Shown piece after piece: positions 1 through 64,000 of a stretch of 64,000 nucleotides of DNA (positions are counted from its first letter, which is position 1; each line of letters begins with the position of its first letter). The stretch is from the IMG/VR virus record IMGVR_UViG_3300001598_000046, positions 1 through 64,000 of that record. One strand, 5' to 3'. The translations under genes and the position numbers were made by a program. This DNA is from a virus (Duplodnaviria > Heunggongvirae > Uroviricota > Caudoviricetes). The notes beneath the pieces were generated by a model. It saw only the letters and a list, made by a program, of their open reading frames with translations. It ran no database searches and was not told the DNA's origin.

Positions 1-2
1 AT

Positions 3-179
3 TATGTTAATGATATCATCAAATATTATGGATATTATTGCAAAACTATTATCGAAATCAAAATTGGTAAATCATATAATCCTGCTCGCGACTCAAAAGA
101 AGTTGAGGACTATAAAACCAAAATCAAAGAAAAAGCTGACTACGTCACACAACATTATTTTGTGAAGTTTGGTGTATAA
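3..179 (+). CDS. 3' end of a gene entering from upstream of the window (product unknown)
   Basis: Frame open from window edge, ends ...HYFVKFGV then TAA at 177-179; hairpin terminator follows. Confidence 0.3.
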   Translation, partial: YVNDIIKYYGYYCKTIIEIKIGKSYNPARDSKEVEDYKTKIKEKADYVTQHYFVKFGV

Positions 180-194
180 CCAACAAAGCATAAT

Positions 195-240
195 AAAACT
201 CCGTATAATCGATTTTAAGCGCGGTTATACGGAGTTTTTT
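195..240. terminator. bidirectional hairpin terminator between convergent genes
   Basis: AAAACTCCGTATAA / TTATACGGAGTTTT inverted repeat with ~16-nt loop, T-run 235-240. Confidence 0.5.
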
Positions 241-283
241 ATTGTAGTTGATAAATTATATCATTTTACTATTTGAAGCGAAA

Positions 284-304
284 ATAGCGCGGTTTATGCG
301 CAAA
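284..304 (+). repeat. GC-rich 21-mer ATAGCGCGGTTTATGCGCAAA (copy 1 of 3)
   Basis: Identical 21-mer at 58009-58029 and near-identical reverse-complement copy at 27567-27591; each sits between a gene stop and a convergent-terminator hairpin. Confidence 0.6.
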
Positions 305-309
305 TTATA

Positions 310-786
310 TTATTGTTTTATTGCAGCTAATATATCTTGTGCCCAATTCCATTTATTGCTGATATATAGTCGCATTCTCACATCAATCATATCAAGTGAT
401 ACGCCAAGCAATGCTTCATCGGTAGAGTAATCAGTTGATTTTTTATCTGAAAACCAAGCGACTCTAAATATTGAACTCATCGATGGTTTTTCGTGTAATA
501 GATGCCAACCCAATTTTGAGAATTTACCTTTGACATTCTCTAAATCCTTCATAATTTTATTATATGATCTTGTTGTGGTTGGGGGTGCTGTATAGGTAAT
601 ATTTATGCCAGTCCCATCCGGAGATGGGGCGATTGATTTTATTTTTATTGATGGAAATATATCTTTCTTAAGTATTGCGATAATATCCGGCTTAAGTTTT
701 TCCATCTTTTTGGCAAGATCTTTTGTATCCTTAATAGTCTTATCTGGTGCCTCAATATCGAGGAGGCTTTCATATAAACTTTTCAT
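310..786 (-). CDS. leader-family protein 1 (N-terminus MKSLYESLLDIEAPDKT), function unknown
   Basis: 158-aa ORF; shares conserved N-terminal leader with 5 other ORFs in the window, rest of protein unrelated. Confidence 0.55.
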   Translation of the reverse strand: MKSLYESLLDIEAPDKTIKDTKDLAKKMEKLKPDIIAILKKDIFPSIKIKSIAPSPDGTGINITYTAPPTTTRSYNKIMKDLENVKGKFSKLGWHLLHEKPSMSSIFRVAWFSDKKSTDYSTDEALLGVSLDMIDVRMRLYISNKWNWAQDILAAIKQ

Positions 787-865
787 CTTGAAGTAAAATA
801 TATCTATATAATGATTTCATTAATAATTGAAGGACCTGACTTAAATATATAATCTCTTAATGGTC

Positions 866-1354
866 TCATTTATAATAATTTAATAATTTTTCAAAAACAT
901 CATAACATAATGACCCATCAAGATCAAATCGTATAAAAACTTTAGTACCATTATGATGCATATATATAATACGCAATGCAAAATTAACCATATGTGTTTT
1001 GGTATTCTCACAATTCCAAAGATATTCATCATAATCTTCGTGGTGCCAATCCTTGAAATATGGTACATATTGATATTGTTTCGAAAATTCACCTTTTATC
1101 TGATTTGCAAATGAACTCAATATATCTTTACGTTGCTGATTTGTAAGTGCATTGGCTTCAAGAATAATACTCTTCGTTGTAATTAATTTTCCATTACCCT
1201 CAAGAGCTACGTGTGCAGTCTTAATATATTTTTTAGGGACTGCAGTTTTATAGATCTCAATAATCTTTTCCTTCTGCAGGTCAAAATCCTTTGCATTACT
1301 CATCGTTTTGTCTGCATATGTAGTACTTAACAGACTTTCATATAATGTTTTCAT
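866..1354 (-). CDS. leader-family protein 2 (N-terminus MKTLYESLLSTTYADKT), function unknown
   Basis: 162-aa ORF directly upstream of family member 1; same leader pattern. Confidence 0.55.
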   Translation of the reverse strand: MKTLYESLLSTTYADKTMSNAKDFDLQKEKIIEIYKTAVPKKYIKTAHVALEGNGKLITTKSIILEANALTNQQRKDILSSFANQIKGEFSKQYQYVPYFKDWHHEDYDEYLWNCENTKTHMVNFALRIIYMHHNGTKVFIRFDLDGSLCYDVFEKLLNYYK

Positions 1355-1381
1355 ACATATATAATAATAAAAGAGTCCCCA

Positions 1382-3142
1382 TTAGGAGACCCTTTTTACT
1401 CTTACATCAAATTTTTCACTCTTGAATAATTTATATTTTGATCTACCTTGGTCAACCAACTTACCTGTTGGAAAATCATCTACCAAATCATATAGGTAGT
1501 ATTTTTCCTTATCATTGGCAAGACAGAGACCACGACCCAAACTTTGCTTATTGATAATTGGTGACTTAAATGATTGCGCAAATACTCCATAATCGAGATT
1601 CTTAAATGTCAACCCGGTACCAACACAACCATAACTTGCAACCAAAATCGCCGCTTTATCATTGAGAAGTTTTTCCTTAATCTGCTCACGTTTCTTATCT
1701 GATGTTTGGCCAGTGATAAGATATATTGGTCTATCAGGGAACCACTCAATAATTCTTGAATGGAGGTATTTGAGATAACTGGTATGATGTGCAAATACGA
1801 TGCAATTCTTTTCGAACCCATTCAATAAATCTCTTAATACTTCCAATCTCTTTTGATCTCGGTGAAGGACCATTTGTTCAAGAAGTAATAAGTTACTACC
1901 ACGATCCTTGCAAAGATCTATATTATAGTTGAGATAATCATCAATTGTGAGTTTATCAGGACCATCATAATCATCTGCAACTCTTTCCTTCATCTCACGG
2001 AGGACCAATGGAAATTCCTTTTCTAACTCGATAGTAAACTCACGCTTCTCAATTGGTAATTTGCGCTCCACCTTTTCACCATTAATCTTATCAACAACGG
2101 TGACACTATTAAGGTACTCGGCACACTTAATATAATTATCGCGTTGTTCATCAGTCATTGGATGAGGGATATAGATTTGAGTAATATCAATTGGAGTGAT
2201 ATATCCACCATCCATCAATTCTTTTGAACGAATATCCTGAATGGTTGGCCCCATTAATGCGTGGCAACAAAATGATTCAATCGTATCCTCAGGTGGTAAT
2301 GAACCAGAGAAACCAAACTTGACTTTGACGTCCTTTATAAATGGTTGCTCGAGAATAGTATTGATAGATTTGCATTTTAGTGTATGCGCTTCATCAACCA
2401 AGATAACATCATAATCATCAAAGAAATGTGGATCATATTTTGCATTGGTTTTATCAGCACGCATTACAAGACTTTGGAATGTTCCGATGGTTAGATTCGA
2501 ACCCTCCTGAAGCTCACCACCAGCCCATACAGTTTCCATCTTAAAGAACTCTGCATAGTCAGTAAAATCTCCAACTGCTTGCTTAACCAATGATTTGGCT
2601 GGAACAATCATTAGGATCTTTTTGGCTCCTTGTTTTTCCATCAAATAACGGAAAACCATATAAGCAACCAAAGTTTTACCAGCACGTGTTGCCAACTGAC
2701 TCAATGATTGACGATATTTGAGGATGAGCCAAGCAGCACGATATTGATATTCATATGGGCAAAGTGATATCTCCCAAGAATTGACATACTCCTTCCACTC
2801 TTCAAAAGACATATTGAATCCTGTGTACTTGAAGTAATTGAATTGTTCAGGAAGTTGGAGAACGATATTCTTTTTTTGACACCACAATTGAATATTCCTC
2901 CACAAACCACTATGGCAGTAGTAGAGGACGCGGCCCATTTTTGTATGTTTCTTTTTTAGGAATATTTCAGGAGTTGGTGTACCCTTAAATGATGGCAAAA
3001 AATGATGAGATGGAATCTTATTGAGAAAATCTTCAAGATTTGGTGTCTTATGTTTCTTACCTTTTTGAGATTGTAATTCTAATTCATCTCCAATAAAGAA
3101 GATGTTACGCATATCATTTGGGTTATACTTAAGCTCTATCAT
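1382..3142 (-). CDS. superfamily-2 DEAH-box DNA helicase
   Basis: Motif I ATRAGKTLVA, motif II ILVDEAHTLK, motif VI-like QSLGRGLCLA; 586 aa. Confidence 0.8.
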   Translation of the reverse strand: MIELKYNPNDMRNIFFIGDELELQSQKGKKHKTPNLEDFLNKIPSHHFLPSFKGTPTPEIFLKKKHTKMGRVLYYCHSGLWRNIQLWCQKKNIVLQLPEQFNYFKYTGFNMSFEEWKEYVNSWEISLCPYEYQYRAAWLILKYRQSLSQLATRAGKTLVAYMVFRYLMEKQGAKKILMIVPAKSLVKQAVGDFTDYAEFFKMETVWAGGELQEGSNLTIGTFQSLVMRADKTNAKYDPHFFDDYDVILVDEAHTLKCKSINTILEQPFIKDVKVKFGFSGSLPPEDTIESFCCHALMGPTIQDIRSKELMDGGYITPIDITQIYIPHPMTDEQRDNYIKCAEYLNSVTVVDKINGEKVERKLPIEKREFTIELEKEFPLVLREMKERVADDYDGPDKLTIDDYLNYNIDLCKDRGSNLLLLEQMVLHRDQKRLEVLRDLLNGFEKNCIVFAHHTSYLKYLHSRIIEWFPDRPIYLITGQTSDKKREQIKEKLLNDKAAILVASYGCVGTGLTFKNLDYGVFAQSFKSPIINKQSLGRGLCLANDKEKYYLYDLVDDFPTGKLVDQGRSKYKLFKSEKFDVRVKRVS

Positions 3143-3738
3143 ATTCCAAAATATTTCATATTCTTATGGATAGCAACTATTTGTTTTTGATAGAAGTTTT
3201 GTATACCAATCATAAATTTGCTCCACCATTCAGGATCTTCACGATAGATGATACAACCGGCATCTTTCAATTGTAGTTGCCCAATACCAATATTGACAAT
3301 GTTCATACATTCCCAACTTACCAATGTAATGGGATTGAATCGAACTCTATCTATATATATACGATTTCCTGCCAAACTATAGTCCACAATCATCAAATCA
3401 AAATAATTTTTTTGATCTTTCTTAAAAAAATCATATAACCTCTTGATTGATACAAGATTTGGTGAACTTTTATGTGCACTCTTACAATGAGTTTTGATAT
3501 CAATAACATGCCGCCCATCATCATTGATTATGCAGTCAGCCATCGCCTTGCGGCTGAGTTTATCAGAATGCACAAACTTTTGAGGATTATGGTCATAAAA
3601 CTCATCAAGAATATCTGAGATCCATTCCTGCATAGCATCACCAATTATACGGGGTGATGTTTTGACTGGAAACTCCTTTTGTTCATATTCTTTGACAAGC
3701 CTATTGAATACGTATGTTTCGATCTCGTGGTAATTCAC
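3139..3738 (-). CDS. hypothetical protein, possible PD-(D/E)xK nuclease fold
   Basis: 199-aa ORF; DDGRHVIDIKTHCK resembles D...(D/E)xK core; weak. Confidence 0.35.
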   Translation of the reverse strand: MNYHEIETYVFNRLVKEYEQKEFPVKTSPRIIGDAMQEWISDILDEFYDHNPQKFVHSDKLSRKAMADCIINDDGRHVIDIKTHCKSAHKSSPNLVSIKRLYDFFKKDQKNYFDLMIVDYSLAGNRIYIDRVRFNPITLVSWECMNIVNIGIGQLQLKDAGCIIYREDPEWWSKFMIGIQNFYQKQIVAIHKNMKYFGI

Positions 3739-4001
3739 TTTCTCATCCCATCGAAAAATTTACTACACCAATATTTGACCGGATATAATGGTGAAAATAT
3801 GAATGTTTCGAAATGAGTACCAACCACATATGTCTCATCCAAATTTGCCTTTAGATCACAAACAGCAACAACATATGCCTCATTAGTGAAGTTCAGAACC
3901 CTTTCATCAAGCTTGTTTGGTCTTGAAAGAAGGAATGAAGCACGATATTTTTTATCTTCTCCATTCGAATGGATCGTAATAATTGGCCTATAAAATTTCA
4001 T
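3735..4001 (-). CDS. hypothetical protein
   Basis: 88-aa ORF in tightly packed minus-strand block with 4-nt overlaps. Confidence 0.3.
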   Translation of the reverse strand: MKFYRPIITIHSNGEDKKYRASFLLSRPNKLDERVLNFTNEAYVVAVCDLKANLDETYVVGTHFETFIFSPLYPVKYWCSKFFDGMRK

Positions 4002-4240
4002 TTCTTTTTGATATTTAGTTTATTTTCAAATTTTATTAACATTTCTTCAAAATTGGCCATCGCCGCACCAAAATCATATTTGACTACCCGGAAAAGATCG
4101 GTGGTATATGTTGAGCCTTCTTTATCAATACATAATCGTACTTTCCAAGGGTTTTTCGCCTTACCTTTGACGAATGATATAACTCTTGCAGGGACCAATT
4201 CCCAACCACGACCAGCACGACCAACCTTAACCCATATCAC
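3998..4240 (-). CDS. hypothetical protein
   Basis: 80-aa ORF, start/stop overlap with neighbours. Confidence 0.3.
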   Translation of the reverse strand: MIWVKVGRAGRGWELVPARVISFVKGKAKNPWKVRLCIDKEGSTYTTDLFRVVKYDFGAAMANFEEMLIKFENKLNIKKK

Positions 4241-4462
4241 TCAATCACCAATATGAAGTGGATGATAAAGACTATCATATATCTCCTTTTCATTACAAAA
4301 ATATTCCTGAAATGGTCGAATAATTCCTGTGATCATTGATATATGATTGATATTTTCGTACATATCTTCATATCTTTTGATTTCGGATGCTGCATCAGCT
4401 CTGTATAAATCACCAGGATTTTCGAGAAGAACCTTTGTCTTTTTTTTCAAGATTCGGATCAA
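4241..4462 (-). CDS. hypothetical protein
   Basis: 73-aa ORF in operon-like array. Confidence 0.3.
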   Translation of the reverse strand: MIRILKKKTKVLLENPGDLYRADAASEIKRYEDMYENINHISMITGIIRPFQEYFCNEKEIYDSLYHPLHIGD

Positions 4463-4468
4463 TCAAAC

Positions 4469-5287
4469 TCATCTTCTTTCGATATCATTATAATGGTAAA
4501 TTACATCCAATGCAATATTGCGGATGATCCATACCAAATTCTCAAGTGGTCCATCAATTGTTACAGTATAATCATAACGCGAATCACCTTTAAGCAAATC
4601 CAAACCGCCCTTCTTTTTATGTGATGGGCGCTCAACTTTGATAATGATTCCACCATTATCTCTTATATATGTTGTTTCGGTGCGTGATTTGACATCGGCA
4701 AATATCTTATATTGGTTCTCCTCATCAAATAATCCATTATAGAATCGTTTGTTTGCAACCAAAGACTTAACCCAAACATTTGCACCAAATGACCCCTGCA
4801 TTATATGGAGACCAAAATAAATGATCAATTCACGTAAGGTCATATAAGTATCATGTTCAACAATATGCCCTGGCTCATCCTTGACAAAGAGGTAATAATC
4901 ATCCGCAGTATATAAGTTGAGTTTTGAGATATCTTCATAAATAGCATTACTAAAATCTTTCATATTAATTATCATATGATCCTTCAAGTAATCACTATTC
5001 ATATCCTTCATACTTACACCAATGAGCATTGAGAGGAGCATCTTTGGACCATCACCAAAACCCTCAATGATTACGTGGCGACAATCCATATAATTCAAAG
5101 CAGTTTCACCAGCCTCATCAGGTGGAGCCACGATTGCCTCACACCATTGGTCGAAAGATTTTTTGAACTCTTCGGTTGATATCTCATTATCTTTATGTCG
5201 AGTATAGAACTCTATGGCATTTGCCAAGAGATATGATATTGTTGATTTGCCAGCACCACGATGGCCTCGTATTCCGATTATTTTCAT
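4469..5287 (-). CDS. deoxynucleoside monophosphate kinase-like P-loop kinase (T4 gp1-like)
   Basis: N-terminal Walker A MKIIGIRGHRGAGKST resembles T4 gp1 MKLIFLSGVKRSGKDT; C-terminal IIKVERPSH resembles gp1 VIHVVRPG. Confidence 0.55.
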   Translation of the reverse strand: MKIIGIRGHRGAGKSTISYLLANAIEFYTRHKDNEISTEEFKKSFDQWCEAIVAPPDEAGETALNYMDCRHVIIEGFGDGPKMLLSMLIGVSMKDMNSDYLKDHMIINMKDFSNAIYEDISKLNLYTADDYYLFVKDEPGHIVEHDTYMTLRELIIYFGLHIMQGSFGANVWVKSLVANKRFYNGLFDEENQYKIFADVKSRTETTYIRDNGGIIIKVERPSHKKKGGLDLLKGDSRYDYTVTIDGPLENLVWIIRNIALDVIYHYNDIERR

Positions 5288-5661
5288 TCGATCTTAATTT
5301 TTTTCATAATATCTTCAGCTCTCTTCAATAGAGTATCAACATCTTCAGGTTCCATCTTTTCTGTATTGAGTGTCTTGACTCTTAATGTGAATTGATCGAC
5401 ATTTGATGTATACATTGGAACAACCATCACCAAAACCGAACCATCATCAAATTGCTCAATGAATGAGTCACGGATATTTTCGATATTACGAGTGACTGTC
5501 GAAATCGATGCACAAGTTGGGAACATAACCGTTAGTACGATGATAAGTTTATCCTTATTTGGTATAGTCGTAGGGTTGACAATTTTTGTTCCTAACATTG
5601 CGGCCTTTGCCAAATTCATAACAATATTATTCAGGTTCTCCTGAAACACTTTCTCAAACAT
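5284..5661 (-). CDS. hypothetical protein
   Basis: 125-aa ORF, 4-nt overlap with downstream kinase gene. Confidence 0.35.
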   Translation of the reverse strand: MFEKVFQENLNNIVMNLAKAAMLGTKIVNPTTIPNKDKLIIVLTVMFPTCASISTVTRNIENIRDSFIEQFDDGSVLVMVVPMYTSNVDQFTLRVKTLNTEKMEPEDVDTLLKRAEDIMKKIKIE

Positions 5662-6025
5662 TATCCTTTATATCAAAATATTTTTCATAAATTAGTTTCT
5701 TATATCTTTCCTTCCAATCAATACTCATATCAAATCCTGATTCTGCAATTTGATTAAATATATCGGGTAATGATTCGATAATCATATTAACCGTTTCATT
5801 TACTCCACGTTTATATCCCTGTACTACACCAAAATAGCAGCCACTCTCAAATGCATCTGTTGGATCTTCCAACTGAGTTTGTGCACCTGATAATGTGACC
5901 GCTTCTATAATTGCGTCAGCGAACTCTTTTCCTTTTTCTTCGAGATTCATTTCTTCTCTCTCGTCTATTTTTTGGATATCGTGATGCGATATCAAATCCT
6001 TCATATATGAGCCAATTATAACCAT
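5654..6025 (-). CDS. hypothetical protein
   Basis: 123-aa acidic ORF. Confidence 0.35.
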   Translation of the reverse strand: MVIIGSYMKDLISHHDIQKIDEREEMNLEEKGKEFADAIIEAVTLSGAQTQLEDPTDAFESGCYFGVVQGYKRGVNETVNMIIESLPDIFNQIAESGFDMSIDWKERYKKLIYEKYFDIKDNV

Positions 6026-6103
6026 TCAGATCATAGTAGGCCACGGATGGAGCACTTTTTCTATTTGGCCGTTTACCATTGTTTTCCATCATCAATCTTC
6101 AAA

Positions 6104-6313
6104 TTAATCTAAAAATGTCGTCCAAAATACACATACGAAGATAAATATACCCATTCCACCGGCCATCTCCAAACCAACACGAATATTATCACGAGTATCT
6201 TCTCTGATGAACGTGAGGCGCTTTACGATTGGATCGAGGATCAGAGCAAGGATTGCAATCACGAATGCCACGATCGAAATAGTTAATGCACCATTGAAGT
6301 AAGCCTGTGTCAT
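6104..6313 (-). CDS. small membrane protein
   Basis: 69 aa, long hydrophobic segment ISIVAFVIAILALILDPIV and C-terminal GIFIFVCVFWTTF. Confidence 0.4.
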   Translation of the reverse strand: MTQAYFNGALTISIVAFVIAILALILDPIVKRLTFIREDTRDNIRVGLEMAGGMGIFIFVCVFWTTFLD

Positions 6314-6323
6314 ATCATTGTTA

Positions 6324-6395
6324 TAGGAGGGGTTGGTTTTGATCTCCTACACTTATATATAACAAATGATGATAAAAACTTTAGTCATTTTTATC
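6324..6395 (-). promoter_or_regulatory. 5' leader cassette of gene 6104..6313: hairpin (CTTTAGT loop) - ATATATAACAAA box - hairpin with GGGTTGGTTTTGAT loop
   Basis: Stem TAGGAG(6324-6329)/CTCCTA(6344-6349) with 14-nt loop; box 6355-6366; stem GATAAAAA(6371-6378)/TTTTTATC(6388-6395) with loop CTTTAGTCA. Confidence 0.45.
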
Positions 6396-6542
6396 CGAAT
6401 TTCTTTCGATATTCATACATTGTGGCTCCATCAAACTTGCATTAAGTGGTCGCATATGATAATTACAATAGTTATTATAATGATCTCTATATGGACACAT
6501 TGTGCAATCACCACGTTCTCTATTTTGTGCCATTATCTTATA

Positions 6543-7874
6543 CTAATTTATCTTTGATACCGCATCAAATAATACATCAGGATTAATATTATATTTGACC
6601 TGATTACGCTGCATTTGTTCAATTACTGATTGGAGAATTTGGCTGATACGCGCTATTGATAATCCCTCCTGAGCAGCAATCTCTTTTGGTTCTAATTCAC
6701 GTGGCATACCAATACCAAACTTCTTGAGGAACACTGAACGATCTCTTGGTTTGACACCATCCAATAATTTATCAAGACCATTCTTGAATATATCATATGC
6801 CTCGGCAGCTTCCATATCGGAAACGTGGTCATCCTCCATATTCAATATATCACTAAACTTTGTATCATTATCATCACCGATTGGTGCATCAATATCCAAT
6901 GTCACCTCCTTACGATATGATCCATACTTGAGTTTATCATTATATATATCCGACTTTGGTTTCTTAACCAATCGAGAATAATTATCTATCTCAATCAAGA
7001 TATATGCGCGGATCCACATAAATGCCACAGAGTTGAATGTGGCATTTTTGACATTATGCTTGACCCAAGCAATAACATCATTTCTCATAAATGGTTTCCA
7101 AGTTATTGATGACCAATTTGATGGGATTGGAGTAGCCTCCATATCCTTCAATTCATCATCATTCTTTTGTTCTGTTGATTCGGCAATAGCAATAGATGCG
7201 AAGGCTTTGACAAATTTTTTTCGTATCCCACCATATTTGAGGTATTGTTGGATCTTATTAATAATTTCACCACCATTGGCATTTTCAGGTAATTCCTCCA
7301 ATGCTTCTAACATATCTTCCTTGAGTTTGGCTCTATTTGGATCATATTTTTTGAATGATTCAATCAGGCCATAATTGCCGGCGGAAATAAGTTCCTCCAA
7401 ACTCAAACCCAATCCCTGATATCCTTTGGCAATACTGATAACAGTTTTAAGGTTCATCTCAATAAGTTTATCTCTATTCTCCTCACAATATTCAATATTA
7501 TAGTTATTACCATTCTTATCATATGCCTTACTTACATCACGAAAATATTGTTGTAATGTTCCACGTTCAGCATCAGGGAGCATAGCCTTACTCGTTAATG
7601 CTTCTGCCGCAGAGGATAATGGAATATCATTACTGAGACTATATCTAATAACCGCCGATATATAGAATGATGCATCGGTTTGTGGCTTGAGCTTTATATA
7701 TTTGTTATATGACTCATACAAATCCGGGAGTGAATCAAAAACCGCTTCATTTGTTTTATCTTCATACTCATCAATGAGTTCAACATTGTTCTTCTTTAGA
7801 TTGTCAAACTTCTTCTCAAAAGTTTCATAAACCATCTCATATCTTTCGTATTTTTCATATAACAAATATATCAA
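6543..7874 (-). CDS. RNA polymerase sigma-70 family factor (regions 2 and 4 present, insertion between 2.2 and 2.3)
   Basis: Region 2.2 GNYGLIESFKKYDP; region 2.3/2.4 FNSVAFMWIRAYILIEI..RLVKKP (cf. FSTYATWWIRQAITRAI..RTIRIP); region 4.2 HTH FGIGMP..EIAAQEGLSIARISQILQSVIEQM. Confidence 0.65.
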   Translation of the reverse strand: MIYLLYEKYERYEMVYETFEKKFDNLKKNNVELIDEYEDKTNEAVFDSLPDLYESYNKYIKLKPQTDASFYISAVIRYSLSNDIPLSSAAEALTSKAMLPDAERGTLQQYFRDVSKAYDKNGNNYNIEYCEENRDKLIEMNLKTVISIAKGYQGLGLSLEELISAGNYGLIESFKKYDPNRAKLKEDMLEALEELPENANGGEIINKIQQYLKYGGIRKKFVKAFASIAIAESTEQKNDDELKDMEATPIPSNWSSITWKPFMRNDVIAWVKHNVKNATFNSVAFMWIRAYILIEIDNYSRLVKKPKSDIYNDKLKYGSYRKEVTLDIDAPIGDDNDTKFSDILNMEDDHVSDMEAAEAYDIFKNGLDKLLDGVKPRDRSVFLKKFGIGMPRELEPKEIAAQEGLSIARISQILQSVIEQMQRNQVKYNINPDVLFDAVSKIN

Positions 7875-7889
7875 GTCATTACAAAATAT

Positions 7890-10800
7890 TTAGTCATTAT
7901 TATCGGTTTCTGGAATTGCCTCACAATGAATGACTTCCATATCAACTTCATTATTATCCAAGAAGCCTGCCAACTCAAATGTGTGTTCGTTTGCGCCGAG
8001 TTTTTCGAGTTCATCCTTTTCTTTCCATAAGAGCTCAACTTTCTCAAGTTTTACGATACCCTCCTTATTTGGTCTCGACATTTTGACAAGACACTTGAAT
8101 ATCTCTTCGAATTTCTTACGGATCGTTTCCATTGTATATTGCGCCATATTAATCTTGACTCTATCATCAGATTCTTTGCGAGCATAACTCATTGCATAGT
8201 TACTAATGAAATTCATCACATCCACCTTCTTGACCTTATCATATTGGCAGAAATCATATATATGGTTCATATAGTCTTGAATTGGAATATCCAAACGATG
8301 GTTCTTCTCATTATATACAAGATTAATAAGAAGTTTGATACGTTTGATGGCTGCAAAATTGAATGAACGATTCTTATTTCTACAAAAATCAAAAATATCC
8401 TTAATATCTTCTACCATATATTGTTTTGACATACTTACGAAGATTGGAACCACCTTTTCGAATACTTCAATATTCTTAACAATCATTACCTTTTTATTGG
8501 CATCCTCCTTCCAATCATCTCCCTTACGGATCTCATAAAGACCCTGAAGAACATCGTGGTAGATTGACAAACGATCCTCAGTAATGAGATCCATCAACTC
8601 CTCAACATGTGATGTATTGGCTGCCATTCTATCATCATACGCAAGCTTAACCATATTTTTGAGATCAGAGAATATCTCACCATCCTCAAGCTTGAATCCA
8701 CCCAAATCTTTTGATGTTACCTCATAACCATAAGCCATCATACCCTTCATAAGTACCGGTAATTGCTGGACATATTCTCTATATTTGCGCTCAAAATATA
8801 TGACCTTATAAGCGATTTCATTGAGGTAGTATTTATTTTCCACCTCATTATATTCAATAAATTTATTATCGTGAATGATTGATGCAACCAATGAATTATA
8901 CTTATATTCAATAGGGTTACGTTCGATCATTGAGTTACATAAACGAAGAATGGATTGCACATCTTTTATCTCTTCATCATTCAATTTGAAGTTCATTTGT
9001 CTAAATTTATGGATACTACGACTATTTCCATCTGCATCATTTTTTGAGATATATAGACGAATGAATAGGTCATTTGAACGAAGACGATTGGCAAACTGTT
9101 CAACCTCCTGAGGCATCATCAAATCATCAAAATAGATATTGAATCTGAATTTATCCAATATATCCACACCCACGGATAGATAGTTTGAGCACATAAGAAT
9201 TTGTGTATCCTTAATTGTCTTCTCAAAGTTCACATCATCCATAAACTCCTCGCCAAGATTCGACTTCTTGTAATATTTGAGGTTAATTTCATTGAACTCA
9301 CAATACTCATGTTCCATAAAATATTGGACAGCTGCTTTGACCTGATCGGAGAATAACGTACCTTTATTGGTAGGGAATAGTACGCGCCGACCCTCATATA
9401 TATCTTTAGCCATTGCGCGACACATATGATAGAAGAGATCATTTGGTGTTTCTACCATATTGACGAGGAACTCCTTTTTACGAATATCTTCCTTAATAAC
9501 CTTCAAATGAACTATATCAGGGAAGAATACTGTCTCGCCACTTGGTGTACCCGACATTAATATAATTGGCACTTCAGTATTACGGATCATCTCAACAATT
9601 TTTGACATTACTGGACGATACTCAGATTGGAACATCAAGTGTGACTCATCAATAATGATGTAATCAAAACCATTAGCCTTGATATCCATCAAGTTCATAT
9701 ATGAGAACTTATCAATGGTCATACTAACACCATTTGTCATATCCAAACGTGGTTTGCGCGATCCATACGAATAATACCAATCTTTCTCACCTTCAACCTT
9801 TGATTTGATGGTTGACGTAAATGGCATAACCATAATGACTTTCTTGCCATCTTTGACAAGGCTCTTAATCATCTCAGTCTTACCAACACCGGCACCCGCT
9901 TCAATCAATGTTACTCTCCCAATATTATCAAGCAATTGCCATTTGATATTACCCAAATACTCATCTTTTGTTATATAGAAGGTCTTATTGAATTTTGATT
10001 CATGAATAAGTGTTGGATTATCAATTTTATCAACACTATTGAATAATGAACCTTCATCCAACGAAGTATCCTGAATATTGAGTTTGATCTTGAAGCCGTG
10101 TTGAGTGTTAAGTCTATTCACAGCCCAAACATCAACTGGTTTCTCGTGACGTGCTGCCGTTACACAGTCTGCCTGCAACTCCTTATCCGAAATATTATTC
10201 GAACATACCATACGGAGATACTTATATCCTTGCTCCAATCCATACAACTGCACCAACGTATTGGCCAAACGCCATCTTTCGTGGTGCTTATAGTGAACCT
10301 TATTGTGTGTATCAGTTGTGAGTTCCGCAGCCTCCTTAACATCAATCTTCAAATCATCACCATTATCCTCTTCAAACCATTCCCAACGCTTAAATATCTC
10401 CTTTAGATCAGGATATGTAACCCAATCAATATCAGGATGTCCAAGATCCTCAACATTATCGAAGTTAATATATATGAAATCTTCGAAAAATCTTGTACTG
10501 ATCATTGGATGAGCATCATAACCAATGAATGCACCTTGTTGTGGTTTGAACATTGCAAGGTCCATCCACTTCAATAAATCATCCTTACCAAACCCAAGTC
10601 TTTCCATTGCACTCAGGCAAGATATATATACGAATGAATATTTGTGGCGGAAGTTGGTAAGATATAGGAGTTTCTTACGGTGACCATCCTTTTGATCGGC
10701 CTCTGCCACAGTAATTTTGGTATAGATATGGAGGCCCTTACCTGAGCTTGATAGTGTTGCCCCCAAGAACCAGTTACATTTATGTAGGCAATTGAATATA

Positions 10801-11219
10801 TGTACTTTAAGTTCTTTTGCAATAACCTCATCCTTAATATCCATATCAATCACCTGAAAACCATTCCAAAGTTCAAATGCTTTCTTACCGATTGGTCTCT
10901 CACCATTTGAGGTGCTATAGATGACTTTTCGGTTAATTTTGGTACAATCCTTATTCGTTGGTGAAATAATGGTCTTAACCAACTCCTCCAACGTACAAGA
11001 TATACCTTGTGATTGTTTAATATTCGTGCAAATAGTGGCTTGGCACTCCCTCAAACGTTTACTAAATTGTTCTCTCTCCTCCTCACTACATTCCATATAA
11101 TCGGGGCTTGAGAAGATCTCCTGAGCCCAATGCTGTTTCCACGATAGGCTCGTTGGAGAGTTCATTACACGATATGCTTGTAATGATTGTTCGAGAGTTA
11201 TATCTTTTGGTCCATTCAT
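7890..11219 (-). CDS. bifunctional replicative primase-polymerase (AEP) / helicase
   Basis: N-terminal AEP motif SSSGKGLHIYTKI (SGxGxHxY); central Walker A EAGAGVGKTE and Walker B/DExH IIIDESHLM; 1109 aa. Confidence 0.6.
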   Translation of the reverse strand: MNGPKDITLEQSLQAYRVMNSPTSLSWKQHWAQEIFSSPDYMECSEEEREQFSKRLRECQATICTNIKQSQGISCTLEELVKTIISPTNKDCTKINRKVIYSTSNGERPIGKKAFELWNGFQVIDMDIKDEVIAKELKVHIFNCLHKCNWFLGATLSSSGKGLHIYTKITVAEADQKDGHRKKLLYLTNFRHKYSFVYISCLSAMERLGFGKDDLLKWMDLAMFKPQQGAFIGYDAHPMISTRFFEDFIYINFDNVEDLGHPDIDWVTYPDLKEIFKRWEWFEEDNGDDLKIDVKEAAELTTDTHNKVHYKHHERWRLANTLVQLYGLEQGYKYLRMVCSNNISDKELQADCVTAARHEKPVDVWAVNRLNTQHGFKIKLNIQDTSLDEGSLFNSVDKIDNPTLIHESKFNKTFYITKDEYLGNIKWQLLDNIGRVTLIEAGAGVGKTEMIKSLVKDGKKVIMVMPFTSTIKSKVEGEKDWYYSYGSRKPRLDMTNGVSMTIDKFSYMNLMDIKANGFDYIIIDESHLMFQSEYRPVMSKIVEMIRNTEVPIILMSGTPSGETVFFPDIVHLKVIKEDIRKKEFLVNMVETPNDLFYHMCRAMAKDIYEGRRVLFPTNKGTLFSDQVKAAVQYFMEHEYCEFNEINLKYYKKSNLGEEFMDDVNFEKTIKDTQILMCSNYLSVGVDILDKFRFNIYFDDLMMPQEVEQFANRLRSNDLFIRLYISKNDADGNSRSIHKFRQMNFKLNDEEIKDVQSILRLCNSMIERNPIEYKYNSLVASIIHDNKFIEYNEVENKYYLNEIAYKVIYFERKYREYVQQLPVLMKGMMAYGYEVTSKDLGGFKLEDGEIFSDLKNMVKLAYDDRMAANTSHVEELMDLITEDRLSIYHDVLQGLYEIRKGDDWKEDANKKVMIVKNIEVFEKVVPIFVSMSKQYMVEDIKDIFDFCRNKNRSFNFAAIKRIKLLINLVYNEKNHRLDIPIQDYMNHIYDFCQYDKVKKVDVMNFISNYAMSYARKESDDRVKINMAQYTMETIRKKFEEIFKCLVKMSRPNKEGIVKLEKVELLWKEKDELEKLGANEHTFELAGFLDNNEVDMEVIHCEAIPETDNND

Positions 11220-11323
11220 ATATAGTGTATATTCTATATCAGATTAATATATGCGCTTGCAACGTTATATTTATGTGGCTGGTATTTATTATATAGGTAT
11301 AGAAAAATATTTAAGAAAAAGAT

Positions 11324-11908
11324 ATGGCTAATTTGAAAGCGTATATGCCTGTTGAAGAAGTAATTGCAAAGGGCTACATCACTGATGTTGAGATATGTGC
11401 GAAACTTAAAGCTCGCAAACTCGATTTGGAAGACCCAAGAGTAGCTGCTTGCGTTACACAACCAGAGGCTTACAAGGCAATCTATGTTGCTCCAGTTGAT
11501 GATCCAACAACTCCTAATCGTGATGAGTCCATAAAGGATAGCACAACACAAGATTACGAAAATGCATTGGATAACAAGGCGGAGAAAGATGCAGCATACA
11601 CCACAGATCAAGATTCTGAAAACGATATCAAATTCGATATCATACTCAACAATGAGCGTTCCACAACTGGTGAACGTAAGAATTACAGCTGGAAGGGTTC
11701 AACAACTGACTTGACTGTTGCTGATATTTTCAAGAAATTGCGTACAAAGAAGGTAGATAATTCATACCTCTACTGGACATCGATGGATGGTATGAAGAAG
11801 TTGACCGTAAATGAGTTGGCTCTTACCGGAGACGCAATGCTTGAGTTCTTTAAGGCACCTCAGGGTGGTACCATCCGTGAGTTCTTTATCAATGATCCAA
11901 GCATATAA
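11324..11908 (+). CDS. hypothetical acidic protein
   Basis: 194-aa ORF, first gene after divergent intergenic region 11220-11323. Confidence 0.45.
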   Translation: MANLKAYMPVEEVIAKGYITDVEICAKLKARKLDLEDPRVAACVTQPEAYKAIYVAPVDDPTTPNRDESIKDSTTQDYENALDNKAEKDAAYTTDQDSENDIKFDIILNNERSTTGERKNYSWKGSTTDLTVADIFKKLRTKKVDNSYLYWTSMDGMKKLTVNELALTGDAMLEFFKAPQGGTIREFFINDPSI

Positions 11909-11921
11909 TTGACGAACAATT

Positions 11922-12113
11922 ATGAAACCACTATTTTCATTCCTTGAAGAGGCTGGTATTGGTCCAGCAGGAGCAGCCACACCGGGTAATACGATGGGTA
12001 TGGGTAATCCAACCGCAGATGATGGTTCAGGAAAAGGTTCAGAGCCTTTGACTGCAAAATCAGAAACTGAAAAACCACGTAAGAAACGCCGTAAAAAAGG
12101 TGAGGAGGAATAA
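11922..12113 (+). CDS. small protein with Gly-rich N-part and Lys/Arg-rich C-tail
   Basis: 63 aa ending KPRKKRRKKGEEE. Confidence 0.3.
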   Translation: MKPLFSFLEEAGIGPAGAATPGNTMGMGNPTADDGSGKGSEPLTAKSETEKPRKKRRKKGEEE

Positions 12114-12130
12114 TTATGTATATCAAATAA

Positions 12131-12161
12131 AAAAGGAGGTCCTTTCGGATCTCCTTTTTTT
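12131..12161. terminator. bidirectional hairpin terminator
   Basis: GGAGGTCC tttc GGATCTCC flanked by A-run and T-run, between convergent genes. Confidence 0.5.
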
Positions 12162-12177
12162 GTGTTCGTTCGTTTGG

Positions 12178-13425
12178 TTAGAACGGTGCGTCAGCGTCTT
12201 GTGCCTCATTTGCAGGTGCGGCAGGAGCAGCTGGGGATGTAGCTGCAGGTGCGTCATCAACCTTAATGTTCTTCAAGAGGATAAAGTCAATCCATCTCTG
12301 AACCTTCTCAGAAGTCTCAGCGTCCCAAGGCTTGTAAGCAATTTCGTCTTCGATGTTGATAACCTTTGCCTCATTCTTGAGGTAGTCAAGAGCGATACCT
12401 GTCAACGCGCGAACCTTATTGTAGAGCTCAGTACCCTCCTTGATCACCTTACCATCCTTATCCTTGACAGGACCGGCGATCTTAGCAGCAGCCTCTTCAC
12501 GTTTCTTAGCAGCCTTTGCAGTATCTGCATCCTTACGAGCGTTGGCATACTCTTCGAGGATCTCCATCTGTGCCTCGTCAAAGAGTGGAGTACCATCGAT
12601 TTTGCGAATTGGTTCGAACTCGGTTGCGAAATCGCAGGTAGCGTACGAGATGTTACGATCGCGAACCACTGGGTTTGGATCATCACCTGGCTTGACATTG
12701 ATCTCGAGTGGGTAACCAAGCACCCAGCTCATCAGATTGATAGCCTTCTTGCCCTTTTTCTTGTCCTCCTCTGAAGGATACTGCTTAGCCTCGAGCTTCT
12801 CACGGATATCCTTTGGAAGCTTCATCAGCATAATGCGGCCAACCAATTCAGGTTTGTTCTCATCCTCGAGAATCTGAACCAATACCCAAGAAGATGTGGT
12901 ATTATCGAAGTTCTCCTTCGCATAATTGAGGATCAATTTACCGAGTTCAGTGTTCTTGAACTTAGCGTCCCAAGCCTCTTTACCACGGCCCTCAACGGCA
13001 TTGAACTCTGCGAGCATTGCTGCACGCTTGTTTGCATCGTTTGGCCAAGCCTTCATAGCATAGCGATCTGCGAAACCATCGAGTGCGAGGAACGCCTCAC
13101 TTGATGCCTTGAAGAGTGGGCAGATACGGCGGTTGTCCTTTGTGTCGAGCATACCATTGATCTCGAGAGTTCCATCAGGACCACCCTGGAGATACCAAGC
13201 TGTTTTCTTGATGATTGAACCCTTCGATGTTGGGTTGTACGGATTGAAGATCACTCTGACCTTTGCGCGGTAGATACCATCCTCAGACTTTGAGTCACGA
13301 GGGTGAGTTTTGTACACGTTAGGGTTAGTTTTTTGAGAATCGTTGTTCTCGAATGGATTGCCACCCATAATGTCGCCATCCATCATTGCGTCAAGTACGT
13401 CTTGCTGCTGTTCTTTGTTTGCCAT
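12178..13425 (-). CDS. candidate single-stranded DNA-binding protein (SSB-type acidic C-terminal tip)
   Basis: 415 aa; Pro/Ala-rich flexible linker PAATSPAAPAAPANEAQ followed by terminal DADAPF (cf. E. coli SSB DDDIPF, T7 gp2.5 acidic tail ending in F); locally higher GC. Confidence 0.4.
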   Translation of the reverse strand: MANKEQQQDVLDAMMDGDIMGGNPFENNDSQKTNPNVYKTHPRDSKSEDGIYRAKVRVIFNPYNPTSKGSIIKKTAWYLQGGPDGTLEINGMLDTKDNRRICPLFKASSEAFLALDGFADRYAMKAWPNDANKRAAMLAEFNAVEGRGKEAWDAKFKNTELGKLILNYAKENFDNTTSSWVLVQILEDENKPELVGRIMLMKLPKDIREKLEAKQYPSEEDKKKGKKAINLMSWVLGYPLEINVKPGDDPNPVVRDRNISYATCDFATEFEPIRKIDGTPLFDEAQMEILEEYANARKDADTAKAAKKREEAAAKIAGPVKDKDGKVIKEGTELYNKVRALTGIALDYLKNEAKVINIEDEIAYKPWDAETSEKVQRWIDFILLKNIKVDDAPAATSPAAPAAPANEAQDADAPF

Positions 13426-13518
13426 TTTGTCTGTTTAATTTTTGTGAACTTTTGTTTAGTGTTTAAGATTTGGACTCCGCGGTTCGTCCTTTCTTATAAT
13501 ATATAACTTTTGATTCAA

Positions 13519-13956
13519 TTATTTAGAGCCCCCATCAAATTCTATGGATTTGAATAGATTGATGACGGCCTTTTCTATGGATTTGAATAGATTGATGACG
13601 GCCTTATATATTGGTTTAATTGGAATCTGCAATAGGTGTAGTGTAATGAACAATACGTTAAACATTGGCACCCACCTCAAAAGAACCGCTACCTCCCAAA
13701 AAGTACAAGCAGATTTTTCTATAACATCATCTGATGAGAATACCTCGTGTAGCGTATATCTGCGACCACACTTCCTCCAGTATGTTAACCAGCAATAAAA
13801 ACTCACAAGTAAGCCAAATACAGGGCTTGTAGCCAGTACTCCAAGGATAATTAAGATTTGTTCTATTGTCATAGTGATATATTTTTGGTACAATATAATA
13901 TATAAAGTATTGTGAGAGTTTTTAGTTCTTACAATTGCAATGTTTTTGCCTGTCAA
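13519..13956 (-). CDS. membrane protein with C-terminal in-frame 11-aa tandem repeat
   Basis: 145 aa; TM-like SPVFGLLVSFYCWLTYW; C-terminus ...KAVINLFKSIEKAVINLFKSIE... Confidence 0.45.
   Translation of the reverse strand: MTGKNIAIVRTKNSHNTLYIILYQKYITMTIEQILIILGVLATSPVFGLLVSFYCWLTYWRKCGRRYTLHEVFSSDDVIEKSACTFWEVAVLLRWVPMFNVLFITLHLLQIPIKPIYKAVINLFKSIEKAVINLFKSIEFDGGSK
13543..13608. repeat. perfect 2 x 33-bp direct tandem repeat
   Basis: tctatggatttgaatagattgatgacggcctt(t/a) twice; in-frame within CDS 13519..13956. Confidence 0.8.
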
Positions 13957-14380
13957 GTGCTTCCATCTCCGCTCTTACACACTCGGGACGTTTATACCAT
14001 TCTTCCAATGAAATTTTCTCCACACTTTTCTCATCTCGTTCAACCTGTCTTTCATGACCTTTGGCCCAATCATACTCCTCAGTATCAGGATTCCAAATAC
14101 ATTTCCACATATTATCCTTAAATCTCTCATTGCGAGTATCCATATTGGCGAACCAATCATAGTTCTTGGCAAGAAGACGAGCGGCATATACAATCTGCTG
14201 CCAATCATCATAGTCCAACGTATATCCGGGTTGCATATGATCAAGGCACTTAAATGCGTTGTATGCATTCAGGTCGCAGATCCCACAAACACCGTGATAA
14301 CGGAGCTCAATTGATTTATCCTGACAGTTTACGCCACCGGCTGTTCCATTGAAGACTGGAGTATCGTAAAATTTTTCCAT
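13922..14380 (-). CDS. hypothetical Cys-rich protein
   Basis: 152 aa with CGICDLNAYNAFKC and C-terminal HCNCKN. Confidence 0.4.
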   Translation of the reverse strand: MEKFYDTPVFNGTAGGVNCQDKSIELRYHGVCGICDLNAYNAFKCLDHMQPGYTLDYDDWQQIVYAARLLAKNYDWFANMDTRNERFKDNMWKCIWNPDTEEYDWAKGHERQVERDEKSVEKISLEEWYKRPECVRAEMEALDRQKHCNCKN

Positions 14381-14694
14381 TATTCGAAATTATTTTTATC
14401 GTTTGATTTGACTTTGATATTCTTGAGGCTATCAATAATCAACATTGCTATACAACATATTGGTAAGATTGTAATTACACAAATCATTACGATAAAATTA
14501 CCAACAGGTATATATCTGTAATAACTTAGATCTGAAGCCACCGGATGGTCATATTGATCATAGATTACTTTGAACAATAAATCATATAATGAGTACTCAT
14601 CTTGATGCCGCCAATATTCAATCCAACACCATATAATACTGAATATTACCGGGATTACATACCCAATCGATATTATTAATCCAATTGTTTTCAT
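14380..14694 (-). CDS. membrane protein
   Basis: 104 aa, two hydrophobic helices (N-terminal and ICVITILPICCIAMLII). Confidence 0.4.
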   Translation of the reverse strand: MKTIGLIISIGYVIPVIFSIIWCWIEYWRHQDEYSLYDLLFKVIYDQYDHPVASDLSYYRYIPVGNFIVMICVITILPICCIAMLIIDSLKNIKVKSNDKNNFE

Positions 14695-15839
14695 ATCGCT
14701 CCTTCGAATATTTCTTCTATATCATTATCTTGTTCGAGGAGTGTCTTGTAGGACCCTCTTATATAATCCATATTAACCACACGATACTCTTGAGTATTCA
14801 TAATGGTTGTTATGGTCTCAGGGATTACTGCTTCATTCAACCATACCAACTTGACGTTATATTCAATCATTTCCTTGATCTTTGTAATAGTCAAATCAGC
14901 ATCTGCAAACTTTTTCATATTTATTATATAGTTTGCAATCTCATCTTGATGGTTGATGATATCATTTATTGTCTTGATATTAAGATTTGTAGTAAGCTTC
15001 TCAAAATCTTTTGGACCGATACCAAATTTGCGACCATTTTTGAATTTACGAGCGATTGATTGAATATTATCACCCTTATCACCACAAATCACCTTATCAT
15101 TAATGACTTCATTTGGATCGGTGTACATTACTGAGCCGGCAATCTCCTCAAGTTGTACCTGAGTTGCCGGTTTATATGTTGGTGGTGTCATCAAGAAATC
15201 GAGATCTTCAGGATCAGGAACAATCTCTTCAAGACTCTTTGGTAGTGCCAAAGTATATATATTATTGCGTTCGGAGAGCCAAGCCGTAAACGCACCATCC
15301 ACACATTGTACCAATTGACGAAGGTCATTATCGATAGACCATACTACACAATTAACTCCTTGTGCATTAAGTACTCTCGACCAATACCATATCCAGTCAT
15401 CACCTTCAATATTATATTGGGTACAAGTGGTGACGCCAGCCTCATTACAAGACTTTGCCAATTCCTTCAATGCACCAAATGCATAATCCCAATCAACATC
15501 CAACGCATCATTATTACGATTTCCTTTATATGTAATATCTCCAAGTTGCTTTGGGATGGCCAATTGTTTACGCCACGATCCACCATCAGTAACAAGGACA
15601 ATATTATCGATGAATGGCATTTTATTGATAATCTTATTGATTGATGTTGCCATCATATCCTTGAGAGTTTCTTTCGCTGCATTGAGTCTTGCTTGAGACG
15701 AACCTTTTGCAAATCGCATTGAGATATCTTTACCTGAAAAAATTCTACTCATTAATAGCCAGTTACCATCAATGAGAAGTGTACAATTATTTGGTTTCAT
15801 ATTATGATTTTTGTTATGGATTAATATACGCTTTTTCAT
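14691..15839 (-). CDS. 5'-3' exonuclease / flap endonuclease (T4 RNase H-like)
   Basis: N-terminal LLIDGNWLLMSR (cf. Pol I 5'-exo LLLVDGSSLAFR), H3TH motif GDKGDNIQSI (cf. GDxSDNIPGV). Confidence 0.75.
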   Translation of the reverse strand: MKKRILIHNKNHNMKPNNCTLLIDGNWLLMSRIFSGKDISMRFAKGSSQARLNAAKETLKDMMATSINKIINKMPFIDNIVLVTDGGSWRKQLAIPKQLGDITYKGNRNNDALDVDWDYAFGALKELAKSCNEAGVTTCTQYNIEGDDWIWYWSRVLNAQGVNCVVWSIDNDLRQLVQCVDGAFTAWLSERNNIYTLALPKSLEEIVPDPEDLDFLMTPPTYKPATQVQLEEIAGSVMYTDPNEVINDKVICGDKGDNIQSIARKFKNGRKFGIGPKDFEKLTTNLNIKTINDIINHQDEIANYIINMKKFADADLTITKIKEMIEYNVKLVWLNEAVIPETITTIMNTQEYRVVNMDYIRGSYKTLLEQDNDIEEIFEGAI

Positions 15840-15899
15840 ACAAATCTTTATCAGTAGAAATCAAAAACTTATTATAGAGATATACAAATTCAATATAAT

Positions 15900-17531
15900 A
15901 TGAACTATCGCAATATCAAGAATGTTGGTATGTTATATGAATCAGGTCTAATTCAGCAACCAACACTTAATGAAAAAAAGGCTGAGCCACACCCATCAAA
16001 AGAAAATGAGGAGGCGAAAGTAAAACCACAAGCTGAACATTTTGATGTTGTATATGCTGATGATATCAAAACATATACAAATATCTTCAAGCATATCATT
16101 GTATTCACCAATGATCGTGATGAGAAGAATAATAAAACTCTCAAGAATATCTACGAGGCAGTTGATAATCTTAAGAAAGATAAATGTGAAATTATTCCCG
16201 AAGTTCACGTATTCGTTGCTGCTGAGATGGATGCCGATGAGCGCGAGGAAGAGATCAAAATCACTGATGGTGATGAAACCTTTACCATAAAGGATGAGTC
16301 AAACCTCGATACTCTTATCTTTGCCCGTCTTGGTGTACAGGGAGAGGATCAATGTGAGCATATCGTTCAATTATTGCAAGATCGTGGATTCCTCGTATTG
16401 AATCCAGTTAAGTATTCTGCATTAGCCTGCGATAAGTATGAGTCAGCTGTATTGTTCCAAAAGGGTGAGATTCCTCAACCAAACTTTACTCTTATGACAA
16501 AGGATATCCTTTATGATAAGAAGATATATGATAAGGCGATGAAAGAGGTTTATCCTGAATGGAATCCCGATGATCCTGATAAGAATGAGGAGCTTTCATT
16601 CGTTGTTAAGATTCTTGATGGTCACGGTGGAACAGGTGTTATGATGATTGATGGTAAGAAAATCCTTGCTGCATTCCAACTTATATTTGCAATAGACCCT
16701 GAACGCCGTTTGATTATCCAAAAGAAGGAGGAGGCTGATGGTGGTGATATTCGTGTTCACGTTCTTACACTTCGTGATAAGCAAGTTATTCTTGCTTGTA
16801 TGAAACGTGTTAAGCTTGGTGGTGATTTCCGTTCGAATGTATCTCTTGGTGCACAAGCAGAACCAGTTAAACTCACTCCTGAACAGGAACAGATTGCATT
16901 GAAGACCGCGCAACTCTCACATCTCCCTTGGTGTGCTGTTGATATTATGCCATTGGTTAAGGGATCAAATAAGGAGATTGGTGATAATGTTGTTCTTGAG
17001 ATCAATGCCAGCCCTGGAACAGATGGTATTTCTGATGTAATGAAGGAGAATTTCATTAATATATTACTCAACGAACTTGATGATCCATCACAATTTATGT
17101 TGCAGGATAAAACTGCAGGATTCATAGAATCGGTATCAATCAATTTTGGAAATACCACAAAAGATTTCCTTGCAAAACTTGATACCGGTAACTCCACAAC
17201 AGCATGCTGTCTTGAGGTTGGAGAGTTCTCTGAGAAGAATGGTCAAATCCATTTCAAGATGGATGGAAAAGAGGTATCATTTAAGAAGACAGGTAAATCT
17301 ATTGCGACTGCTGGAGAGCAGAGTTATGAGCGTCCTGTTATTACTGTTCCTGAAATTACTGTTGGTCTTCGTAAAGTTAAGAACGTCCAAATCAGTATCG
17401 TTAAGAGTCGCGAAAATAAAACAACAAACTGCTTGATTAACAGAGATGTATTGAGTAAGCTTGGATATGTTATCCACCCAAATAAGGCTCATATCCTTAC
17501 AAAAGAAATGGAGAAAGTAAAGATTATCTAA
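15900..17531 (+). CDS. RimK-family ATP-grasp alpha-L-glutamate ligase fused to RimB-like retropepsin (DUF785) domain
   Basis: KILDGHGGTGV, DGGDIRVHV, GDFRSNVSLG, TPEQEQIALKTA, VLEINASPGTDGI all parallel E. coli RimK (GDFRSN, TPQEREIAIKAA, VMEVNASPGLEGI); C-terminal AKLDTGNSTTA..ERPVI..LINRDVL matches RimK-associated retropepsin-like family. Confidence 0.85.
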   Translation: MNYRNIKNVGMLYESGLIQQPTLNEKKAEPHPSKENEEAKVKPQAEHFDVVYADDIKTYTNIFKHIIVFTNDRDEKNNKTLKNIYEAVDNLKKDKCEIIPEVHVFVAAEMDADEREEEIKITDGDETFTIKDESNLDTLIFARLGVQGEDQCEHIVQLLQDRGFLVLNPVKYSALACDKYESAVLFQKGEIPQPNFTLMTKDILYDKKIYDKAMKEVYPEWNPDDPDKNEELSFVVKILDGHGGTGVMMIDGKKILAAFQLIFAIDPERRLIIQKKEEADGGDIRVHVLTLRDKQVILACMKRVKLGGDFRSNVSLGAQAEPVKLTPEQEQIALKTAQLSHLPWCAVDIMPLVKGSNKEIGDNVVLEINASPGTDGISDVMKENFINILLNELDDPSQFMLQDKTAGFIESVSINFGNTTKDFLAKLDTGNSTTACCLEVGEFSEKNGQIHFKMDGKEVSFKKTGKSIATAGEQSYERPVITVPEITVGLRKVKNVQISIVKSRENKTTNCLINRDVLSKLGYVIHPNKAHILTKEMEKVKII

Positions 17532-17537
17532 AATAAT

Positions 17538-18068
17538 ATGAAAGTATTTCTTGGAGGCACCTGTAATGAAAGCACTTGGCGTAATGAATTGATACCAATG
17601 CTTGACAAATTTGGAATCGAATACTTCAATCCAGTCGTTGACGATTGGACACCTGAATGTCAGGAGGAGGAAAGAGTTCAAAAGAATTTATTATGTGATG
17701 TTCATCTTTATGTGATTACTCCACGATTAACTGGATTCTTTTCCATCGCGGAGATTATCGAGAGTTCATTCAACCAACACAAAACCACGTTGGTATATAT
17801 AATGGATGAGGATAACGTCACGTATGCAGAACAAGGTATTCGTAAACCCGGCATCGCTGAAACGAAAGTTTGGACCATTCCACAAAAGAAGTCGTTGGTA
17901 GCTGTAAGTGAGATGGCCGAACACCACGGAGCAATTATATGTTATAGCCTTGAACATATAGTGAAGGAGTTGGAGGAGGTTAAGAAGTTCCAAAATAATA
18001 TGAAGCAAATTCTTCATAAGCGTGACTTCTCAACACCACAACATAATCTACAAAAAGAAGTAAAATAG
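17538..18068 (+). CDS. nucleoside 2-deoxyribosyltransferase-like (DNPH1/RCL-like) protein
   Basis: MKVFLGGTCNES..., later CDVHLYVITPRLTGFFSIAEII fits the flavodoxin-like NDT/DNPH1 pattern; moderate. Confidence 0.4.
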   Translation: MKVFLGGTCNESTWRNELIPMLDKFGIEYFNPVVDDWTPECQEEERVQKNLLCDVHLYVITPRLTGFFSIAEIIESSFNQHKTTLVYIMDEDNVTYAEQGIRKPGIAETKVWTIPQKKSLVAVSEMAEHHGAIICYSLEHIVKELEEVKKFQNNMKQILHKRDFSTPQHNLQKEVK

Positions 18069-18069
18069 T

Positions 18070-18330
18070 ATGACCTTTCGTGAATTTATGAGATTGGCCC
18101 ATTCAGAAAATGGAGCACCAAGCTCGAAACGTATTTATGGTGGGATCGCGGTGGTTGCTGTTCAACTATGTCTGATGGCTGCAGTAGTATTGGCATTCGT
18201 TAACCACGCAGAACTATCAACGGTATTGAAGGAGTTGTTGGAGGTTGATTTGATTACCGGAGCATCATTACTTGGATTGAATAGTGTTACTAAGATATTC
18301 GAGAAAAAAGAAAAAGGAACTCAAGAGTGA
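18070..18330 (+). CDS. small membrane protein
   Basis: 86 aa, hydrophobic IYGGIAVVAVQLCLMAAVVLAFV. Confidence 0.4.
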   Translation: MTFREFMRLAHSENGAPSSKRIYGGIAVVAVQLCLMAAVVLAFVNHAELSTVLKELLEVDLITGASLLGLNSVTKIFEKKEKGTQE

Positions 18331-18342
18331 GTTCCTTTTTTT
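18316..18342 (+). terminator. rho-independent terminator
   Basis: GGAACTCA agag TGAGTTCC then TTTTTTT; stem overlaps stop codon of 18070..18330. Confidence 0.6.
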
Positions 18343-18555
18343 ATAACCAAATTGTCCAACCACATTTATTACATCGATGCAAAACCTCTCCACCCTAATC
18401 CATTACACCTTCATCAATGAGGCAACCACCACAAATCTTTTTATGGATGAATACGGCCAACATCTTGATACAAGCCACCACAACATATAATCCAAACCAA
18501 ATTGCAAATATGAGTGGTACTATCCAAATTCATGTTATCATATTTCGTTGCATTA

Positions 18556-18945
18556 TTATATTATTCTTTCAATATCATATGAAGTAGTTATGGTTCGTGA
18601 TGAATGATATCTACGTCCTACCTGTGCTTGTCTATAAGTCGTACCATCAACCTCAAATTCACGATTATATCTATGACGAACACCATTCTCATTGTATGAA
18701 ACTTCGCCATATATAACATACCGGGTTTCTGATGCTCGGCCACCAACAGGATGCCAATTGCTGGAGATGTCCGAGTATTTATCAATCACTAAAAACTCGT
18801 ATTGAGCCTCAGCAGCACGCTTCGCTTCATGTTCTTTGTGGATATTCCCGAGATAATTCATACCCATTATGAGTCCAGCGGAGATCGCTAGCACCACAAC
18901 GATGCTTATTACCATCGAGATGCATTTTATAAAAAAAGTCCTCAT
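18556..18945 (-). CDS. membrane-anchored protein
   Basis: 129 aa, N-terminal TM ISMVISIVVVLAISAGLIMG. Confidence 0.45.
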   Translation of the reverse strand: MRTFFIKCISMVISIVVVLAISAGLIMGMNYLGNIHKEHEAKRAAEAQYEFLVIDKYSDISSNWHPVGGRASETRYVIYGEVSYNENGVRHRYNREFEVDGTTYRQAQVGRRYHSSRTITTSYDIERII

Positions 18946-18951
18946 ATATAG

Positions 18952-19061
18952 TTGTAGAAGGGGTTGGTTTGGTATCTTCTACAAATATATATAACAAAAG
19001 TTTGAAAAAACTTTAGTGTTTTCAATAACAAACCCTCGAAAAACATTTAGTCTTTCAAGGG
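18952..19061 (-). promoter_or_regulatory. leader cassette upstream of 18556..18945: two CTTTAGT-loop hairpins, ATATATATAACAAAA box, hairpin with GGGTTGGTTTGGTA loop
   Basis: Stem TTGTAGAAG(18952-18960)/TCTTCTACAA(18975-18984), 14-nt loop; box 18985-18999; stems TTGAAAA/TTTTCAA (19002-19025) and CCCTCGAAA/TTTCAAGGG (19033-19061) with loops aactttagtg / aacatttagtc. Confidence 0.45.
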
Positions 19062-19159
19062 TTTATTTTTTGTCATTTGAATTTTCACGCATTGCACCAT
19101 ACATTATGATGCCAAGAGCAATAAATATTGCACCATACTGGATAGCGTCATACCAAAAA

Positions 19160-19333
19160 TCATTCATCGCAATAATGAGGTTCAAGTTGGAGATAACGAA
19201 GTACCTTACCACGTTTGGTTACAATAGTACCACGTTTACGATCAATGTTCAAAATGCCGGAGAGTGTTTCCGGTTGGCCACACTCCCACACCTGATCTTC
19301 AAGTGTCAATTTTTCAAATTGTTCGAGAGTCAT
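19160..19333 (-). CDS. possible small ORF (57 aa), hypothetical
   Basis: MTLEQFEKLTLEDQVWECGQPE...; below 60-aa cutoff of the ORF track; sits just downstream of the tRNA. Confidence 0.2.
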   Translation of the reverse strand: MTLEQFEKLTLEDQVWECGQPETLSGILNIDRKRGTIVTKRGKVLRYLQLEPHYCDE

Positions 19334-19353
19334 AGTTGTAGTTATTAATTTGT

Positions 19354-19441
19354 TGGCGGAGAGCAGTGGTCCCGACCCACATTCGGCGAACCGAACGAGC
19401 TGCTTAGCAGGCAGTCCCTGCCCCCGGCAGGTTTACTCTCC
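19354..19441 (-). tRNA. tRNA-Ser (anticodon GCU), class II with long variable arm, CCA encoded
   Basis: 88 nt GC-rich island in AT-rich DNA. Acceptor GGAGAGT/GCTCTCC + G + CCA. Anticodon stem CTGC/GCAG with loop CUGCUAA (U33, anticodon GCU, A37). Variable-arm hairpin TTCGG-TTCG-CCGAA. D-stem CCTG/CAGG. T-arm atypical (loop GTCGGGA, A at position 8). Confidence 0.6.
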
Positions 19442-19531
19442 ATATATTAAACATCTCCCTCAGAGTCAATCATAATTACAAAAAGACCACCGAGGAGAAA
19501 CCCAAATACAAATATTGCGAAATACTCCATA

Positions 19532-19981
19532 TCATAAAAAAATTTCTGTTTGCCCTAAAAGTGGAGATTCCTGTGATTTTGGTTTTTCTACTTTTTGTAA
19601 TTGAGGAGTTTCAGGCTTATATAATCTTCCCAACATTTCATTGCGAATACCTTCAGTTGATTTCCGAATCATTTCTGCCACCATCTCCTTATTGACCGCG
19701 GAGCCACCAAATCTCACACTAATCAATTTATCAATCATTGGAAGAAGACATTGAATGGTATATTCTGAAAGTATCTCATTCAATTCACAAAATGACACCG
19801 ATGTATGTGGTAAACATTCCTCATCCACATCATCGAACATTCTCTCGCTTGCTATACGATGTGAAATCTTTTCCGCATATTGTAGAGTAAGATCTCTATT
19901 TATCGTAGTATCGAATACATTCTCACAAGGTCGTGGAGCAGTGATCGGTATTTGTTGACCTAATATTGGAAGTTTTGCCAT
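19532..19981 (-). CDS. hypothetical protein
   Basis: 149-aa ORF. Confidence 0.45.
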   Translation of the reverse strand: MAKLPILGQQIPITAPRPCENVFDTTINRDLTLQYAEKISHRIASERMFDDVDEECLPHTSVSFCELNEILSEYTIQCLLPMIDKLISVRFGGSAVNKEMVAEMIRKSTEGIRNEMLGRLYKPETPQLQKVEKPKSQESPLLGQTEIFL

Positions 19982-19983
19982 AG

Positions 19984-20160
19984 TTAACGTTCTTTTTTAT
20001 TATGGAGTTCACCGATAATAACAATCGTACTATAAATGACCAATCCTGGAAGGTAACTGATATGGTCAGTTGAATCATACATCAATCTTGAACATACCAT
20101 TGTTCCAATGATAACCAATAAACCTCCAAAGAGGTAAGCAATAAGTTCTTTCCCTTTCAT
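19984..20160 (-). CDS. possible small membrane protein (58 aa)
   Basis: MKGKELIAYLFGGLLVIIGTMVCS...; hydrophobic core; below ORF-track cutoff. Confidence 0.25.
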   Translation of the reverse strand: MKGKELIAYLFGGLLVIIGTMVCSRLMYDSTDHISYLPGLVIYSTIVIIGELHNKKER

Positions 20161-20188
20161 ATAATAATATATACAAGGGAATGAAATT

Positions 20189-20644
20189 CTATAGTTGATT
20201 GATGGTTTTTTCAGTCAAAATTTTGAATTGGAAACCACGATCTGCACAATATTTCTTAGCTGCAACCCACTTACACATATTCTTTCGATATTCATTCCAA
20301 AGCCAACCATTTTCATTTATTGGTCTCTTACATTGTGTCATTGGTTTGATCTCCACGATACATCGTGTACCATCCTGATACTCTATGAGAAAATCAGGAT
20401 TATATGTATGCTGCGTACCATCATATAATATATATGGTATGGTGACACACTCGGACCCCCAGTATTTTATGGATGGTTCTCTCTCACACCAGTAAGCAAA
20501 TTTCCGTTCCCAACTTGATCTAAATATAATCAAATCATTCGAAATATTACCTTGAAACAATTTCTTACAGGAACGAGGGTCAAGATAACCTTGATTGGTC
20601 CAAGCTCTTGACCCTTTATTTGGTTTGAGATTTTTGATATCCAT
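20189..20644 (-). CDS. PD-(D/E)xK nuclease-fold protein
   Basis: YNPDFLIEYQDG...IVEIKP is a textbook PD-(D/E)xK core; 151 aa. Confidence 0.5.
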   Translation of the reverse strand: MDIKNLKPNKGSRAWTNQGYLDPRSCKKLFQGNISNDLIIFRSSWERKFAYWCEREPSIKYWGSECVTIPYILYDGTQHTYNPDFLIEYQDGTRCIVEIKPMTQCKRPINENGWLWNEYRKNMCKWVAAKKYCADRGFQFKILTEKTINQL

Positions 20645-20647
20645 ATA

Positions 20648-22699
20648 TTACTTCTTAATAGCGGTTGGATCTTCGGTAGTTTCAGAACTCTTATTACCTG
20701 CTGGGTTACCCAAGTTAAGTTCACCAGCTGCCCAAGCTAATGCTTGTATATTTGTTGTACCAAAGATTCTCTCAATTTGTTGAGCATTATTGAGGTTATT
20801 AATAAGATCAACACGAATATAATCTGAAATCATATCTGAACCCTCATATGCACCCGCGATTGAATCTTTAGCCTCCTGAGCCATATTTTGTAATCTTTGT
20901 GCTAATGCTGCTGCATCCTCCATCTTTGCAGAAGTAGGACCTTGACTCGCCATATTATGCTCATTACCATTCTTATCAATATATGATTTCTTACCAGCTT
21001 TTGGATCACCGTCACCAGCAGCTTGCTTATCATTGATTGCTTGTGCACGCTTCAATTCTTCAAAGACTGTTTGATCAAGTGGCATATAGATACGATCATT
21101 ACCACCATTATACATACGCTCAATCAAACGCTTATCACGTGGTTTACCTGATTTGAACTTACAAACAACCTTCAATCCGGTTGGGAAGTCATCAATACCA
21201 AGTGGACCATAATGTTGTACATCACAACCATCCAAAATAAGGTTACCGATCGACATAATTGGTGCACAAGGATTACCAACTGTAACATGCCATTGACCAA
21301 TCGCTGAGTCTGAAATTAATGAGTTAACACCTTGTTTTTGTGCTGGGGGAAGAGTCTCAAGATCACCACCCATCAAAAGACCACCTAAATTATCAAGCAT
21401 ATTTTTGATAAATTTGATTGGATCCTTTGATATATTGTTAGTTACATTTTTCTTCAGATTACTAAAATCTTTTTCAAATGCACCAACATATTCAGAAAAT
21501 GTATCGTGGTGTTTCATACATTCGAGAGATGATAGTGGTTCAAATGATGAGGCACCACTATTTTGACGATATGTACCGTGCCAAAAATCACCTTGTGTAT
21601 AACAAACAGTAAAAATATGGCCAAGCAAATCAAGCATAGCTTGTTTACCATTAACACCATCATAACTTCTTAATTCATAATCAAAAGTTAATGAAAATTC
21701 TTGATTAAACTTCAATCCAGCATCTGCATCACGGACATATATACTCTTAATCATATCAACACCAGCATATGCACGGTTCGCATCATAATGGGGATAAATG
21801 GCTGCATGTTCCCCCCTATCCTCTGCAGCACGTCTATTGAATACACCTGGCATAACCATATTACCAACATGTTGCGCCGCAGGTTTTTGGAATGCTTTAC
21901 CAAACATCGCGCCGATACCACCTTTACTATCCTTTTTTTGAGATTGTGCTTGGACTTGATTATCTTCAAATTGTGTTTTTGTTTCCTTAAATGGTTGACT
22001 AAAATTATATTTGAGAATATCACTCATCTCATTACCCGGTGTACCCATCCACGTAACCATACAACCAAGTGGAATACCACCATTATCTGTTTGTGTCGAT
22101 TCTTTTGCAGATCCACTCTTTCCTGAACCAGCAATTGCTTTAGGGTTACCGTATGGCTTGACATAATCTGCAACAGGAATACCAAAACGGCGAAGAGTAA
22201 TCAAATAGTTATTAGATACTCTTCCGAGGTATTTGCAGTACATAAAATCAGACCAATCATATATACTTGTACCCATAAGACCTTGTTGAGATTTTTGAAC
22301 AAGATCACGAACTGTGCAGGAATTAAATGTGCGTTGCTTTTGACGATTTTTTGGAGAATCAATCAATGGCATATTTTGCGATAGACGCCAACCAAATGAT
22401 TGCTCTTCAATTGGTACTGCGTGAAGTTTATTGAATAACGATCTAACACCAGATGAATCAACTGTTGTTTGAGTACTATCCTTCAATTTTAATGTACCAT
22501 CTTCTCCTTTTTCGAAACTATCGGGTGTTAATGGGTCAACATCAACAGCCAAATTAAATGCTCCACAGGTACGATATGTATTGAACTCATTGGCCATAGC
22601 AGTGGACATCAAGTTCTCGTGGTTTGTTCTTACCTGAGAACGTGCACTTACCTCACTAACGTCCGGATTGTTATCAAATGAACCAAATATATTTTTCAT
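20648..22699 (-). CDS. hypothetical protein, possibly virion structural
   Basis: 683 aa, Gly/Asn/Gln-rich, no enzymatic motif recognised; locally higher GC; upstream of divergent structural block. Confidence 0.45.
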   Translation of the reverse strand: MKNIFGSFDNNPDVSEVSARSQVRTNHENLMSTAMANEFNTYRTCGAFNLAVDVDPLTPDSFEKGEDGTLKLKDSTQTTVDSSGVRSLFNKLHAVPIEEQSFGWRLSQNMPLIDSPKNRQKQRTFNSCTVRDLVQKSQQGLMGTSIYDWSDFMYCKYLGRVSNNYLITLRRFGIPVADYVKPYGNPKAIAGSGKSGSAKESTQTDNGGIPLGCMVTWMGTPGNEMSDILKYNFSQPFKETKTQFEDNQVQAQSQKKDSKGGIGAMFGKAFQKPAAQHVGNMVMPGVFNRRAAEDRGEHAAIYPHYDANRAYAGVDMIKSIYVRDADAGLKFNQEFSLTFDYELRSYDGVNGKQAMLDLLGHIFTVCYTQGDFWHGTYRQNSGASSFEPLSSLECMKHHDTFSEYVGAFEKDFSNLKKNVTNNISKDPIKFIKNMLDNLGGLLMGGDLETLPPAQKQGVNSLISDSAIGQWHVTVGNPCAPIMSIGNLILDGCDVQHYGPLGIDDFPTGLKVVCKFKSGKPRDKRLIERMYNGGNDRIYMPLDQTVFEELKRAQAINDKQAAGDGDPKAGKKSYIDKNGNEHNMASQGPTSAKMEDAAALAQRLQNMAQEAKDSIAGAYEGSDMISDYIRVDLINNLNNAQQIERIFGTTNIQALAWAAGELNLGNPAGNKSSETTEDPTAIKK

Positions 22700-22802
22700 A
22701 AGCCTTATATCTAATACTTTTATAATAATGAATTTCTAAAAATTCCTTTCGAAACTTCTGAACTAAACATTATTATATCCAATATAAAGATACAAAAAAA
22801 TT

Positions 22803-25800
22803 ATGGCAAATATTGCGGAGTACTTAAAGCAAATACAAATATTAACAAAAAAGAATCTCGAGATTCTTGAAGGTATCAATAATTCATTTTTTACCAAGCA
22901 GGAACATCTTCGTATAACTGTTGGTGATGCCGATTATGTTATCCCATCATTTATCTCATTGGAGAATAAGATAAATGCTCTTCAGGAGAATTTCGAGAAC
23001 CTCGTTTATGCTCCAAAATGTGGTGAGGCTGTATTCAATATGGATGGTAATACTCGCCATCTTGAGATGCGTGGTTATACCTGTACACCACATAGAGTAA
23101 AGATTGATATTTCGAAGATTGATGGCTTTACGGTGGAGCAGAATGATGTATTCAAAGATATGCTTACTCCAAATCCATTTATCCGTGTGGATTTGAGCAT
23201 GATACCAAATGATATTACACAAGTAAATGTCCGAAAAATTGCGATAAAATCGGACGAATTGAAGGCAATTATTGCTGCAAAATTTCCAGTTGGTACATCT
23301 TTATTGCCAGTTGAGTGGGCAGATCTCTATAAAATCCTCTACCTCTATAAGGAAGATCAGGATTATATTATGTATGATACTCGCCGTAATCTCCCGATTC
23401 ATCAAATGATTGGAACAGGTGAATATACGATCAAGAGTATTGATGAGGATGTTACGGATGCTAATCTTGATGAATATATTACACTTACCTTCCACGAAGA
23501 TCTAAAATATAAGCAATTTGATGAAACCATTGAAAAATATATTTCTGTTGGTGATCAGCTGGTAACTTATGATGATAGTGCCAAAATGGAGGTTGTGATG
23601 GTTAACCCATCAGTCCGCCAATTGAAGGTAAAAGTTCTCAATGGTGATTATCTCAATCTTGTTGCAGATCCTGAGGGTGGTTTATCAAGTGATATGTGTA
23701 AGTTGAAGTTCTATGCTCCAATAGACTTCAATAATGATAAATATATTAATATTCCTCTTGAAGAGGATCAATATATTGCAGTATTCGTTGCACCACTTAG
23801 TCGTCAAAATATCCAATCTCCTTGGGGTGGTGGTATTTATGTAGATACTAATGAGATCCGTTGGACTGATGATAGTCAAGTTAGATTTAAGGATTACTAC
23901 GAAGCAAATATCCGCAATATTGGTGATATTCTTTATGAAATGTCCGCAGCAATGACTTCTTCAGTTATGAAGTGGAGTGAGGATGATTTTACGAAATTCA
24001 CACAATATCAACCGATAATTGATACAAATAAGTTGAAGGTGGTACAAATCAATAAGCATATTAATGATTCTGTTGCCATCAAAACAATTCGTGATCTCTA
24101 TGCACAAAAACAAGATTATCAAAACCAACTTACCGAAGTAAAGGAGCAAATTTCGAAGATCAAGCAAACACTTTCGGAGATTGCATTCAATGATACAACA
24201 GGTATCCGCGAAACTTATGAGGAGCAGTTGGCTCAATATAACACAAAACAAAATAACCTTCTCAATAGCCTCTCAAAGGTATCGAATGAGATGGCAACTT
24301 CCGCAAGTAATAGTGAAGTTCCAATTGAGAATGCCAAATATCATATTCGTGGCTACTACCAATGGTTGGTTCGCGATACTGATAAGGATCCAATCTTGGC
24401 TCAATTTTGGAAATATGTATGTGGTATAAAGGTTCAATATCGTTATAAGAATAAAAATAATGATACTGGTTCGGCTGTAAGTATTGATGAGAATTTCATC
24501 TTTAGTGATTGGAATGATATGGATTCATTCAATCTTCAAAAGATCCCAACATATGATGGTGGATATAAGTTTGGGTTCCCACAATATACTGGATCAGATA
24601 ACCTCAAATCTCACGATAACGGTCGTCTTAACGAACCATCATTCAATCAAATTGATATTCCTATTTCACAAGGTGAGACAGTGGATATCCGCTTAAAGAT
24701 AGTTTGGGACTTCGGTTCACCATTTATTGAAACAACATCTAATTGGTCTTCAATCGTAAATATTGAGTTCCCAACCGAGTTCGTAAAAGATGTGCAAATT
24801 ACGAATATTCTTGAAGCAAACCAACAAGATCTCGAGGAGGATCGTTTCCGTATTATGTTGGATGATAAGGGGGTTACCGAACATATTGGTGATGAGCTTA
24901 TGGACCAAAATGTCAAATTCTTCCACCAACCAAAACATATCGCTTCAGGTTTCTATACTGAGGAACGCCGTGTAATTCCATTGGATGAGAAATTGAAGGA
25001 GATGAGTGATACCGTTGTCGCATTACAAGATATTATTAACGGAACAAGTAGTGAAAATCTTGCTGTTTCGGTTATTGTTGATGATATCGAAAATTCTTTG
25101 CAGAATAATAAAGTAAATACCATATTGGTTCCAGCATATGATACTACTTCGGAGAAGAGTAATAATAAACCACACGTTGAGCAATTAACAATTCAGATTG
25201 CTAATGCTTCACAACATACAATAAGATTACATAGTTTGTTCCCTGCGACAAATGATCTTGAAATTAGTCAAATTACTAATACCAAATTCACGAAAGCGGA
25301 TTATGCGGTAGATTCATCTAATGGTATTTGGCTTGGATGGCGTGGTAAAAATGCAAATAATCAAATTGCAGAGATATTTGGTCTTCAAACTGCAAACCAA
25401 TGGGCTACGTTCCGTTTGAACAATGTTTATTCAGGTGAAGCATATTATTCAGCAAATGGTGGTATCACAACTGAAGAAAACCCAACAACAACACCAGAGA
25501 CATACATATCTTCACTCACCTCAAATGATGGTTTGATTGTTTATCCATATCTTTCGGATGAGGCTGCTCTCAAGATTAAGGGTCAGGATGTGTATGGTAA
25601 CGTAACATTGGCTCCGGGTGAAGCATTAATCATACCAATTATGGCTCATTATAGAGTAGTTGGTTCTGCAACTGAATATACCAAGACCATTTCATTTGAT
25701 CTTCGTACAAGTCTTTATAATGATCCAATCAACTATATTATGAAGATTGTGGCACCTAAATCAGACTCACAACAATCAGCGGTAGCAAGAGCAAATCGTA

Positions 25801-25877
25801 GTCGCTTGTTGAATAAGTCAACATTACAGGTATCAAGCCTCAAGACACATAAGTACAATACATTGATTAAGAACTAA
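22803..25877 (+). CDS. large hypothetical protein (candidate tail/baseplate component)
   Basis: 1024 aa; same transcription unit as the gpV-like spike gene. Confidence 0.45.
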   Translation: MANIAEYLKQIQILTKKNLEILEGINNSFFTKQEHLRITVGDADYVIPSFISLENKINALQENFENLVYAPKCGEAVFNMDGNTRHLEMRGYTCTPHRVKIDISKIDGFTVEQNDVFKDMLTPNPFIRVDLSMIPNDITQVNVRKIAIKSDELKAIIAAKFPVGTSLLPVEWADLYKILYLYKEDQDYIMYDTRRNLPIHQMIGTGEYTIKSIDEDVTDANLDEYITLTFHEDLKYKQFDETIEKYISVGDQLVTYDDSAKMEVVMVNPSVRQLKVKVLNGDYLNLVADPEGGLSSDMCKLKFYAPIDFNNDKYINIPLEEDQYIAVFVAPLSRQNIQSPWGGGIYVDTNEIRWTDDSQVRFKDYYEANIRNIGDILYEMSAAMTSSVMKWSEDDFTKFTQYQPIIDTNKLKVVQINKHINDSVAIKTIRDLYAQKQDYQNQLTEVKEQISKIKQTLSEIAFNDTTGIRETYEEQLAQYNTKQNNLLNSLSKVSNEMATSASNSEVPIENAKYHIRGYYQWLVRDTDKDPILAQFWKYVCGIKVQYRYKNKNNDTGSAVSIDENFIFSDWNDMDSFNLQKIPTYDGGYKFGFPQYTGSDNLKSHDNGRLNEPSFNQIDIPISQGETVDIRLKIVWDFGSPFIETTSNWSSIVNIEFPTEFVKDVQITNILEANQQDLEEDRFRIMLDDKGVTEHIGDELMDQNVKFFHQPKHIASGFYTEERRVIPLDEKLKEMSDTVVALQDIINGTSSENLAVSVIVDDIENSLQNNKVNTILVPAYDTTSEKSNNKPHVEQLTIQIANASQHTIRLHSLFPATNDLEISQITNTKFTKADYAVDSSNGIWLGWRGKNANNQIAEIFGLQTANQWATFRLNNVYSGEAYYSANGGITTEENPTTTPETYISSLTSNDGLIVYPYLSDEAALKIKGQDVYGNVTLAPGEALIIPIMAHYRVVGSATEYTKTISFDLRTSLYNDPINYIMKIVAPKSDSQQSAVARANRSRLLNKSTLQVSSLKTHKYNTLIKN

Positions 25878-26605
25878 TGAATGTTAATGAACTATATGAA
25901 AAGATAAGAAAAGGAGAGATTGACGTAAATAATCAATCTCTCTTCTTCAAAATTTTTATTGAGGGATTTCTCCAATCTCTCAATGATACCATCAAAATTC
26001 GTAACAAAACTATCCCTCATTATATCCCACAAACGGGTGACGAGACTATGATGGTTGAGATTAAAGGGAAAGATGTTACAGCAAATGATACTGAGGTGAC
26101 AAACGAGAATTATATATATTCGGTATCACCTCGTTGTTCAGTCCAACCAAAGGGTATCTCGATTATTGCGGATCAAGTATCAAGCCCATATGCAAATGGT
26201 ACTTTTGAATTTGATTATGAAGATGTCATCGCTATGTTCTCAGCCGAGTTCCGTAGGATACCATTGAAGATGAGTTTTGAACTCACATATCTTGTTGATT
26301 CTTATACTGATTACCTTGAATTGGTTCAACAAATTGTGTCGAAATTACTCTTTATTCGCAATTATTCCATATCATATATGGGGCGTTCAATTGGTTGTTC
26401 ATATCAAGTTCCAACAGATTTTGATGTTGAATATGATGTTGAATTTGACCTTGCGAATCAAGAGGATCGACATAAAAAACTCAATCTTACCATTGAGGTA
26501 GAAACAAACTTCCCAGTATATGCTGGTGAGACGGCAATACCTGCAGATAGAATTATCACCAAATATAAGAGTGATATAATTATAAATGAAAGAACTATAC
26601 AATGA
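25877..26605 (+). CDS. hypothetical protein
   Basis: 242 aa; ATGA start/stop overlap with upstream gene and 4-nt overlap with downstream gene. Confidence 0.45.
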   Translation: MNVNELYEKIRKGEIDVNNQSLFFKIFIEGFLQSLNDTIKIRNKTIPHYIPQTGDETMMVEIKGKDVTANDTEVTNENYIYSVSPRCSVQPKGISIIADQVSSPYANGTFEFDYEDVIAMFSAEFRRIPLKMSFELTYLVDSYTDYLELVQQIVSKLLFIRNYSISYMGRSIGCSYQVPTDFDVEYDVEFDLANQEDRHKKLNLTIEVETNFPVYAGETAIPADRIITKYKSDIIINERTIQ

Positions 26606-27312
26606 AATTAGCAAATGGTGAACTCCGTCCAGGGTTAATCCTCGAAGTATTGGATGGGCAAGGAACAATTCGTGCGGAGGTACCGGGATTATTCTCTGCA
26701 GTTGATAAGGAGAATTTACCACCGATATATCCATTTGCCATTGGTAGCTCAAATTCATTCTCAACACCAAATAAAGGTGATGAGGTTTGGGTACTTTCAT
26801 TTACTGATAATCCTCGAGAATTATATTGGTTCCGCAAAGATAATTTTGCCAAGAATAATGGAGAGGGTAATAAGGGTGGTAAGAAATGTACCGGTGGTGG
26901 TAATATTCAAGACCAAAAGAATGTTGAGGTTTTGATGAGCCGTGAATCAAATGTTGGATACGCAACAATATATTTTTCAGATGGTACCGGTTGGGTTATT
27001 CAAAATCAAGATGCTATTATTGAATTGGGTTGTGATTCAATTCAACTTACAACAAGAATGCCACACGGAACAATTGAGATAACTGAAGATGGGATTTCAT
27101 TGGGAACCGCAGGTGGTTCAGCACATCCAGTACCACACGGTGATAAGGTAGAAAAATTATTTGATAATATTATATCAACATTTCGAAAGATCTCGGAGGC
27201 AGCAAAAACAAATCCATATACTGCAGCACTTTCTCCAGTTATTGATACTGCAATTGCAAATTTCGAAAATGATCCTTCATATATAAGTTCTAATTATGTT
27301 ACGGTAGATTAA
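26602..27312 (+). CDS. baseplate spike / gpV-gp5 OB-fold family protein
   Basis: GTIRAEVPGLFSAVDKENLPPIYPFAIGSS..PNKGDEVWVLSFTDNP matches N-terminal OB-fold pattern of P2 gpV / T4 gp5 / VgrG; 236 aa similar to P2 gpV size. Confidence 0.55.
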   Translation: MKLANGELRPGLILEVLDGQGTIRAEVPGLFSAVDKENLPPIYPFAIGSSNSFSTPNKGDEVWVLSFTDNPRELYWFRKDNFAKNNGEGNKGGKKCTGGGNIQDQKNVEVLMSRESNVGYATIYFSDGTGWVIQNQDAIIELGCDSIQLTTRMPHGTIEITEDGISLGTAGGSAHPVPHGDKVEKLFDNIISTFRKISEAAKTNPYTAALSPVIDTAIANFENDPSYISSNYVTVD

Positions 27313-27313
27313 T

Positions 27314-27556
27314 ATGGAAACACACTCAAATAACCACAGATTCTATAATTATAATGCTTGGGAGAATAAATTACATCAACCATACGATTATGAGAGGAAT
27401 GGTTTGCTCAAATATATTCTATCTCATAAATTGGTTGAATCAAAAAATACAACCTTCCAATACCTTCTCAAGTATATCGAAAATTCTTTGATTATTGTTA
27501 TGAAATTTGCTGAGAGGTTGCAACATTTCAAAGACCCAGCATATAGCAATCGCTAA
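27314..27556 (+). CDS. hypothetical protein
   Basis: 80-aa ORF starting 2 nt after the spike gene stop. Confidence 0.3.
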   Translation: METHSNNHRFYNYNAWENKLHQPYDYERNGLLKYILSHKLVESKNTTFQYLLKYIENSLIIVMKFAERLQHFKDPAYSNR

Positions 27557-27566
27557 ATAGCTTATA

Positions 27567-27591
27567 TTTCGCGCATAAACCGCGCTATAAT
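27567..27591 (-). repeat. GC-rich motif ATAGCGCGGTTTATGCGCGAAA, reverse-complement copy (2 of 3)
   Basis: Plus strand reads tttcgcgcataaaccgcgctataat; lies between stop of 27314..27556 and hairpin 27598..27636. Confidence 0.6.
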
Positions 27592-27597
27592 CAAATC

Positions 27598-27636
27598 AAA
27601 ATGGCCAGCCTTACAGTTATGAAGGTTGGCCATTTT
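27598..27636. terminator. bidirectional hairpin terminator
   Basis: AAAATGGCCAGCCTT acagttatg AAGGTTGGCCATTTT between convergent genes. Confidence 0.55.
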
Positions 27637-27656
27637 TATGCGAAATATGAGGGATT

Positions 27657-27989
27657 TTATTCACTTAAATCATCAATCAATTCCTGAATACGTTTTGCAG
27701 ATTTTGCACAATTTTCTTTATCTCCTCGTTTTGTATATTCATCAAGCTGGTTTTGTGCGATTTGTAATTCGATTACCTTTTGGTCATGTGTGGCTCGGGA
27801 AACTTCTCGAAGAGTCTTGGTAAATTCTGCTACCCAATCCAAAGCACCTTTGGAGAAATGGTGATGATCTATACCAATTTCCTTACATAATATGATTGGA
27901 TCGAGGAGGCCAGTCATCTCACATTTTTCTCTCAAAGTTTTCGATGAAAAGAAAAGTGGTACGGCTTCAAAAATTATTTGATCATCCAT
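27657..27989 (-). CDS. hypothetical protein
   Basis: 110-aa ORF. Confidence 0.4.
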   Translation of the reverse strand: MDDQIIFEAVPLFFSSKTLREKCEMTGLLDPIILCKEIGIDHHHFSKGALDWVAEFTKTLREVSRATHDQKVIELQIAQNQLDEYTKRGDKENCAKSAKRIQELIDDLSE

Positions 27990-27992
27990 ATT

Positions 27993-28241
27993 TTATCCGA
28001 TTGGTCCGTATGTGACGACTTCAACTGTCATATTCGGATGGTTAATACCAATATTCACAATACTTGTCCCGAGTGGAGTAGTTCGCTGAACCTCAAAAAT
28101 GATTTCACCATTTTCTATATGATGGCCGACCACGACACCCTCGAAATCGAGTGGAACGAGACAATCACATTTGAAATGAAGCCTCTTCCCAACCAATTGA
28201 TTTGCAACGAATACTTTAATATCTAATTTAAGATCCTTCAT
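27993..28241 (-). CDS. hypothetical protein
   Basis: 82-aa ORF. Confidence 0.35.
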   Translation of the reverse strand: MKDLKLDIKVFVANQLVGKRLHFKCDCLVPLDFEGVVVGHHIENGEIIFEVQRTTPLGTSIVNIGINHPNMTVEVVTYGPIG

Positions 28242-28561
28242 TAATCAAATATTGATTTGTAGCCAATGGTAACCTCGCGAGATATTGAATCACCAATATG
28301 AACCTCGTGATCAAATGAATGATGATCATAAATTGAATCATTATAACAAATAGTTGTTTCCCAAGATTCAGGATGGTAAATTCTACGAGTATGGATTGTT
28401 GTAACCTTCCCACAATGAATTGGAACCAACTGTGTTGTGGAATATGCTTGGTGGTATTCAACCGCAACAATCCTACCATATTGTGTCTCAGTAATTCGTG
28501 TACAAGCCATACAAAGTACACAGGCCAAAATTAATAGGAACTTTTTCATTCTATATCGCAT
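28241..28561 (-). CDS. small lipoprotein (paralogue of 32412..32675)
   Basis: MKKFLLILACVLCMACTRI: signal peptide plus Cys lipobox-like MCMAC motif shared with the other copy. Confidence 0.45.
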   Translation of the reverse strand: MRYRMKKFLLILACVLCMACTRITETQYGRIVAVEYHQAYSTTQLVPIHCGKVTTIHTRRIYHPESWETTICYNDSIYDHHSFDHEVHIGDSISREVTIGYKSIFD

Positions 28562-29016
28562 TTTGTTTTGAAGTTATCAAACATTTCCTGATCAAAATTC
28601 CAATTAGGTATCGTACCATCATCCTCAACTTCGAACTCGAAATAATCACCCCAACCACCTTCACCGACACAATCAGGAACATATCCTTCATATGAAAGTC
28701 CGGGTATTGGTTTCATATCTTCATCGAGGAGCATATACATACATTCGTCAACGACCTTCATATTATAAAAATCAACAGCCAATTTTCCAGTTGGCCAATT
28801 GACTACGCGGCCGGCATCGATATCAATAATAAGTAAGAGATTTTCACCACCGTCAGCACGAAGCATACCAAACTTTTTTACGGCATCACTAAGTGTATGA
28901 ATACTCTTCAATGTTGCGTGGACATCCCACTCCTCGAGAAAATCTGCAGGAATTACGATTTTGAGGTATTTCGCATCTGCATTGATGCTCTTTGTAATTG
29001 TGTACTGTACTTTCAT
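28546..29016 (-). CDS. hypothetical protein
   Basis: 156-aa acidic ORF. Confidence 0.45.
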   Translation of the reverse strand: MKVQYTITKSINADAKYLKIVIPADFLEEWDVHATLKSIHTLSDAVKKFGMLRADGGENLLLIIDIDAGRVVNWPTGKLAVDFYNMKVVDECMYMLLDEDMKPIPGLSYEGYVPDCVGEGGWGDYFEFEVEDDGTIPNWNFDQEMFDNFKTKCDIE

Positions 29017-29019
29017 ATA

Positions 29020-29241
29020 CTATATCAATATTTTTGGTTCAACCACCATTACCCCGCGCAAATCTCCATCATCGTCAACGAGACTGCCAATCCTCACGAG
29101 GTTACAACCGTGAGCTCGGGCTACCTCACGAAGATGTTGAGCCCATTCCTCAGAAGAACAAAGACCATATCCCCATCCCTCGACTCGGCGATTTCGCTCA
29201 ATGGCTTTTTTGCAAAGTTCGATCAATTTTTCTTCAGACAT
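29020..29241 (-). CDS. hypothetical protein
   Basis: 73-aa ORF. Confidence 0.3.
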   Translation of the reverse strand: MSEEKLIELCKKAIERNRRVEGWGYGLCSSEEWAQHLREVARAHGCNLVRIGSLVDDDGDLRGVMVVEPKILI

Positions 29242-29255
29242 AATTTTTAAGTTTA

Positions 29256-29549
29256 TTAATTTCTAATATGTTTTCTAACCACGTGCTCACGAGTTGCCAA
29301 CTCAGCCTTAACTTCAGCCAATGAAAATCTACATTCACCACGATGACCTTTATATGGATTCCAATGAGCAAATTTACCCATAATTATCTTACAGGATGGA
29401 TCGAAACCCCAATCACCACAATCTACCTCACCAATTTTATCCATCACATCCCACCCACGATATATCCAATGCATTTGTCTTTTGAATACCGCAAGGAGAT
29501 CCTTTGTTGGAACATGTTTTAGGACATATTGTCTAAACTCTTTCGTCAT
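29256..29549 (-). CDS. hypothetical protein
   Basis: 97-aa ORF. Confidence 0.4.
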   Translation of the reverse strand: MTKEFRQYVLKHVPTKDLLAVFKRQMHWIYRGWDVMDKIGEVDCGDWGFDPSCKIIMGKFAHWNPYKGHRGECRFSLAEVKAELATREHVVRKHIRN

Positions 29550-29570
29550 ATTATATGATTTTGATTACTT

Positions 29571-29620
29571 ATATATATAACAAAAGTGGAGGAAACATTT
29601 AGTAGTCTCCTCCACTTTTT
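29571..29620 (-). promoter_or_regulatory. intergenic cassette: conserved-loop hairpin terminator plus ATATATATAACAAAA box
   Basis: Box 29571-29585; stem GTGGAGGA(29586-29593)/TCCTCCAC(29608-29615), loop aacatttagtagtc, T-run. Confidence 0.45.
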
Positions 29621-29637
29621 ATCGGGTTGATCAACAA

Positions 29638-31143
29638 TTACTTGTTAACTGTTGCAGCGATAACACTTGAGTTATCTTTCATAATCTTACCAAGATCAAC
29701 ACCAGTTGCAGTCTTGATGGTCTGCATTGCCTGAGCCATTACCACCGGAACATTACCGGAGATACCTGCAGCCTCGTTACCATTGGTTCCGAAAACTGTG
29801 ACGTTATCGATTGAACCAAGTGGCTTAGCAACATTGGCAACCACATCAGGAAGAACCTTGATGGCCATCTCAGCCATTGCGGCACCGTTGTACTTCTTGT
29901 AGGCCTCAGCCTTCTTGTCCATTGCGGCAGCCTCAGCCTCACCCTTAGCCTGAATTGCAGCGGCCTCAGCTTTACCTTTGGCCTCGATACCAGCAGCCTC
30001 CTGCTGTGCGGCAAACAACTCAGCCTCTGCCTTTGCATGAATAGCCTTTGCTCTCTGTTCAGCTTCATAAGCCTCAGCTTCAGCCTTACGCTTGCGCTGC
30101 TCCAACTCTGCTTTTGCATCGGTCTCCTTTTTGAACTTGTCAACCTCAGCCTGCTTTGCAACCTCAGCCTGCAACTGCTTCTCACGGATGGCAACCTCCT
30201 GTTCCTTCAACTCCTGCTCACGCTTAGCCTTCTCAACCTCAGCTTCAACAGCTGCTGCGTTGATCTCCTTTTTACGTTCCTGAAGACGAATCTCCTTTGC
30301 AGCCTCAGCCTCAACAGTTTTGATGTTAACCTCCTTGAGCTGTTCCTGCTTCTGAATCTCATAAGCGGCATCTGCAACGGCCTTCTGTGTATCAGCCTGA
30401 CGTTTCAGATCGGCTTTCTTGATATCGAGTGCAGTGTTCTTCTCAGCGATCTTTGTCTCGGATTCAACTCGTGCATCATTTGCCTCACGCTTGGCCTCAG
30501 CCTCAGCCTTAGCGATATCGCGTTCTGCATTTGCCTTGTTGATTGAGGCGTTCTTCTTGATCATATAGGTGTTATCAGCACCAAGATCCTGAATGAGGCC
30601 CTTCTCATCAGTGATTGACTGAATGTTGCAAGTAAGAATCTCAATACCAAGCTTCTCCATATCCTTGGCAGCCTTCTTCTGAATCTCGTCAGAGAAACCA
30701 TCTCGGTTGAGGTTGAGCTCCTTAAGTTCCTGAGTACCAATGATCTCACGCAAGTTACCTTCGAGTGAATCCTTCAATTCAGATGCAATCTGTTGTGGTG
30801 CTTTATTCAGGAAGTTAGCGGCCGCGACAGCAAGCATAGTCGGATTGATTCGGACCTTCGCAACGGCGTCCACGTTAACATTGATAAAGTCTTTGGTAGG
30901 AATTGATGATGCCTTAATATCAACGGATAACTGACCGAGATACAGCATATCCTTTTTCTGAAGTCCTGGAAGTTTGATACCACCGGAACCGATCAAGAAC
31001 TTAGGATTTTTGCGTGGCCATCCGGAAATGACGTAGGCAACATTTGGTGATGTTTTGACATACGAAATCGAGAATAGTATAATGAGCACCAAAATGACTG
31101 CTCCGGCTACTATCAGGCCGCTTGATAATGTTAATCCAAACAT
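29638..31143 (-). CDS. flotillin-like SPFH/band-7 domain membrane protein
   Basis: N-terminal TM LIVAGAVILVLIILF, SPFH-like core, long Ala/Glu-rich coiled coil (AEAEAKREANDAR...EAEAYEAEQRAKA...) typical of FloT/YqiK; 501 aa; GC clearly above genome background. Confidence 0.75.
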   Translation of the reverse strand: MFGLTLSSGLIVAGAVILVLIILFSISYVKTSPNVAYVISGWPRKNPKFLIGSGGIKLPGLQKKDMLYLGQLSVDIKASSIPTKDFINVNVDAVAKVRINPTMLAVAAANFLNKAPQQIASELKDSLEGNLREIIGTQELKELNLNRDGFSDEIQKKAAKDMEKLGIEILTCNIQSITDEKGLIQDLGADNTYMIKKNASINKANAERDIAKAEAEAKREANDARVESETKIAEKNTALDIKKADLKRQADTQKAVADAAYEIQKQEQLKEVNIKTVEAEAAKEIRLQERKKEINAAAVEAEVEKAKREQELKEQEVAIREKQLQAEVAKQAEVDKFKKETDAKAELEQRKRKAEAEAYEAEQRAKAIHAKAEAELFAAQQEAAGIEAKGKAEAAAIQAKGEAEAAAMDKKAEAYKKYNGAAMAEMAIKVLPDVVANVAKPLGSIDNVTVFGTNGNEAAGISGNVPVVMAQAMQTIKTATGVDLGKIMKDNSSVIAATVNK

Positions 31144-31322
31144 ATTTATAAAATTTAATGGTTAGTTTTCTTTTGGTTTTATCCTGTATTTCAGGTGAGT
31201 ACTCAAAAAGGTCGGCTCCTCAATATCCTGCCACGGAATAGATTCGTGAGTTTGACATTGGATTGTTGCACCCTCTGCATATGCCTTAATTAATGGAGCC
31301 AAATAAGCGGCACGTTCTCTTG

Positions 31323-32051
31323 TCATACTTTTCTCTGTTTGTCACCTTGCCATTGGCCATTATAGAGATCATCATCATCAACAAGATATGATTCCTCAAC
31401 GCGAGCCTGAGCAATACGAGCGAATTGTTCGATGGTTATACTTGTATAAAGTTCCATAAAACAACCCATATGATCGGTTTTGAATCCACCATCAAATTGG
31501 CCGGAAAGGATTTTGCCACCACAGCGAACAAGACTTGAGCGTGGATCATAATGGAGGACTGCATTTCCAGGGATGTTACAACTCTCTGCAAATGTTACTT
31601 CGTAGTAACCTGGTTCAAGTTTCCAACCCATCTCACCATTTTCCAATTTCATTGGAGGAATTGGAGTTGAGATACATTTCTTTGTTTTCCCTTCTCTCGG
31701 GATGTAGCCTTCACCTCGTACATCACATATTTCAATCACTCGACAGTCAATACCCTGCTGCTGGATACATTCACCTGAGTAATTCATTATGATGCCGGTA
31801 TCGGCGATCTGTTTACCTGTTAATTGCATATTAATCGAATACTGTTTTGATTCTGTAACAATTTGTTCGTGGCGCTCCATCAAAGCAACCATTATACTTC
31901 TCAATAAACTGTTTCTTTTTCGCCTCACTAAGTGAAGCAACGTGTTGCAAGCATAATTTACGACATTTATATCTATTTCCGTCACATTTATTTGCCCACG
32001 GATAATGACATTCTTTCCATCTTGTTCCATCATCATATGGGTATTTACCAC
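31323..32051 (-). CDS. dut: dUTPase / dCTP deaminase superfamily protein
   Basis: C-terminal half carries PRSSL, GQFDGGFKTD, ARIAQ (dUTPase motifs 2-4); real start may be ATG at 31829 (MQLTGKQ), 1 nt after stop of ORF 31831..32103. Confidence 0.5.
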   Translation of the reverse strand: MVNTHMMMEQDGKNVIIRGQINVTEIDINVVNYACNTLLHLVRRKRNSLLRSIMVALMERHEQIVTESKQYSINMQLTGKQIADTGIIMNYSGECIQQQGIDCRVIEICDVRGEGYIPREGKTKKCISTPIPPMKLENGEMGWKLEPGYYEVTFAESCNIPGNAVLHYDPRSSLVRCGGKILSGQFDGGFKTDHMGCFMELYTSITIEQFARIAQARVEESYLVDDDDLYNGQWQGDKQRKV

Positions 32052-32103
32052 CCATTAGATGTTCAGGTTTATCGGGATTATGTCGTGGTTTACCTTTGCC
32101 CAT
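31831..32103 (-). CDS. small Cys-rich hypothetical protein
   Basis: 90 aa with CHYPWANKCDGNRYKCRKLC; overlaps the 5' part of the long dUTPase ORF in another frame. Confidence 0.3.
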   Translation of the reverse strand: MGKGKPRHNPDKPEHLMGGKYPYDDGTRWKECHYPWANKCDGNRYKCRKLCLQHVASLSEAKKKQFIEKYNGCFDGAPRTNCYRIKTVFD

Positions 32104-32402
32104 TACTTATGAATATATTCTTCAAATTCAAATGGTCGAAGGTGAGAATAACGATCGAGAGTATGTACTGCACAATCAAGTTTATTGTCAAATACATCCT
32201 GTTGGATGGAAAGACCATTCCAAAGAGTCAGCCAATCCTCTACATAACTCTTGATATCGGAGCATTTGATTTTGCTACACTCTTTACTTATTAGTGTATC
32301 TTTCGCAATTCTCTCAGTCAAAATATTGATGAGAGCTGTAGTTCCCATAACGGTTGCTGTAACCGGCCCCTCATTAGGGACCACGATAAATACTTTTTTC
32401 AT
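32103..32402 (-). CDS. hypothetical protein
   Basis: 99-aa ORF. Confidence 0.4.
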   Translation of the reverse strand: MKKVFIVVPNEGPVTATVMGTTALINILTERIAKDTLISKECSKIKCSDIKSYVEDWLTLWNGLSIQQDVFDNKLDCAVHTLDRYSHLRPFEFEEYIHK

Positions 32403-32411
32403 ATATGGTTG

Positions 32412-32675
32412 TTATTTTGATTCGATGAATGTAACCTCACCTTCCAAGCAACCCCAACCTGATGATTCAGTGAATTTCTTTGTCTTGGGAACATAATCAC
32501 TATCCATTGGTTCGGTGAGGATCCAAATATTGTTATCTTTCCAAGTACATTCGACCAACCTCTGACCCGGTTCAAGATTGATAGTGGTTTTACCACCATA
32601 ATTTCTTGTGATTTCATTTGGAGTGCAAGCCATACACATAATTGCAATGGCGAAGGCGATAAATATTTTCTTCAT
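32412..32675 (-). CDS. small lipoprotein (paralogue of 28241..28561)
   Basis: MKKIFIAFAIAIMCMACTPNE: signal peptide plus MCMAC Cys motif. Confidence 0.45.
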   Translation of the reverse strand: MKKIFIAFAIAIMCMACTPNEITRNYGGKTTINLEPGQRLVECTWKDNNIWILTEPMDSDYVPKTKKFTESSGWGCLEGEVTFIESK

Positions 32676-32748
32676 ATGATTTTTATATTACTTACAATAG
32701 AATATATAGAAATTGGATGGCTTTTTTATCAAACCACCCAATTTTTTA

Positions 32749-35748
32749 TCAGAAATCGAACAAAAGTAATTCGCGGCTACCATCCAATTTGAATTTCTGC
32801 ATTCCCATCGCTTCGTGACATATTCGATTCAATGGATCGAGGAAGAACTTCTCGAACATTATACCACGATCAACTGGACAATACTCGTCAGCCCATTTTG
32901 GATAATTTCGTGCCTGATATGCAAATGGAACATAATCTCCCTTTTCAGAAATCTTCTTACCGAGGTATATTTTGCATTTTCCACCATAAATTGGATCGCC
33001 GGCAAGATGGTTATTTTCGCGAATGGTATTATATGTCATTAATGCCTTTGGACCTGTCATTGCACCCGGCCACCAGTAAATGATATCATTCTTCTTATCA
33101 ACTGTCATTGCACCAACAATCTTTTTCGAAGATCCATCACGCAATGCTTTGGTATTCTTTGGATCATCATAATCTTCTTTAGTTGCTGAATATTTTGCGA
33201 ATCCATTAATACCTTGATTTGCACATATATCATCTATTGGTGCATTATAGTAACCAAGTTTTTCCTTCTGTACCATAATATTAATATGTTCCCAAAGATG
33301 CTGGTCATTCTCAGCCTCCAACATACCACGAATAACTCTCTTCAATCCACCACGAACATATTTTGGATATGAGGCTTTGATCATTTCCAAACCCTTTGTT
33401 TTCATTGGGAGCGAATCGTCATCAAAATATTTGCCATCTTTCCAAAGGAGAATTTGACAATATCTCTTCTTAACATTCAACCACGCACCACGAAGATTAA
33501 CTGTTTCCAACTCGAACTTTTGTACGGACTTAACGTGGCGAGACGTAAAATATTCATCCATAAATTCCTCGTTATGTTTATCGAGGTAATCTGTATTGAG
33601 GTGAACGATAATATCCAATTTCTCACGGCGAGTCATTTGGTCATATCCTTCAATTGTACTCAAAAGACTCTTGTAAGACATATACAATGAATCGGTATCA
33701 CCATATACAATTTGTACAAGGTTCTTTCCGCTCTTCAAGATCTCCTCAACTTTCTTGAGATTAACCTTCAATCCCCACTTAGCTTGCCATTCACCCATCT
33801 TAGCCCAATTCTCATTCCAATGCCCTGGTATGTGGTGTTCCATCTTATGAATAAGATTACGAGCCTCACCGGTGATATCGCGAGCCACATTAATATTGAA
33901 CCAATAGAATGCGATGTGGCTGGAACCACCATACATACTATTACCCATAAGTTTCATCGCTTGCTCCTTACAAGTATAGAATACAATCTCATCTGCAAGT
34001 ACTCTCTTGAACTCCAATAACTCTTCCCGAGTCATCGCAAGGAGATCATTATAATCACGGATCGTATAACCAACCTCAGCCATCGCATCAACCATATTTT
34101 GTGCATATGGTTTTGATGTTGGTGTGATACCTTTGAGGATATGTTCAATATCCAACATCATAAATGCATCAAGATCCTTTGCAAGATATTTTGATATATT
34201 TCGTGTAGCCTTCAACTGAGCCTGTACCCTCTTAAATGAATAACTCTTATCATTGTGGTATACGTGGCCATTGACACTCACAAAATAATTTGGATCTTTT
34301 CGATATGGTTCGAGAGCGGCATCATCAATAAATGTTCCAATATATTCTCCATACTCCAACTCCTTCGTTTTCTTATATGCGTTGGCATTCGTATATACCA
34401 CAGGGCCGACAATAATATATTGAGGGTTTCCAGTTGGTGTGAGTGGAGCATAGATATATTTGTCGAGTTTCTTTTGATCGTAGAAACAACCAATAAAATT
34501 CTCGAATGATAGGTTGCAAGTGATGATTGTTGATGGATATAGAGATGCAAAGTCGTTACAAGTTACAAAATCCCATAACCCCGGTATTGGTTTGGCTACA
34601 TATGCACCCATCAATCTACCACGATCGCGATCTTTCTTATCCTCGAATACAATCTTATACCCCTGATCACGGAAATCCTTCCAAGTAAGTGCCTCCGAAA
34701 TCGCAATCTTCGAAAAAGCATCCTGAATACGAATACCACAATACAACGCCTGCATATACATCATCTCCATTGTCTTGTAACGATAATTGATTAATTGTAC
34801 AAGGATGGAGTCAATTGCATTGTAGAATACGTAACGTCTAAAGTCAGTCTCATAAAGGATCTCAAGATCACCATCATACTCAATCTTATGAGCCTCCAAA
34901 CCCGGAGTTTCACTTGATATATACTCCAATGATGTTGATTCCTTATCTGTAAGACCGGACATATCGAAATGATCAATAACATCCTTCATATCAAAGATTG
35001 GAGTATGAACTGGCATTGGTACATAGTAATCCTCCAATTTAGTATTGGTGAATTTCTTTTGTACCATTTGGTGACAAATACTTGAACCAGTTACTGAAAG
35101 ATTTGGAAAGAACTCACGTGTACGAGTGGTGAGATATTGCCAGTCGTATTCAATATTGTTCCAACCTGAAAGAATAGGCACTTTCGCGACAATACCTTTA
35201 TAAAAGTATTCAAGCATATCCTTTTCTTTTGGATAATATTGATACTTAAATTCAGGTAATGGGAGATTAAGTGTATGGAAGAATGCAAGTTTGTTAAGAA
35301 AGTCGGTGATTTGATCCTGGATCCATTTGATATCATCCTCGCATAAATATTTATCACCCATTACAAGTGATTTGAGCTCAGGAGATGCAACTGAAATTGT
35401 GTGGACTGGCATATTTGCCACATTCGCCTCAACAAACTCTCGGTCATCACGCATTTTCGTCTCTATATCGAACGTATACAAACGAGGTGATGTACGACCA
35501 TTGAATAATTTTTTGTACTTAGAGTCAAGCTCTTCGAAAAATGTTCGAATGTCGAAACGAGAAGGATTATCAGTTAACATCTCATCACATCTTGCTCCAT
35601 CCCAGTTGGTATATTTTCCATTGGGAGTGAGATAATATGACTTAAATTTATTGATATTGAAGTCCATTATAGACTTCATTCCCTTCTCGTTAATATATGA
35701 AACGGATAGCTTTCCCTGCTTTTTGATAAATTTGTAATCGAGTAGCAT
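32749..35748 (-). CDS. family B DNA polymerase with 3'-5' exonuclease domain
   Basis: Exo I YTFDIE; motif A NDFASLYPS; motif B KLMGNSMYGG; motif C YGDTDS; 999 aa. Confidence 0.9.
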   Translation of the reverse strand: MLLDYKFIKKQGKLSVSYINEKGMKSIMDFNINKFKSYYLTPNGKYTNWDGARCDEMLTDNPSRFDIRTFFEELDSKYKKLFNGRTSPRLYTFDIETKMRDDREFVEANVANMPVHTISVASPELKSLVMGDKYLCEDDIKWIQDQITDFLNKLAFFHTLNLPLPEFKYQYYPKEKDMLEYFYKGIVAKVPILSGWNNIEYDWQYLTTRTREFFPNLSVTGSSICHQMVQKKFTNTKLEDYYVPMPVHTPIFDMKDVIDHFDMSGLTDKESTSLEYISSETPGLEAHKIEYDGDLEILYETDFRRYVFYNAIDSILVQLINYRYKTMEMMYMQALYCGIRIQDAFSKIAISEALTWKDFRDQGYKIVFEDKKDRDRGRLMGAYVAKPIPGLWDFVTCNDFASLYPSTIITCNLSFENFIGCFYDQKKLDKYIYAPLTPTGNPQYIIVGPVVYTNANAYKKTKELEYGEYIGTFIDDAALEPYRKDPNYFVSVNGHVYHNDKSYSFKRVQAQLKATRNISKYLAKDLDAFMMLDIEHILKGITPTSKPYAQNMVDAMAEVGYTIRDYNDLLAMTREELLEFKRVLADEIVFYTCKEQAMKLMGNSMYGGSSHIAFYWFNINVARDITGEARNLIHKMEHHIPGHWNENWAKMGEWQAKWGLKVNLKKVEEILKSGKNLVQIVYGDTDSLYMSYKSLLSTIEGYDQMTRREKLDIIVHLNTDYLDKHNEEFMDEYFTSRHVKSVQKFELETVNLRGAWLNVKKRYCQILLWKDGKYFDDDSLPMKTKGLEMIKASYPKYVRGGLKRVIRGMLEAENDQHLWEHINIMVQKEKLGYYNAPIDDICANQGINGFAKYSATKEDYDDPKNTKALRDGSSKKIVGAMTVDKKNDIIYWWPGAMTGPKALMTYNTIRENNHLAGDPIYGGKCKIYLGKKISEKGDYVPFAYQARNYPKWADEYCPVDRGIMFEKFFLDPLNRICHEAMGMQKFKLDGSRELLLFDF

Positions 35749-35846
35749 AGTTTCTTAATAACGATCTAATTAAATATATGGTATGGTGGGAGATATTTTA
35801 GAAGATTCGTAAGGAATTTTATTGATTCAGGTTTATTATATATACA

Positions 35847-37439
35847 ATGAAACACACGAATATAAATATCACAAGTCCTCACGGTACGATGGAGTACTAT
35901 TTTGAGTATCTGGATGTGAACGATTTTTCTTCAAATCGTATCGATTATGATCCACATCCGGATGAACGCAGTGTGGATTTTTATGATGAAAATACTAATA
36001 CCATTCGTAAAGGTAATGAATGGATTGCAGCATCGATTGATGACCTGATTAATACACATGATATTACACAATTACCAAACGTTTTAGGATATCTGCATAG
36101 GCATGGGATTATCATTGGTAAAACACCATTACCTGAATATTTTGGTAGTGCTATACCATATGAATATAACATATCAACTCTCCGTATCTTCTTCCCAAGA
36201 TTCTCAGTAGATACTTATGAAAAACGTGTCAAATATGCGATCAATATTACTACGTGGATCAATGGTCATACCATTAATATTGGGTCATATATTATTGACC
36301 GTAATGATGTTATTGCGGCGAGTACTGTAAGAACATTCGCAAATAAAGAGTATTATGAGTATATACCAATCAATATCATTGATCCTTGGTATTTGATATA
36401 TAGTGATGAATGGAAAGATTTTCGACAGATTGTTTGTGGTGAATATAGTGGTGAAGGTAGAGAGGAGATAAATACAACTGGCTCGGTACTTAATGTTACA
36501 TTACATCCAGTTAGAGAGGTTGAGGATGGTGTATATCGTGAGATCGAAAATTATATTGGAGGCCAAAATGCAATCAATCTTGCTGATGAAGTTACGGATT
36601 ATCTCCGACTTAATATTGAAGAAAATTATATTGCTGATGAACCATTAACCATTGATACGAATGTAACATTTAATGAGGCTTATGCTCAAACATTGGTAGG
36701 ATTCAAGCAATATATTAAAGAGACATACTCTCTTACAAACTTCAAGATGTTTTTGGAAATGATTATTCAAGACCAAACAGATATCTTCAAGTATGCAATA
36801 ATTGAGTTACAAACTCCTTGGCAATCATTCAATGTCAAAACATATCTTGTGGATAATAAGCCATTTTTCCTTTTTGATAATTGGCAAGGGTACCACGAAG
36901 GTATATATATTAATATGTTTCTCCATCTATGCCAAAGTACTGAAACAGGTATCGAGAATAGTATTATCGCATTGAAATCGAATCGTATCCTTGTTACACA
37001 AGAGCTTTTTAGACACCTTGTTAAGTCCGAGGACAACATTAATTTAGTAAATTTAGATGAAATCGAGATGAATATATTCCACATCAAAGCCGTAAATAAA
37101 GTAGAGCAGAAGGTGGTACAGGTGGAGCGTCCTGATGATTATAAAGCAAATATCATCAAGCCGGTATTCTTCCGTACACAACCATTGGCATCTCTTGTTA
37201 TCCACCCAGCAGTTACTGAACATATATGTCTTAATCTTGACAATTATAAATCGAAGGTTACCACATTCGTCATATCAATCAATGGTATATTATTCAACGA
37301 GGAAGCTCGTACAACCGCCGGTGTTATCTTTAAGATTGTTGGACCATCCCTTCCACAATCTCCAACAGGTGGTGCATATTATATCCTCAATGAAAATAAT
37401 GAGATGGTGACTTCTGGTTCATATAAATATGAAGCATAA
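35847..37439 (+). CDS. hypothetical protein (candidate baseplate component)
   Basis: 530 aa, immediately upstream of gp25-like gene. Confidence 0.45.
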   Translation: MKHTNINITSPHGTMEYYFEYLDVNDFSSNRIDYDPHPDERSVDFYDENTNTIRKGNEWIAASIDDLINTHDITQLPNVLGYLHRHGIIIGKTPLPEYFGSAIPYEYNISTLRIFFPRFSVDTYEKRVKYAINITTWINGHTINIGSYIIDRNDVIAASTVRTFANKEYYEYIPINIIDPWYLIYSDEWKDFRQIVCGEYSGEGREEINTTGSVLNVTLHPVREVEDGVYREIENYIGGQNAINLADEVTDYLRLNIEENYIADEPLTIDTNVTFNEAYAQTLVGFKQYIKETYSLTNFKMFLEMIIQDQTDIFKYAIIELQTPWQSFNVKTYLVDNKPFFLFDNWQGYHEGIYINMFLHLCQSTETGIENSIIALKSNRILVTQELFRHLVKSEDNINLVNLDEIEMNIFHIKAVNKVEQKVVQVERPDDYKANIIKPVFFRTQPLASLVIHPAVTEHICLNLDNYKSKVTTFVISINGILFNEEARTTAGVIFKIVGPSLPQSPTGGAYYILNENNEMVTSGSYKYEA

Positions 37440-37441
37440 TA

Positions 37442-37780
37442 ATGGTTGATATAAATTTATCGGAAGGAGCACCAATTATTAATGATAATGTGAGCCTTAT
37501 TATCCAACAAATCGATACACTTTTCGATACTGCTTATCGAGAGGTGCACGGTGCTCCGTATTATGGTACTCGTTATGATGAGTTCCTATATAATATGAAT
37601 ATGTCAAATGATGCCATCGCATATCAGGTTGAATGTGATTTGGCTGATATTAATTTATTCGGTTTTATACCTACAGTTAATGTGACAATTCTTGAGGGTA
37701 CAATTAATGATATTATCTTGATATCAATTACTTTATCAAAAAATGATGAAGTTTATGAAAAAACTTATAAGATACAATAA
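37442..37780 (+). CDS. baseplate wedge protein, gp25/GPW family
   Basis: 112 aa; IIQQIDTLFDTAYREVHGAPYYGTRYDEFLYN fits the gp25/GPW core (GER..P.fG..l..l.F). Confidence 0.5.
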   Translation: MVDINLSEGAPIINDNVSLIIQQIDTLFDTAYREVHGAPYYGTRYDEFLYNMNMSNDAIAYQVECDLADINLFGFIPTVNVTILEGTINDIILISITLSKNDEVYEKTYKIQ

Positions 37781-39462
37781 TGAAAATATTTGATGCAATT
37801 GAGTTAAGCTACGAACAATATTCTCAGGCCGTACGCAACTATCTTTCTAAAACTTTTTCAGATTTTGGATTGAAGTATAATAATAGTACAGTATTTGGCC
37901 AAATCATCACTGTATTGGAAGGTACTGTTCAAAATATTATGTTGTATATTGAGGATGCATTTACTGAGCAGAATAAATATACAGCTACACGTAAGAAATC
38001 AATTTATGGTTTGGCACAACTTACTGGCTATAATCCATCACTTGGAAAAGCGGCTGGTATGCAGGTTCGCCTATCATATATCCCAACCAATACCCCTCCA
38101 ATCGGTATCATCATCAATAACCACGAGCAATTGGTATGTAGTCAAAATGGTTTGGTGTATAATATTGTATTACCACAGGATGCGATCATAATGGATATTA
38201 CCAAAGATAATTCAAGTAAATATCTACATCTTGTTGAGGGTACATTTGAAACACAAACATTTGTTTCAGATGGAGGTAAGTTCTACACCGAACATATTAA
38301 CTTCCCGGGAGATATTGATGAAGATTATATCGAGATCAAGGTAAATAATGAAGTGTGGGAGCGGGCTGCTTCAATATATGATATGGATCCCGATGGAAAA
38401 CAATGGTGTTACAAGACAAGTATACTTGGTGGTATCATTCTTTGTTTCGGTAACGATATATTTGGCAAATCCCTCAGTGCTGGTGATGAAGTTAATGTTA
38501 CATATCTTCGTCATTCCGGCGAATACGGTAATATTAATAATGATGAATCAATCAATTTTACGTTTATTAATCCACTAAAAAATATTGCTGGTGAAGAAGT
38601 TGATGGAAATTCGACATTTAAGATGAGCCTCGCCATTAATGATAATATAACGAGTGGAACTTTTAGTGAGTCGTTGAGTCAGGTCAAGAATATGATCGGA
38701 TATAATAGCCGTGCAATGGTATTGGCTTCTCCTGAAAATTATAAAGCTTTCATTAATCGTTTTTCATTTTGTGGATATAACCGCACGTGGTCTGAGGTGG
38801 GTTCACTTGTAGTTAATAGTCTTATTATGCGTAACTACAAATCTCAATTGGAAGATGGCCAAGATTACTTCAAATTGAAGGAATCTGATTTCTTCTTAAC
38901 AAATCAGCAAAAGGAATCAATCATTGATTGTATCACTAATAGTGGTCGTCAATTGGCTGGTGCAACATATAGGATATTCGATCCAGAGATTAAGAAGTAT
39001 GCAATGTACCTCTATCTCAAAATGAAATCAACAACCTACGATACCGAATATATATCCAATAAGATTCGTACCCTTGTTGGTGAGTTCTTTAGTAATCTAA
39101 ATCAAGATGATTACGTTCCAAAATCTGACATCATCCAACTTATCAAATCAAATATTGAAGAGATAGATGGAGTCAATTGCTATTTTGTTAGTGAGGCGAA
39201 TGAAACCGCAATGATTAATCGTGGGTACGTAAAGAAAAATCGTATATATAATCCATCAACAGGAACATATGATATCATTGAAGAAAATGTCGCTTTATAT
39301 GAAGGCGAAGATCCAGGACTTGGTCTTGACAGTCACGGAAATATATATATTGAATCGACTGATGAATACCCAGTACTTATGGGTGGTTGGTATTATATGA
39401 GTTCCGATGAGAGGCAAGAGAAAGTTTATGTAAGTGACCCATTAATAATTACTTATGAATAA
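37780..39462 (+). CDS. hypothetical protein in baseplate J/gp6 syntenic position
   Basis: 560 aa; ATGA overlap with the gp25-like gene; assignment by synteny only. Confidence 0.4.
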   Translation: MKIFDAIELSYEQYSQAVRNYLSKTFSDFGLKYNNSTVFGQIITVLEGTVQNIMLYIEDAFTEQNKYTATRKKSIYGLAQLTGYNPSLGKAAGMQVRLSYIPTNTPPIGIIINNHEQLVCSQNGLVYNIVLPQDAIIMDITKDNSSKYLHLVEGTFETQTFVSDGGKFYTEHINFPGDIDEDYIEIKVNNEVWERAASIYDMDPDGKQWCYKTSILGGIILCFGNDIFGKSLSAGDEVNVTYLRHSGEYGNINNDESINFTFINPLKNIAGEEVDGNSTFKMSLAINDNITSGTFSESLSQVKNMIGYNSRAMVLASPENYKAFINRFSFCGYNRTWSEVGSLVVNSLIMRNYKSQLEDGQDYFKLKESDFFLTNQQKESIIDCITNSGRQLAGATYRIFDPEIKKYAMYLYLKMKSTTYDTEYISNKIRTLVGEFFSNLNQDDYVPKSDIIQLIKSNIEEIDGVNCYFVSEANETAMINRGYVKKNRIYNPSTGTYDIIEENVALYEGEDPGLGLDSHGNIYIESTDEYPVLMGGWYYMSSDERQEKVYVSDPLIITYE

Positions 39463-39464
39463 AT

Positions 39465-39932
39465 ATGAAATCATTAATTGAAAGTCTTTTGGATGCTGGT
39501 GTGGCTGATAAAACTTTGGATAAAAATATCAAGAATTTTGAAGAGGTAATGTATATCCGCGAGTTGGTTCATAAATATCTTTACGAGCCAACTATTGGTT
39601 TTTCTTACGATGTTACCCCTAAAACCGGTGGTTCTCATTGGTTTAATGAAGAATATGGTGAATATACCATCAAGATGAAAGTTAGTGAACTTAACAGATT
39701 ATATCGTTTAATGGGAAGAGAATTATTGCAACATTTTGGTCAAGATAAGATGCTGGTCGAATTAGATTCTGAACGCGGTGTCAGATATGTTCTTGAATTT
39801 AGATTCAAGATGTTTGAAAAATGTGATAGAAATGGTTGTCTCCCATATCCTAATATAAAAGTGATAATTGCAAAGAACAGTATGGGTAAAATGTTCACAT
39901 ACGTAAAACTACCAAAATTCTTTATACAATGA
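39465..39932 (+). CDS. leader-family protein 3 (N-terminus MKSLIESLLDAGVADKT), function unknown
   Basis: 155 aa; conserved leader, unrelated body. Confidence 0.55.
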   Translation: MKSLIESLLDAGVADKTLDKNIKNFEEVMYIRELVHKYLYEPTIGFSYDVTPKTGGSHWFNEEYGEYTIKMKVSELNRLYRLMGRELLQHFGQDKMLVELDSERGVRYVLEFRFKMFEKCDRNGCLPYPNIKVIIAKNSMGKMFTYVKLPKFFIQ

Positions 39933-42451
39933 TAAAATTTATTGACATAAATACTCGTCATACATATAATGGTGATAAACCGTATGTTCATTGGTTTGAT
40001 GGCCAACAAAGTACTGGCCTAATCTACACCAAAAACCTCTATATCCTTTCGGACAAGGCATCACTTAATATTAGTATTCCACAAAATGATATTTTCCATC
40101 TTCTTGATATTACGAATATGGAAGAAGTTATTATAGATGGTTTTGATTATAAGGATATTACAAAAATGTACAAGAATAACTTGACATTAACTGGAGTAGC
40201 TTATGATTCAACTCATTATATTTATGTAGTATATCTTGCTTGTAGTAGTTCGATGGCTCTTGAAGCTCGTGAAGATGTTACCATTGATAATGCAGCTTAT
40301 ACCATTGGTGCCGACTTTTTTGCAGAACGTGAAGAGCTCAAAATAAATATTGCCAATCAAGGTTGCGAGATACCCGAAACAATCCAACGCGCTATCTATG
40401 ATAGTGATGTACACGAAGAGATGATGGATAATATCCTCCTCAATCGTAAGTATAAAGAATTGATGATGAATTTCATTGATATTGTTGGAAATAAAGGTTC
40501 GTATAAATCACTTCTCAATTCTCTTAATTGGTTCGAATATGGTGATCTTCTCAAACTCCACGAATTTTGGAAACATACTGAGTGGGGTAGAGTAATATAT
40601 AATGATCAAGATTTTTGCCAAGTATTGAGAGATAAGATGGATAATATCCTCGTCAATTTCTCAAAGACTACATATATGGGTATTTATTGTGCGATGGAAA
40701 GAGAAACAGGTAACCTCGATCCAATTGAGATTTTAGACCATCAGGAACAATTCTTACCTGAGCCAATACCCGAGCTCGAAATGATTATATTTAAGTGGTC
40801 TATTAATGAGATGGCATTGAAGATGACATTACTTGGTAACTTTTTCGAAACATACTTTATGCCAATCCATACAGACCTTATTCATAGTACTCTTGAGGAT
40901 ATAGTATATACAGATTCAGTTAAGTTGATACCGGGTGGGCAAATGAGACGTGAAGATTATGTAATCCATAATATTCCTGTTATTTGCAACGTAAAAGATG
41001 GTGATTGTTTTGTATTGGAGAATGCTGAAACTCGCGTTGAACCCGATACACATTTTGTTACTGAAACTGATGATTATATGAAGCATACCATATTTGGTAT
41101 TAACGATGTTGCTGTTTCAGGTATGGGTGCAGTATCTAATGATTTTGTCAAGAAATTCTATCTCAATAGATATAATGGTATCGGTGTCATCATACCATTT
41201 GAATTTGAGATGGATGCCTGTGATGATGATATTATTTTTCGTGAAGATTTCGCACTTCGTAGTGATGCAACACTCCAATGGGAGCACCTTATCTTTACTG
41301 AGAAATATGCTGCGGTTGATGGTAAATTTAAGATCAAATTCAATTTACTTGTCACTCACGACTACGAATATGATCTCCGTGTGATATTCCGCTCAAATTG
41401 TGGAAATATTTATATTAAGAGAGTCAAATTCAATGTAATAGATATAAGACGTTCATTATTATCTATTTATAAGATTATGCCAAATCTTGATAATAAAGAG
41501 TATCATAATAATGATTTTATGTTCAAGCACTATAATGGATATAGTGATGGATTCCCTTATATCTTACCAGTGGTATTCTCAACATATTATACTTACCATA
41601 AATATTTCATACCATATAATCCAAATATTGATGAAAATTATGGAGTTAAGCTTAAACAACTCATCTCAATATATGGTAAATATATGATAAATAGTAAATT
41701 CGAATCTCTTGATGGTTTGGTTGATACGGCATTACGGCAGCTCCCACTCGATGATAATACAATCACGGCACAGAAAATTTACAATGCAAAGGGTTTACCT
41801 GCAGGAATAACACAACACGATAGAGATCTTATTATGGGTATAACTATATATTTGAGTTATCCTGAAAATTCAAAATTAACGAGATCGTGGGTATATTTAT
41901 GCAAATATTATACAAGATATCGTAAAGAGAAATTTGTACAGGATGCGAGTGGAGAATGGAAACCAACGGATGGTCTCCCATCATTCTATACATTTATCGC
42001 CGATTCATTTGCAACTCGAGATGGTTGTACTTTACCATTCCCAAATAATATTATTAATGATCTTGAACAATATTTTCTAAAGATCTACAATATCAAACAC
42101 GTCTTAGTTCGCAATGAACTTGTATATATTCCATTTGACCACCACCTTGAACCACTTAATCGTGAAACGATAGAGGGCCTTACAATTAATGAAGATGAAA
42201 CACTTTGTGTGATACCTGATATCAAATATCTCAAACGTATTACCGAACACGAATGGGTATTCCATAATGCATCAACAGGACACGATTATATTATGCCAAC
42301 AATCAAAGAACCATTTGTGGCATCAAAAGATCCAAATTATCCAATTCTTGATCCAGGGTATTACGATATCATATTCAGATATAAATTGGCGACAAATGCG
42401 GATACAATTCACGAAATTTGTCTCAAGAGTGCATTTATTCAACGCGCATAA
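39929..42451 (+). CDS. large hypothetical protein (candidate tail fibre/baseplate distal component)
   Basis: 840 aa; last gene of plus-strand structural block. Confidence 0.45.
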   Translation: MIKFIDINTRHTYNGDKPYVHWFDGQQSTGLIYTKNLYILSDKASLNISIPQNDIFHLLDITNMEEVIIDGFDYKDITKMYKNNLTLTGVAYDSTHYIYVVYLACSSSMALEAREDVTIDNAAYTIGADFFAEREELKINIANQGCEIPETIQRAIYDSDVHEEMMDNILLNRKYKELMMNFIDIVGNKGSYKSLLNSLNWFEYGDLLKLHEFWKHTEWGRVIYNDQDFCQVLRDKMDNILVNFSKTTYMGIYCAMERETGNLDPIEILDHQEQFLPEPIPELEMIIFKWSINEMALKMTLLGNFFETYFMPIHTDLIHSTLEDIVYTDSVKLIPGGQMRREDYVIHNIPVICNVKDGDCFVLENAETRVEPDTHFVTETDDYMKHTIFGINDVAVSGMGAVSNDFVKKFYLNRYNGIGVIIPFEFEMDACDDDIIFREDFALRSDATLQWEHLIFTEKYAAVDGKFKIKFNLLVTHDYEYDLRVIFRSNCGNIYIKRVKFNVIDIRRSLLSIYKIMPNLDNKEYHNNDFMFKHYNGYSDGFPYILPVVFSTYYTYHKYFIPYNPNIDENYGVKLKQLISIYGKYMINSKFESLDGLVDTALRQLPLDDNTITAQKIYNAKGLPAGITQHDRDLIMGITIYLSYPENSKLTRSWVYLCKYYTRYRKEKFVQDASGEWKPTDGLPSFYTFIADSFATRDGCTLPFPNNIINDLEQYFLKIYNIKHVLVRNELVYIPFDHHLEPLNRETIEGLTINEDETLCVIPDIKYLKRITEHEWVFHNASTGHDYIMPTIKEPFVASKDPNYPILDPGYYDIIFRYKLATNADTIHEICLKSAFIQRA

Positions 42452-42482
42452 AAAAATGGCCAACATCAAGTTGGCCATTTTT
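42452..42482. terminator. bidirectional hairpin terminator
   Basis: AAAAATGGCCAAC atcaa GTTGGCCATTTTT between convergent genes. Confidence 0.55.
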
Positions 42483-42483
42483 A

Positions 42484-43167
42484 TTATATTTTCATCACCA
42501 CTGGTTCTCGATGTACATTATAATGTTCATCAACAATTGATACATTTCTACAATGACATTGTCCAATCTGCTCATGTTCAATACCGGTATGAATATGACC
42601 TGAGATACAATATTTGATACCACCCTTTTTGAGACGATCTCTCAAAGCCAATGAACCAAAATTTCTACCATAGTTCCAACCCTGATGAGAAGTTCCAATT
42701 TCTCCAAATGGAGATGCGTGAGATATGAGTACATCACAATCAGGAATTGCTTGCATATAATTGGTATCATCAGGTACCTCAAAAGCCCAACGAACACTAT
42801 AACCAATTTGAGTAATCCACGGAGTCCCATAGAAGGTTTTACCTTTATACTCATATGAACTATCACAAAGATAGATGATTTTTTCATTCGAAGTAAGGAG
42901 TTGGATAAATTCATCATACAAATTTATATGATTAACATACTTCTTGCGTTCAAACACCAAATCGTGGTTGCCGGCGATCATAATAACCTTTTCACAAGGT
43001 AATGAATCAACCCACGGAAGAAACGTATCCTGTACCCATTCTTTGCAGGGCATATGATATCCCTGAACATCCAATGGAACGGTATCACCAGCAATTACAA
43101 CAACCTCACATTTTTCAGTAATGATTGGTAATTCACCGTGCATATCACTTAATGCTATTATCTTCAT
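42484..43167 (-). CDS. calcineurin-like metallophosphoesterase
   Basis: LSDMHG, AGDTV, GNHD motifs; 227 aa. Confidence 0.7.
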   Translation of the reverse strand: MKIIALSDMHGELPIITEKCEVVVIAGDTVPLDVQGYHMPCKEWVQDTFLPWVDSLPCEKVIMIAGNHDLVFERKKYVNHINLYDEFIQLLTSNEKIIYLCDSSYEYKGKTFYGTPWITQIGYSVRWAFEVPDDTNYMQAIPDCDVLISHASPFGEIGTSHQGWNYGRNFGSLALRDRLKKGGIKYCISGHIHTGIEHEQIGQCHCRNVSIVDEHYNVHREPVVMKI

Positions 43168-43771
43168 AATCTTCTATATAAATATCTTTTGGATCAACTT
43201 TTTTGACAAACATTACATTGAATAACTTCTCACCACCATATATATGCTCACAAAATTCACTTGTTGATGATGAACTCATATCAAATTTACTCCAAGTCAG
43301 GTCATTTGATAACCTCACAGTAAACCTCGATCGTATATATTTATTCTTGGAGCTTTTCTTTTTCCAAGATCTACCAGTTTTTCGAGTATCACTTGTGAGT
43401 AACTCAATCATCTCAATATAATTACGCCCACTACTACCATAAGTTTTATACTTTCGACTTAGCGTTTCGTAAATACGATTGATTCGTTCATTTGGTTTAT
43501 TTCTCCTTACAAAATCCCAATACCATCTACAAGTTGGCAATGACCAACCCTCTTTTTCAAGTGCTATTATCAAATCATCTCTCAATTTATAATCAAGATT
43601 TTGTGGATGATATTTTGTTGGTGGTATATAGCCAACAAGATTTATTTCACTATTGTTACGCTCAAGTATAAGTACCTTACGATCCTTATACATCGCATAT
43701 TTACCGACAAGGAATGCATCCTTTATTTGGTCGGATGTAATATTCGCTGTATCATTAGTTAATAAACTCAT
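43145..43771 (-). CDS. hypothetical protein
   Basis: 208-aa basic ORF. Confidence 0.45.
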   Translation of the reverse strand: MSLLTNDTANITSDQIKDAFLVGKYAMYKDRKVLILERNNSEINLVGYIPPTKYHPQNLDYKLRDDLIIALEKEGWSLPTCRWYWDFVRRNKPNERINRIYETLSRKYKTYGSSGRNYIEMIELLTSDTRKTGRSWKKKSSKNKYIRSRFTVRLSNDLTWSKFDMSSSSTSEFCEHIYGGEKLFNVMFVKKVDPKDIYIEDYEDNSIK

Positions 43772-44058
43772 TTAAGAAGACATTTAAGGGTTTGTATACA
43801 TTTCCATAATTCAATACAATATGGATCAATCGAAACTATCTCAAGTTTTTCATTTCTCCCATATGGGTTTGATTCATAATGGCAAAGTGCATCTTGCTTT
43901 TTCTCACTCCCACATATATTGACAGTCAATCCTTTTCGGAAGAATATTTGGCTAAATGATACACGTTTATCAACTTTATCCATCAATACCTCCTCAAGCA
44001 TCGTAATGCATGTGCTTGAGGAGATTGAAAGTGGTGTATCAGGGATTCTGAGTTCCAT
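43768..44058 (-). CDS. hypothetical protein
   Basis: 96-aa ORF. Confidence 0.35.
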   Translation of the reverse strand: MELRIPDTPLSISSSTCITMLEEVLMDKVDKRVSFSQIFFRKGLTVNICGSEKKQDALCHYESNPYGRNEKLEIVSIDPYCIELWKCIQTLKCLLK

Positions 44059-44531
44059 TAATCATCATCCTCTTTTTCGTCATCTTCACCAGTATACTCA
44101 GGGAACTCATCACAAACAACTTCGATGAAATTCTTAACGGTACCAAATACCTCTTCAAGATTTGGAATATCTACTCCAAGCTGTCTTGAGTTTTCATCAT
44201 AATAGAGCACTTCTATATTATCCAATGAATGTGCATAATGATCATATTCAGAATCGAATGGTACGAGATCGAAGTCATATATTAATTGCTGGATTGTATC
44301 CGGCATATCATCAATATAACCTTCACCAGTTGCCCATTGTGCAGCTATCAATGCGTAAAGAAGTGCATCTTCACTATCATCCCACTCTTCTTTACTGAAC
44401 TCAAGAGTATCTTCACGATCATCACCATCATTCATATCACCTTCGATACGAATTTCATAGTATGGTCTCTGTTTTCCTGTTGGTTCCTCAATAGTAAAAT
44501 ACTCACGAATGTTTTTGTCCGGTTTTTTCAT
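44058..44531 (-). CDS. highly acidic hypothetical protein
   Basis: 157 aa, very Asp/Glu-rich incl. C-terminal EDDEKEDDD. Confidence 0.45.
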   Translation of the reverse strand: MKKPDKNIREYFTIEEPTGKQRPYYEIRIEGDMNDGDDREDTLEFSKEEWDDSEDALLYALIAAQWATGEGYIDDMPDTIQQLIYDFDLVPFDSEYDHYAHSLDNIEVLYYDENSRQLGVDIPNLEEVFGTVKNFIEVVCDEFPEYTGEDDEKEDDD

Positions 44532-44764
44532 AATTCAATATGCATTATTTTTGCTTTATGTCTACAAAGTACATTCCAACCATATGGGCAATCATTTGCT
44601 GTATATAACATACCATCTATTTGAACGATGGATCTATAGTTTTTATTATCAGCATCAGCCCAGTAATTTTCATCTGAGCAATCAAACCATATATAAGGTA
44701 CTATCTCTTTCATATACTCAACCAAATTTTTAATGTAACCATTACACCAAGGAGCCACATACAT
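44528..44764 (-). CDS. hypothetical protein
   Basis: 78-aa ORF. Confidence 0.3.
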   Translation of the reverse strand: MYVAPWCNGYIKNLVEYMKEIVPYIWFDCSDENYWADADNKNYRSIVQIDGMLYTANDCPYGWNVLCRHKAKIMHIEL

Positions 44765-44967
44765 ACCTCACCAAATAAAGGTTCTCTTGAGAGTTTATCG
44801 AGAAGTCGAATCATTTCATTATCCAACGTATCCATATCAATATGGAAGTGATCTCTCAAACACTCCTTGCGAAATTGCTTGTTATATGCAAACAAAAAGT
44901 CTGCGACAATTGAAAAGATATTTCCAACAAGTACTACCGTAAAAAAGATTGCGATTGCTGTTTTCAT
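44710..44967 (-). CDS. small membrane protein
   Basis: 85 aa, N-terminal hydrophobic AIAIFFTVVLVGNIFSIVADFLF; overlaps upstream ORF start. Confidence 0.3.
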   Translation of the reverse strand: MKTAIAIFFTVVLVGNIFSIVADFLFAYNKQFRKECLRDHFHIDMDTLDNEMIRLLDKLSREPLFGEVCMWLLGVMVTLKIWLSI

Positions 44968-45044
44968 ATATTAGTCATTATTTTCATCATCGTTATACTC
45001 GAGCTTTGCAAGGATTCCGGAGATTATATTAAGCTCGTCAATAT

Positions 45045-45620
45045 TCAATCTCTCAACACCAATAGGGTATCCAAATCTCTCATATCCATTAAATGCACCC
45101 ACAATCTACTGATGGTTTCGATGGTGGTGTCTCGGTTAATGCATCTCAAGCAACCAAAAAGAGAATCTCCTGTAGCAACCTCAACCAATCTCTTATTCTT
45201 TCGGTGAGGTCCGATCTCGTTACCCCACATATCGAAGCGAATATCCATTGGCTGTCGGCAACCATCAGCATCAAACGTGTTAATTATCACCTCGTTGTTA
45301 AAAACGTGGCGCACCACACCATACTCCGAACCAAAACAACCATTGCGGTTTGATGTTACAAGAACAGGAGTACCAGCCTCAATACCGTGGAGAGTTCTGT
45401 GGTAATTGAAATTTTCAATCACCGAATGAACAGGTATCTCAACATCCACAGCAGCTCGGAGGGCATTTATCAACTCCTGTCCTGTAATACTGTCGTCAAC
45501 CTCGGCAATAAAACTTCTGCTTGGAACGCCAGCAATCTTCTTTCCTATCTCATTGAAATTTACAATTACCTCGTACTTCATATATTGTCTATTGGAGGGA
45601 TGGTTTGGTATCTCCAACAT
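45045..45620 (-). CDS. hypothetical protein
   Basis: 191-aa ORF. Confidence 0.45.
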   Translation of the reverse strand: MLEIPNHPSNRQYMKYEVIVNFNEIGKKIAGVPSRSFIAEVDDSITGQELINALRAAVDVEIPVHSVIENFNYHRTLHGIEAGTPVLVTSNRNGCFGSEYGVVRHVFNNEVIINTFDADGCRQPMDIRFDMWGNEIGPHRKNKRLVEVATGDSLFGCLRCINRDTTIETISRLWVHLMDMRDLDTLLVLRD

Positions 45621-45672
45621 ATATAGATAACAAAACTTCCCGAAATCTTTAGTAATTCCGGGAAGTTTTTTT
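45621..45672 (-). promoter_or_regulatory. intergenic cassette: conserved-loop hairpin terminator plus ATATAGATAACAAAA box abutting ATG
   Basis: Box 45621-45635 directly adjacent to start codon at 45620; stem CTTCCCG(45636-45642)/CGGGAAG(45659-45665), loop aaatctttagtaattc, T-run. Confidence 0.45.
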
Positions 45673-45753
45673 GTTCAAAGTTTATGTATTTCGTGTAAGG
45701 TGGTTATACCAAAACTCAGTCGCGTGATATTTGAAGATGTTCCTCGTAACTCA

Positions 45754-47253
45754 TTACTCCTCAGGATTTGTATATGCTCCTTCCATCTCCATATCAACCT
45801 CACCAGCATCGATTGCCTTTGCTTCGCGGTTGCGATATGCAAATGTCTTGATCTTGAACGCCTCCTTGAGTGGGTCATTTTCGATACGAAGTACGAGACC
45901 CTCGCGTGGTACCTTGTTGGCACAGAATGGCTCATTCTCTTCCATACCGAAACGCTTATCTATTGCGAGACGGCGAATAACTTCTGCACGCCAAGCATCA
46001 AGATTTTCAGTTGAAATATCAGGATAGAGCTCGGCCAATGTTCCGTGATATACTTGATCAATCACTCGGATATGATTTGCAACATCCTGAAGACCATTAT
46101 TGATGAGAATCTGTTTGAACAATTTTGTCCAAGTGATTACACCCTCAATATTGGCTTCGATATGCTTATCCTCAGTAACATCATAAGCGTTGACACGGTA
46201 GATCATAAGCTGAGATTCACGAGGGCCGCAACCATAATCGTAGTTCTTTTGGATTGGACCACCTGATGGCAAGAATCCAACGATCTCACCATAGATAGTA
46301 GTGCCTCTTGGGATGAAATCCTTGATGAGGTTGTTCCAATGTGCCCAAACATCCTCATTATAGAATCCTGGGGTTACATCCTTATTGATGTACTGGTTCT
46401 TGATAACTGAACGGCTTGAGTAAACATTACCATACTCAGTCAATGGGATATCTGCACCGAAGAACTTCTTAACCTTCTCCCAAAATGAGAGTTCACGATT
46501 AACAAGAATATTACCGAAGATCGCAGAAGTACCGTGGATTTTGACTGTAAGGTCTACAACCTGATCAGGTTCGAGGCGGAAAGCATTCTTCTCGAGCTGT
46601 GCGGTGTCATAGTGGAATGAAAACTCACCCGGAACAAGACGATCGAATCTCTTGAGCTTTTTGTTGCGTTTCTTTGCACGATCCTTAGCGATCGCAGGCT
46701 GCTGTTTTGGTGCTGGGATATAAGCCTGAATGAACTGCTCGCCACCAACCATATCGAAGGTATCACCAACGTGGATCTCATCATTGAAGTAAGGGATCTC
46801 TATACCTTTTGAATGGAGGTAATTCTGCATTGCATCGAGGCTAAAGAGGTAACCCATAGATACCTGACCGCGGAGCTTGATCATACGGATACGACCATTG
46901 CGCTCGAAGAATCCGTGATGCTCGGCGTTTGGATTGGCATTCATCTCAGGATGGCAATACTCATCATTGATACGAAGGAAGTCATCGCAGAGCTGTGTTT
47001 CCATATCGGCGTAGAACATCAGGTCACCAGTGTGGACATCATCCTTACGGACTACAATTGGCATATTTGGCTTGATCTCGGTTTTTGCAATGGCGTCTGC
47101 ACCTTCAATTGGAAGGATCTCACCGATGCGAACAAGTTCACAAGCATACTCGGCCTTGAAGTGTTCTGATTTTGAAAAAATTTGTTTCATATTTTTGTTA
47201 TTTATTGAGTTATCGAATTTATTTACCAATCTTTTCCATAAAAACAATGCCAC
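45754..47253 (-). CDS. Rnl2-family RNA ligase-like nucleotidyltransferase with N-terminal extension
   Basis: Motif I VKIHGTSAIF (cf. T4 Rnl2 KIHGTN); 499 aa vs ~334 for T4 Rnl2. Confidence 0.45.
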   Translation of the reverse strand: MALFLWKRLVNKFDNSINNKNMKQIFSKSEHFKAEYACELVRIGEILPIEGADAIAKTEIKPNMPIVVRKDDVHTGDLMFYADMETQLCDDFLRINDEYCHPEMNANPNAEHHGFFERNGRIRMIKLRGQVSMGYLFSLDAMQNYLHSKGIEIPYFNDEIHVGDTFDMVGGEQFIQAYIPAPKQQPAIAKDRAKKRNKKLKRFDRLVPGEFSFHYDTAQLEKNAFRLEPDQVVDLTVKIHGTSAIFGNILVNRELSFWEKVKKFFGADIPLTEYGNVYSSRSVIKNQYINKDVTPGFYNEDVWAHWNNLIKDFIPRGTTIYGEIVGFLPSGGPIQKNYDYGCGPRESQLMIYRVNAYDVTEDKHIEANIEGVITWTKLFKQILINNGLQDVANHIRVIDQVYHGTLAELYPDISTENLDAWRAEVIRRLAIDKRFGMEENEPFCANKVPREGLVLRIENDPLKEAFKIKTFAYRNREAKAIDAGEVDMEMEGAYTNPEE

Positions 47254-47441
47254 TGTCCATTGACGACTATTGGTGCATCAACTAAGCAGTACGTTTCATT
47301 ATTTTCTCGGAGTTTCCGGTATAGGCAACCAAGACATGCGCAGGTGGTGGAGGGTCTTTTCCTTGTTCTTAATATATCAAATGGATCATTCATTTTTAGT
47401 ATGTTTACTCGATTTTTAGTTGCTATCGTACCTTATTCAAA

Positions 47442-48083
47442 TCATATTTGCCCATATAATCTTATATCTTTTGGATCGATGATGCGTACACGAGCTGGAT
47501 ATGGATGTTCATCTGAGAATGTTTGTCTACTCAATGGATTTGTAACCATCCCAGTTTGTTTTGCGATCTCCGGCCACATAAAATAACATATGATTGCGAT
47601 CATCGCTTTCTTGTAGTTTTCCATATTGAAGTGTTCGAGTGGTCTGCGATGACCTTCTTCGATTACTGCGTTGTTCAACTCATACCCATATTCGGAGAGA
47701 TCTCTACATACCTGTTGCTTGGGTTGATGGAACTCATGTTGACCTTTAGTAAAGAGGTAACAATTTGAATCTTCGTGAAACTCAACCTTATCAAATAGAT
47801 GCATCTCAATACCTCTACGAATAAACTTCGTTTTGTATGAGTAGAATTTACCTTTGAGGCCAGCAGGAACATCATTACACTTGACACCACGATTCACTAA
47901 CGAAATGGTATAAAGAATCTCATCAAGATTGATGAAGCTATATGGAATAACCATATCAGCATACTCACGAACCCATTTATTGAGCTTTTTACCCGCGGCC
48001 TTGTCCTCCATAATGATGTTATACAACATTCTCATTGTGGCTTTGTGATGGCCGGAAAATTCGTATATATCTCCTATCGTCAT
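47442..48083 (-). CDS. hypothetical protein
   Basis: 213-aa ORF, no motif recognised. Confidence 0.45.
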   Translation of the reverse strand: MTIGDIYEFSGHHKATMRMLYNIIMEDKAAGKKLNKWVREYADMVIPYSFINLDEILYTISLVNRGVKCNDVPAGLKGKFYSYKTKFIRRGIEMHLFDKVEFHEDSNCYLFTKGQHEFHQPKQQVCRDLSEYGYELNNAVIEEGHRRPLEHFNMENYKKAMIAIICYFMWPEIAKQTGMVTNPLSRQTFSDEHPYPARVRIIDPKDIRLYGQI

Positions 48084-48364
48084 TACTCGGCAACTATTAC
48101 AGTTTCACATCCACTCATCCATTCGATACTCGTTGGTTCCGAAACGGATATAACCTTTGGATCATTCTCACGGAGATTATCACTATACTCATTGAACTCA
48201 TCCAAAGCCTCCTGCATAGACTCAGCAATGATCAAAATTGTGTGATGATATGTTGTGGTTGGATCCATATTACCACATATAACCTGTGCCGGTCCTGTGG
48301 TCGTAAATTGAACTTTGTAAGCGTACTGCATAATATAATGATTTAATTTATTTGACAAAGGCAT
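48083..48364 (-). CDS. hypothetical protein
   Basis: 93-aa ORF. Confidence 0.35.
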   Translation of the reverse strand: MPLSNKLNHYIMQYAYKVQFTTTGPAQVICGNMDPTTTYHHTILIIAESMQEALDEFNEYSDNLRENDPKVISVSEPTSIEWMSGCETVIVAE

Positions 48365-48531
48365 CCATCATACCCAGGGATATACTCCACTCGAATTGGA
48401 TCGCATTCATATGCTTCTCTGAATGTTTCGATGGCATCTTCCATCCTTTCAGCGATAACCATCACATTTCTTTCCTCATTATTATCGAGGTAAACTATAC
48501 GATATGGTTCAAACATATTCTTGATTTTTGA

Positions 48532-48774
48532 TTAACACTCAGTTACCATCTCGATCGCGATATGGTCAAAATTCTGCACTCTTTTGATCAATTCGATGTC
48601 TGGAGCGGGACCATCGAACTCAGCCTTGAATACCTCGACTGCATTTTCATAGTTCTGTGCAACGACCAACATATTATGCTGCACCATCTCAGTGATAAAA
48701 CACTTCTCACCATTTTTCATAATGATCTTACGTGCTGGCAACTTGAACAAGAACTCATATGCTTCTAACTTCAT
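48532..48774 (-). CDS. hypothetical protein
   Basis: 80-aa ORF. Confidence 0.35.
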   Translation of the reverse strand: MKLEAYEFLFKLPARKIIMKNGEKCFITEMVQHNMLVVAQNYENAVEVFKAEFDGPAPDIELIKRVQNFDHIAIEMVTEC

Positions 48775-48815
48775 AGTCTATAGGTGAAGGAGTTTTGGTT
48801 TATCTCCCTTACATC

Positions 48816-48865
48816 TATATATAACAAAACCCCCTAAAACATTTAGTAGTTTTAGGGGGTTTTTG
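48816..48865 (-). promoter_or_regulatory. intergenic cassette: conserved-loop hairpin terminator plus TATATATAACAAAA box
   Basis: Box 48816-48829; stem CCCCCTAAAA(48830-48839)/TTTTAGGGGG(48850-48859), loop catttagtag, T-run. Confidence 0.45.
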
Positions 48866-48887
48866 AGGTGCTCCTCGCCAATATTTA

Positions 48888-49370
48888 TTATAAAATGTCT
48901 CTCGTAATCCTATATCGAACAACACCAATCACCTTCAATCTTTCCAACCAAAGAACATCAGGATCCTTTAGTATACTTTTTTTCTCAATCAATTCATATC
49001 CACCGATATCATTCTTGATCAATAAAATATCATTTGGTCGAGTTTGGTTGTAGCTTGTTCGTTCAATAATGAGTGCATCACCATTATAAATATTTCGATC
49101 TTCAAGTAAGAATCCACCAGCGACTGCAATGACATACCGTTTATCTTTCCAATCGAAGAGACCACCATCAATACTTGTATCTCTCTTTTTGATCCTCACC
49201 TTTTGAAACTTAAATGGCTTAAATGGATAATCGGGAGAGTCATAAAAATATTTATAACTATGTGTCAATGCAACAGGAACATCTATTTGTAGTGCACGAA
49301 TTGACAAATAAAATACGAGAGCATATATTAATGCTCCACAAATTGGAATAATGATATATAATGCATCCAT
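48888..49370 (-). CDS. membrane-anchored protein, possibly S24/S26 peptidase-like
   Basis: N-terminal TM; GDALIIER..NDILLIK weakly resembles LexA/signal-peptidase beta-barrel; weak. Confidence 0.3.
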   Translation of the reverse strand: MDALYIIIPICGALIYALVFYLSIRALQIDVPVALTHSYKYFYDSPDYPFKPFKFQKVRIKKRDTSIDGGLFDWKDKRYVIAVAGGFLLEDRNIYNGDALIIERTSYNQTRPNDILLIKNDIGGYELIEKKSILKDPDVLWLERLKVIGVVRYRITRDIL

Positions 49371-49384
49371 AATCTAATATATGG

Positions 49385-49852
49385 TTATCTCCAAAAAACT
49401 TTAGTAACGTTTCCCCAAATACCATCAATTTTTGCCCACATCTCTTGATTGGTTGTTTTGACATTAAGTGGACCTTTTGATTTGATATATGGCCCGAATT
49501 TGAGGTAATCGAAGTAACCGGTTTTGACTGGGCAAACATCAACAGAATGCTGTCTACCACTATACCATCCAACCTTCAATTTTGGATGAGTCTTTTTGAC
49601 ATATTGTGCAAGATCCGATATTTCGTGTGGGTAGGCGTCACCACCCATAAATCCTACACAAGTGATCTCTTTATGTGCTGCAATAAGAGTATCCAATACA
49701 GTTTCATTTAGCTCAGTACCAACATACTCAGCAAGATGAGGTGAATGACAACCTTTGCAGGCACAGGGGCAGCCGGTAAGATTGATTGCAAGAGTTACCT
49801 CATTTGGAAACTCCTGAAATACAATTTCGACTTCCTGATACTTTGGAATCAT
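49385..49852 (-). CDS. nrdG: radical-SAM activase, NrdG-like (anaerobic RNR activating protein family)
   Basis: 155 aa; Cys cluster LTGCPCACKGCHSP and FMGGDA (cf. NrdG GCxxxCxGC and SGGDP). Confidence 0.55.
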   Translation of the reverse strand: MIPKYQEVEIVFQEFPNEVTLAINLTGCPCACKGCHSPHLAEYVGTELNETVLDTLIAAHKEITCVGFMGGDAYPHEISDLAQYVKKTHPKLKVGWYSGRQHSVDVCPVKTGYFDYLKFGPYIKSKGPLNVKTTNQEMWAKIDGIWGNVTKVFWR

Positions 49853-49858
49853 ATATGA

Positions 49859-50206
49859 TTAATTTAGAACTGTTAGAAATTCCCATTTAGCACACCAAGT
49901 TAGGTCATGCCATTCAATTGTATTCTCCTTATGATTATTCAATGTTGAACAAATGAAGAACTCAATGAAATACTCGTTATTAATTTGTTTTATTTCACCA
50001 ATTCTGATGACCAAGCAACTATCTGAAATTGATTGTGATGCGTCATCATAATTTGGTCGGATAAGCATTCTTGTACTTTGTGATGGAGCATTAACTTCAC
50101 CACGAGTTTTGGTATATTCTCTAATATACTCAAGGATTGCTGTGGAAAATAAACTTTTCTCTTTCATCTTACGATACAGCCTCTCATATGTCTGTGATGC
50201 TATCAT
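49859..50206 (-). CDS. hypothetical protein
   Basis: 115-aa ORF. Confidence 0.4.
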   Translation of the reverse strand: MIASQTYERLYRKMKEKSLFSTAILEYIREYTKTRGEVNAPSQSTRMLIRPNYDDASQSISDSCLVIRIGEIKQINNEYFIEFFICSTLNNHKENTIEWHDLTWCAKWEFLTVLN

Positions 50207-50255
50207 ATATAATATATAATAGTACTAACAGAAATTGAGCTGGCATATTTTTTAT

Positions 50256-50900
50256 TTATGCTTTATGCTTGATTCTAAATTGTTTCCAATAATTGAGAAT
50301 TGCCGCGCGTGTACTCTTTCGGAAGACTCCCTCCGTGAATACTGCGCGAACCCAATCTTTTGGAGGAACAACGCGGATGGCACCGGTCAAATTTGGTATA
50401 TACATACGCACTCCAAATGCCAAACCAGTATTCTCCAACTGCTGCATCAACCACTCATAATCGAATCTTGACATTTCTTTATTCAATCCAGTCTCCCAAG
50501 TCTTCAGGTACATTGGTTTCCAAATCTCCATAATACGATCCATAATTTGGTATCGAATACGTGGTGGATAATAATGGATATTGAATCCAATGATGCGTGG
50601 TTCACCCTTTTGATTCTTAAATGTACCAAAGAAGATCGTACAAGGTTTTGCATCATAATATTCAAGTTCCTCCTTTGTTGCTGGCTCAAGATAATTGAAG
50701 TATATAAGTTGGCCCGGCATAACATCACGGGGTCCAGTAACCTCGAGATTCTCCTCAAGATATTTACGTTGGCGTCTATCACGGAGCTCAGGAGAATGCT
50801 TATATTCTTTGAATGCCCTTATCTCTCGTATGAGGGAATAATTTTTATCCGGTTTCTCACTTTTTGGAGTAACCTTTTTTTCATTACTGGTTGTTGCCAT
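50256..50900 (-). CDS. hypothetical protein downstream of terminase
   Basis: 214-aa basic ORF overlapping terL stop by 17 nt. Confidence 0.45.
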   Translation of the reverse strand: MATTSNEKKVTPKSEKPDKNYSLIREIRAFKEYKHSPELRDRRQRKYLEENLEVTGPRDVMPGQLIYFNYLEPATKEELEYYDAKPCTIFFGTFKNQKGEPRIIGFNIHYYPPRIRYQIMDRIMEIWKPMYLKTWETGLNKEMSRFDYEWLMQQLENTGLAFGVRMYIPNLTGAIRVVPPKDWVRAVFTEGVFRKSTRAAILNYWKQFRIKHKA

Positions 50901-52746
50901 AAGATGTCAATCTATTTAGATTTGCATTTTGAATCCGTTGCATATCGTTATCAAAATCATACCACGTTTCAATTGGTACTGCACCCACACCAACCTGTGG
51001 TGTATAGTTTTCGTATGGATTATATGTTTCTTCGTCAAATGGTTTGCCAATTTTCTCCTCAAAATCTTCGATAAAGAGTTTATATTGAAGTGTTTTCTTA
51101 ACAAATTCAAGCTGAACTGTTGACATTACCATATCATCGTGGCCAAATGATGCTTTATAATGTTTTGTTCCATCATCACAGAAATTTTCAAGTTCAAATA
51201 TAAACATTTCTGCATCATTACGAATGAAATCTCGTTCATAATCTTCCTGAAATAGAAGGCAATGTGGTGTTTTGTTTCCAGATGTAAGTTTTATACCTTG
51301 CACATATTTTGTACCACCCTCATTATAATACTTAACGAGGCAGTTAATATCAAAGTTTTCGAAACCTTTTGCGTTGGTCAAATCCTTAATATCTCTTATA
51401 AATAATTCACCATAAGTATTATACTCAATTGAAATGAGAGTATGATCATTATTGGCATAAAGGTTCATTACCTGCATTAATGATAATGCATATTCGTCTC
51501 GTGGCACCTGATTTGATCTGAAATACCCAACAGCCACCAAACGTGGACCATATTTACCTTTTTCCATACGATATATAGTCATTACTGTATAGTCTCCACC
51601 CAATCCTTCAGCGATATCAACTGGAATAACAATAAACTCTTTTCGAAGATCGGTCATTGGATTAAAGTCAGGATGCCAAAACCAACAATCAGAATGGAAT
51701 ACACCAAGCATCTCTTTATTGACAAATTTGATTGCATCATCACGGCGAGCACGGAGAATAGCACGTTTTATCAAAGCACTTGATGTAACATCAAAATTAA
51801 TACCAAATTGACCCTCAAATGCCTCCTCAGAACCATAGTTTGCAATCATACGTTGATGCCAAGCCTCATCACGTGGTTCGAAACATTGTTTCTTTGGATT
51901 CCACTCCGGTACATCTTTCCACTCAACCGCAAATGGCGCATAGTCATTCTCACCTAACTTGGCACCCATATATAATCTATAAAAAAGTTCCTTTCCATTT
52001 ACCGTACTCGAAATCATTACACGTGCTGCTGCAGCGGTAAGAGTTGGAAGTACGTGATTATAGAATGGTTCCTGAATATTCTTCTTAATTTTTGCAAACT
52101 CATCGAGTAATGCGCAATGGAATGTAAATGAAATACCGGAATCCATCGTTGTTGCATCAGCCATACAACGACAGCCATTATCCAATACAATCTCACCCTC
52201 ATTCCACTTCTCAACACCAGGTTTGAGGAAGAATGGTATCTCATAAAATATCTTCTTAACCTTATCCAAAATTTCAATCGCAGTCTTGCGTTTATTACCA
52301 AGAACCAACGCATTCTTATCATAATTGAATAAGATATAATGTAACATAAAAATCGCTGATGTGGTGGTCTTACCAGCCTGACGGCAGGAAACCATAATAC
52401 TCATATTATGATCTTCAAGATGTTTGAGATAACGCTTCTGATAATCACGCAGTTGGACATGTTTAATACCCTTTGGTGTCATCAATTTGCAATACTTTTC
52501 AGCGAAATATAATATATTTTTTCTACACTTGAGCCACTCAATTTTTTCTTCATCTGTACGTGTGAATACCAAATTACATTTGAGGATTTTGGTATTGTTC
52601 TCATAAAATGGATTGGCAACAAGTCTCTTACCTTCATCGAGTCCCTTCAGGGCTATATCAAGGACTTCGGTGGTCCACACAACTCTGCGGGCTTTCGCTC
52701 CATCCTTTTCCTCTTTGATAGGATTAAATGCCTGTTTTTTAGCCAT
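50884..52746 (-). CDS. terL: terminase large subunit
   Basis: Walker A SCRQAGKTTTS (cf. T4 gp17 SRQLGKT), Walker B ALLDEFAKI, C-terminal nuclease-sized domain; 620 aa. Confidence 0.85.
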   Translation of the reverse strand: MAKKQAFNPIKEEKDGAKARRVVWTTEVLDIALKGLDEGKRLVANPFYENNTKILKCNLVFTRTDEEKIEWLKCRKNILYFAEKYCKLMTPKGIKHVQLRDYQKRYLKHLEDHNMSIMVSCRQAGKTTTSAIFMLHYILFNYDKNALVLGNKRKTAIEILDKVKKIFYEIPFFLKPGVEKWNEGEIVLDNGCRCMADATTMDSGISFTFHCALLDEFAKIKKNIQEPFYNHVLPTLTAAAARVMISSTVNGKELFYRLYMGAKLGENDYAPFAVEWKDVPEWNPKKQCFEPRDEAWHQRMIANYGSEEAFEGQFGINFDVTSSALIKRAILRARRDDAIKFVNKEMLGVFHSDCWFWHPDFNPMTDLRKEFIVIPVDIAEGLGGDYTVMTIYRMEKGKYGPRLVAVGYFRSNQVPRDEYALSLMQVMNLYANNDHTLISIEYNTYGELFIRDIKDLTNAKGFENFDINCLVKYYNEGGTKYVQGIKLTSGNKTPHCLLFQEDYERDFIRNDAEMFIFELENFCDDGTKHYKASFGHDDMVMSTVQLEFVKKTLQYKLFIEDFEEKIGKPFDEETYNPYENYTPQVGVGAVPIETWYDFDNDMQRIQNANLNRLTSYGNNQ

Positions 52747-52861
52747 ATAATTCGAATAAATTTATGTATAAATAATAACGAATTACAGAATTTTTTAACA
52801 AAAAACCTTACTAAACTTTGTTTGAATCATTATAATATAGTCAAATATATATGATGAACAT

Positions 52862-53941
52862 ATGCCAAAAAGTAAAGATTATGATAAATTGAGTGAACAG
52901 ATTGGTGACTTTGGAGGAGAAACCGGTCTTGGTAAACTCGAGCATACTGCTGCAATTCGTGGTGGCAAGGAAGCATTAACTCCTGCGGAGGAAGATGCAA
53001 AAAATGCGTTCCTCAAGAAACAGCGCGAACTCGCTGATCGTGCTGATGCTGCTGCAGAACGTTATGGTAGTGGTAGAGTAATCGGTCAGGAGGAAGAAAC
53101 TAATATTTCTGATGGTTGGATTCCGATTGATCGTAATGAAATGCATAAAAGATCAATATTCTATCCTGAAACTTGGGAATTTTATCTTCGCCCAGCAACC
53201 GAACAAGCTATTAAGAATTGGATGAGTATTGATGAGGAGAATCTGCTTCAAGTTAACCGGGTATTTAATGAGATATGCAAATTCTGTATACGTATTGTTG
53301 ATGGTGATAAGAGTATCGCTTGGGGTAATATTAATTATTGGGATCGTTTTTGGTTCATTACAAAGGTACGTGAATGTACATTTGCATCCAATAAGAAAAT
53401 AATTACATTTGATGATACTTGTGCAGAATGTGATCAAGAAATTACATTTGAACTTCGTTCTGATAACCTCGTATATGAGTTCCCTGATGATGAACTTGTT
53501 GAGGCATATTGGAATGGATCAAATTGGTATATTGAGCCTGAGGAGTATGACGTAGAACATGATCCAATTACTCTCTATACTCCAACACTTGCAAAGGAGG
53601 AAGCTATTATTGATTGGGCACGCCGCGAACACGAGCGTGGTAAAAAGCTTGATGAGAACTTCCCTAAGTTTGCACTTTGGCTCATCAATAAACCATCAAA
53701 AGACCCTGATATGTTTGATAAGCAGATTCAGAAAATTTTGAAGGACTACAAAAATTGGAGTGTCGATTTCTACCGTTTTATGGAGCAGGTTGTAACTAAT
53801 ATTACAATCAATCCCAAAGAAACATTAAGACAAGTTTGTCCACACTGCGGGGAGGAAGTGATTTCCACAGTTAAGTTTCCAAATGGCATCAAAGTTCTCT
53901 TCGATGTTGAAACTCGTGCTAAACGATTCGGAACGAAATAA
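52862..53941 (+). CDS. hypothetical protein with two CxxC pairs
   Basis: 359 aa; CAECDQE ... CPHCGEE suggest zinc ribbon; first gene after divergent region from terL. Confidence 0.45.
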   Translation: MPKSKDYDKLSEQIGDFGGETGLGKLEHTAAIRGGKEALTPAEEDAKNAFLKKQRELADRADAAAERYGSGRVIGQEEETNISDGWIPIDRNEMHKRSIFYPETWEFYLRPATEQAIKNWMSIDEENLLQVNRVFNEICKFCIRIVDGDKSIAWGNINYWDRFWFITKVRECTFASNKKIITFDDTCAECDQEITFELRSDNLVYEFPDDELVEAYWNGSNWYIEPEEYDVEHDPITLYTPTLAKEEAIIDWARREHERGKKLDENFPKFALWLINKPSKDPDMFDKQIQKILKDYKNWSVDFYRFMEQVVTNITINPKETLRQVCPHCGEEVISTVKFPNGIKVLFDVETRAKRFGTK

Positions 53942-54317
53942 TTTGGAGATTAAAGATACTCTTCGAACATTCCGACTTGATCCAACCAAAGGTAATTGGT
54001 TTGAGTATATAATATTTGCATTATTCAAAGTTGATGTCCGAGATATTATATCAATCAAAGCACAACTCGGAAAAGCATTTGGTATCCAACCTGACCAACT
54101 CGATAAAATGCCTTTTTGGGAATTTGAAATGTATGTGCAGGAACTTGAGAAACTTGTTAAAGAAGAGAATGATAGGCAGAAGGATGAATACGAGAAATCT
54201 GGTGTTGGTAAAGCTATGCAGATGGCTGATCCAAAGAATATTGGGAAGACTACACAAAGTATGATGCCAAAGATGCCAAAGATGCCGACAGTGAATATCT
54301 CTATGCCAAAAATGTAA
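53883..54317 (+). CDS. hypothetical protein with C-terminal MPK repeats
   Basis: 144 aa; 5' end overlaps previous ORF so true start may be internal; ends MMPKMPKMPTVNISMPKM. Confidence 0.35.
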   Translation: MASKFSSMLKLVLNDSERNNLEIKDTLRTFRLDPTKGNWFEYIIFALFKVDVRDIISIKAQLGKAFGIQPDQLDKMPFWEFEMYVQELEKLVKEENDRQKDEYEKSGVGKAMQMADPKNIGKTTQSMMPKMPKMPTVNISMPKM

Positions 54318-54324
54318 TAGAAAA

Positions 54325-54349
54325 GGGACTCTCATTGAGTTCCTTTTTT
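54325..54349 (+). terminator. rho-independent terminator
   Basis: GGGACTC tcatt GAGTTCC then TTTTTT. Confidence 0.5.
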
Positions 54350-54396
54350 ATTTTATATTACACCCAAATGATCACTGGATTATTATTTATACATAA

Positions 54397-56109
54397 TTGA
54401 TTACAAATATGAATTGCGCAATAAAGAGAATAATTCAATTCCATAATGCATATGTTCCTGGTCCAATTCAAATCAAGAATCAAATGGGTCAGGACATTAC
54501 AACATACTGCCAATATTCTTGGTCGAATGATATGGTATGTTGGACCAATTGGGTTACATATGATATGTATCTCAAAATTTGTGGGCAATTGAAGGATGAA
54601 ACATATATACGTATTCTTATACAGGATTCAATAGGAATTGTTAAGATCCACGATGTTGCTACAGATTGTTATTCCGTGACGTTGGATCTCGATAACCCTT
54701 TTGAGGTAACAATTTGTAATGATAACCTCTTCAATCCTTATGCAAATCTCGATTGTGCCATTAAACTTCAACAACAAATGGCTGATTCTATAATCTGTAT
54801 GTTTGGTATACCCGTATATTATTTTAGAGTTAAGCCAGACCCAACTACAGCTGACTATACATTTAAGGAGTATTTACTTCATAATATTGAATCAGTTAAG
54901 CAGATCAAAATGATGATTCCTGAGGGCACTATGCCAAGTTCAAATCCTAAATTTAATGCACTCGATTTTGATTGGGAGACTGATTGGGATGTTGAGATTG
55001 GTAAAAATGAATTTGCGAGAGCATTTGGAGATGGCCAAGTTCCAAAAGTTCGTGATTTTATCTATATTCCGATGATGAAACGTATGTGGGATGTTAATTC
55101 AGCATATGATGAGAAGAATGAAAATCTTATGTGGATATCAACAACTTGGAAACTTAGCCTTGTTAAGTATGAGGATGCTACAAACGTAAATGGTACTCCT
55201 GAAATGGAAAGCCTTATTGATTCACTCATACCACATACCTACGAAAATACCTTTGGTGAAAAGGAGAGAACATTATGGGAGCGAACAACTGGTTCAACTC
55301 AAATAAAATCTCCTGATCACGCATATACAAATTTATATGATATATCTATGGGAGACGCAATAAGACAGGCGTATTCGAAAAATGAAATAAATATTGTCGA
55401 TTATCAGTACAACCACAATAGTATGGTGGTTACACGTAATATATATAAATTCAAAACACCATTGGCAAAGGTAACATATCAAAAAGGTTATTGTGGTGCT
55501 AATGGAACACTTGCATTTATATTGCAAACAACTGGAACATCACGAGACGAATTAATATGTAGTAATTGTCGTCAAAAAACAGTATGCCCATACTATAGTG
55601 CTGAAGCTGGTGCAAAATGTTCCGTACCATCAACAATTATCAAATGTGGGCCAATTGATGTTAATCTTACACTTAAACCAATTGCTGGTGGTAATTGTTA
55701 TGAGATTTCTTGTGGTGATATAAAGGGTAATCTGAAGCTTTTTGCAAGTTATCTCGTTATCATCCGTTGGAACCGTCAAAATTATACTGTATCGATGGAA
55801 TGTTACGAGCATATACATCGCACAAATATCCCAACATATATGCTCAAACCTGAGATGTACTCATTTAATGCCACACCAACAATATCTGTAACATCACAAT
55901 ATAATCTCGATTATGATATAACGGAAGAGCAAGATATGTTTATCCAAGCATATCCTTGTCTCCTGACAAATATCAAATTATACAATATTGATTTGGGTCG
56001 TGAAGGTGCGATTAAAGAATCTCTTAAATATGTAACACAACATAAAAATATCATAATTAATGACCTCGCTCGTCCAATCGAGAGTGGCCAGGGTTATACA
56101 GCAAGATAA
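54397..56109 (+). CDS. hypothetical protein (570 aa)
   Basis: Long ORF; its last ~63 codons are duplicated as a fragment at 57165..57350. Confidence 0.5.
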   Translation: MITNMNCAIKRIIQFHNAYVPGPIQIKNQMGQDITTYCQYSWSNDMVCWTNWVTYDMYLKICGQLKDETYIRILIQDSIGIVKIHDVATDCYSVTLDLDNPFEVTICNDNLFNPYANLDCAIKLQQQMADSIICMFGIPVYYFRVKPDPTTADYTFKEYLLHNIESVKQIKMMIPEGTMPSSNPKFNALDFDWETDWDVEIGKNEFARAFGDGQVPKVRDFIYIPMMKRMWDVNSAYDEKNENLMWISTTWKLSLVKYEDATNVNGTPEMESLIDSLIPHTYENTFGEKERTLWERTTGSTQIKSPDHAYTNLYDISMGDAIRQAYSKNEINIVDYQYNHNSMVVTRNIYKFKTPLAKVTYQKGYCGANGTLAFILQTTGTSRDELICSNCRQKTVCPYYSAEAGAKCSVPSTIIKCGPIDVNLTLKPIAGGNCYEISCGDIKGNLKLFASYLVIIRWNRQNYTVSMECYEHIHRTNIPTYMLKPEMYSFNATPTISVTSQYNLDYDITEEQDMFIQAYPCLLTNIKLYNIDLGREGAIKESLKYVTQHKNIIINDLARPIESGQGYTAR

Positions 56110-56110
56110 T

Positions 56111-56974
56111 ATGAAATCACTTTACGAAAGCTTACTCGGTATCACAAATGATGATATTGATAAAACAAACCTGAAACTTCTATGGAATCAATTACAATTG
56201 GATATTAAGGGTACGGAGAAAAAACCACGTATTAATTTTCTACAAATCAAAAATAATAATGCTGGAGAACTCTCCTGTTATTGCTCAATTCCACAAGGGA
56301 GATTGGGTAGAGGCCCACAAATTGATGATATACCAAGTTTAACAAAACTTTTTCCTGCTGGTATTGAAGCAAAAAGATTACAAATTAGTAAAAATTGTGA
56401 TCATAAATTATCTGAACTTGCGGCACTTAATATCAAAGTAAACGAATATAAGATTGATGGTTACGATACTGAGGAAAGTTTAGCAAAATTGGATATTCAA
56501 GTACCATCAGTATACTGTGATGCCGCTGCACTTATCACAGATAATTTACTTCAACGAATATCCAAATATACCGACAAGATTAGACTTGATGCTTGTATGG
56601 AATTTCACGGTTGGAGAAAAATGGAAGATTTGAAGAAATTATCTAATTGTCCATTTGATGTTATGATCATTAATAAAGGTGCATATCTTTTTGGATTGGA
56701 TCAACCAAGAAAAAATACTGTGACAATCGGAGATTACCTTGAAGGTCATCTTAATATTAATGGAACTCCAAGAGAGGGGCAATTTGTATATCGTGATAGT
56801 TCTCAGCAACAACATTATAATGGGTTTAAGAGTAAACTTGCCGATTGGATTAAACGAAATCCAAAAACAACTCTTATAATGAGTTGGGGTGGTACAATGG
56901 AAAAAATTTCATTGGACTCAAAGGGTGAACTCACCACAACAAAAATAACCGATCGAGAAATTAATAAATTATGA
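56111..56974 (+). CDS. leader-family protein 4 (N-terminus MKSLYESLLGITNDDIDKT), function unknown
   Basis: Start ATG 1 nt after stop of upstream gene (ORF track extends it upstream to 56060 in the same frame). Confidence 0.55.
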   Translation: MKSLYESLLGITNDDIDKTNLKLLWNQLQLDIKGTEKKPRINFLQIKNNNAGELSCYCSIPQGRLGRGPQIDDIPSLTKLFPAGIEAKRLQISKNCDHKLSELAALNIKVNEYKIDGYDTEESLAKLDIQVPSVYCDAAALITDNLLQRISKYTDKIRLDACMEFHGWRKMEDLKKLSNCPFDVMIINKGAYLFGLDQPRKNTVTIGDYLEGHLNINGTPREGQFVYRDSSQQQHYNGFKSKLADWIKRNPKTTLIMSWGGTMEKISLDSKGELTTTKITDREINKL

Positions 56975-57162
56975 AAAGCCTTTATGAAAGTTTATTAGGA
57001 TCTACTGAAGATACAATTGATACCACGAATAAGAAATATGCAGAATATGTAGATTTCTGTGATAAATCAAAAGAATTGTATGATGCCTTTTGGTCTGAAT
57101 TTGAACACAAGGCCATCAAACTCGGTATAGCCAAACGAGACTTCAATAATAGTACGATATAA
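56971..57162 (+). CDS. leader-family protein 5, short (N-terminus MKSLYESLLGSTEDTIDTT)
   Basis: 63 aa; ATGA overlap with member 4; possibly truncated. Confidence 0.4.
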   Translation: MKSLYESLLGSTEDTIDTTNKKYAEYVDFCDKSKELYDAFWSEFEHKAIKLGIAKRDFNNSTI

Positions 57163-57164
57163 CT

Positions 57165-57350
57165 GAGGAGCAAGATGTATTTATCCATGCATATCCTTGC
57201 CTTCTTACCAATATTAAACTTTATAATATTGATCTTGGTAAAGATGATTCGATTAAAGAATCGTTAAAATACGTAACAAAAAACAAAAATATTATAATCA
57301 ACGACCTTGCACGTCCAATGGAAAGTGGTCTTGGTTATGCAGTAAAATAA
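57165..57350 (+). pseudogene. start-less duplicated fragment of the 3' end of gene 54397..56109
   Basis: Translates TEEQDVFIHAYPCLLTNIKLYNIDLGKDDSIKESLKYVTKNKNIIINDLARPMESGLGYAVK vs gene C-terminus TEEQDMFIQAYPCLLTNIKLYNIDLGREGAIKESLKYVTQHKNIIINDLARPIESGQGYTAR; no in-frame start. Confidence 0.5.
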
Positions 57351-57352
57351 TT

Positions 57353-57871
57353 ATGAAATCTCTTATAGAAAGTATTTTGGATTCAAATCTTGCTGACAAA
57401 GGTACGATCAGTGCTGAAAAGGCTCAAAAGGCAATGAGCATAATTCGTGACGTTTTTGAAAAATTGCTTAATACCGACAAATTCACAATAGAAGTTTGGA
57501 TACCGGAACAACCTGATAAAGTTCGTGGTGTTATGAAATATAAATTCAACGCAAGTGCTCCTAACGATACTAAAAATGACTATATTGAGCAGAGAAAATA
57601 TTATCAAGAAGTCATTGTCAGTAGTGTCAAGGAACTGAAAAAGATGAATAAGTATCTCGACATGGATCCTCAGGAGGCATATAGTAGCCGCCCATACGAG
57701 AACAGAAATTTGTTTTTGACCAACTCACAACCAATAGTCAACTACACGGATTCAATGATTAGTGTAATGGGTAACTCCAATAGTGATTTTTTCGATATGT
57801 TAGTTGGTGATTGCTTCGTATCTACCCTTGAAGAAGTAATTAAAAAGAATAAAAAGATCATAATTCATTGA
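57353..57871 (+). CDS. leader-family protein 6 (N-terminus MKSLIESILDSNLADKGT), function unknown
   Basis: 172 aa; start 2 nt after stop of the pseudogene fragment, mirroring junction at 56109/56111. Confidence 0.55.
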   Translation: MKSLIESILDSNLADKGTISAEKAQKAMSIIRDVFEKLLNTDKFTIEVWIPEQPDKVRGVMKYKFNASAPNDTKNDYIEQRKYYQEVIVSSVKELKKMNKYLDMDPQEAYSSRPYENRNLFLTNSQPIVNYTDSMISVMGNSNSDFFDMLVGDCFVSTLEEVIKKNKKIIIH

Positions 57872-57960
57872 TTAGTAAAACAAAAGATGGACGAGTAGTC
57901 ATTTTTGATTGGTTCGATCCATATTATTATAATGGATAAAATTCTCTCATATTTCGAATA

Positions 57961-57999
57961 AAATGGGCTGGCCTTCATAGTTGTAAGGCCAGCCCATTT
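57961..57999. terminator. bidirectional hairpin terminator
   Basis: Perfect 15-bp inverted repeat AAATGGGCTGGCCTT catagttgt AAGGCCAGCCCATTT between convergent genes. Confidence 0.6.
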
Positions 58000-58008
58000 G
58001 AATTGAAT

Positions 58009-58029
58009 ATAGCGCGGTTTATGCGCAAA
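58009..58029 (+). repeat. GC-rich 21-mer ATAGCGCGGTTTATGCGCAAA (copy 3 of 3)
   Basis: Identical to 284-304; followed by partial echo GCGATGTTTATGCGTGC. Confidence 0.6.
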
Positions 58030-58040
58030 ATAAGCGATGT

Positions 58041-58580
58041 TTATGCGTGCTGTGATTCCAATGCAATAGTCTTATCGATAATTGCAATGCGTTCCTCGAC
58101 TGTTCCGCGAACCTCAACGTATGGGATATCCAACTCCTGAAGCAGTGTAAGAATGTTGTTATCGATACACTGACGGAACTCCTCGTCCATTGAACGAACA
58201 CCATCATCAACAACTGGGAACTCGATTGGGAAGTAAAAATAGATGAAATCCTGATGGTTGTGCACGAACTCGTCAAGCGCACTTGCTTGTAACTCCATAT
58301 ACTCCGGTGAGAGTTTACCAATATCACAAAGATGCATTGTATATGCAGTCACATCAGTAAGACCACGATCCGAGATAAATTCGGGCATCTCAGCAAACTG
58401 CTTACAATACTCCGCAAAAATTGCCTCTTGACCCTTGGCATCACCAGCTTCATTTATATTAATACCCTGTTTAGCGAGGTTACGAACAACCTCAGTGATA
58501 ACTGGCATACCCTTTTCACGATAATGATTAAGGATTGTTGTTTTGCCAGTTCCTTGTGCACCTGTTAGAATAATCTTCAT
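58041..58580 (-). CDS. P-loop NTPase / small kinase
   Basis: MKIILTGAQGTGKTTIL Walker A at N-terminus; 179 aa. Confidence 0.5.
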   Translation of the reverse strand: MKIILTGAQGTGKTTILNHYREKGMPVITEVVRNLAKQGININEAGDAKGQEAIFAEYCKQFAEMPEFISDRGLTDVTAYTMHLCDIGKLSPEYMELQASALDEFVHNHQDFIYFYFPIEFPVVDDGVRSMDEEFRQCIDNNILTLLQELDIPYVEVRGTVEERIAIIDKTIALESQHA

Positions 58581-58625
58581 AATGAGTTTTTGATTTATAT
58601 AATATATGCTATTTTGACCATAATT

Positions 58626-59609
58626 TTATACAGATTCAATAACTTGTTTGAATTTCTTTTCAAGATGTTTTGGTATCAACTCTTTGCAAATGGTATTAAT
58701 ATCATATGTCTCAAGTATATCTCCATCAAATGATATAGAATCGATTATTGGTATGACCGTAAAATTACGACATATATTGGATATTTCCTTAATACGTTCC
58801 TGATAACGGCCATCAGAAAGATTTGCTTGATTTATATAGAGCTCATAATAATCAATTGCATTGAACTCCTGATCAAATATTGTTTCATTCTTGAGACGCC
58901 AAAATTTGATTGCACCTTTGTTTGTGTATGGTAGGAGTTGTTCATCATCATAAATATAGAAAAAACGATCGTGGTTAGCATCATTGAAATCAAGTGGGAA
59001 ACAGCTGCCAAGATTATATAAGTTATCCTTGAATTGTGGTGTATGAATATGACCGGCGAATACTTTACAACCACGCAACTCCTCAATAGGTTTCTTATCA
59101 GCTCCAAAAATATCAGCGTGAGTGTAGATATTTCGAGCATTAGGGTGCTCATCCAAAATTTTGGTCAAATCATACTTATACTGATACCACGGAATATATA
59201 AATCAACAAAATTATTCGAAAATACCTCATCAATAACCAAATGAAGATTCTTACCACAATCCCTAAATACCATTGATAATGATTCATACTCCGCAGAGTT
59301 TGGTGAATAGAAATCGTGATTGCCGGCAATTATGAAGAAATCATCCGCATATTTTGCGATCTCAATAAAACATTCACGAACCTCCTTCGCGACATATGGT
59401 GAAATACTTGAACGAGAATCAAATACATCACCAAGATGGATTATTGTGGTTTTTGGGTGTTCTTTAAGATATGGTATAATTTGTCTTCGTAGAAATGCTA
59501 TCTGTGAGTTGAGCCAAGTTGTTGAGTTCTGTTTCCATCCAAAATGTGTATCAGTTAATAGTAATCGGTTCATTTGGTAAATCAATTTTTTTATTATGAT
59601 TCTCAACAA
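58626..59609 (-). CDS. calcineurin-like metallophosphoesterase (SbcD/Mre11-like possible)
   Basis: LLLTDTHFG, HLGDVFD, AGNHDF motifs; 327 aa; no Rad50-like partner seen adjacent. Confidence 0.6.
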   Translation of the reverse strand: MLRIIIKKLIYQMNRLLLTDTHFGWKQNSTTWLNSQIAFLRRQIIPYLKEHPKTTIIHLGDVFDSRSSISPYVAKEVRECFIEIAKYADDFFIIAGNHDFYSPNSAEYESLSMVFRDCGKNLHLVIDEVFSNNFVDLYIPWYQYKYDLTKILDEHPNARNIYTHADIFGADKKPIEELRGCKVFAGHIHTPQFKDNLYNLGSCFPLDFNDANHDRFFYIYDDEQLLPYTNKGAIKFWRLKNETIFDQEFNAIDYYELYINQANLSDGRYQERIKEISNICRNFTVIPIIDSISFDGDILETYDINTICKELIPKHLEKKFKQVIESV

Positions 59610-60159
59610 CTCTCAGATATGCGCGTTTAATAATATCACGATCAAGTGATCCATTTTGTACCGTACAACCAGCAAGTTTTAGTCCATTGAGAATACCCTC
59701 GAAAAGGCTTGCCACGTATATTTCGAGTTCGTGGAGATTTGAGATATCAACTTCAATTTTTTTGAGAATATCATATTGGATACCTTCAACCAAATGATCA
59801 AAAATGAAATTTTCGATTTCATCAAACTCGAAATCATATTGATCATCATCTTTGACAATATATCCCCGTCTTTTATACCAATCCGCACACCATTGTTCTT
59901 TGGCAATGATATTAATTGGAAGTACGGCGAAGATACCATTTTTTGTACAATATTGATCGCGTGCTGTATCACAAGCATCCAATAATTCCGTTGCAAGGCC
60001 TTGTTCACGATATTTTTCATTAACGAATAAATCACTTATCCAAATCTTCTTATTTGGAAGGATAGTGAGTCGTACATATGCTTTACCGGGGATCATAAAA
60101 TAGTGGCATTCATCTATATTGTCATTATGCCACGTTGAGCAGAAATGTTTAATATTCAT
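59551..60159 (-). CDS. GNAT-family N-acetyltransferase
   Basis: Motif A-like VNEKYREQGLATELLDA; 202 aa; 5' end overlaps upstream gene so start may be internal. Confidence 0.5.
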   Translation of the reverse strand: MNIKHFCSTWHNDNIDECHYFMIPGKAYVRLTILPNKKIWISDLFVNEKYREQGLATELLDACDTARDQYCTKNGIFAVLPINIIAKEQWCADWYKRRGYIVKDDDQYDFEFDEIENFIFDHLVEGIQYDILKKIEVDISNLHELEIYVASLFEGILNGLKLAGCTVQNGSLDRDIIKRAYLRVVENHNKKIDLPNEPITIN

Positions 60160-60356
60160 ATCTTCTTCACATCTTCAATTGTCATACCAGTTCTTTCAGT
60201 GAACTCGGCAAGTTCTTCAGGAGATAAATTTTTGAGTATCTCCAAAAGTCTCTTTTTCTTTTTGTTCGCCTTTATACGAAATATGATGGCGGCTATGGAG
60301 GTTACACAACATAACCCCCATAGTATCCAAAATAATATTGAAAATATATCTCCCAT
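60156..60356 (-). CDS. small membrane protein
   Basis: 66 aa; ILFWILWGLCCVTSIAAIIF. Confidence 0.3.
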   Translation of the reverse strand: MGDIFSILFWILWGLCCVTSIAAIIFRIKANKKKKRLLEILKNLSPEELAEFTERTGMTIEDVKKI

Positions 60357-60358
60357 AT

Positions 60359-61831
60359 TTATCTACAATATATTACCATTCGAGCAATACGGCTTGCGAA
60401 ATGTTCAACAGATTCATTATCATAGAACATATGTTCGCTTTGGTATCGATCAAATTTATAATCAAATGCTTTCTCAATAGTCATCGCAATTTCAGCCATA
60501 TCAAGACTATCAAAACCGAATACTCCAAGAGGCTTCTTGATGAATGAATCATATTGATCCATTGGCATCCACCGATCGTGAATATATCCACCCCATTCAT
60601 TTTCTTGCCACAAGATATTTATGATAAAATCTCTTGCACATTCTTCATTTGTTTTTTGAATGTTTGCTTGTGTGGTATTTGATTCATGATCAACTTCACC
60701 GGTTGGACCAAGTTGGGTTTCCGGCTTATCAATAGTCATCTCCTCAAATTGTTTCTTTTGTTCAGGTGTGAGAAGATTTTTGAGGATCTCATTTTCAAGA
60801 GCAATATGCTCAGGTTCTTTTTGTAATTGAGGTGCTCGCGGAGTAACCGCATACATATCATTGAGTTTTTGATTAAACTCATCATTGAATGCTTTGCGTT
60901 GCTCAGGAGTAATGAAAGCCATCAAAGCATCAAATTGAGCTCTCAAATCACTCAAACTATGCTTCAATTCTTCAATATCCAAATCCACCAATGAAATCAT
61001 CCTACCACCAGTCAATTCGAATTGCTCGGAGATTTTTTGTTTGATTATCTCCCACGAGATTGGTCCATAGTTGTTATTATCCACTCCAACATCATATTGT
61101 GTTGGGAGTTTGAATTTGAGACGACCAGCATCTGCACCACCCGAACCATCTTTTGAGTGTACATGCCCAAATAATTGCCATACCTTTTCAGAATCTTTGC
61201 GATAGATGCCACCGTATGTTAGGAATGGATAATGGTTAAGATATACGGCACGACCTTCGATCTCGATTTGGCGCTGGAATGTAACACTATCAAAATATTG
61301 CATATATCCTTGACGAATATTCTTGACATCGTGATTACCAAGCACCAAATGGATATGGCCGTTCAAATGTTCGAGAATCCACACCCAATTACTTGAGCCA
61401 CCCCAACAAAAATCACCCAAATGGTAGACGATATCATCAGGCCCAACGATACTATTCCACTTCTCCACAAGTGCCTTGTTCATCTCCTCAACAGTTGCGA
61501 ATGGGCGACCACAAAATTTTATGATGTTCTCGTGACAGAAGTGAGTATCGGAGGTGAACCAAATATGATCTCCATTTTTATAGATCTCCTTGTCGTCATT
61601 CTTATTGAATCGACTATTATACTTGGAGTGAACTTCACTAATAGTACGATTATATTTTCTCCAAGTTGGATCATTTGGTGCATATAACTCATCGAATTTT
61701 GCACTCATCCCATTAGCCAATATAACAAAATCTTCAGCGATTTGTATAATTGGACTTACGAGTGTTGGTGACGAGCGGTCATATGCCACAGCGAATCCTA
61801 TTAATAATTCATTCTTTTTCATCTTTGCCAA
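60359..61831 (-). CDS. metallophosphoesterase with C-terminal acyl-carrier-protein-like domain
   Basis: TSDTHFCH, HLGDFCWGG, VLGNHD motifs N-terminally; C-terminal LGVFGFDSLDMAEIAMTIEKAFDYKF resembles PP-binding DSLD motif. Confidence 0.55.
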   Translation of the reverse strand: MAKMKKNELLIGFAVAYDRSSPTLVSPIIQIAEDFVILANGMSAKFDELYAPNDPTWRKYNRTISEVHSKYNSRFNKNDDKEIYKNGDHIWFTSDTHFCHENIIKFCGRPFATVEEMNKALVEKWNSIVGPDDIVYHLGDFCWGGSSNWVWILEHLNGHIHLVLGNHDVKNIRQGYMQYFDSVTFQRQIEIEGRAVYLNHYPFLTYGGIYRKDSEKVWQLFGHVHSKDGSGGADAGRLKFKLPTQYDVGVDNNNYGPISWEIIKQKISEQFELTGGRMISLVDLDIEELKHSLSDLRAQFDALMAFITPEQRKAFNDEFNQKLNDMYAVTPRAPQLQKEPEHIALENEILKNLLTPEQKKQFEEMTIDKPETQLGPTGEVDHESNTTQANIQKTNEECARDFIINILWQENEWGGYIHDRWMPMDQYDSFIKKPLGVFGFDSLDMAEIAMTIEKAFDYKFDRYQSEHMFYDNESVEHFASRIARMVIYCR

Positions 61832-62055
61832 ACTGGTTTATTTTGCATACCCTTTGGAATAACAAATGCTTCAGGTTCAGGAATTTTTACTGGATCAACC
61901 AAAAGCATTTCATAATTGTATGCTGGTGGAAATGCATCTCCTGGAAGGCTATAGTTGATTGATGGGAATTTCTCATTCTTGACAAAAAGTATGCCAATGA
62001 TCAGGGGGAAAGCTACACAAAGTGTTGTGATAAAACTGTCAATAAAGTTGTACAT
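61819..62055 (-). CDS. small membrane protein
   Basis: 78 aa, hydrophobic LCVAFPLIIGILFV. Confidence 0.3.
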   Translation of the reverse strand: MYNFIDSFITTLCVAFPLIIGILFVKNEKFPSINYSLPGDAFPPAYNYEMLLVDPVKIPEPEAFVIPKGMQNKPVWQR

Positions 62056-62081
62056 ATTTATTTAGATTAAATGATTGACAA

Positions 62082-62753
62082 TTATAATCTTCCAGCAGCA
62101 ATCTTACACTTATGGTAGTGTTCCATTCGTTGCTTGATATTTGTGGTACTATTGATAGAATCGAAAAGCTCTACCAAACGCTTTTCATAATCAGGATTAC
62201 TTGCGTAACGTTTACCTGACTTATTAACATACTTTTTATATAAATCAAATTCATTACCACCTTCCGGGATATAACTATTCACGATTAATTCAACGAATGG
62301 TCGAATCGATTGATCGGGATGATTAAGCCACTTACCCTCGGCCTTGAGTTGTTCAGCCGTCTTACCATCTGGTGTTAGATCATTGAATACCCGATTAGAT
62401 TTTGATGCGATACCTGTGGTTCCAAAATGAGACTCCTGCCAACCCTGAACCAACACAAATCTTATATCAATATTATATTCATCACAAGCTTCGACAATGG
62501 CAAAACCGTGGAGTTCAGATTCAGGAGCAACAGATTTGATGAAGCTGTCAACTTCCATAATAAGATCAGCCTTCGCAGCATTATATTCGATATCAGATTT
62601 ATGCTGATATGCCCAAAGATGATATGGAAGATCCTCTTTTTGAGTGTGTGAATAAGTATATCCTACGGCCGCACCGCAGATCATAAGAACGATGATTGTC
62701 TGAATAATGAGAGCCTTATGTGTGCTCAGCCAATTTGAAAATTTTGTACTCAT
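62082..62753 (-). CDS. endolysin, GH73 N-acetylglucosaminidase-like with N-terminal signal-anchor
   Basis: TM ALIIQTIIVLMICGAAVGY; catalytic region LVQGWQESHFG (cf. FlgJ/GH73 ALESGWG) and YASNPDYEK (GH73 YATDPxY). Confidence 0.6.
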   Translation of the reverse strand: MSTKFSNWLSTHKALIIQTIIVLMICGAAVGYTYSHTQKEDLPYHLWAYQHKSDIEYNAAKADLIMEVDSFIKSVAPESELHGFAIVEACDEYNIDIRFVLVQGWQESHFGTTGIASKSNRVFNDLTPDGKTAEQLKAEGKWLNHPDQSIRPFVELIVNSYIPEGGNEFDLYKKYVNKSGKRYASNPDYEKRLVELFDSINSTTNIKQRMEHYHKCKIAAGRL

Positions 62754-62803
62754 ATTGTTAATGTTTTAGTTATAGTATAATATATATTGTTTACCTAATG
62801 ATT

Positions 62804-63142
62804 TTAGTTCGTTAATTCCAAAGGATCACAAAATAAATCCTCAAGTAATATGAATGGCCATAATGTTACGAAACCTTTTGGAAATCCTCCATAACAAAAA
62901 TGTACAGTTTCAAAAACATTTATACCACATAAAATGTATAGTGGTACTCCGATAATGATTTTCAGTACAAGCTCAATTGGTGATAGTAATGCTCCACAAA
63001 TCACCGCAGTGATTAGCAGGAAGAAAGAAGAGATTGCGAAAATAATGGTTGCGATTGCTGCCAAAATTCCTGCAATGATTGTTAATGGGTATTCGATGAC
63101 TTCGATTATACGTTCACGAATACCAGGTTTGATGCTGATCAT
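62804..63142 (-). CDS. multi-TM membrane protein, holin candidate
   Basis: 112 aa with 2-3 hydrophobic helices, adjacent to the endolysin. Confidence 0.35.
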   Translation of the reverse strand: MISIKPGIRERIIEVIEYPLTIIAGILAAIATIIFAISSFFLLITAVICGALLSPIELVLKIIIGVPLYILCGINVFETVHFCYGGFPKGFVTLWPFILLEDLFCDPLELTN

Positions 63143-63198
63143 AATGGATAATTAATTGATTACATTATATATATAACAAATCTTAATAAAATATTTAG

Positions 63199-63227
63199 CA
63201 ATAAAAAAGGGTTTCTTGCGAAACCCT
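63199..63227 (-). terminator. rho-independent terminator for gene 63232..63846
   Basis: Minus sense GGGTTTC gcaa GAAACCC followed by TTTTTTATT. Confidence 0.55.
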
Positions 63228-63231
63228 CATA

Positions 63232-63846
63232 TTATTTGGCGTCATCCGCCGGCTCCAATGTATTATGATCAATTGCCATCTTGCAACCACATACACAAGT
63301 TGGTTTGCCAGCCTTATGCTTCTCAAACATCTTGCGTGTCACCTTTGCCTCAAACCCACATTCGGGGCAGAAATATACCACAGCACCATTCTTACCTTGT
63401 TTTGTTTCTTTTTTGGCGAATGAAACTGGTTTACCCGGGAAGTCACCATATTTCTTTTTGAGTCTTGCATATGTTTCTTTTATGATATCCTGAAGTTGGA
63501 GACTTGCCTCCTTACCACCATCAATAAACATATACTTCTCAGCGGTCTTCTTAAACTGTTTCCCATTACCTTGTATATTGAAGAATGCGTGGATACATTC
63601 TTTTGCCAATGCAATGAGCATCTCAATATTGTCGCGGATGAGATAACTAACACCAATTGTTGTTGGGAAGAAATCATCCATATTGATATTGATACCTTCG
63701 GAAGGTTGAACACATTCTGTTGGTTTACCTCCACGTGTGCGGCCACATGCTATTTGAAAATCGTGATTGAGTAGATCAAGATCACCATTAAATACGGCGG
63801 CATCGAGTTCCTCAACGGCGTGTCTAAGCCATTCTTCTCTTGTCAT
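63232..63846 (-). CDS. hypothetical protein with C-terminal zinc-ribbon-like Cys cluster
   Basis: 204 aa; CPECG ... CVCGC. Confidence 0.45.
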   Translation of the reverse strand: MTREEWLRHAVEELDAAVFNGDLDLLNHDFQIACGRTRGGKPTECVQPSEGININMDDFFPTTIGVSYLIRDNIEMLIALAKECIHAFFNIQGNGKQFKKTAEKYMFIDGGKEASLQLQDIIKETYARLKKKYGDFPGKPVSFAKKETKQGKNGAVVYFCPECGFEAKVTRKMFEKHKAGKPTCVCGCKMAIDHNTLEPADDAK

Positions 63847-63928
63847 ATTCTATTTTTTGTATTTTTATCTTTATGAGCTTGCCATATCATCATAGCAATA
63901 ATGATTAGAAATAATATTGATTCTTTCA

Positions 63929-64000
63929 TCACCATTCATTATTTTTCCAGCGATTCCTGATAATGAAACGATCACCCTTTTTGAAGAGGCCACGAGAATG
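63929..64000 (-). CDS. 3' end of a minus-strand gene continuing beyond the window
   Basis: Open frame ...FKKGDRFIIRNRWKNNEW then stop; partial. Confidence 0.25.
   Translation of the reverse strand, partial: HSRGLFKKGDRFIIRNRWKNNEW

Follow-up and report, generated by a model that had tools for sequence, protein, structure and literature searches.

A phage-encoded fusion of a RimK-like ATP-grasp ligase and a RimB-like retropepsin domain in a single polypeptide

To our knowledge, RimK and RimB are alone among bacterial systems in both adding and removing poly-glutamate tails, and through them the ribosome is tuned, and we know of no protein substrate of RimK other than the 30S ribosomal protein bS6 (RpsF). 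In Pseudomonas, RimK is an alpha-L-glutamate ligase and RimB is a retropepsin-like poly-Glu endopeptidase, both acting on RpsF/bS6 (PMC11957791). RimB cuts internal and terminal runs of at least five Glu, and its D31, which lies in the DTG motif, is essential for proteolysis, since D31E abolishes cleavage (PMC11957791). Poly-Glu is the specific substrate of both RimB and the related RloA peptidases (PMC11957791, PMC11957051). An earlier note on the DNA studied here treated RimB as a protein that bacteria encode as a separate partner of RimK. This is part of the picture; a fused form, the RimBK hybrid, is also encoded in bacteria, as in Desulfotalea psychrophila DP2392, and occurs mostly in Flavobacteriales and Rhodobacterales (PMC11957791). 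The isolated RimB domain of bacterial RimBK is proteolytically active, showing that the fused arrangement can work, and bacterial RimBK displays protease activity in vitro but no S6 glutamylation (PMC11957791). No description of a phage RimK-RimB fusion was found in our literature searches.

Such a fusion is encoded in the window, by which we mean the whole 64,000-nucleotide stretch of viral DNA that was analysed. The phage, a large one from gut or rumen, is T4-like, with TerL, PolB, gp32-like, gp2-like, gp15-like and baseplate wedge genes. It has no near relative among cultured phages: its TerL comes closest to those of Tenacibaculum phage PTm1 and Sphingomonas phage PAU, with which it shares about 31% identity. 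The features of the locus are as follows.

15840 to 15899, no strand: divergent intergenic region of 60 bp between the exonuclease gene and the fusion gene
15900 to 17531, plus strand: RimK-RimB ("RimKB") fusion, complete ORF of 543 aa plus stop (translation; homologues)
15900 to 16037, plus strand: N-terminal extension, residues 1-46 (AlphaFold and alignment of close homologues)
16038 to 17084, plus strand: RimK-like ATP-grasp ligase, residues 47-395, with its three subdomains complete (Pfam, NCBIfam, Foldseek)
17109 to 17477, plus strand: RimB-like/DUF785 (PF05618) retropepsin-like aspartic peptidase domain, residues 404-526 (profile, AlphaFold, Foldseek)
17181 to 17192, plus strand: catalytic motif D428-T429-G430-N431 (DTGN in the translation; invariant in three family alignments)
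17478 to 17528, plus strand: conserved C-terminal tail, residues 527-543, PNKAHILTKEMEKVKII (column conservation; predicted unstructured)
17538 to 18068, plus strand: nucleoside 2-deoxyribosyltransferase-like gene, 176 aa (Nuc_deoxyri_tr2 PF15891, 44.8 bits against a cutoff of 30)
18070 to 18330, plus strand: 86-aa protein with a single transmembrane helix, ending ...KGTQE (ORF listing)
18316 to 18346, plus strand: intrinsic terminator, hairpin and T-run, closing the plus-strand unit (read from the sequence)

The fusion ORF occupies exactly 15900-17531 on the plus strand according to the ORF listing and the translation, and a short linker joins the ligase domain to the peptidase domain. The ATP-grasp assignment, which the earlier note had made by eye, was recovered by profile: Pfam RimK PF08443 matched residues 231-385 at 78.8 bits (E 5.2e-22), above its gathering threshold of 21. 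The family model TIGR00768 (rimK_fam) aligned with residues 112-384 at E 1.9e-25, its 89.7 bits lying under the NCBI curated cutoff of 143.4, and the S6-glutamate ligase equivalog NF007764 gave 54.8 bits, far under its cutoff of 331. Given these two scores, homology alone does not justify the name 'S6-glutamate ligase'. The cofactor ligase model MptN scored 88.7 bits, on par with rimK_fam, and GSH-S_ATP also matched. These scores do not by themselves assign an amino-acid or acceptor specificity. The best matches among the sequences of solved structures were the RimK proteins of Pseudomonas and E. coli, with about 22% identity to RimK, and every string that had been likened to E. coli RimK (GDFRSN, DIR, TPQEREIAIKAA and VMEVNASPGLEGI) was found in the alignment with 5zct/4iwx. 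An AlphaFold model of the fusion (pLDDT 84.7) was compared with known structures by Foldseek. The top 11 matches were all RimK, led by 5zct, 7qys, 4iwx and 7qyr, with a target-normalised TM of 0.78-0.83, and were followed by LysX/ArgX.

We aligned 39 diverse fusions, spanning 22-100% identity, and found K237, D283, R285, R303, R311, N313, D348, E367, N369 and R143 invariant. By alignment, the first nine correspond, in this order, to K141, D187, R189, R203, R211, N213, D248, E260 and N262 of RimK_PA, in which R189 and N262 touch the terminal Glu (PMC10092738). The acceptor-binding R143 is the putative counterpart of RimK R64, as read from the local motif without alignment. The absence of key ATP-grasp catalytic residues had been named beforehand as an outcome that would undo the assignment; on alignment, all ATP-, Mg- and phosphate-binding residues are conserved, as are the acceptor residues. 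RimK H215/R216 are replaced by S315/L316 in the fusion protein.

The peptidase domain was not recovered by direct searches. PF05618 (Zn_protease/DUF785, now 'RimB-like') was not matched by the window sequence in Pfam, even at E <= 10; the C-terminal 143 aa searched directly against Pfam gave noise only (DUF7713, CNRIP1, NosL), and a profile of the C-terminal domain had no meaningful match among PDB sequences. The wider family supplied the connection. A profile built from 18 family members and run against 1.84 billion representatives retrieved 146 proteins, and PF05618 was independently matched by 65 of the 108 non-close hits scanned (best E 1.3e-30); the homologues YerA41_066 of Yersinia phage YerA41 and Mosig_00005 of Pelagibacter phage Mosig lay narrowly above its cutoff of 27 (29.0 and 28.0 bits, respectively). 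The AlphaFold model of the C-terminal domain alone (pLDDT 87.1) retrieved the Legionella DUF785 structure 2pma first in a Foldseek search of the PDB (E 7e-8), then the RloA retropepsin-like peptidases 9g58/9g59 and then HIV-1 protease, so that the likeness to 2pma and RloA was seen via structure and not by PDB sequence search. In BFVD, the top matches were standalone phage proteins labelled 'ATP-dependant zinc protease'. These matches place the domain in the retropepsin-like beta-barrel fold. The string LAKLDTGNS is invariant in the family, and D428 is the catalytic Asp, equivalent to RimB D31, with K-L-D428-T-G-N taken as an instance of the hydrophobic-hydrophobic-D-T/S-G motif; the usual form of the motif in the RimB-like family is DTGA, versus DTGN here. 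Thus the DUF785 assignment, for which a failed profile search had been set as the test, came close to being lost on the direct Pfam search and was retained through the family profile and the structure. Taken together, independent evidence from profiles, structure and conservation supports the central proposal of the earlier note that one phage-encoded chain comprises a RimK-type ATP-grasp ligase and a RimB-like retropepsin, with the catalytic residues intact.

The homology search yielded over 1900 proteins; the best-scoring 120 are full length and share 72-100% identity with the window protein; an identical protein (P0001) lies on a JGI/Logan contig. The family is viral, with 19 IMG/VR loci on contigs of up to 240 kb versus only two short MAG contigs in a set of 185,579 species genomes. 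A megablast search with the fusion gene found nothing among 50,697 phage records. At the protein level, the search for fusions in related phages that the earlier note had recommended was successful: the order of RimK first and RimB second is seen throughout the window family, in YerA41, in Mosig and in marine T4-like phages, as well as in most of those among the 146 profile hits that exceed 430 aa, and the fusion is kept in more than 100 close relatives. The lineage covers gut or rumen jumbo phages, marine T4-like phages, a pelagiphage and YerA41, and has kept both active sites. The mean column conservation of the C-terminal tail is 0.87, versus 0.74 for the peptidase domain, and the pLDDT is low at the extreme C-terminus. 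Judged from the recurrence of the fused order, selection on the fused state is strong.

We compared the phage protein with described systems. It shares with Pseudomonas RimK and RimB (rimABK) both catalytic domains, the same active-site residues, the RimK fold (TM of about 0.8) and the DUF785/retropepsin fold. It differs in being a single, phage-encoded polypeptide with about 22% identity to RimK, in falling under the NCBIfam RimK cutoffs, in lacking the RimA/c-di-GMP component and in adding the N-terminal extension and the conserved C-terminal tail. Bacterial RimBK is likewise a single chain, but it is chromosomal rather than viral, and its RimB domain is N-terminal whereas that of the phage form is C-terminal. 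Among the 146 hits of the phage C-terminal-domain profile, none longer than 430 aa had this domain at the N-terminus, although five hits of 276-334 aa did. Given the reversed domain order and the lack of long N-terminal-domain hits, we weakly infer that the phage fusion is a separate lineage that arose independently of bacterial RimBK.

Phage proteins annotated as 'ribosomal protein S6 glutaminyl transferase' (PHROG 2599) also have a RimK-like ATP-grasp, and the window protein matched this group weakly, at E 5.6e-09. Its members, from the cyanophages S-RIM8, S-RIM12 and S-CAM8 and the Methylophilales phage Melnitz, are annotated by homology only; the tblastn matches to these phages cover the ligase region only, and these proteins thus appear to be without the peptidase domain. 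YerA41 gp066 and Mosig gp5 have the same RimK-then-RimB-like order. They align with window residues 138-528 and 138-543, respectively, at about 27% identity, and are 70-80 aa shorter at the N-terminus than the window protein. They are annotated as 'structural protein' and 'putative glutathione synthetase', respectively, and the fusion is unremarked in the records and in the YerA41 papers.

Given the two domains and their conserved residues, the fusion is probably a self-contained poly-glutamate writer and eraser in one chain that acts during infection. At the expense of ATP, the ligase domain would attach L-glutamates singly and in alpha linkage to a protein C-terminal carboxylate, or alternatively to free glutamate to give poly-alpha-glutamate. 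The peptidase domain would cut poly-Glu tails and may also stimulate the ligase. Retropepsins need dimerisation; the peptidase presumably dimerises, and RimK-type tetramerisation could bring copies of the chain together, so that the two activities would jointly set the length of an acidic tail. More tentatively, the modified protein may be a host protein reached early in infection, with bS6 (RpsF) as the leading candidate and a bias in translation as the outcome. Glutamylation of host S6 would be expected from family membership only, and since bacterial RimBK lacks S6 glutamylation in vitro, a fused enzyme need not target S6. In one relative, the fusion gene lies about 3 kb from a phage-encoded gene for ribosomal protein S21; bS21 sits near bS6 on the 30S subunit. 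Taken as a whole, the reading of a two-enzyme chain that sets acidic tail length, likely on a host protein, is the one we favour, at somewhat better than even confidence. The replacement of H215/R216, the direct miss of PF05618 and the DTGN motif count against it, as do the NCBIfam scores under their cutoffs, the equally high MptN score and the in vitro result on bacterial RimBK. If the fusion is used in this way, polyglutamylation may be a viral means of host control, and the phage-specific family would suggest a new layer of virus-host control. The fusion is also a tractable case in which to look for the targets of single-chain RimK-RimB enzymes, bacterial RimBK included.

The near-equal MptN and rimK_fam scores and the GSH-S_ATP match would fit a different chemistry, because the RimK relatives MptN, CofF and GshB ligate amino acids to small molecules. 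The ATP-grasp domain might then ligate an amino acid to a cofactor or to a glutathione-like or nucleotide-linked compound, with the C-terminal domain regulatory or oligomerising; in a variant, it and the deoxyribosyltransferase-like neighbour might jointly modify nucleotides or DNA. The Nuc_deoxyri_tr2-like gene does adjoin the fusion gene, and GenBank annotators have labelled homologues 'glutathione synthetase'. YerA41 has a hypermodified thymidine, and genes for ribonucleotide reductase and dUTPase are found close to its homologue. However, the YerA41 modification is described as oligosaccharide-like, the fusion gene goes unmentioned in the 2022 YerA41 paper, and the deoxyribosyltransferase-like neighbour is not conserved in relatives. 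The catalytic DTG is invariant in the fused peptidase across about 25% identity, which argues for a peptide or protein substrate; the best structural matches, RimK and then LysX/ArgX, all act on protein C-termini, and the acceptor-chain residues R143 (equated with R64 without alignment), R285 and N369 do not vary. We therefore regard a small-molecule acceptor as quite improbable.

The substrate could also be a phage protein rather than host S6: during assembly or maturation, the enzyme might cleave or elongate acidic tracts on prohead scaffold or core proteins, or on another virion or replication protein. RimB cleaves internal as well as terminal Glu runs (PMC11957791), and in the marine T4-like clade, where the fusion gene lies in the head/tail module, contig L004 encodes a small prohead-core-like ORF ending ...QEEE and a gp22 scaffold with an EEEEEE tract. 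Poly-Glu tracts were sought in the window as candidate substrates and rejected, as no ORF in the 64 kb has a run of at least four Glu or of at least six acidic residues, and few end in Glu (an RNA ligase-like protein ending ...NPEE and the 86-aa membrane protein ending ...GTQE). The position of the fusion gene also varies between clades. A phage substrate is in our judgement improbable.

Two distant relatives are triple fusions in which an Acb1-like (anti-CBASS) 2H phosphoesterase shares one chain with the RimK and RimB-like domains. Such an association would be expected if the enzyme served counter-defence, disabling a host immunity protein through a change at its C-terminus, for example a protein that needs C-terminal conjugation. 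The family's restriction to phages and the fast variation of its N-termini and neighbourhoods would also fit this idea. Nevertheless, the case is one of guilt by fusion, with 2 of about 150 clusters, and only one of the two triple fusions passes the Acb1 Pfam cutoff (31.5 versus 27 bits). A defence-related context was not seen within the window, and we know of no defence protein that is a RimK substrate. This role is thus very improbable.

The N-terminal extension raises a further possibility, which would extend the favoured writer-eraser reading rather than replace it. AlphaFold predicts a helix at residues 9-15 and a disordered charged linker at residues 23-45 (pLDDT below 50). An [LIV]-x-E island at residues 23-25 (LNE here) is present in at least 117 of the 120 close homologues, while the columns around it are only 38-55% conserved, and we know of no comparable extension in bacterial RimK. 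The extension might be a T4-type capsid-targeting propeptide, cut after [LIV]-x-E by the prohead protease; the enzyme would then be carried in the head, enter with the DNA and act before phage gene expression, like T4 Alt. T4 internal proteins have the targeting sequence MKTYQEFIAE with a single cut by gp21 (PMC3012670, PMC5694885). The likeness to T4 internal proteins and Alt would be one of analogy only, without homology: the shared elements would be an amphipathic leader at the N-terminus, with [LIV]-x-E at its end, and an enzyme that modifies proteins and arrives with the DNA.

Similar N-termini occur in fusions of the wider family (MERFNEFLNE, MERFTEYLIE, MKLFNNFLEE, MKTFKETLIE, MQNFSNFLSE, and ...FKNYLEE in Mosig). 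The motif [FYWLM]xx[FYWLM][LIVFM]xE was found in 12 of 47 non-redundant fusions when their first 35 aa were scanned, compared with 1% of windows taken elsewhere in these proteins; 2000 shuffles averaged 1.3 and never exceeded 6. The motif was defined post hoc, after inspection of the data. The window protein fails the strict form, having only LYE (12-14) and LNE (23-25). Two marine T4-like contigs have the fusion gene flanked by terL (gp17) and the sheath gene (gp18), with the genes for the portal, S77 prohead protease, scaffold and gp23 located downstream of it, but in the window it sits outside the head module among replication genes (gp32-like, RNase H-like). An S77 protease gene was not found within the 64-kb window, and in one relative a ClpP-like gene takes its place. 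The label 'structural protein' given to the YerA41 homologue is one that we take to derive from the virion LC-MS/MS study. That virion proteome comprises 63 proteins, polymerases and helicases included (PMC7354516), and in the YerA41 GenBank record the alpha subunit of ribonucleotide reductase is labelled particle-associated. Since replication enzymes are among the proteins detected, detection in that preparation is not specific. On this evidence, a capsid-targeting role of the extension is unlikely, if still worth serious weight. It is a little more doubtful that the fusions of T4-like and jumbo phages are packaged, leader-cleaved and injected to rewrite poly-Glu tails on bS6 or a defence protein; if true, polyglutamylation would be a phage-delivered host-takeover modification comparable to ADP-ribosylation by T4 Alt. 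The cultured phages YerA41 and Mosig make the leader idea checkable.

A faint echo of a MKSLYESLL leader in the fusion protein (MLYESGLI) had also been pointed out. This leader is carried by four ORFs, and the likeness of the strings is real, but its match to the fusion protein is not significant (E 6.6), and homology is not supported.

Upstream of the fusion gene, positions 14691-15839 of the minus strand encode an RNase H-like 5'-3' exonuclease, and relatives keep the divergent arrangement of the two genes. A promoter scan upstream of the fusion gene gave only weak sigma-70-like matches, no more than in shuffled sequence. Downstream, the deoxyribosyltransferase-like gene and the small membrane protein are present as the earlier note had described them, the latter with one hydrophobic helix and no match in the family profile scans. 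Its 'one plus-strand unit' is correct for the window, where these genes are co-directional and a terminator is present, but the unit is not conserved: the deoxyribosyltransferase-like gene is absent or replaced in two relatives (L007 and L009). The two genes were considered as operon or functional partners of the fusion and rejected, because relatives carry other downstream genes. The terminator consists of a GGAACTCA-AGAG-TGAGTTCC hairpin and then T7. In the scan it was called on the minus strand; given that the hairpin is symmetric, the terminator is probably bidirectional.

Both active sites of the fusion protein, one RimK-type and one RimB-type, are intact, and the pair is kept together across deep viral divergence. 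A single chain had been claimed from the sequence, and one ORF with exactly the proposed coordinates was found. The features of the locus were as follows:

15900-17531, plus strand: fusion gene, one long ORF, 543 aa (ORF listing)
17181-17192: catalytic motif DTGN (translation of the window)
14691-15839, minus strand: RNase H-like 5'-3' exonuclease gene, divergent from the fusion gene (PF02739, PHROG 107)
17538-18068, plus strand: Nuc_deoxyri_tr2-like protein, co-directional, first downstream (PF15891, 44.8 bits)
18070-18330, plus strand: 86-aa membrane protein, single helix, second downstream (ORF listing)
18311-18346: terminator hairpin GGAACTCA-AGAG-TGAGTTCC, then T7, ending the plus-strand unit (direct reading of the sequence)

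The plus-strand unit proposed for the fusion gene and its two neighbours stood in part: the genes are co-directional and closed by the hairpin and T7, but the neighbours are replaced in relatives of the window phage. The fusion gene is divergent from the RNase H-like gene in three relatives too (L007, L008, and L009), and the downstream genes encode 157, 127, and 113 aa in L007 and 240 aa in L009; L008 is uninformative on this point, as its contig stops 158 bp past the fusion gene. Since L007 and L009 have other downstream genes, neither the deoxyribosyltransferase-like gene nor the membrane-protein gene counts as a conserved partner. The terminator, also called on the minus strand by a terminator scan, is preceded by an A-run and followed by a T-run. 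Given these flanking runs, it can, judging from sequence, work on both strands, between convergent units.

The RimK ATP-grasp assignment of the ligase half was recovered by Pfam RimK (PF08443; residues 231-385, E 5.2e-22) and NCBIfam rimK_fam (residues 112-384, E 1.9e-25). The top sequence matches among solved structures were Pseudomonas RimK (7qyr, 7qys) and E. coli RimK (5zct, 4iwx), and every E. coli RimK motif string quoted in the earlier note was found in the 5zct/4iwx alignment. The AlphaFold model of the fusion, built from a 39-sequence alignment of diverse fusions, had a mean pLDDT of 84.7 and a pTM of 0.79. Its 11 best PDB matches were RimK chains over the full RimK length (target-normalised TM 0.78-0.83), with ArgX and LysX ranking after them. 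The ATP-grasp catalytic residues were invariant across the 39 sequences (22-100% identity). Invariant residues included K237, D283, R285, R303, R311, N313, D348, E367, and N369, whose RimK_PA counterparts are, in the same order, K141, D187, R189, R203, R211, N213, D248, E260, and N262 (HMMER alignment to 7qyr, in which chain numbering equals published numbering). RimK_PA R189 and N262 are in contact with the terminal Glu of the bound poly-Glu chain (PMC10092738), and the invariant R143, paired by local motif alone, is probably the equivalent of the acceptor-binding R64. Given the conserved catalytic and acceptor residues, the ligase appears catalytically competent, with a RimK-like acceptor site.

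The fusion protein scored below the NCBI curated cutoff of rimK_fam (89.7 vs. 143.4 bits) and far below that of the S6-glutamate ligase equivalog (54.8 vs. 331 bits), and the cofactor ligase MptN model matched it as well as rimK_fam did (88.7 bits). S315 and L316 stand in place of RimK H215 and R216. The MptN and GshB scores, together with the Nuc_deoxyri_tr2-like neighbour, suggest a small-molecule or nucleotide-modifying ligase. However, a small-molecule ligase leaves the conserved peptidase active site unexplained, and the neighbour is not conserved.

The RimB/DUF785 assignment of the C-terminal part failed by direct Pfam match: the C-terminal 143 residues were unrecognised even at E <= 10, which could count as refutation, the earlier note having itself named failed profile searches as grounds for it. 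The assignment is restored by three independent lines: transitive homology, profile, and structure. First, window residues 138-543 aligned by tblastn to gp5 of the Pelagibacter phage Mosig and residues 138-528 to gp066 of the Yersinia phage YerA41, and the C-terminal domains of these homologues reached the PF05618 gathering score of 27 (28.0 and 29.0 bits, respectively). In addition, profile A1, made from the C-terminal domains of 18 members of the window's own family, was run with HMMER on 1.84 billion cluster representatives and found 146 proteins (E <= 1e-3). Leaving close relatives aside, 65 of the remaining 108 matched PF05618 independently (best E 1.3e-30), and a few more matched other clan-AA aspartic protease families. 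Finally, the AlphaFold model of the domain alone (pLDDT 87.1) was almost entirely beta-strand with one short helix. The top PDB structures for it were 2pma, a Legionella DUF785 protein, and the Pseudomonas RloA retropepsin-like peptidases 9g58/9g59, with dozens of HIV-1 protease entries ranking next; the best matches in a viral structure library were small phage proteins that stand alone and bear the old PF05618 name, 'ATP-dependant zinc protease'. The active-site motif K-L-D428-T-G-N was invariant in all alignments made. RimB D31, the counterpart of D428, is essential for cleavage (PMC11957791), and poly-glutamate is cleaved specifically by both RimB (PMC11957791) and RloA (PMC11957051).

The C-terminal tail, PNKAHILTKEMEKVKII (17478-17528, residues 527-543), is predicted to be unstructured, and its conservation is 0.87 vs. 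0.74 in the peptidase domain (120 homologues). Distant fusions end in acidic tails instead (...QETE, ...KIDE, ...FEDE, and ...NDDSDH), which makes self-modification or autoinhibition conceivable.

The protein database held >1900 homologues of the fusion protein, the best 120 of which were full length, with 72-100% identity, on contigs up to 215 kb. Family-specific C-terminal patterns were found on 19 IMG/VR viral contigs (up to 240 kb). Among 185,579 prokaryotic species (one genome each), just two contigs had them, both short (2.7-3 kb) and from rumen/cecum MAG bins; phage fragments binned by mistake would be the simplest explanation. The window fusion family is therefore viral. Homologous fusions, which the earlier note had proposed to seek in related phages, are present: the RimK-then-RimB-like order recurs in YerA41, in Mosig, in marine T4-like contigs, and in most A1 profile finds >430 aa. 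This order is the reverse of that in the published bacterial hybrid RimBK, in which RimB is N-terminal. Given that no find >430 aa within the 146 had an N-terminal RimB-like domain, we infer that the phage fusion is a lineage separate from the bacterial hybrid and most likely arose as an independent fusion event. Two proteins from the search of cluster representatives, P0223 (631 aa) and P0246 (618 aa), have an N-terminal Acb1-like (anti-CBASS) 2H phosphoesterase, then RimK, then the RimB-like domain. A counter-defence role is hinted at by these triple fusions, a case of guilt by association alone.

RimK, a tetramer, attaches alpha-linked glutamates to RpsF at its C-terminal Glu and also produces free poly-alpha-Glu; RimB, a dimeric retropepsin, takes glutamates off and stimulates RimK (PMC11957791, PMC10092738). 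By analogy, the phage chain would by itself both write and erase poly-alpha-glutamate tails, and RimK-type tetramerisation would plausibly unite the C-terminal domains for dimerisation. Host bS6 would be the default candidate target. Against it counts the hybrid RimBK, which did not glutamylate S6 in vitro (PMC11957791). The failed S6-ligase equivalog test counts against it as well. On another fusion-bearing phage contig (L011), a ribosomal protein S21 gene (4704-4937) lies ~3 kb upstream of the fusion gene (8001-9401), and a tRNA-synthetase-like gene is nearby. bS21 is located near bS6 on the 30S subunit. Action on phage scaffold or core proteins is suggested by the marine T4-like contig L004, on which a small prohead-core-like ORF (12632-12838) ends in ...QEEE and the gp22 scaffold has an EEEEEE run, both potential RimK/RimB-type substrates; however, no such tracts were found among the window ORFs.

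The fusions have an N-terminal extension relative to RimK. In the wider family, N-termini often resemble the T4 capsid-targeting sequence, MKTYQEFIAE (PMC3012670, PMC5694885): MERFNEFLNE, MERFTEYLIE, MKLFNNFLEE, MKTFKETLIE, MQNFSNFLSE, and, in Mosig, ...FKNYLEE. The leader motif [FYWLM]xx[FYWLM][LIVFM]xE, built from the same sequences and thus a post hoc test, was present near the start (first 35 residues) in 12 of 47 non-redundant fusions. Elsewhere in the same proteins, 1% of windows had it, and 2000 shuffles of the N-termini averaged 1.3, with 6 at most. This enrichment may point to virion packaging and injection, which we consider rather unlikely for the window protein. In two marine T4-like contigs (L004 7285-8718 and L012 6671-8107), the fusion gene lies between terL (gp17) and tail sheath (gp18), with portal, S77 prohead protease, scaffold, and major capsid genes downstream; the window fusion gene, in contrast, sits in replication genes rather than head genes, and no S77 protease gene was found within the 64-kb window. 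YerA41 gp066 is annotated 'structural protein', presumably from the published virion LC-MS/MS, but that proteome is broad (63 proteins, polymerases and helicases included; PMC7354516), and the ribonucleotide reductase alpha subunit is also marked particle-associated in the YerA41 GenBank record. The window protein has a predicted helix at 9-15, then a predicted disordered stretch at 23-45, and [LIV]-x-E at residues 23-25 is kept in at least 117 of 120 close homologues, with neighbouring columns just 38-55% conserved. The packaging evidence is weaker for the window protein than for the wider family.

Four window ORFs of 63-287 aa share an MK[ST]LYESLL... leader of ~22 aa:

56111-56974, plus strand: leader ORF
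56971-57162, plus strand: leader ORF
1354-866, minus strand: leader ORF
786-310, minus strand: leader ORF

Past the leader, only the two minus-strand ORFs are paralogous (36% identity over 92 aa). The M-K-[ST]-x-x-E-x-[LI] pattern of the shared leader resembles T4 MKTYQEFIAE, and the plus-strand pair lies directly 3' of a neck/head-closure-like gene (54397-56109). The four possibly form a family of internal proteins targeted to the capsid.

Phage RimK-like genes already bear the homology-based annotation 'ribosomal protein S6 glutaminyl transferase' (PHROG 2599), RimB is already known as a retropepsin, and the bacterial RimBK hybrid was published in 2025. Full-text literature searches yielded no account of the phage RimK-RimB fusion, its reversed domain order, or the N-terminal leader. 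The cultured examples are annotated 'structural protein' (YerA41) and 'putative glutathione synthetase' (Mosig), and with these two phages both hypotheses, on function and on packaging, can be put to a direct test.

The window phage has a T4-like gene set, with a gp2-like DNA end protector, baseplate wedge, neck protein, gp15-like protein, dNMP kinase, and sigma factor in addition to the first four genes below; the last four rank as accessory genes:

50884-52746: large terminase
32749-35748: family B DNA polymerase
12178-13425: gp32-like SSB
45754-47253, minus strand: RNA ligase-like protein, C-terminus ...NPEE
20189-20644, minus strand: TnsA-like endonuclease N-domain protein, kept beside the locus in relatives
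6543-7874, minus strand: sigma-70 region 2 protein
59551-60159, minus strand: GNAT acetyltransferase

A nucleotide search of 50,697 phage records gave zero matches to the fusion gene. Tenacibaculum PTm1 and Sphingomonas PAU, phages of 220 kb, had the closest terminases (~31% identity). In the 215-kb relative L007, a ClpP-like protease gene (1753-2382) adjoins the gp32-like gene, and the matching position in the window (13519-14694) holds small unrelated ORFs instead.

Follow-up and report, generated by a model that had tools for sequence, protein, structure and literature searches.

A 64-kb stretch of DNA (the window) from a large phage of the T4-core type encodes what can confidently be regarded as a bona fide full-length flotillin of the SPFH superfamily. 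An origin of the window from bacterial DNA is excluded, and the phage, an uncultured one, infects gut or rumen Bacteroidales. The sequence data support capture of the flotillin in this lineage from a Paludibacteraceae-like host, and the gene is under strong purifying selection in the phage across all domains. Tentatively, and as somewhat short of an even chance, it is regarded as a captured host flotillin that is kept under selection and may act as a host-like membrane scaffold during infection. The function of bacterial flotillins is debated, and they have been proposed, among other things, to scaffold microdomains, to regulate fluidity or to partner a protease. A near-host copy that is more conserved than the phage PolB and recurs across unrelated phages provides a natural experiment on this function, since whatever flotillin does must count within the brief period of an infection. 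Membrane organisation would join the host functions that are supplemented by phages.

Family assignment and domain architecture

The first-pass annotation had described a 501-aa flotillin/SPFH-domain protein with an N-terminal transmembrane helix, a band-7/SPFH-like core and an Ala/Glu/Lys-rich coiled coil. Position and length of the ORF agree with this description (Table 1), and Pfam, NCBIfam, a sequence search of the PDB and a search by fold all bear out the family assignment. Both Pfam profiles that had been suggested as a check exceed their gathering cutoffs, namely Band_7 (PF01145; E=4.8e-19, 69.5 bits vs. a cutoff of 23.6, profile positions 5-175/176) and Flot (PF15975; E=2.5e-08, 34.5 bits vs. 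27). The NCBIfam FloT model matched with E=1.7e-77; with 261.5 bits, the score against the strict FloT equivalog (NF058507) lies below the cutoff of 700, and by sequence the protein is classed as a flotillin-family member, FloT equivalog status being excluded. A phmmer search of the PDB retrieved human flotillin-1 (E=1.3e-49) and flotillin-2 (E=1.4e-46) with coverage of residues 31-487, including a second stretch that aligns query residues 305-487 with flotillin-1 residues 242-419, whereas stomatin reached about 1e-3. The best four Foldseek matches are chains of flotillin complexes (9l3g/9bq2; E 1e-23 to 1e-20, ~30 % identity, 436-465 columns), as compared to E-values of about 1e-12 to 1e-11 for HflK/C, prohibitin and stomatin, and the Band 7 domain of flotillin-2 (1win) aligned to the model with a target-normalised TM of 0.76 and an rmsd of 2.3 Å. 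Membership in HflK/HflC was not indicated (TIGR01932 hflC, E=0.0076, 15.1 bits vs. a cutoff of 134.4). Searches at E<=0.01 retrieved no PHROG family for the ORF, phage structural families such as tape measure or scaffold included, and no PADLOC family of anti-phage defence components. The alternative of a tape-measure or scaffold coiled-coil family devoid of an SPFH domain thus fails, since the SPFH domain is present.

The N-terminal membrane anchor is predicted from a Kyte-Doolittle maximum of 2.86 (19-residue window, residues 8-27) and a coinciding AF2 helix; it represents the least conserved flotillin region (30-47 % identity vs. homologues). Behind the SPFH core, residues 208-420 consist to 72 % of A/E/K/Q/R, contain no proline and were modelled by AF2 as part of two long helices (183-268 and 279-417); AEAEA-type repeats are present in the translation. 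In the model, these helices would correspond to the coiled-coil wall of SPFH cages. The AF2 monomer model is of moderate quality (pLDDT 71.8, pTM 0.37), with a poorly modelled C-terminus.

Table 1 Features of the flotillin locus (positions in the window)
Feature	Position	Strand	Basis and remarks
Terminator-like hairpin after PolB	32710..32744	minus	-17.4 kcal/mol, z=-3.9
Lipoprotein-like ORF, 87 aa	32412-32675	minus	ORF list; upstream of flotillin
99-aa ORF	32103-32402	minus	ORF list; upstream of flotillin
dCTP-deaminase-like (DCD) gene	31323-32051	minus	Pfam DCD, 2.9e-07; upstream of flotillin
54-aa ORF	31162-31326	minus	ORF list; upstream of flotillin
Flotillin-family CDS, 501 aa	29638..31143 (stop codon included)	minus	ORF list; ATG start
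Predicted hydrophobic membrane anchor, residues 4-27	31063..31134	minus	Hydropathy; AF2 helix 4-27
SPFH/Band_7 domain, residues 33-207	30523..31047	minus	PF01145; AF2 alpha/beta core, pLDDT about 80-88
Ala/Glu/Lys-rich long helices, residues 183-417	29893..30597	minus	AF2 helices; composition; flotillin-1 alignment to residue 419
Flotillin C-terminal domain (Flot), residues 383-476	29716..29997	minus	PF15975; second phmmer stretch
Terminator-like hairpin, 15-bp stem, loop TACTAAAT	29582..29619	minus	A-run and T-run flanks; directly after flotillin stop
TTTTGTTATATATA motif, promoter-like	29572..29585	minus	Begins next transcription unit (ORF 29549..29256)

Among solved structures, the eukaryotic flotillin-1/flotillin-2 complex (9bq2, 9l3g) is the best match by sequence and by fold, and shares with the phage protein the SPFH domain, the long helices and the C-terminal domain; as deposited, the complex comprises 22 + 22 chains. 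While eukaryotic flotillins are anchored by acylation and hairpins and form hetero-oligomers, the phage protein possesses a single N-terminal hydrophobic helix. Because of this single helix and since no flotillin paralogue was found in the window, the phage protein would be expected to oligomerise with itself or jointly with host flotillin. Bacteroidales flotillins match the phage copy in length (about 500 aa) and in architecture, from the N-terminal anchor and the SPFH domain through the EA-rich coiled coil to the Flot domain; more distant bacterial counterparts are FloT/YuaG of B. subtilis and YqiK of E. coli. The phage copy differs from bacterial flotillins in its location within the replication block of a lytic-type large phage, in its lower GC3 and in the absence of an adjacent NfeD gene.

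SPFH proteins in phages are already known from annotation: SPFH/Band-7 proteins are annotated in Rhizobium phage Pasto, Vibrio phage pVa5, Streptomyces phage StarPlatinum, Gibbsiella phage GIB1 and Xanthomonas phage X1 as well as in giant viruses. Most of these are stomatin/HflK-like proteins of about 260-340 aa with 10-16 % identity to the phage flotillin, and the "flotillin family protein" of Vibrio phage KIT04 matches residues 52-205 only, with 24 % identity. The present gene differs from these in encoding a full-length flotillin, in its 70-78 % identity to host genes, in its conservation within a phage lineage and in its recurrence in several lineages of gut/rumen phages. The literature searched contained annotation-level mentions and no functional study of a phage flotillin or an annotated viral SPFH protein; one report notes that why a phage should carry an SPFH gene "remains unclear" (PMC13239085). 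Literature matches to flotillin-associated rhodopsin and to phage integration into host floA were set aside as unrelated uses of the term.

Genomic context and transcription units

The first-pass annotation had considered the flotillin to be encoded by the phage, which is supported by the hallmark genes on both of its flanks (helicase, PolB, SSB-like protein, exonuclease, RNA ligase and TerL) and by two independent syntenic assemblies carrying the gene at the matching locus. TerL and PolB of the window are nearest to those of Tenacibaculum jumbo phages and of uncultured phages of 635-642 kb. A megablast search with the 8 kb surrounding the flotillin gene yielded no match among INPHARED phages, which leaves the phage without a close relative among those deposited. 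No lysogeny module was seen in the window.

The four upstream ORFs (31162..32675) have the orientation of the flotillin gene and are tightly packed, and no minus-strand terminator-like hairpin was found between 32710 and 29619. The hairpin after PolB likely marks the start of the flotillin-containing unit. Co-transcription of these ORFs with the flotillin gene is suggested solely by gene packing and hairpin positions. The hairpin on the other side of the gene is highly stable (-25 kcal/mol, z=-5.2; none of 200 shuffled sequences equally stable) and has a twin with identical loop and different stem at 48863..48826. This terminator cassette had been reported to precede the flotillin gene, which applies to plus-strand coordinates only; in the direction of transcription it is located downstream of the stop codon. 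The promoter-like TTTTGTTATATATA motif occurs 12 times in the window at <=2 mismatches (3.4 expected; 12 reached in 0/100 shuffles), with intergenic matches upstream of minus-strand ORFs. A second lipoprotein-like ORF is present in the unit following that of flotillin.

No NfeD partner was identified by Pfam among the 10 ORFs neighbouring the window flotillin, and NfeD is likewise absent among the recorded Pfam matches beside three bacterial homologues (L108, L114 and L116). Based on these neighbourhoods, the flotillin clade appears to be stand-alone, i.e., without the SPFH-NfeD operon pairing of YqiJ-YqiK, YuaF-FloT and YbbJ-QmcA. A conserved partner gene common to the phage lineages with flotillin was not found; the DCD-like gene upstream of flotillin is also present in the two syntenic assemblies.

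Host origin, retention and selection

Acquisition from a host, as had been proposed, is corroborated by the nesting of the gene among Bacteroidales flotillins and by homologues in verified bacterial context with 71-78 % identity. The search for the closest host homologues pointed to rumen/gut Bacteroidales (Paludibacteraceae and unclassified MAGs) as the donor group, with 69-78 % identity. The bacterial contexts comprise L116 (78 %; neighbours SmpB and FolD), L028 from a Paludibacteraceae MAG (73 %; Rnf/Nqr and sulfatase), L114 (73 %; PolIII delta) and L108 (71 %; Pth and NrdD). In a neighbour-joining tree with bootstrap, i.e., a distance method only, the mixed phage/bacterial flotillin clade received 81 % bootstrap and is surrounded by clades of Bacteroidales MAGs. 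Phage and bacterial flotillins interleave in this tree, with the phage-like L112 joining the bacterial L028 and L114 at 100 % bootstrap, and related flotillins occur in at least five further contexts of phage-like type (L026, L110/L002/L007, L001, L112 and L115); repeated capture by phages is therefore indicated. Further flotillin carriers (L005/L006/L014) have phage genes in common with the window.

Base composition had been taken as a further sign of host acquisition. The elevation itself is real: GC content of the flotillin gene is 0.473 vs. a mean of 0.368 in the 50 other ORFs of the window (z=3.1), GC3 is 0.486 vs. 0.320 (z=2.7), and codon usage is atypical relative to the window. However, two other ORFs have raised GC as well, ORF 12178-13425 even exceeding flotillin (GC 0.484, GC3 0.529) and ORF 45045-47253 being the second, and flotillin genes in bacterial genomes are likewise GC-richer than their flanks. 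Part of the excess is thus intrinsic to flotillin genes, which weakens the compositional argument for host acquisition, and the excess may be linked to expression-associated codon bias. Flotillin genes of the donor clade have a GC3 of 0.58-0.76, as compared to 0.486 in the phage copy.

In both L024 (ENA assembly, 13 genes in common with the window) and L113 (Logan assembly), the flotillin gene has the DCD-like gene on one side and the structural block on the other, such that three independent assemblies from different sources harbour flotillins with 75-78 % aa identity at one locus. Between the window and L024, flotillin has a dN of 0.152, lower than that of PolB (0.242) and of other shared genes (0.28-0.45); wherever dN/dS could be computed, it amounts to 0.05-0.10. 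Saturation of the synonymous sites precludes dating based on dS. The gene is an ancient capture that has been stably kept rather than a recent arrival. These data also bear on the possibility that the gene represents mis-joined host DNA in an assembly chimera or a recently transduced fragment without a role. Such an origin would fit the raised GC and GC3 of the gene and a codon usage that is unusual for the window; opposed to it are the diverged copies at one locus in three independent assemblies, a dN below that of PolB at saturated synonymous sites, and a nearest bacterial copy that is just 78 % identical. Moreover, the ORF is tightly packed among phage genes and is followed at its 3' end by a phage-type cassette of hairpin and motif, which is found again at other places in the window. 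A passenger or chimera is effectively refuted.

Flotillin is missing near PolB in five relatives (L118-L122), and the gene is therefore accessory and non-essential; two of these (L118/L119) are syntenic and lack flotillin at the junction found in the window, the L119 genome having one about 55 kb away. The PolB relatives in IMG/VR were retrieved with an alignment query, a single-sequence PolB scan having returned none. The flotillins of the window, P0002, L024 and L113 group at 30 % bootstrap, a value that would favour neither a single ancestral capture nor replacement within the phage family.

Fixed differences between phage and bacterial copies were not found in the alignment, nor did the phage flotillins display internal deletions or truncation, and phage copies are as similar to bacterial ones (identity 0.72) as they are to each other (0.71). 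Owing to these features, the canonical flotillin function has probably been retained in the phage copy. Column 446 is Asn in 9/9 verified or MAG bacterial near-clade copies and non-Asn in 10/10 phage copies; as a general phage signature it was rejected, as bacteria outside the near clade have D, K, S or G in the 151-sequence alignment. Conservation of the C-terminal region is lower in the phage copies (0.64) than in the bacterial ones (0.78), possibly a sign of changed binding to partners. This difference would also agree with a dominant-negative protein that co-assembles with host flotillin and disrupts microdomains and with them signalling, secretion or cell-wall synthesis. The 70-78 % identity to host flotillin renders mixed oligomers plausible, and flotillin overproduction, as Mielich-Suss et al. 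2013 are said to have found, perturbs cell shape and differentiation in B. subtilis. A poison subunit would, however, be expected to bear a lineage-specific lesion, whereas the phage copies are under purifying selection in all domains and show neither truncation, internal deletions nor fixed phage-specific substitutions; sabotage of this kind is considered highly improbable.

Possible roles during infection

According to the favoured reading as a host-like membrane scaffold, flotillin would be transcribed last in the unit that follows PolB within the replication/nucleotide-metabolism block. By analogy with known SPFH proteins, the product would enter the cytoplasmic membrane via its N-terminal anchor and SPFH domain, and the long coiled coils together with the C-terminal domain would drive oligomerisation into a dome or cage as in flotillin-1/2 and HflK/C, possibly in co-assembly with the 70-78 % identical host flotillin. 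It would then behave as the host's own flotillin, i.e., as the product of an auxiliary "membrane-homeostasis" gene that tops up or replaces host flotillin as expression from the host wanes. This might keep microdomains, membrane fluidity and membrane-bound machines in working order and thereby sustain energy supply and envelope integrity until programmed lysis. For oligomerisation and membrane insertion as well as for timing and benefit to the phage, the reasoning is by homology throughout. The strong conservation equally fits other roles of an intact cage, e.g., the capture of a host protease or a block to defences that act on the membrane.

The first of these roles would be exerted by a cage that sequesters the host's FtsH, a different membrane protease or a quality-control machine, and so shields labile membrane or regulatory proteins of the phage. 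HflK/C encloses the membrane protease FtsH and controls substrate access, as established for CII of phage lambda, and B. subtilis flotillins have been linked to FtsH. The E. coli HflK/HflC-FtsH complexes (7wi3, 7vhq, 9cz2) belong to the same SPFH superfamily, form cages and are among the closest structural relatives after flotillin (structural E about 1e-12 to 1e-9), with a historical tie to phages through the control of lambda lysogeny; they differ from the phage flotillin by 14-18 % identity, a shorter coiled coil and periplasmic orientation. An AAA+ ATPase gene is located immediately upstream of flotillin in L026. Its product is p97/Cdc48-like, with FtsH as a weak match only and without protease-domain matches, and neither AAA nor protease genes adjoin flotillin in the window or the other lineages; the gene was accordingly rejected as encoding an FtsH-like partner. 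Considering also that the protein belongs to the flotillin subfamily to the exclusion of HflK/C (15 bits for hflC vs. a cutoff of 134) and that the window is devoid of a lysogeny module, the classical setting for protease control, a protease-controlling cage is quite unlikely.

Roles in assembly sites, superinfection exclusion and lysis timing, as suggested by the first-pass annotation, are speculation. A membrane-protective variant would have the extra flotillin stiffen or repair the membrane, alone or via PspA/ESCRT-III-type factors, and thereby blunt depolarising abortive-infection effectors, block entry of superinfecting DNA or keep holins from being triggered too early. Classic factors of superinfection exclusion include small phage lipoproteins, and lipoprotein-like ORFs are found in the putative flotillin operon and in the next unit. 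Repeated independent capture by unrelated lineages suggests a strong and general benefit, and SPFH proteins are reported to tie the phage-shock protein PspA to the B. subtilis membrane (PMC8581546). On the other hand, PADLOC matches and phage-specific sequence changes amount to zero, and no holin, spanin or anti-defence gene was identified beside flotillin; counter-defence or lysis timing is wholly speculative and regarded as unlikely.

A broader version of the scaffold reading, which is rather doubtful, holds that flotillin scaffolding is a limiting resource which unrelated phage lineages of gut/rumen Bacteroidales independently captured and kept, either as a platform for virion production or against membrane-targeting abortive-infection systems. 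If true, this would define a new class of auxiliary genes acting on membrane organisation, metabolism aside. The flotillin-carrying phage lineages include contigs of 200-365 kb.

A flotillin encoded by a large Bacteroidota phage

The window codes for a DNA helicase, a 999-aa family-B DNA polymerase (PolB), an SSB-like protein, an exonuclease, an RNA ligase and a large terminase (TerL); no tRNA gene was detected in it. The nearest phage relatives of TerL (~30% identity) and PolB (22-25%) belong to the Tenacibaculum jumbo phages PTm1/PTm5/pT24, Sphingomonas phage PAU and uncultured phages of 635-642 kb, which indicates a large T4-core-type phage of Bacteroidota. No near-identical deposited phage was found for the window.

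That the flotillin is phage-encoded, as the first-pass annotation had proposed, is supported by these hallmark genes and by two syntenic relatives with flotillin at the same locus. L024 (ENA assembly) has 13 genes in common with the window in conserved order, including PolB, the dCTP-deaminase-like (DCD-like) gene, flotillin (78% identical) and the oppositely oriented structural block; L113 (Logan assembly; flotillin 76% identical) retains the order DCD-like gene, flotillin, structural block. Diverged flotillin copies at one locus in three independent assemblies exclude an assembly chimera.

The ORF was recovered exactly where annotated (Table), and the proposed architecture holds throughout: a strongly hydrophobic N-terminus (Kyte-Doolittle maximum 2.86 at residues 8-27, 19-residue window) modelled by AlphaFold2 as a helix (residues 4-27), a Pfam Band_7/SPFH core (residues 33-207; E=4.8e-19, 69.5 bits versus a cutoff of 23.6), a proline-free segment (residues 208-420) consisting to 72% of A/E/K/Q/R and that folds in the model into a pair of very long helices (183-268 and 279-417), and a Pfam Flot domain (residues 383-476; 34.5 bits versus a cutoff of 27). 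The SPFH domain rules out a structural coiled-coil protein devoid of it. Searched against all PDB chains with phmmer, the protein matched human flotillin-1 (1.3e-49) and flotillin-2 (1.4e-46) in two stretches jointly spanning residues 31-487, and stomatins reached only ~1e-3. The best four PDB matches of the model (62-sequence alignment; mean pLDDT 71.8, ~80-88 in SPFH core and helices, poor at the C-terminus) were flotillin-complex chains (9l3g, 9bq2; E 1e-23 to 1e-20, ~30% identity across 436-465 columns), with HflK/C, prohibitin, stomatin, QmcA and erlin ranking lower. In PDB entries, HflK/C encloses FtsH in cages, and the NCBIfam hflC model scored far under its cutoff; a protease-sequestering cage is a distinctly unlikely role for the phage protein. 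The NCBIfam FloT model matched (E=1.7e-77) with 261 bits, below its equivalog cutoff of 700, and neither PHROGs nor PADLOC yielded a match. By these profile and structure comparisons the protein is a member of the flotillin family, but no strict FloT equivalog.

Host origin and distribution among phages

Among 6582 homologues (E<=1e-10), the closest named genomes were rumen and gut Paludibacteraceae and unclassified Bacteroidales MAGs (69-73% identity). The bacterial context of four loci (71-78% identity) was confirmed via their flanking genes (Table). In a distance tree (300 bootstraps), the window flotillin clusters with P0002, a further copy of its phage family (100%), and L024 (92%), within a wider mixed clade (81%) that also comprises bacterial L116, L114 and L028 and other phage-like contigs. 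Phage-like L112 joins bacterial L028 and L114 (100%), and monophyly of the phage family's own flotillins reaches a bootstrap of 30% only. The acquisition from a host suggested by the first-pass annotation is thus well supported, the strong evidence being phylogeny and not GC. The elevated GC was confirmed (0.473 versus a mean of 0.368 for 50 other ORFs, z=3.1; GC3 0.486 versus 0.320, z=2.7) but is a weaker sign of acquisition than proposed, because bacterial flotillin genes also exceed their flanks (L028, 0.528 versus 0.470; L108, 0.522 versus 0.465) and expression-linked codons fit equally. Alanine makes up 16.7% of the protein.

By synonymous-codon likelihood, flotillin is the second most atypical gene of the window and intermediate between phage-typical and donor-typical usage (delta +0.012; 46 other window genes, +0.224 +/- 0.080; donor-clade flotillins, -0.20 to -0.43). 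This fits partial amelioration of a higher-GC host gene and, since GAG, AAG, GCT and GGT are preferred, equally an expression-linked codon choice. The window's top GC (0.484) and GC3 (0.529), together with the most host-like codon usage, belong to the SSB-like ORF, which either came from a host, too, or is highly expressed. A third GC-elevated patch (GC 0.43-0.44, GC3 0.44-0.45) includes the RNA ligase gene.

Related flotillins occur in further phage-like contigs (Table), and only 10 of 50,697 INPHARED records match the window flotillin at all. In the syntenic relatives L118 and L119 (PolB 59% identical) flotillin is absent from the junction of DCD-like gene and structural block; L119 and L001 are one 197.5 kb contig, the flotillin of which lies ~55 kb from L119. 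As far as these genomes tell, flotillin is therefore an accessory gene, which large Bacteroidales phages have acquired repeatedly and at different loci. The junction itself is a variable accessory-gene hot spot, holding flotillin alone in L113, six additional small ORFs after flotillin in the window, and 2.3-3.6 kb of other genes in L118 and L119. An identical flotillin with shared flanks (~27% GC) was found in L044 (GTDB 'uncultured Mycoplasmatota bacterium', 371 kb contig) and L022 (IMG/VR, 254 kb), the same element filed as bacterial MAG and as viral contig, with one classification probably wrong; L071 ('Bacilli bacterium', 376 kb, median ORF 88 aa) looks phage-like, too.

Conservation and possible role

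Between window and L024, dN was lowest for flotillin (0.152; PolB, 0.242; four other shared genes, 0.28-0.45), making it, at the sequence level, the most conserved protein of the region; passenger DNA or a chimera is hardly credible as an explanation of the gene. Synonymous sites were saturated, with dN/dS of 0.05-0.10 where computable, and the membrane anchor (30-47% identity) is the sole fast-evolving part.

The window flotillin is a canonical, stand-alone flotillin: no NfeD gene lies beside it, no partner gene is conserved across phage lineages, and no phage-specific indels or fixed substitutions were found between phage and bacterial copies. A dominant-negative saboteur is very improbable. 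SPFH proteins assemble into domes that sit on the membrane and enclose a patch of it; the PDB deposit of the flotillin-1/2 complex contains 22+22 chains. By analogy, the phage protein may do the job of host flotillin, supplementing or replacing it during infection, whereby membrane organisation and integrity would be kept functional up to lysis, the reading we favour, if tentatively and at slightly less than an even chance. A membrane-protecting role that would counter abortive infection, superinfecting phages or premature lysis is an unlikely alternative for the same protein.

SPFH/Band-7 proteins have already been annotated in phages and giant viruses, and papers mentioning phage SPFH genes leave the reason for them unexplained; the literature searched contains no study on the function of a flotillin from a phage. 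Beyond this annotation-level precedent stand the flotillin's full length and its 70-78% identity with host copies, its conservation exceeding that of PolB, and the recurrence of related flotillins in several gut/rumen phage lineages.

Regulatory context

The first-pass annotation placed a terminator cassette before flotillin; the hairpin in fact lies downstream, starting 18 nt past the stop codon, and is followed by TTTTGTTATATATA upstream of the next ORF (12 matches of this motif versus 3.4 expected; at least 12 in 0 of 100 shuffles). The conserved-loop cassette as such is real, as judged from the twin hairpin. No further minus-strand hairpin was found between those after PolB and flotillin, and we infer one transcription unit of a lipoprotein-like ORF, a 99-aa ORF, the DCD-like gene, a 54-aa ORF and flotillin, located inside a replication and nucleotide-metabolism block. 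The two lipoprotein-like ORFs, without Pfam match, are candidate phage lipoproteins.

Features of the window and of compared loci
Feature	Position	Strand	Remarks
Flotillin CDS	29638..31143	minus	ATG start, 501 aa
Hairpin after flotillin	29619..29582	minus	15-bp stem, loop TACTAAAT, -25 kcal/mol, z=-5.2
Twin hairpin	48863..48826		identical loop and tail, unrelated stem
Hairpin after PolB	32744..32710	minus	similar to flotillin hairpin
Motif TTTGTTATATATA	6354-6367, 18986-18999, 29572-29585, 45622-45635, 48816-48829, 63168-63181	minus	recurring intergenic cassette
Lipoprotein-like ORF, flotillin unit	32412-32675	minus	87 aa, signal-peptide-like start, lipobox-like Cys (…AIMCMAC…)
Lipoprotein-like ORF, unit downstream of flotillin's	28241-28561	minus	106 aa, signal-peptide-like start, lipobox-like Cys (…LCMAC…)
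DCD-like/structural junction	27657-29549	minus	hot spot
SSB-like ORF	12178-13425	minus	415 aa, PHROG 224 match 5.1e-07
GC-elevated patch	45045-47253	minus	RNA ligase (45754-47253) and adjoining 191-aa ORF
543-aa ORF	15900-17531	plus	PHROG match (5.6e-09) annotated ribosomal protein S6 glutaminyl transferase (RimK-like ATP-grasp); 62% identical copy adjoins PolB in L121
Bacterial locus L108			71% identity; glycosyltransferases, Pth, NrdD
Bacterial locus L028			73% identity; Rnf/Nqr subunits, sulfatase
Bacterial locus L114			73% identity; DNA pol III delta
Bacterial locus L116			78% identity; SmpB, FolD
L026, phage-like, related flotillin	8523-9917 (AAA+ ATPase)	plus	97 kb, many small ORFans; 464-aa classical AAA+ ATPase directly upstream of flotillin, p97/Cdc48 closest, FtsH weak match only
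L110, phage-like, related flotillin			flanking genes common to L002 and L007; contigs 184-365 kb
L001, phage-like, related flotillin			197 kb; DNA ligase, PNKP
L112 and L115, phage-like, related flotillin	L112 19118-20264; L115 5279-5713		translation-related: IF3 (IF3_N, IF3_C) and/or YqeY-like proteins among small same-strand ORFs
L005, L006, L014, phage-like, related flotillin			TerL or structural genes common with window; flotillins of other Bacteroidales clades

The recurring cassette consists of a hairpin with variable stem and conserved loop (ACTAAAG or ACTAAAT), followed by TTTGTTATATATA; the copies at 6354, 18986, 45622 and 48816 also carry another hairpin, of the type TGTAGGAG...ACCAAACCAACC...CTCCTA, directly upstream of ATG. 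With stems varying among copies and loops kept, it looks like a phage module of terminator, promoter and 5'-UTR.

What the first reader, a model, noticed from the sequence alone, without database searches (positions are those of the whole stretch)
55921..57400. Diverged segmental duplication of the junction 'gene 3' end - stop - leader-gene start', leaving a start-less pseudogene fragment between tandem leader genes
The last ~63 codons of gene 54397..56109 plus the following junction and MKSL start (about 55921-56160) recur at 57163-57400 at roughly 80% nucleotide identity. The second copy translates to TEEQDVFIHAYPC...GLGYAVK with no upstream start, so it is a remnant. It is followed after 2 nt by leader gene 6, just as leader gene 4 follows the intact gene after 1 nt. 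The locus therefore looks like a cassette array built by repeated recombination using the upstream-gene tail and the leader as homology arms. This is the architecture expected for a rapidly shuffling effector locus and is comparable to T4 hyperplastic internal-protein regions.
Basis: seen in the sequence. Interest (0 to 1): 0.6.

Follow-up and report, generated by a model that had tools for sequence, protein, structure and literature searches.

The report
Recombination scar in phage cargo-gene array
A 199-base spare copy of the end of a phage neck-protein gene sits between small variable genes. It is most likely the leftover of one sloppy recombination that added a gene from a related phage, which is an ordinary kind of scar in a variable phage locus.

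Summary
Window 55912-56110 recurs at 57153-57351, ungapped and 79% identical, and it is the longest repeat in the 64 kb. Each copy is followed by a stop, 1-2 nt, and an 'MKSL.ES' gene start. The second copy has no start codon, and its frame is closed just upstream by TAA TAG.

It is not an old decaying pseudogene. dN/dS is 0.11, 28 of 42 differences are at third codon positions, and every family-conserved residue is kept.

The 63-codon gene upstream ends on an out-of-frame TAA inside the repeat, so two gene stumps abut at about 57150-57153.

The full gene encodes a T4 gp14-like neck protein with a lectin-like C-terminal beta-sandwich. The copied tail is only the last few strands and one helix of that domain.

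About 35 related loci each carry a single tail. They hold 0-4 leader genes between the neck gene and whatever conserved gene comes next (0-3 where that is the convergent AAA_28/phosphoesterase block).

Best reading: one non-homologous crossover with an ~80%-identical relative, or a lost paralogue, added gene 57353-57871 and left the scar.

The 'homology arm' mechanism is not supported. This is a new member of a known kind and of modest interest.

The parts
54409..56109 (+). Neck-protein gene: T4 gp14-like N-terminal part plus a lectin-like beta-sandwich C-terminal part. The mechanical ORF starts at TTG 54397. Homologues and the JGI gene call start at ATG 54409 (566 aa).
   Evidence: PHROG 679 'head closure Hc2' E = 9e-9 and PF11649 (weak). 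Foldseek finds the T4 portal-neck-tail complex 9mkb and gp14 chains 9lu4-7, and legume lectins for the C-terminal part. 777 homologues; the closest non-self one is 56% identical.
55912..56109 (+). Copy A: the last 65 codons plus the stop of the intact neck gene.
56111..56974 (+). Leader gene, 287 aa (MKSLYESLLGITNDDIDKTN...). Its start lies 1 nt after the neck-gene stop. No known family.
56971..57162 (+). Leader gene stump, 63 aa. It shares its first ~21 residues with the 287-aa gene. Its last codons and its TAA (57160-57162) lie inside copy B in another frame, so it is probably the 5' remnant of a longer gene. It has no homologue anywhere.
57150..57153 (.). Breakpoint of the non-homologous junction between the leader-gene stump and the neck-gene tail.
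   Evidence: Similarity to copy A begins at 57153. Stops TAA TAG at 57147-57152 close the tail's frame.
57153..57350 (+). Copy B: start-less 65-codon tail of a second neck gene plus its stop (TAA 57348-57350). No stops or indels. All family-conserved residues are kept.
57353..57871 (+). Leader gene, 172 aa (MKSLIESILDSNLADKGT...). It is an ORFan of a different leader subtype from its two neighbours and is presumed to have arrived together with copy B.
57930..58043 (.). Intergenic element with a bidirectional terminator hairpin and the motif ATAGCGCGGTTTATGCGC. It closes the rightward operon and is repeated at 27554-27667 (inverted) and 271-307.
58041..58580 (-). Convergent AAA_28 NTPase gene, the conserved right flank of the variable site. 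It is followed by a metallophosphoesterase gene at 58626-59609.
39465..39932 (+). Leader gene, 155 aa, starting 2 nt after a baseplate-wedge (gp6-like) gene. Its leader is the closest in the window to that of 57353.
310..1354 (-). Two tandem leader genes (866-1354 and 310-786) downstream of a helicase gene (1382-3142).

Best explanation
The window comes from an uncultured T4-superfamily myovirus. Its distant isolated relatives are jumbo phages of Bacteroidota and Sphingomonas. In its lineage, the stretch after the neck-protein gene is a variable site that holds 0-4 small 'leader' genes; here its right flank is a convergent AAA_28/phosphoesterase block. Leader genes begin MK[ST]L.ES[IL][LI] and otherwise have unrelated bodies.

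The start-less 65-codon fragment at 57153-57350 is a recombination scar. A single non-homologous, probably microhomology-level, crossover joined the 5' part of a resident leader gene (now the 63-codon stump) to a point 65 codons before the end of a second neck gene. That second gene was about 80% identical and most likely lay in a co-infecting relative. Its own downstream cargo gene was the 172-aa gene at 57353.

The recombinant kept its own intact neck gene and its 287-aa cargo gene. It gained the foreign cargo gene and carries the foreign neck-gene tail as dead weight.

Shown: the duplication, the absence of a start, the closed upstream frame, the stump's stop lying inside the copied block, and selection-shaped divergence with no detectable decay.

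Inferred: the inter-genome origin, the microhomology mechanism and the non-expression of the fragment.

One consequence, also inferred: because copy B is still a perfect in-frame tail, a crossover between the two direct copies would cleanly delete the 1241 nt between them. That would leave a working chimeric neck gene followed directly by the 172-aa gene.
For: 1. The 199-nt, 79% ungapped repeat is the longest in the window.
2. The frame of copy B is closed by TAA TAG at 57147-52 and has no start codon.
3. The 63-aa gene's stop (57160-62) is an out-of-frame TAA of the copied block. That gene has no homologue among 1.84 billion representative proteins.
4. dN/dS = 0.11 with dS about 1.15; 28 of 42 differences are at third positions. 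In 20,000 simulations of 42 random substitutions, none gave 13 or fewer aa changes without a stop.
5. Against 119 outgroup tails, derived replacements split about evenly between A and B. Both keep every invariant or >=90% conserved residue. The two share derived states absent from all outgroups (e.g. Ile where 119/119 have Cys), so they are sister lineages and B shows no relaxation.
6. The genes following the two tails are unrelated beyond the leader and carry different leader subtypes, which a simple tandem duplication does not explain.
7. The closest relatives (L003/L004) have no gene between the neck gene and AAA_28, while others have 1-4 leader genes after the neck gene. L009 and L017 (75-85% nt identical) differ by two tandem leader genes.
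8. About 35 related loci each have a single tail.
9. The same architecture appears in two other assemblies.
10. The AlphaFold model places the last 65 residues as a few strands plus one helix within the C-terminal beta-rich region, whose fold resembles ~230-260-residue lectin jelly-rolls. It is therefore not an autonomous unit.
11. T4 is documented to make duplications and deletions at 6-10 bp microhomologies (PMC9391042).
Against: No donor-type genome was found, meaning a neck gene ending in a copy-B-like tail followed by a homologue of the 172-aa gene. The 172-aa gene is an ORFan, and the nearest sampled neck gene is only 56% identical.

The perfect preservation of copy B is also what continued function would produce. 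With only two near-identical population variants (6 SNPs, none in the fragment), post-event constraint cannot be measured.

An origin from a second neck paralogue in the same genome, followed by an internal deletion, gives the same final structure and cannot be told apart with the present data.

The parental sequences at the junction are unknown, so microhomology could not be demonstrated.
Confidence: 0.6

Rival explanations
1. Same-genome origin. An ancestor carried two complete, functional neck-gene paralogues in tandem, each followed by its own leader gene. A later internal deletion, from inside the third gene to 65 codons before the end of the second neck gene, left the present structure.
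For: It yields exactly the observed stump-to-tail junction. It explains dN/dS = 0.11, because both copies would have been functional while diverging. T4-type phages readily make microhomology deletions (PMC9391042). A and B are each other's closest relatives.
Against: None of about 35 related loci shows a second neck gene or tail within 5-6 kb. A neck protein is a single-copy stoichiometric virion part in T4 (own knowledge). Maintaining two long enough to reach dS of about 1 would be unusual.
Confidence: 0.2
2. Local tandem duplication of the junction within this genome, after which the start-less copy drifted as a pseudogene.
For: The copies are direct, close together (1241 nt apart) and are each other's nearest relatives.
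Against: A neutral copy should push pairwise dN/dS towards about 0.5 and accumulate stops, indels and changes at conserved sites. Observed: dN/dS of 0.11, no stop, no indel, no conserved residue lost, and derived changes no more frequent in B than in A. The genes after the two copies are unrelated.
Confidence: 0.07
3. The fragment is still expressed and functional. One route is fusion to the 63-aa leader peptide, if tRNA-Ile re-pairs +2 on the overlapping AUA-UA-A at 57157-57162. Another is initiation at a non-canonical codon.
For: The reading frame is intact and all conserved residues are kept. ATATAA at 57157-57162 offers an identical AUA codon 2 nt downstream that leads into the fragment's frame, with a stop codon in the A site (read).
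Against: There is no canonical start. The frame is closed 1 codon upstream of the fragment. There is no X XXY YYZ slippery heptamer. The same GATATAAC is simply inherited from the neck gene (copy A has it too). The 65 residues are only part of a larger beta-sandwich domain. The arrangement is unique to this lineage.
Confidence: 0.05
4. Assembly artefact: two co-occurring strains with different cargo genes were stitched together by the assembler.
For: The data are metagenomic. The two tails are about 80% identical, as strain variants could be.
Against: The junction is not at a shared k-mer (the longest exact run between the copies is 13 nt). The same structure occurs in a JGI contig that differs by 6 SNPs and in a Logan contig assembled from run SRR1221442.
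Confidence: 0.03

Closest known systems
T-even phage internal-protein (IP) loci with the capsid targeting sequence: T4 ipI/ipII/ipIII, CTS MKTYQEFIAE (Repoila et al. 1994 as cited in PMC3012670 and PMC2839356; sequence in PMC8442874)
   Same: Small genes with unrelated bodies share only a short conserved N-terminal peptide. They sit in arrays at sites whose content differs between related phages, in a T4-superfamily genome. The leader resembles the T4 CTS in outline (MKT.QE.I..) and carries an L-x-E motif like the T4 prohead-protease sites (the protease motif is from my own knowledge).
   Different: No sequence homology to T4 IPs was detected. Packaging, cleavage and ejection are untested. The leaders here extend to about 17 residues (...ADKT). 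The genes are appended directly (1-2 nt; 27 nt after the helicase) to the 3' ends of conserved genes (neck, baseplate wedge, helicase) rather than sitting in promoter-flanked early-gene regions.
PeSL (promoter-early stem-loop) cassette shuffling in T4-type phages RB49/phi1 (Arbiol et al. 2010, PMC2839356; Comeau et al. 2014, PMC4122927)
   Same: ORFan genes are gained and lost at defined 'acceptable' sites between conserved core genes. Repeated regulatory elements occur at cassette borders; here a 114-nt terminator element recurs at three places.
   Different: PeSL exchange is homologous recombination between repeated intergenic motifs and leaves clean junctions. Here there are no intergenic motifs between the cassettes, and the left junction is non-homologous, cutting two genes.
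Microhomology-mediated segmental amplification and deletion in T4 (Srikant et al. 2022, PMC9391042)
   Same: Recombination at a few bases of homology creates duplications and deletions that cut through genes in accessory regions of a T4-type genome. It provides a documented mechanism for the stump-to-tail junction.
   Different: Those events are fresh, identical tandem copies made under laboratory selection. Here the two copies are 21% diverged under purifying selection, which implies different parental genes rather than a fresh in-genome copy.
T4 neck protein gp14 (PF11649; PDB 9mkb, 9lu4-9lu7)
   Same: The N-terminal half of the duplicated gene's product matches gp14 by profile and by fold.
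   Different: The protein is more than twice as long (566 vs about 256 aa) because of a C-terminal lectin-like beta-sandwich. The duplicated tail belongs to this extra domain.

Membership tests
Gene-fragment scar of non-homologous recombination | Two copies with similarity far beyond chance, one of them partial | tested here: met
   199 nt, 79%, ungapped. tblastn E = 6e-33. Copy B covers only residues 506-570 of the 570-aa ORF.
Gene-fragment scar of non-homologous recombination | The partial copy lacks a start and its frame is closed upstream | tested here: met
   TAA TAG at 57147-52. The first canonical start codon is 10 codons before the stop.
Gene-fragment scar of non-homologous recombination | The junction joins unrelated sequence, with a neighbouring gene also truncated | tested here: inconclusive
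   The 63-aa gene ends on an out-of-frame TAA inside the copied block and is the shortest leader gene seen in the window and in the related loci examined. However, no full-length homologue exists to prove truncation.
Decaying pseudogene | Relaxed selection: dN/dS near 1 on the copy, plus stops, indels or loss of conserved residues | tested here: not met
   dN/dS 0.11, no stop or indel, all conserved residues kept, derived changes balanced between A and B.
T4-type internal-protein / CTS cassette locus | A short conserved N-terminal peptide shared by otherwise unrelated small proteins | tested here: met
   Six genes in the window and many in related loci start MK[ST]L.ES[IL][LI]. The bodies are unrelated or ORFan.
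T4-type internal-protein / CTS cassette locus | Locus content varies between related phages between conserved flanks | tested here: met
   0, 1, 2 or 3 leader genes between the neck gene and the AAA_28/phosphoesterase block. Elsewhere, 2 vs 4 between the neck gene and the next conserved gene in L009/L017.
T4-type internal-protein / CTS cassette locus | Homology of the leader or the proteins to T4 IPs | tested here: not met
   No Pfam, PHROG, NCBIfam or PDB hit for any leader protein. No tblastn hit of a 25-aa leader in 50,697 phage records. The resemblance to MKTYQEFIAE is by eye only.
T4-type internal-protein / CTS cassette locus | Leader cleaved by the prohead protease; protein packaged in the head and ejected | not testable with these tools
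   Needs virion proteomics or N-terminal sequencing. No prohead protease gene was found among the ORFs of the window that were scanned against PHROGs.
PeSL-type cassette shuffling | Cassettes flanked by repeated promoter plus stem-loop motifs that serve as crossover sites | tested here: not met
   Genes in the array abut or overlap (1 nt, ATGA overlap, 2 nt). No repeated intergenic motif lies between them. A repeated terminator element exists only at the right border.
Programmed ribosomal frameshift fusion | A slippery site in the overlap window between the two frames | tested here: not met
   The only open window is 57153-57160 (AGT ACG ATA TAA). It has no X XXY YYZ heptamer; only an AUA/AUA +2 re-pairing possibility.
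Switchable C-terminal cassette (Mu Gin / P1 Cin type, shufflon) | Alternative 3' gene segments in inverted orientation with a site-specific recombinase | tested here: not met
   The copies are direct, not inverted. No recombinase was detected among the neighbouring genes scanned.

The most novel reading that the evidence does not exclude
The MK[ST]L.ES[IL][LI] leader is a capsid-targeting and processing signal analogous to the T4 CTS. On this reading, a large uncultured clade of T4-like phages found in gut-type metagenomes hangs arrays of head-packaged, injected effector proteins directly onto the 3' ends of conserved genes. The neck-gene tail scar would be direct evidence that such effectors are traded between diverged relatives by imprecise recombination. 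The still-intact tail would double as a ready substrate for precise loss of the older cassettes.
Probability: 0.3. Interest if true: 0.55.

Novelty: new member of a known kind. Interest (0 to 1): 0.3.

Why it matters
The scar dates and orients a gene-gain event. A foreign cargo gene arrived together with the last 65 codons of the donor's neck gene. This shows that variable loci in these uncultured T4-like phages are fed by exchange between relatives that are only about 80% identical, through imprecise joins rather than clean homology-guided swaps.

It also flags a family of leader-tagged ORFan genes: six in this window and up to four in tandem in relatives. These are reasonable candidates for packaged, injected anti-defence proteins. 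The duplication itself adds no new principle.

Tried and rejected
- **Donor genome, first search.** I searched 5.8 billion proteins with copy B for a neck gene with a B-like end. It returned five hits, all 48-85-aa products. Where I checked the contigs, these were contig-edge or scaffold-gap truncations of ordinary full-length neck genes, not independent fragments.
- **Donor genome, second search.** Homologues of the 172-aa gene: only itself. Homologues of the 63-aa stump among 1.84 billion representatives: only itself plus two repeat-protein chance hits.
- **Recurrence of a second tail.** None in 18 IMG/VR loci or 14 metagenome loci.
- **Programmed frameshift.** Rejected, because there is no slippery site and the frame is closed upstream.
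- **Leader DNA as a recombination arm.** Rejected, because exact runs are at most 11 nt and synonymous variation is abundant.
- **Function of leader proteins.** Pfam, PHROGs, NCBIfam and PDB gave nothing.
- **The leader in isolated phages.** tblastn with a 25-aa leader gave no match.
- **The leader strings in the literature.** No paper holds them.
- **Rfam and tRNA scans of the window.** Nothing found.
- **Promoter and terminator scan of the array.** Counts were at shuffle level.
- **The 30-aa hydrophobic ORF at 57175-57267 inside the fragment.** It is absent from copy A, and the substitution pattern favours the neck-gene frame, so I treat it as a chance ORF.
- **Repoila et al. 1994.** The paper could not be read and is cited only through papers that describe it.
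Full report
**1. The observation**

The repeat is real. The repeat finder reports 55912-56110 and 57153-57351 as a 199-nt ungapped direct repeat at 79% identity. In a scan of the whole 64-kb window it is by far the longest direct repeat; the next is 62 nt. MAFFT gives the same block.

Translated, the two copies are 80% identical over 65 residues, with tblastn E = 6e-33.

Copy A is the last 65 codons of the ORF 54397..56109. Copy B reads YDITEEQDVFIHAYPC...GLGYAVK and ends at TAA 57348-57350. Its frame is closed immediately upstream by TAA TAG (57147-57152). Its first canonical start codon is a Met ten codons before the stop. Each copy is followed by a leader-gene ATG after 1 nt or 2 nt.

- The block starts about 9 nt earlier than stated, and similarity stops about 20 nt into the leader rather than 50 nt.
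- The leader portion is not specifically part of the duplication. The two leaders match at 20/30 nt, inside the 18-25/30 range seen between any two of the six leader genes in the window. The leader at 57353 is most like the one at 39465.

**2. Not an artefact**

A JGI contig (L023) covers window 54293-61310 with 6 SNPs, none in the fragment. A Logan contig from run SRR1221442 (L024) is identical over 6489 nt. Both have the same gene order, and gene callers leave the fragment uncalled.

**3. What the duplicated gene is**

The product matches PHROG 679 'head closure Hc2' (E = 9e-9) and, weakly, Pfam T4_neck-protein.

An AlphaFold model built on 94 sequences has mean pLDDT 79, and above 90 over most of the C-terminal third. 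Its Foldseek hits fall into two groups:
- the T4 portal-neck-tail complex (9mkb) and the gp14 chains of 9lu4-9lu7;
- for the C-terminal part, legume lectins and similar jelly-rolls.

The last 65 residues are a few strands plus one helix within that C-terminal beta-rich region, so they are not an autonomous domain.

The window is a T4-superfamily genome. It encodes terminase, a gp2-like DNA end protector, a gp6-like baseplate wedge, a B-family DNA polymerase, SSB, an SbcD-like nuclease, RNA ligase and a sigma factor. The nearest isolated relatives of the neck gene are jumbo phages of Tenacibaculum, Chryseobacterium and Sphingomonas, at 24-38% identity. The family has 777 metagenomic homologues, and the closest non-self one is 56% identical.

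**4. How the two copies diverged**

- Of 42 nucleotide differences, 28 are at third codon positions and only 13 change the amino acid.
- Nei-Gojobori estimates give dN = 0.13, dS = 1.15 and dN/dS = 0.11.
- In 20,000 simulations of 42 random substitutions, none gave 13 or fewer replacements without a stop.
- I aligned both copies with 119 outgroup tails. Both keep every invariant position (N20, E36, Y40, T42, D51, R54, G61) and every position conserved at 90% or more.
- Replacements that can be polarised are split about evenly. A is derived at H12Q, A63T and V64A. B is derived at H44N, I56M and Q43K.
- The two copies share states absent from all outgroups, for example Ile where 119 of 119 have Cys.

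So A and B are sister sequences, and B shows no sign of relaxed selection. Essentially all of their divergence accumulated while both were ends of working neck genes. The truncation is therefore recent relative to the divergence. This rules out the simple picture of a local duplication whose start-less copy then drifted.

**5. The left junction**

The 63-codon leader gene 56971..57162 runs into the copied block. Its last codons and its stop TAA (57160-57162) are an out-of-frame reading of GATATAAC, which in copy A encodes D-I-T. This gene is the shortest leader gene seen in the window and in the related loci I examined. It shares only its first ~21 residues with its neighbour. It has no homologue among 1.84 billion representative proteins.

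The simplest reading is that two stumps abut at 57150-57153: the 5' part of a leader gene and the 3' part of a neck gene. That is the signature of a non-homologous join. T4 is documented to make duplications and deletions at 6-10 bp microhomologies (PMC9391042). The parental sequences are unknown here, so microhomology could not be shown.

**6. The locus in relatives**

In the two closest relatives (L003, L004; 57% neck identity), the neck gene is followed after about 106 nt by the convergent AAA_28 gene and the metallophosphoesterase gene, with no leader gene at all.

- L008, L001 and L005-7 have one or two genes there.
- L009 and L017 have two versus four tandem leader genes between the neck gene and the next conserved gene. 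They are 75-85% identical in nucleotide sequence across the neck gene and its surroundings. Their blastn pattern is what unequal crossing-over between paralogous neighbours would give.
- More distant relatives run straight from the neck gene into a 748-aa gene.

So the site is a true variable cassette site. None of about 35 related loci (18 from IMG/VR, 14 from metagenomes, a few from protein look-ups) has a second tail. The scar is a one-off.

**7. Mechanism**

The genes behind the two tails are unrelated beyond the leader and belong to different leader subtypes...SLLG.T.D.ID.TN versus ...S[IL]LD...ADK.T. With section 4, this favours the following history.

A phage with neck-287aa-(longer ancestor of the 63-aa gene) recombined, at a non-homologous point, with a second neck gene about 80% identical that was followed by the 172-aa gene. 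Most likely this gene lay in a co-infecting relative. Everything to the right then came from that partner.

A same-genome version gives the same end product and cannot be excluded: two neck paralogues followed by an internal deletion. No relative shows two neck genes, however.

Because copy B is still a perfect in-frame tail, recombination between the two direct copies would delete 1241 nt and leave a working chimeric neck gene directly followed by the 172-aa gene. That is a prediction, not an observation. The longest exact run between the copies is only 13 nt.

**8. Is the fragment expressed?**

Nothing supports expression:
- There is no start codon.
- The frame is closed one codon upstream.
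- The only window in which a ribosome could change frame (57153-57160) lacks a slippery heptamer.

One formal possibility remains. ATATAA at 57157-57162 offers an identical AUA codon 2 nt downstream, with a stop in the A site. But the same sequence is inherited from the neck gene, and 65 residues of a larger beta-sandwich are unlikely to fold alone. I put this at about 5%.

**9. The leader genes**

Six genes in the window start MK[ST]L.ES[IL]L. They lie at 310-786(-), 866-1354(-), 39465, 56111, 56971 and 57353. Each group follows a conserved gene (helicase, baseplate wedge, neck) by 1-27 nt.

The leader is conserved as protein with free synonymous variation. None of the proteins matches Pfam, PHROGs, NCBIfam or the PDB. 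The leader was not found in 50,697 isolated-phage records or in the literature.

The nearest analogy is the T4 capsid targeting sequence MKTYQEFIAE. It is shared by otherwise diverse internal proteins at variable loci (PMC3012670, PMC8442874; Repoila 1994 as described in PMC2839356). This is a resemblance and not a tested membership, because packaging and cleavage cannot be assessed here.

**10. Verdict**

- It is partly wrong: the tail and the leader did not act as homology arms, the event is not a repeated process, and the copy is not a drifted pseudogene.

This is a recombination scar of a familiar kind in a variable locus of a T4-like phage. It is informative about how that locus gains genes, but it is not a new kind of element.

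Noticed in passing
window 57930-58043; 27554-27667 (inverted); 271-307: A ~114-nt intergenic element is repeated at three places: 77% over 114 nt, and 89% over 37 nt. It contains a strong bidirectional terminator hairpin (GGGCTGGCCTT...AAGGCCAGCCC) followed by the invariant motif ATAGCGCGGTTTATGCGC. Two copies lie just past the 3' ends of leader-gene arrays. No Rfam family matches. It may be a mobile terminator module or the right-hand border of cassette sites.
   Followed up: partly
window 6329-6400, 18961-19066, 29572-29618, 45597-45668, 48791-48862, 63168-63214: There are six copies of an intergenic motif, TATATATAACAAA-[variable G+C stem-loop]-TTTAGT. Four of them have a further conserved ~25 nt upstream. 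It looks like a composite terminator/promoter element, reminiscent of the PeSL motifs of T4-type phages. The window also encodes a phage sigma factor (6543-7874).
   Followed up: no
window 310-786(-), 866-1354(-), 39465-39932(+), 56111-57871(+); L001, L005-7, L009, L017, L019, L021: A family of small ORFan genes shares only the N-terminal peptide MK[ST]L.ES[IL][LI](D/G/S). The genes sit right behind conserved genes, with up to four in tandem in relatives. There is no match in Pfam, PHROGs, NCBIfam, PDB, isolated phages or the literature. They are candidates for head-packaged proteins by analogy with the T4 CTS.
   Followed up: partly
window 54409-56109: The gp14-like neck protein is more than twice the length of T4 gp14. 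This is due to a confidently modelled C-terminal beta-sandwich whose fold matches legume lectins and a phage tailspike domain. It suggests a carbohydrate-binding decoration at the neck.
   Followed up: partly
window 57175-57267 (+): A 30-codon hydrophobic ORF (MYLSMHILAFLPILNFIILILVKMIRLKNR) lies inside the fragment, in the frame of the 63-aa gene and 12 nt after that gene's stop. The equivalent frame of copy A is closed. It is probably a chance ORF in AT-rich sequence.
   Followed up: partly
L009 3560-3715 versus L017: L009 has about 155 nt between the neck gene and the first leader gene that its ~80%-identical relative L017 lacks. This may be another small indel or scar at the same site. It holds no tail-like sequence.
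   Followed up: no
window 56060-56110: Gene callers (JGI, Logan) start the 287-aa leader gene at ATG 56060, giving 304 aa and overlapping the neck gene by 50 nt. Family conservation of the leader places the true start at ATG 56111.
   Followed up: yes
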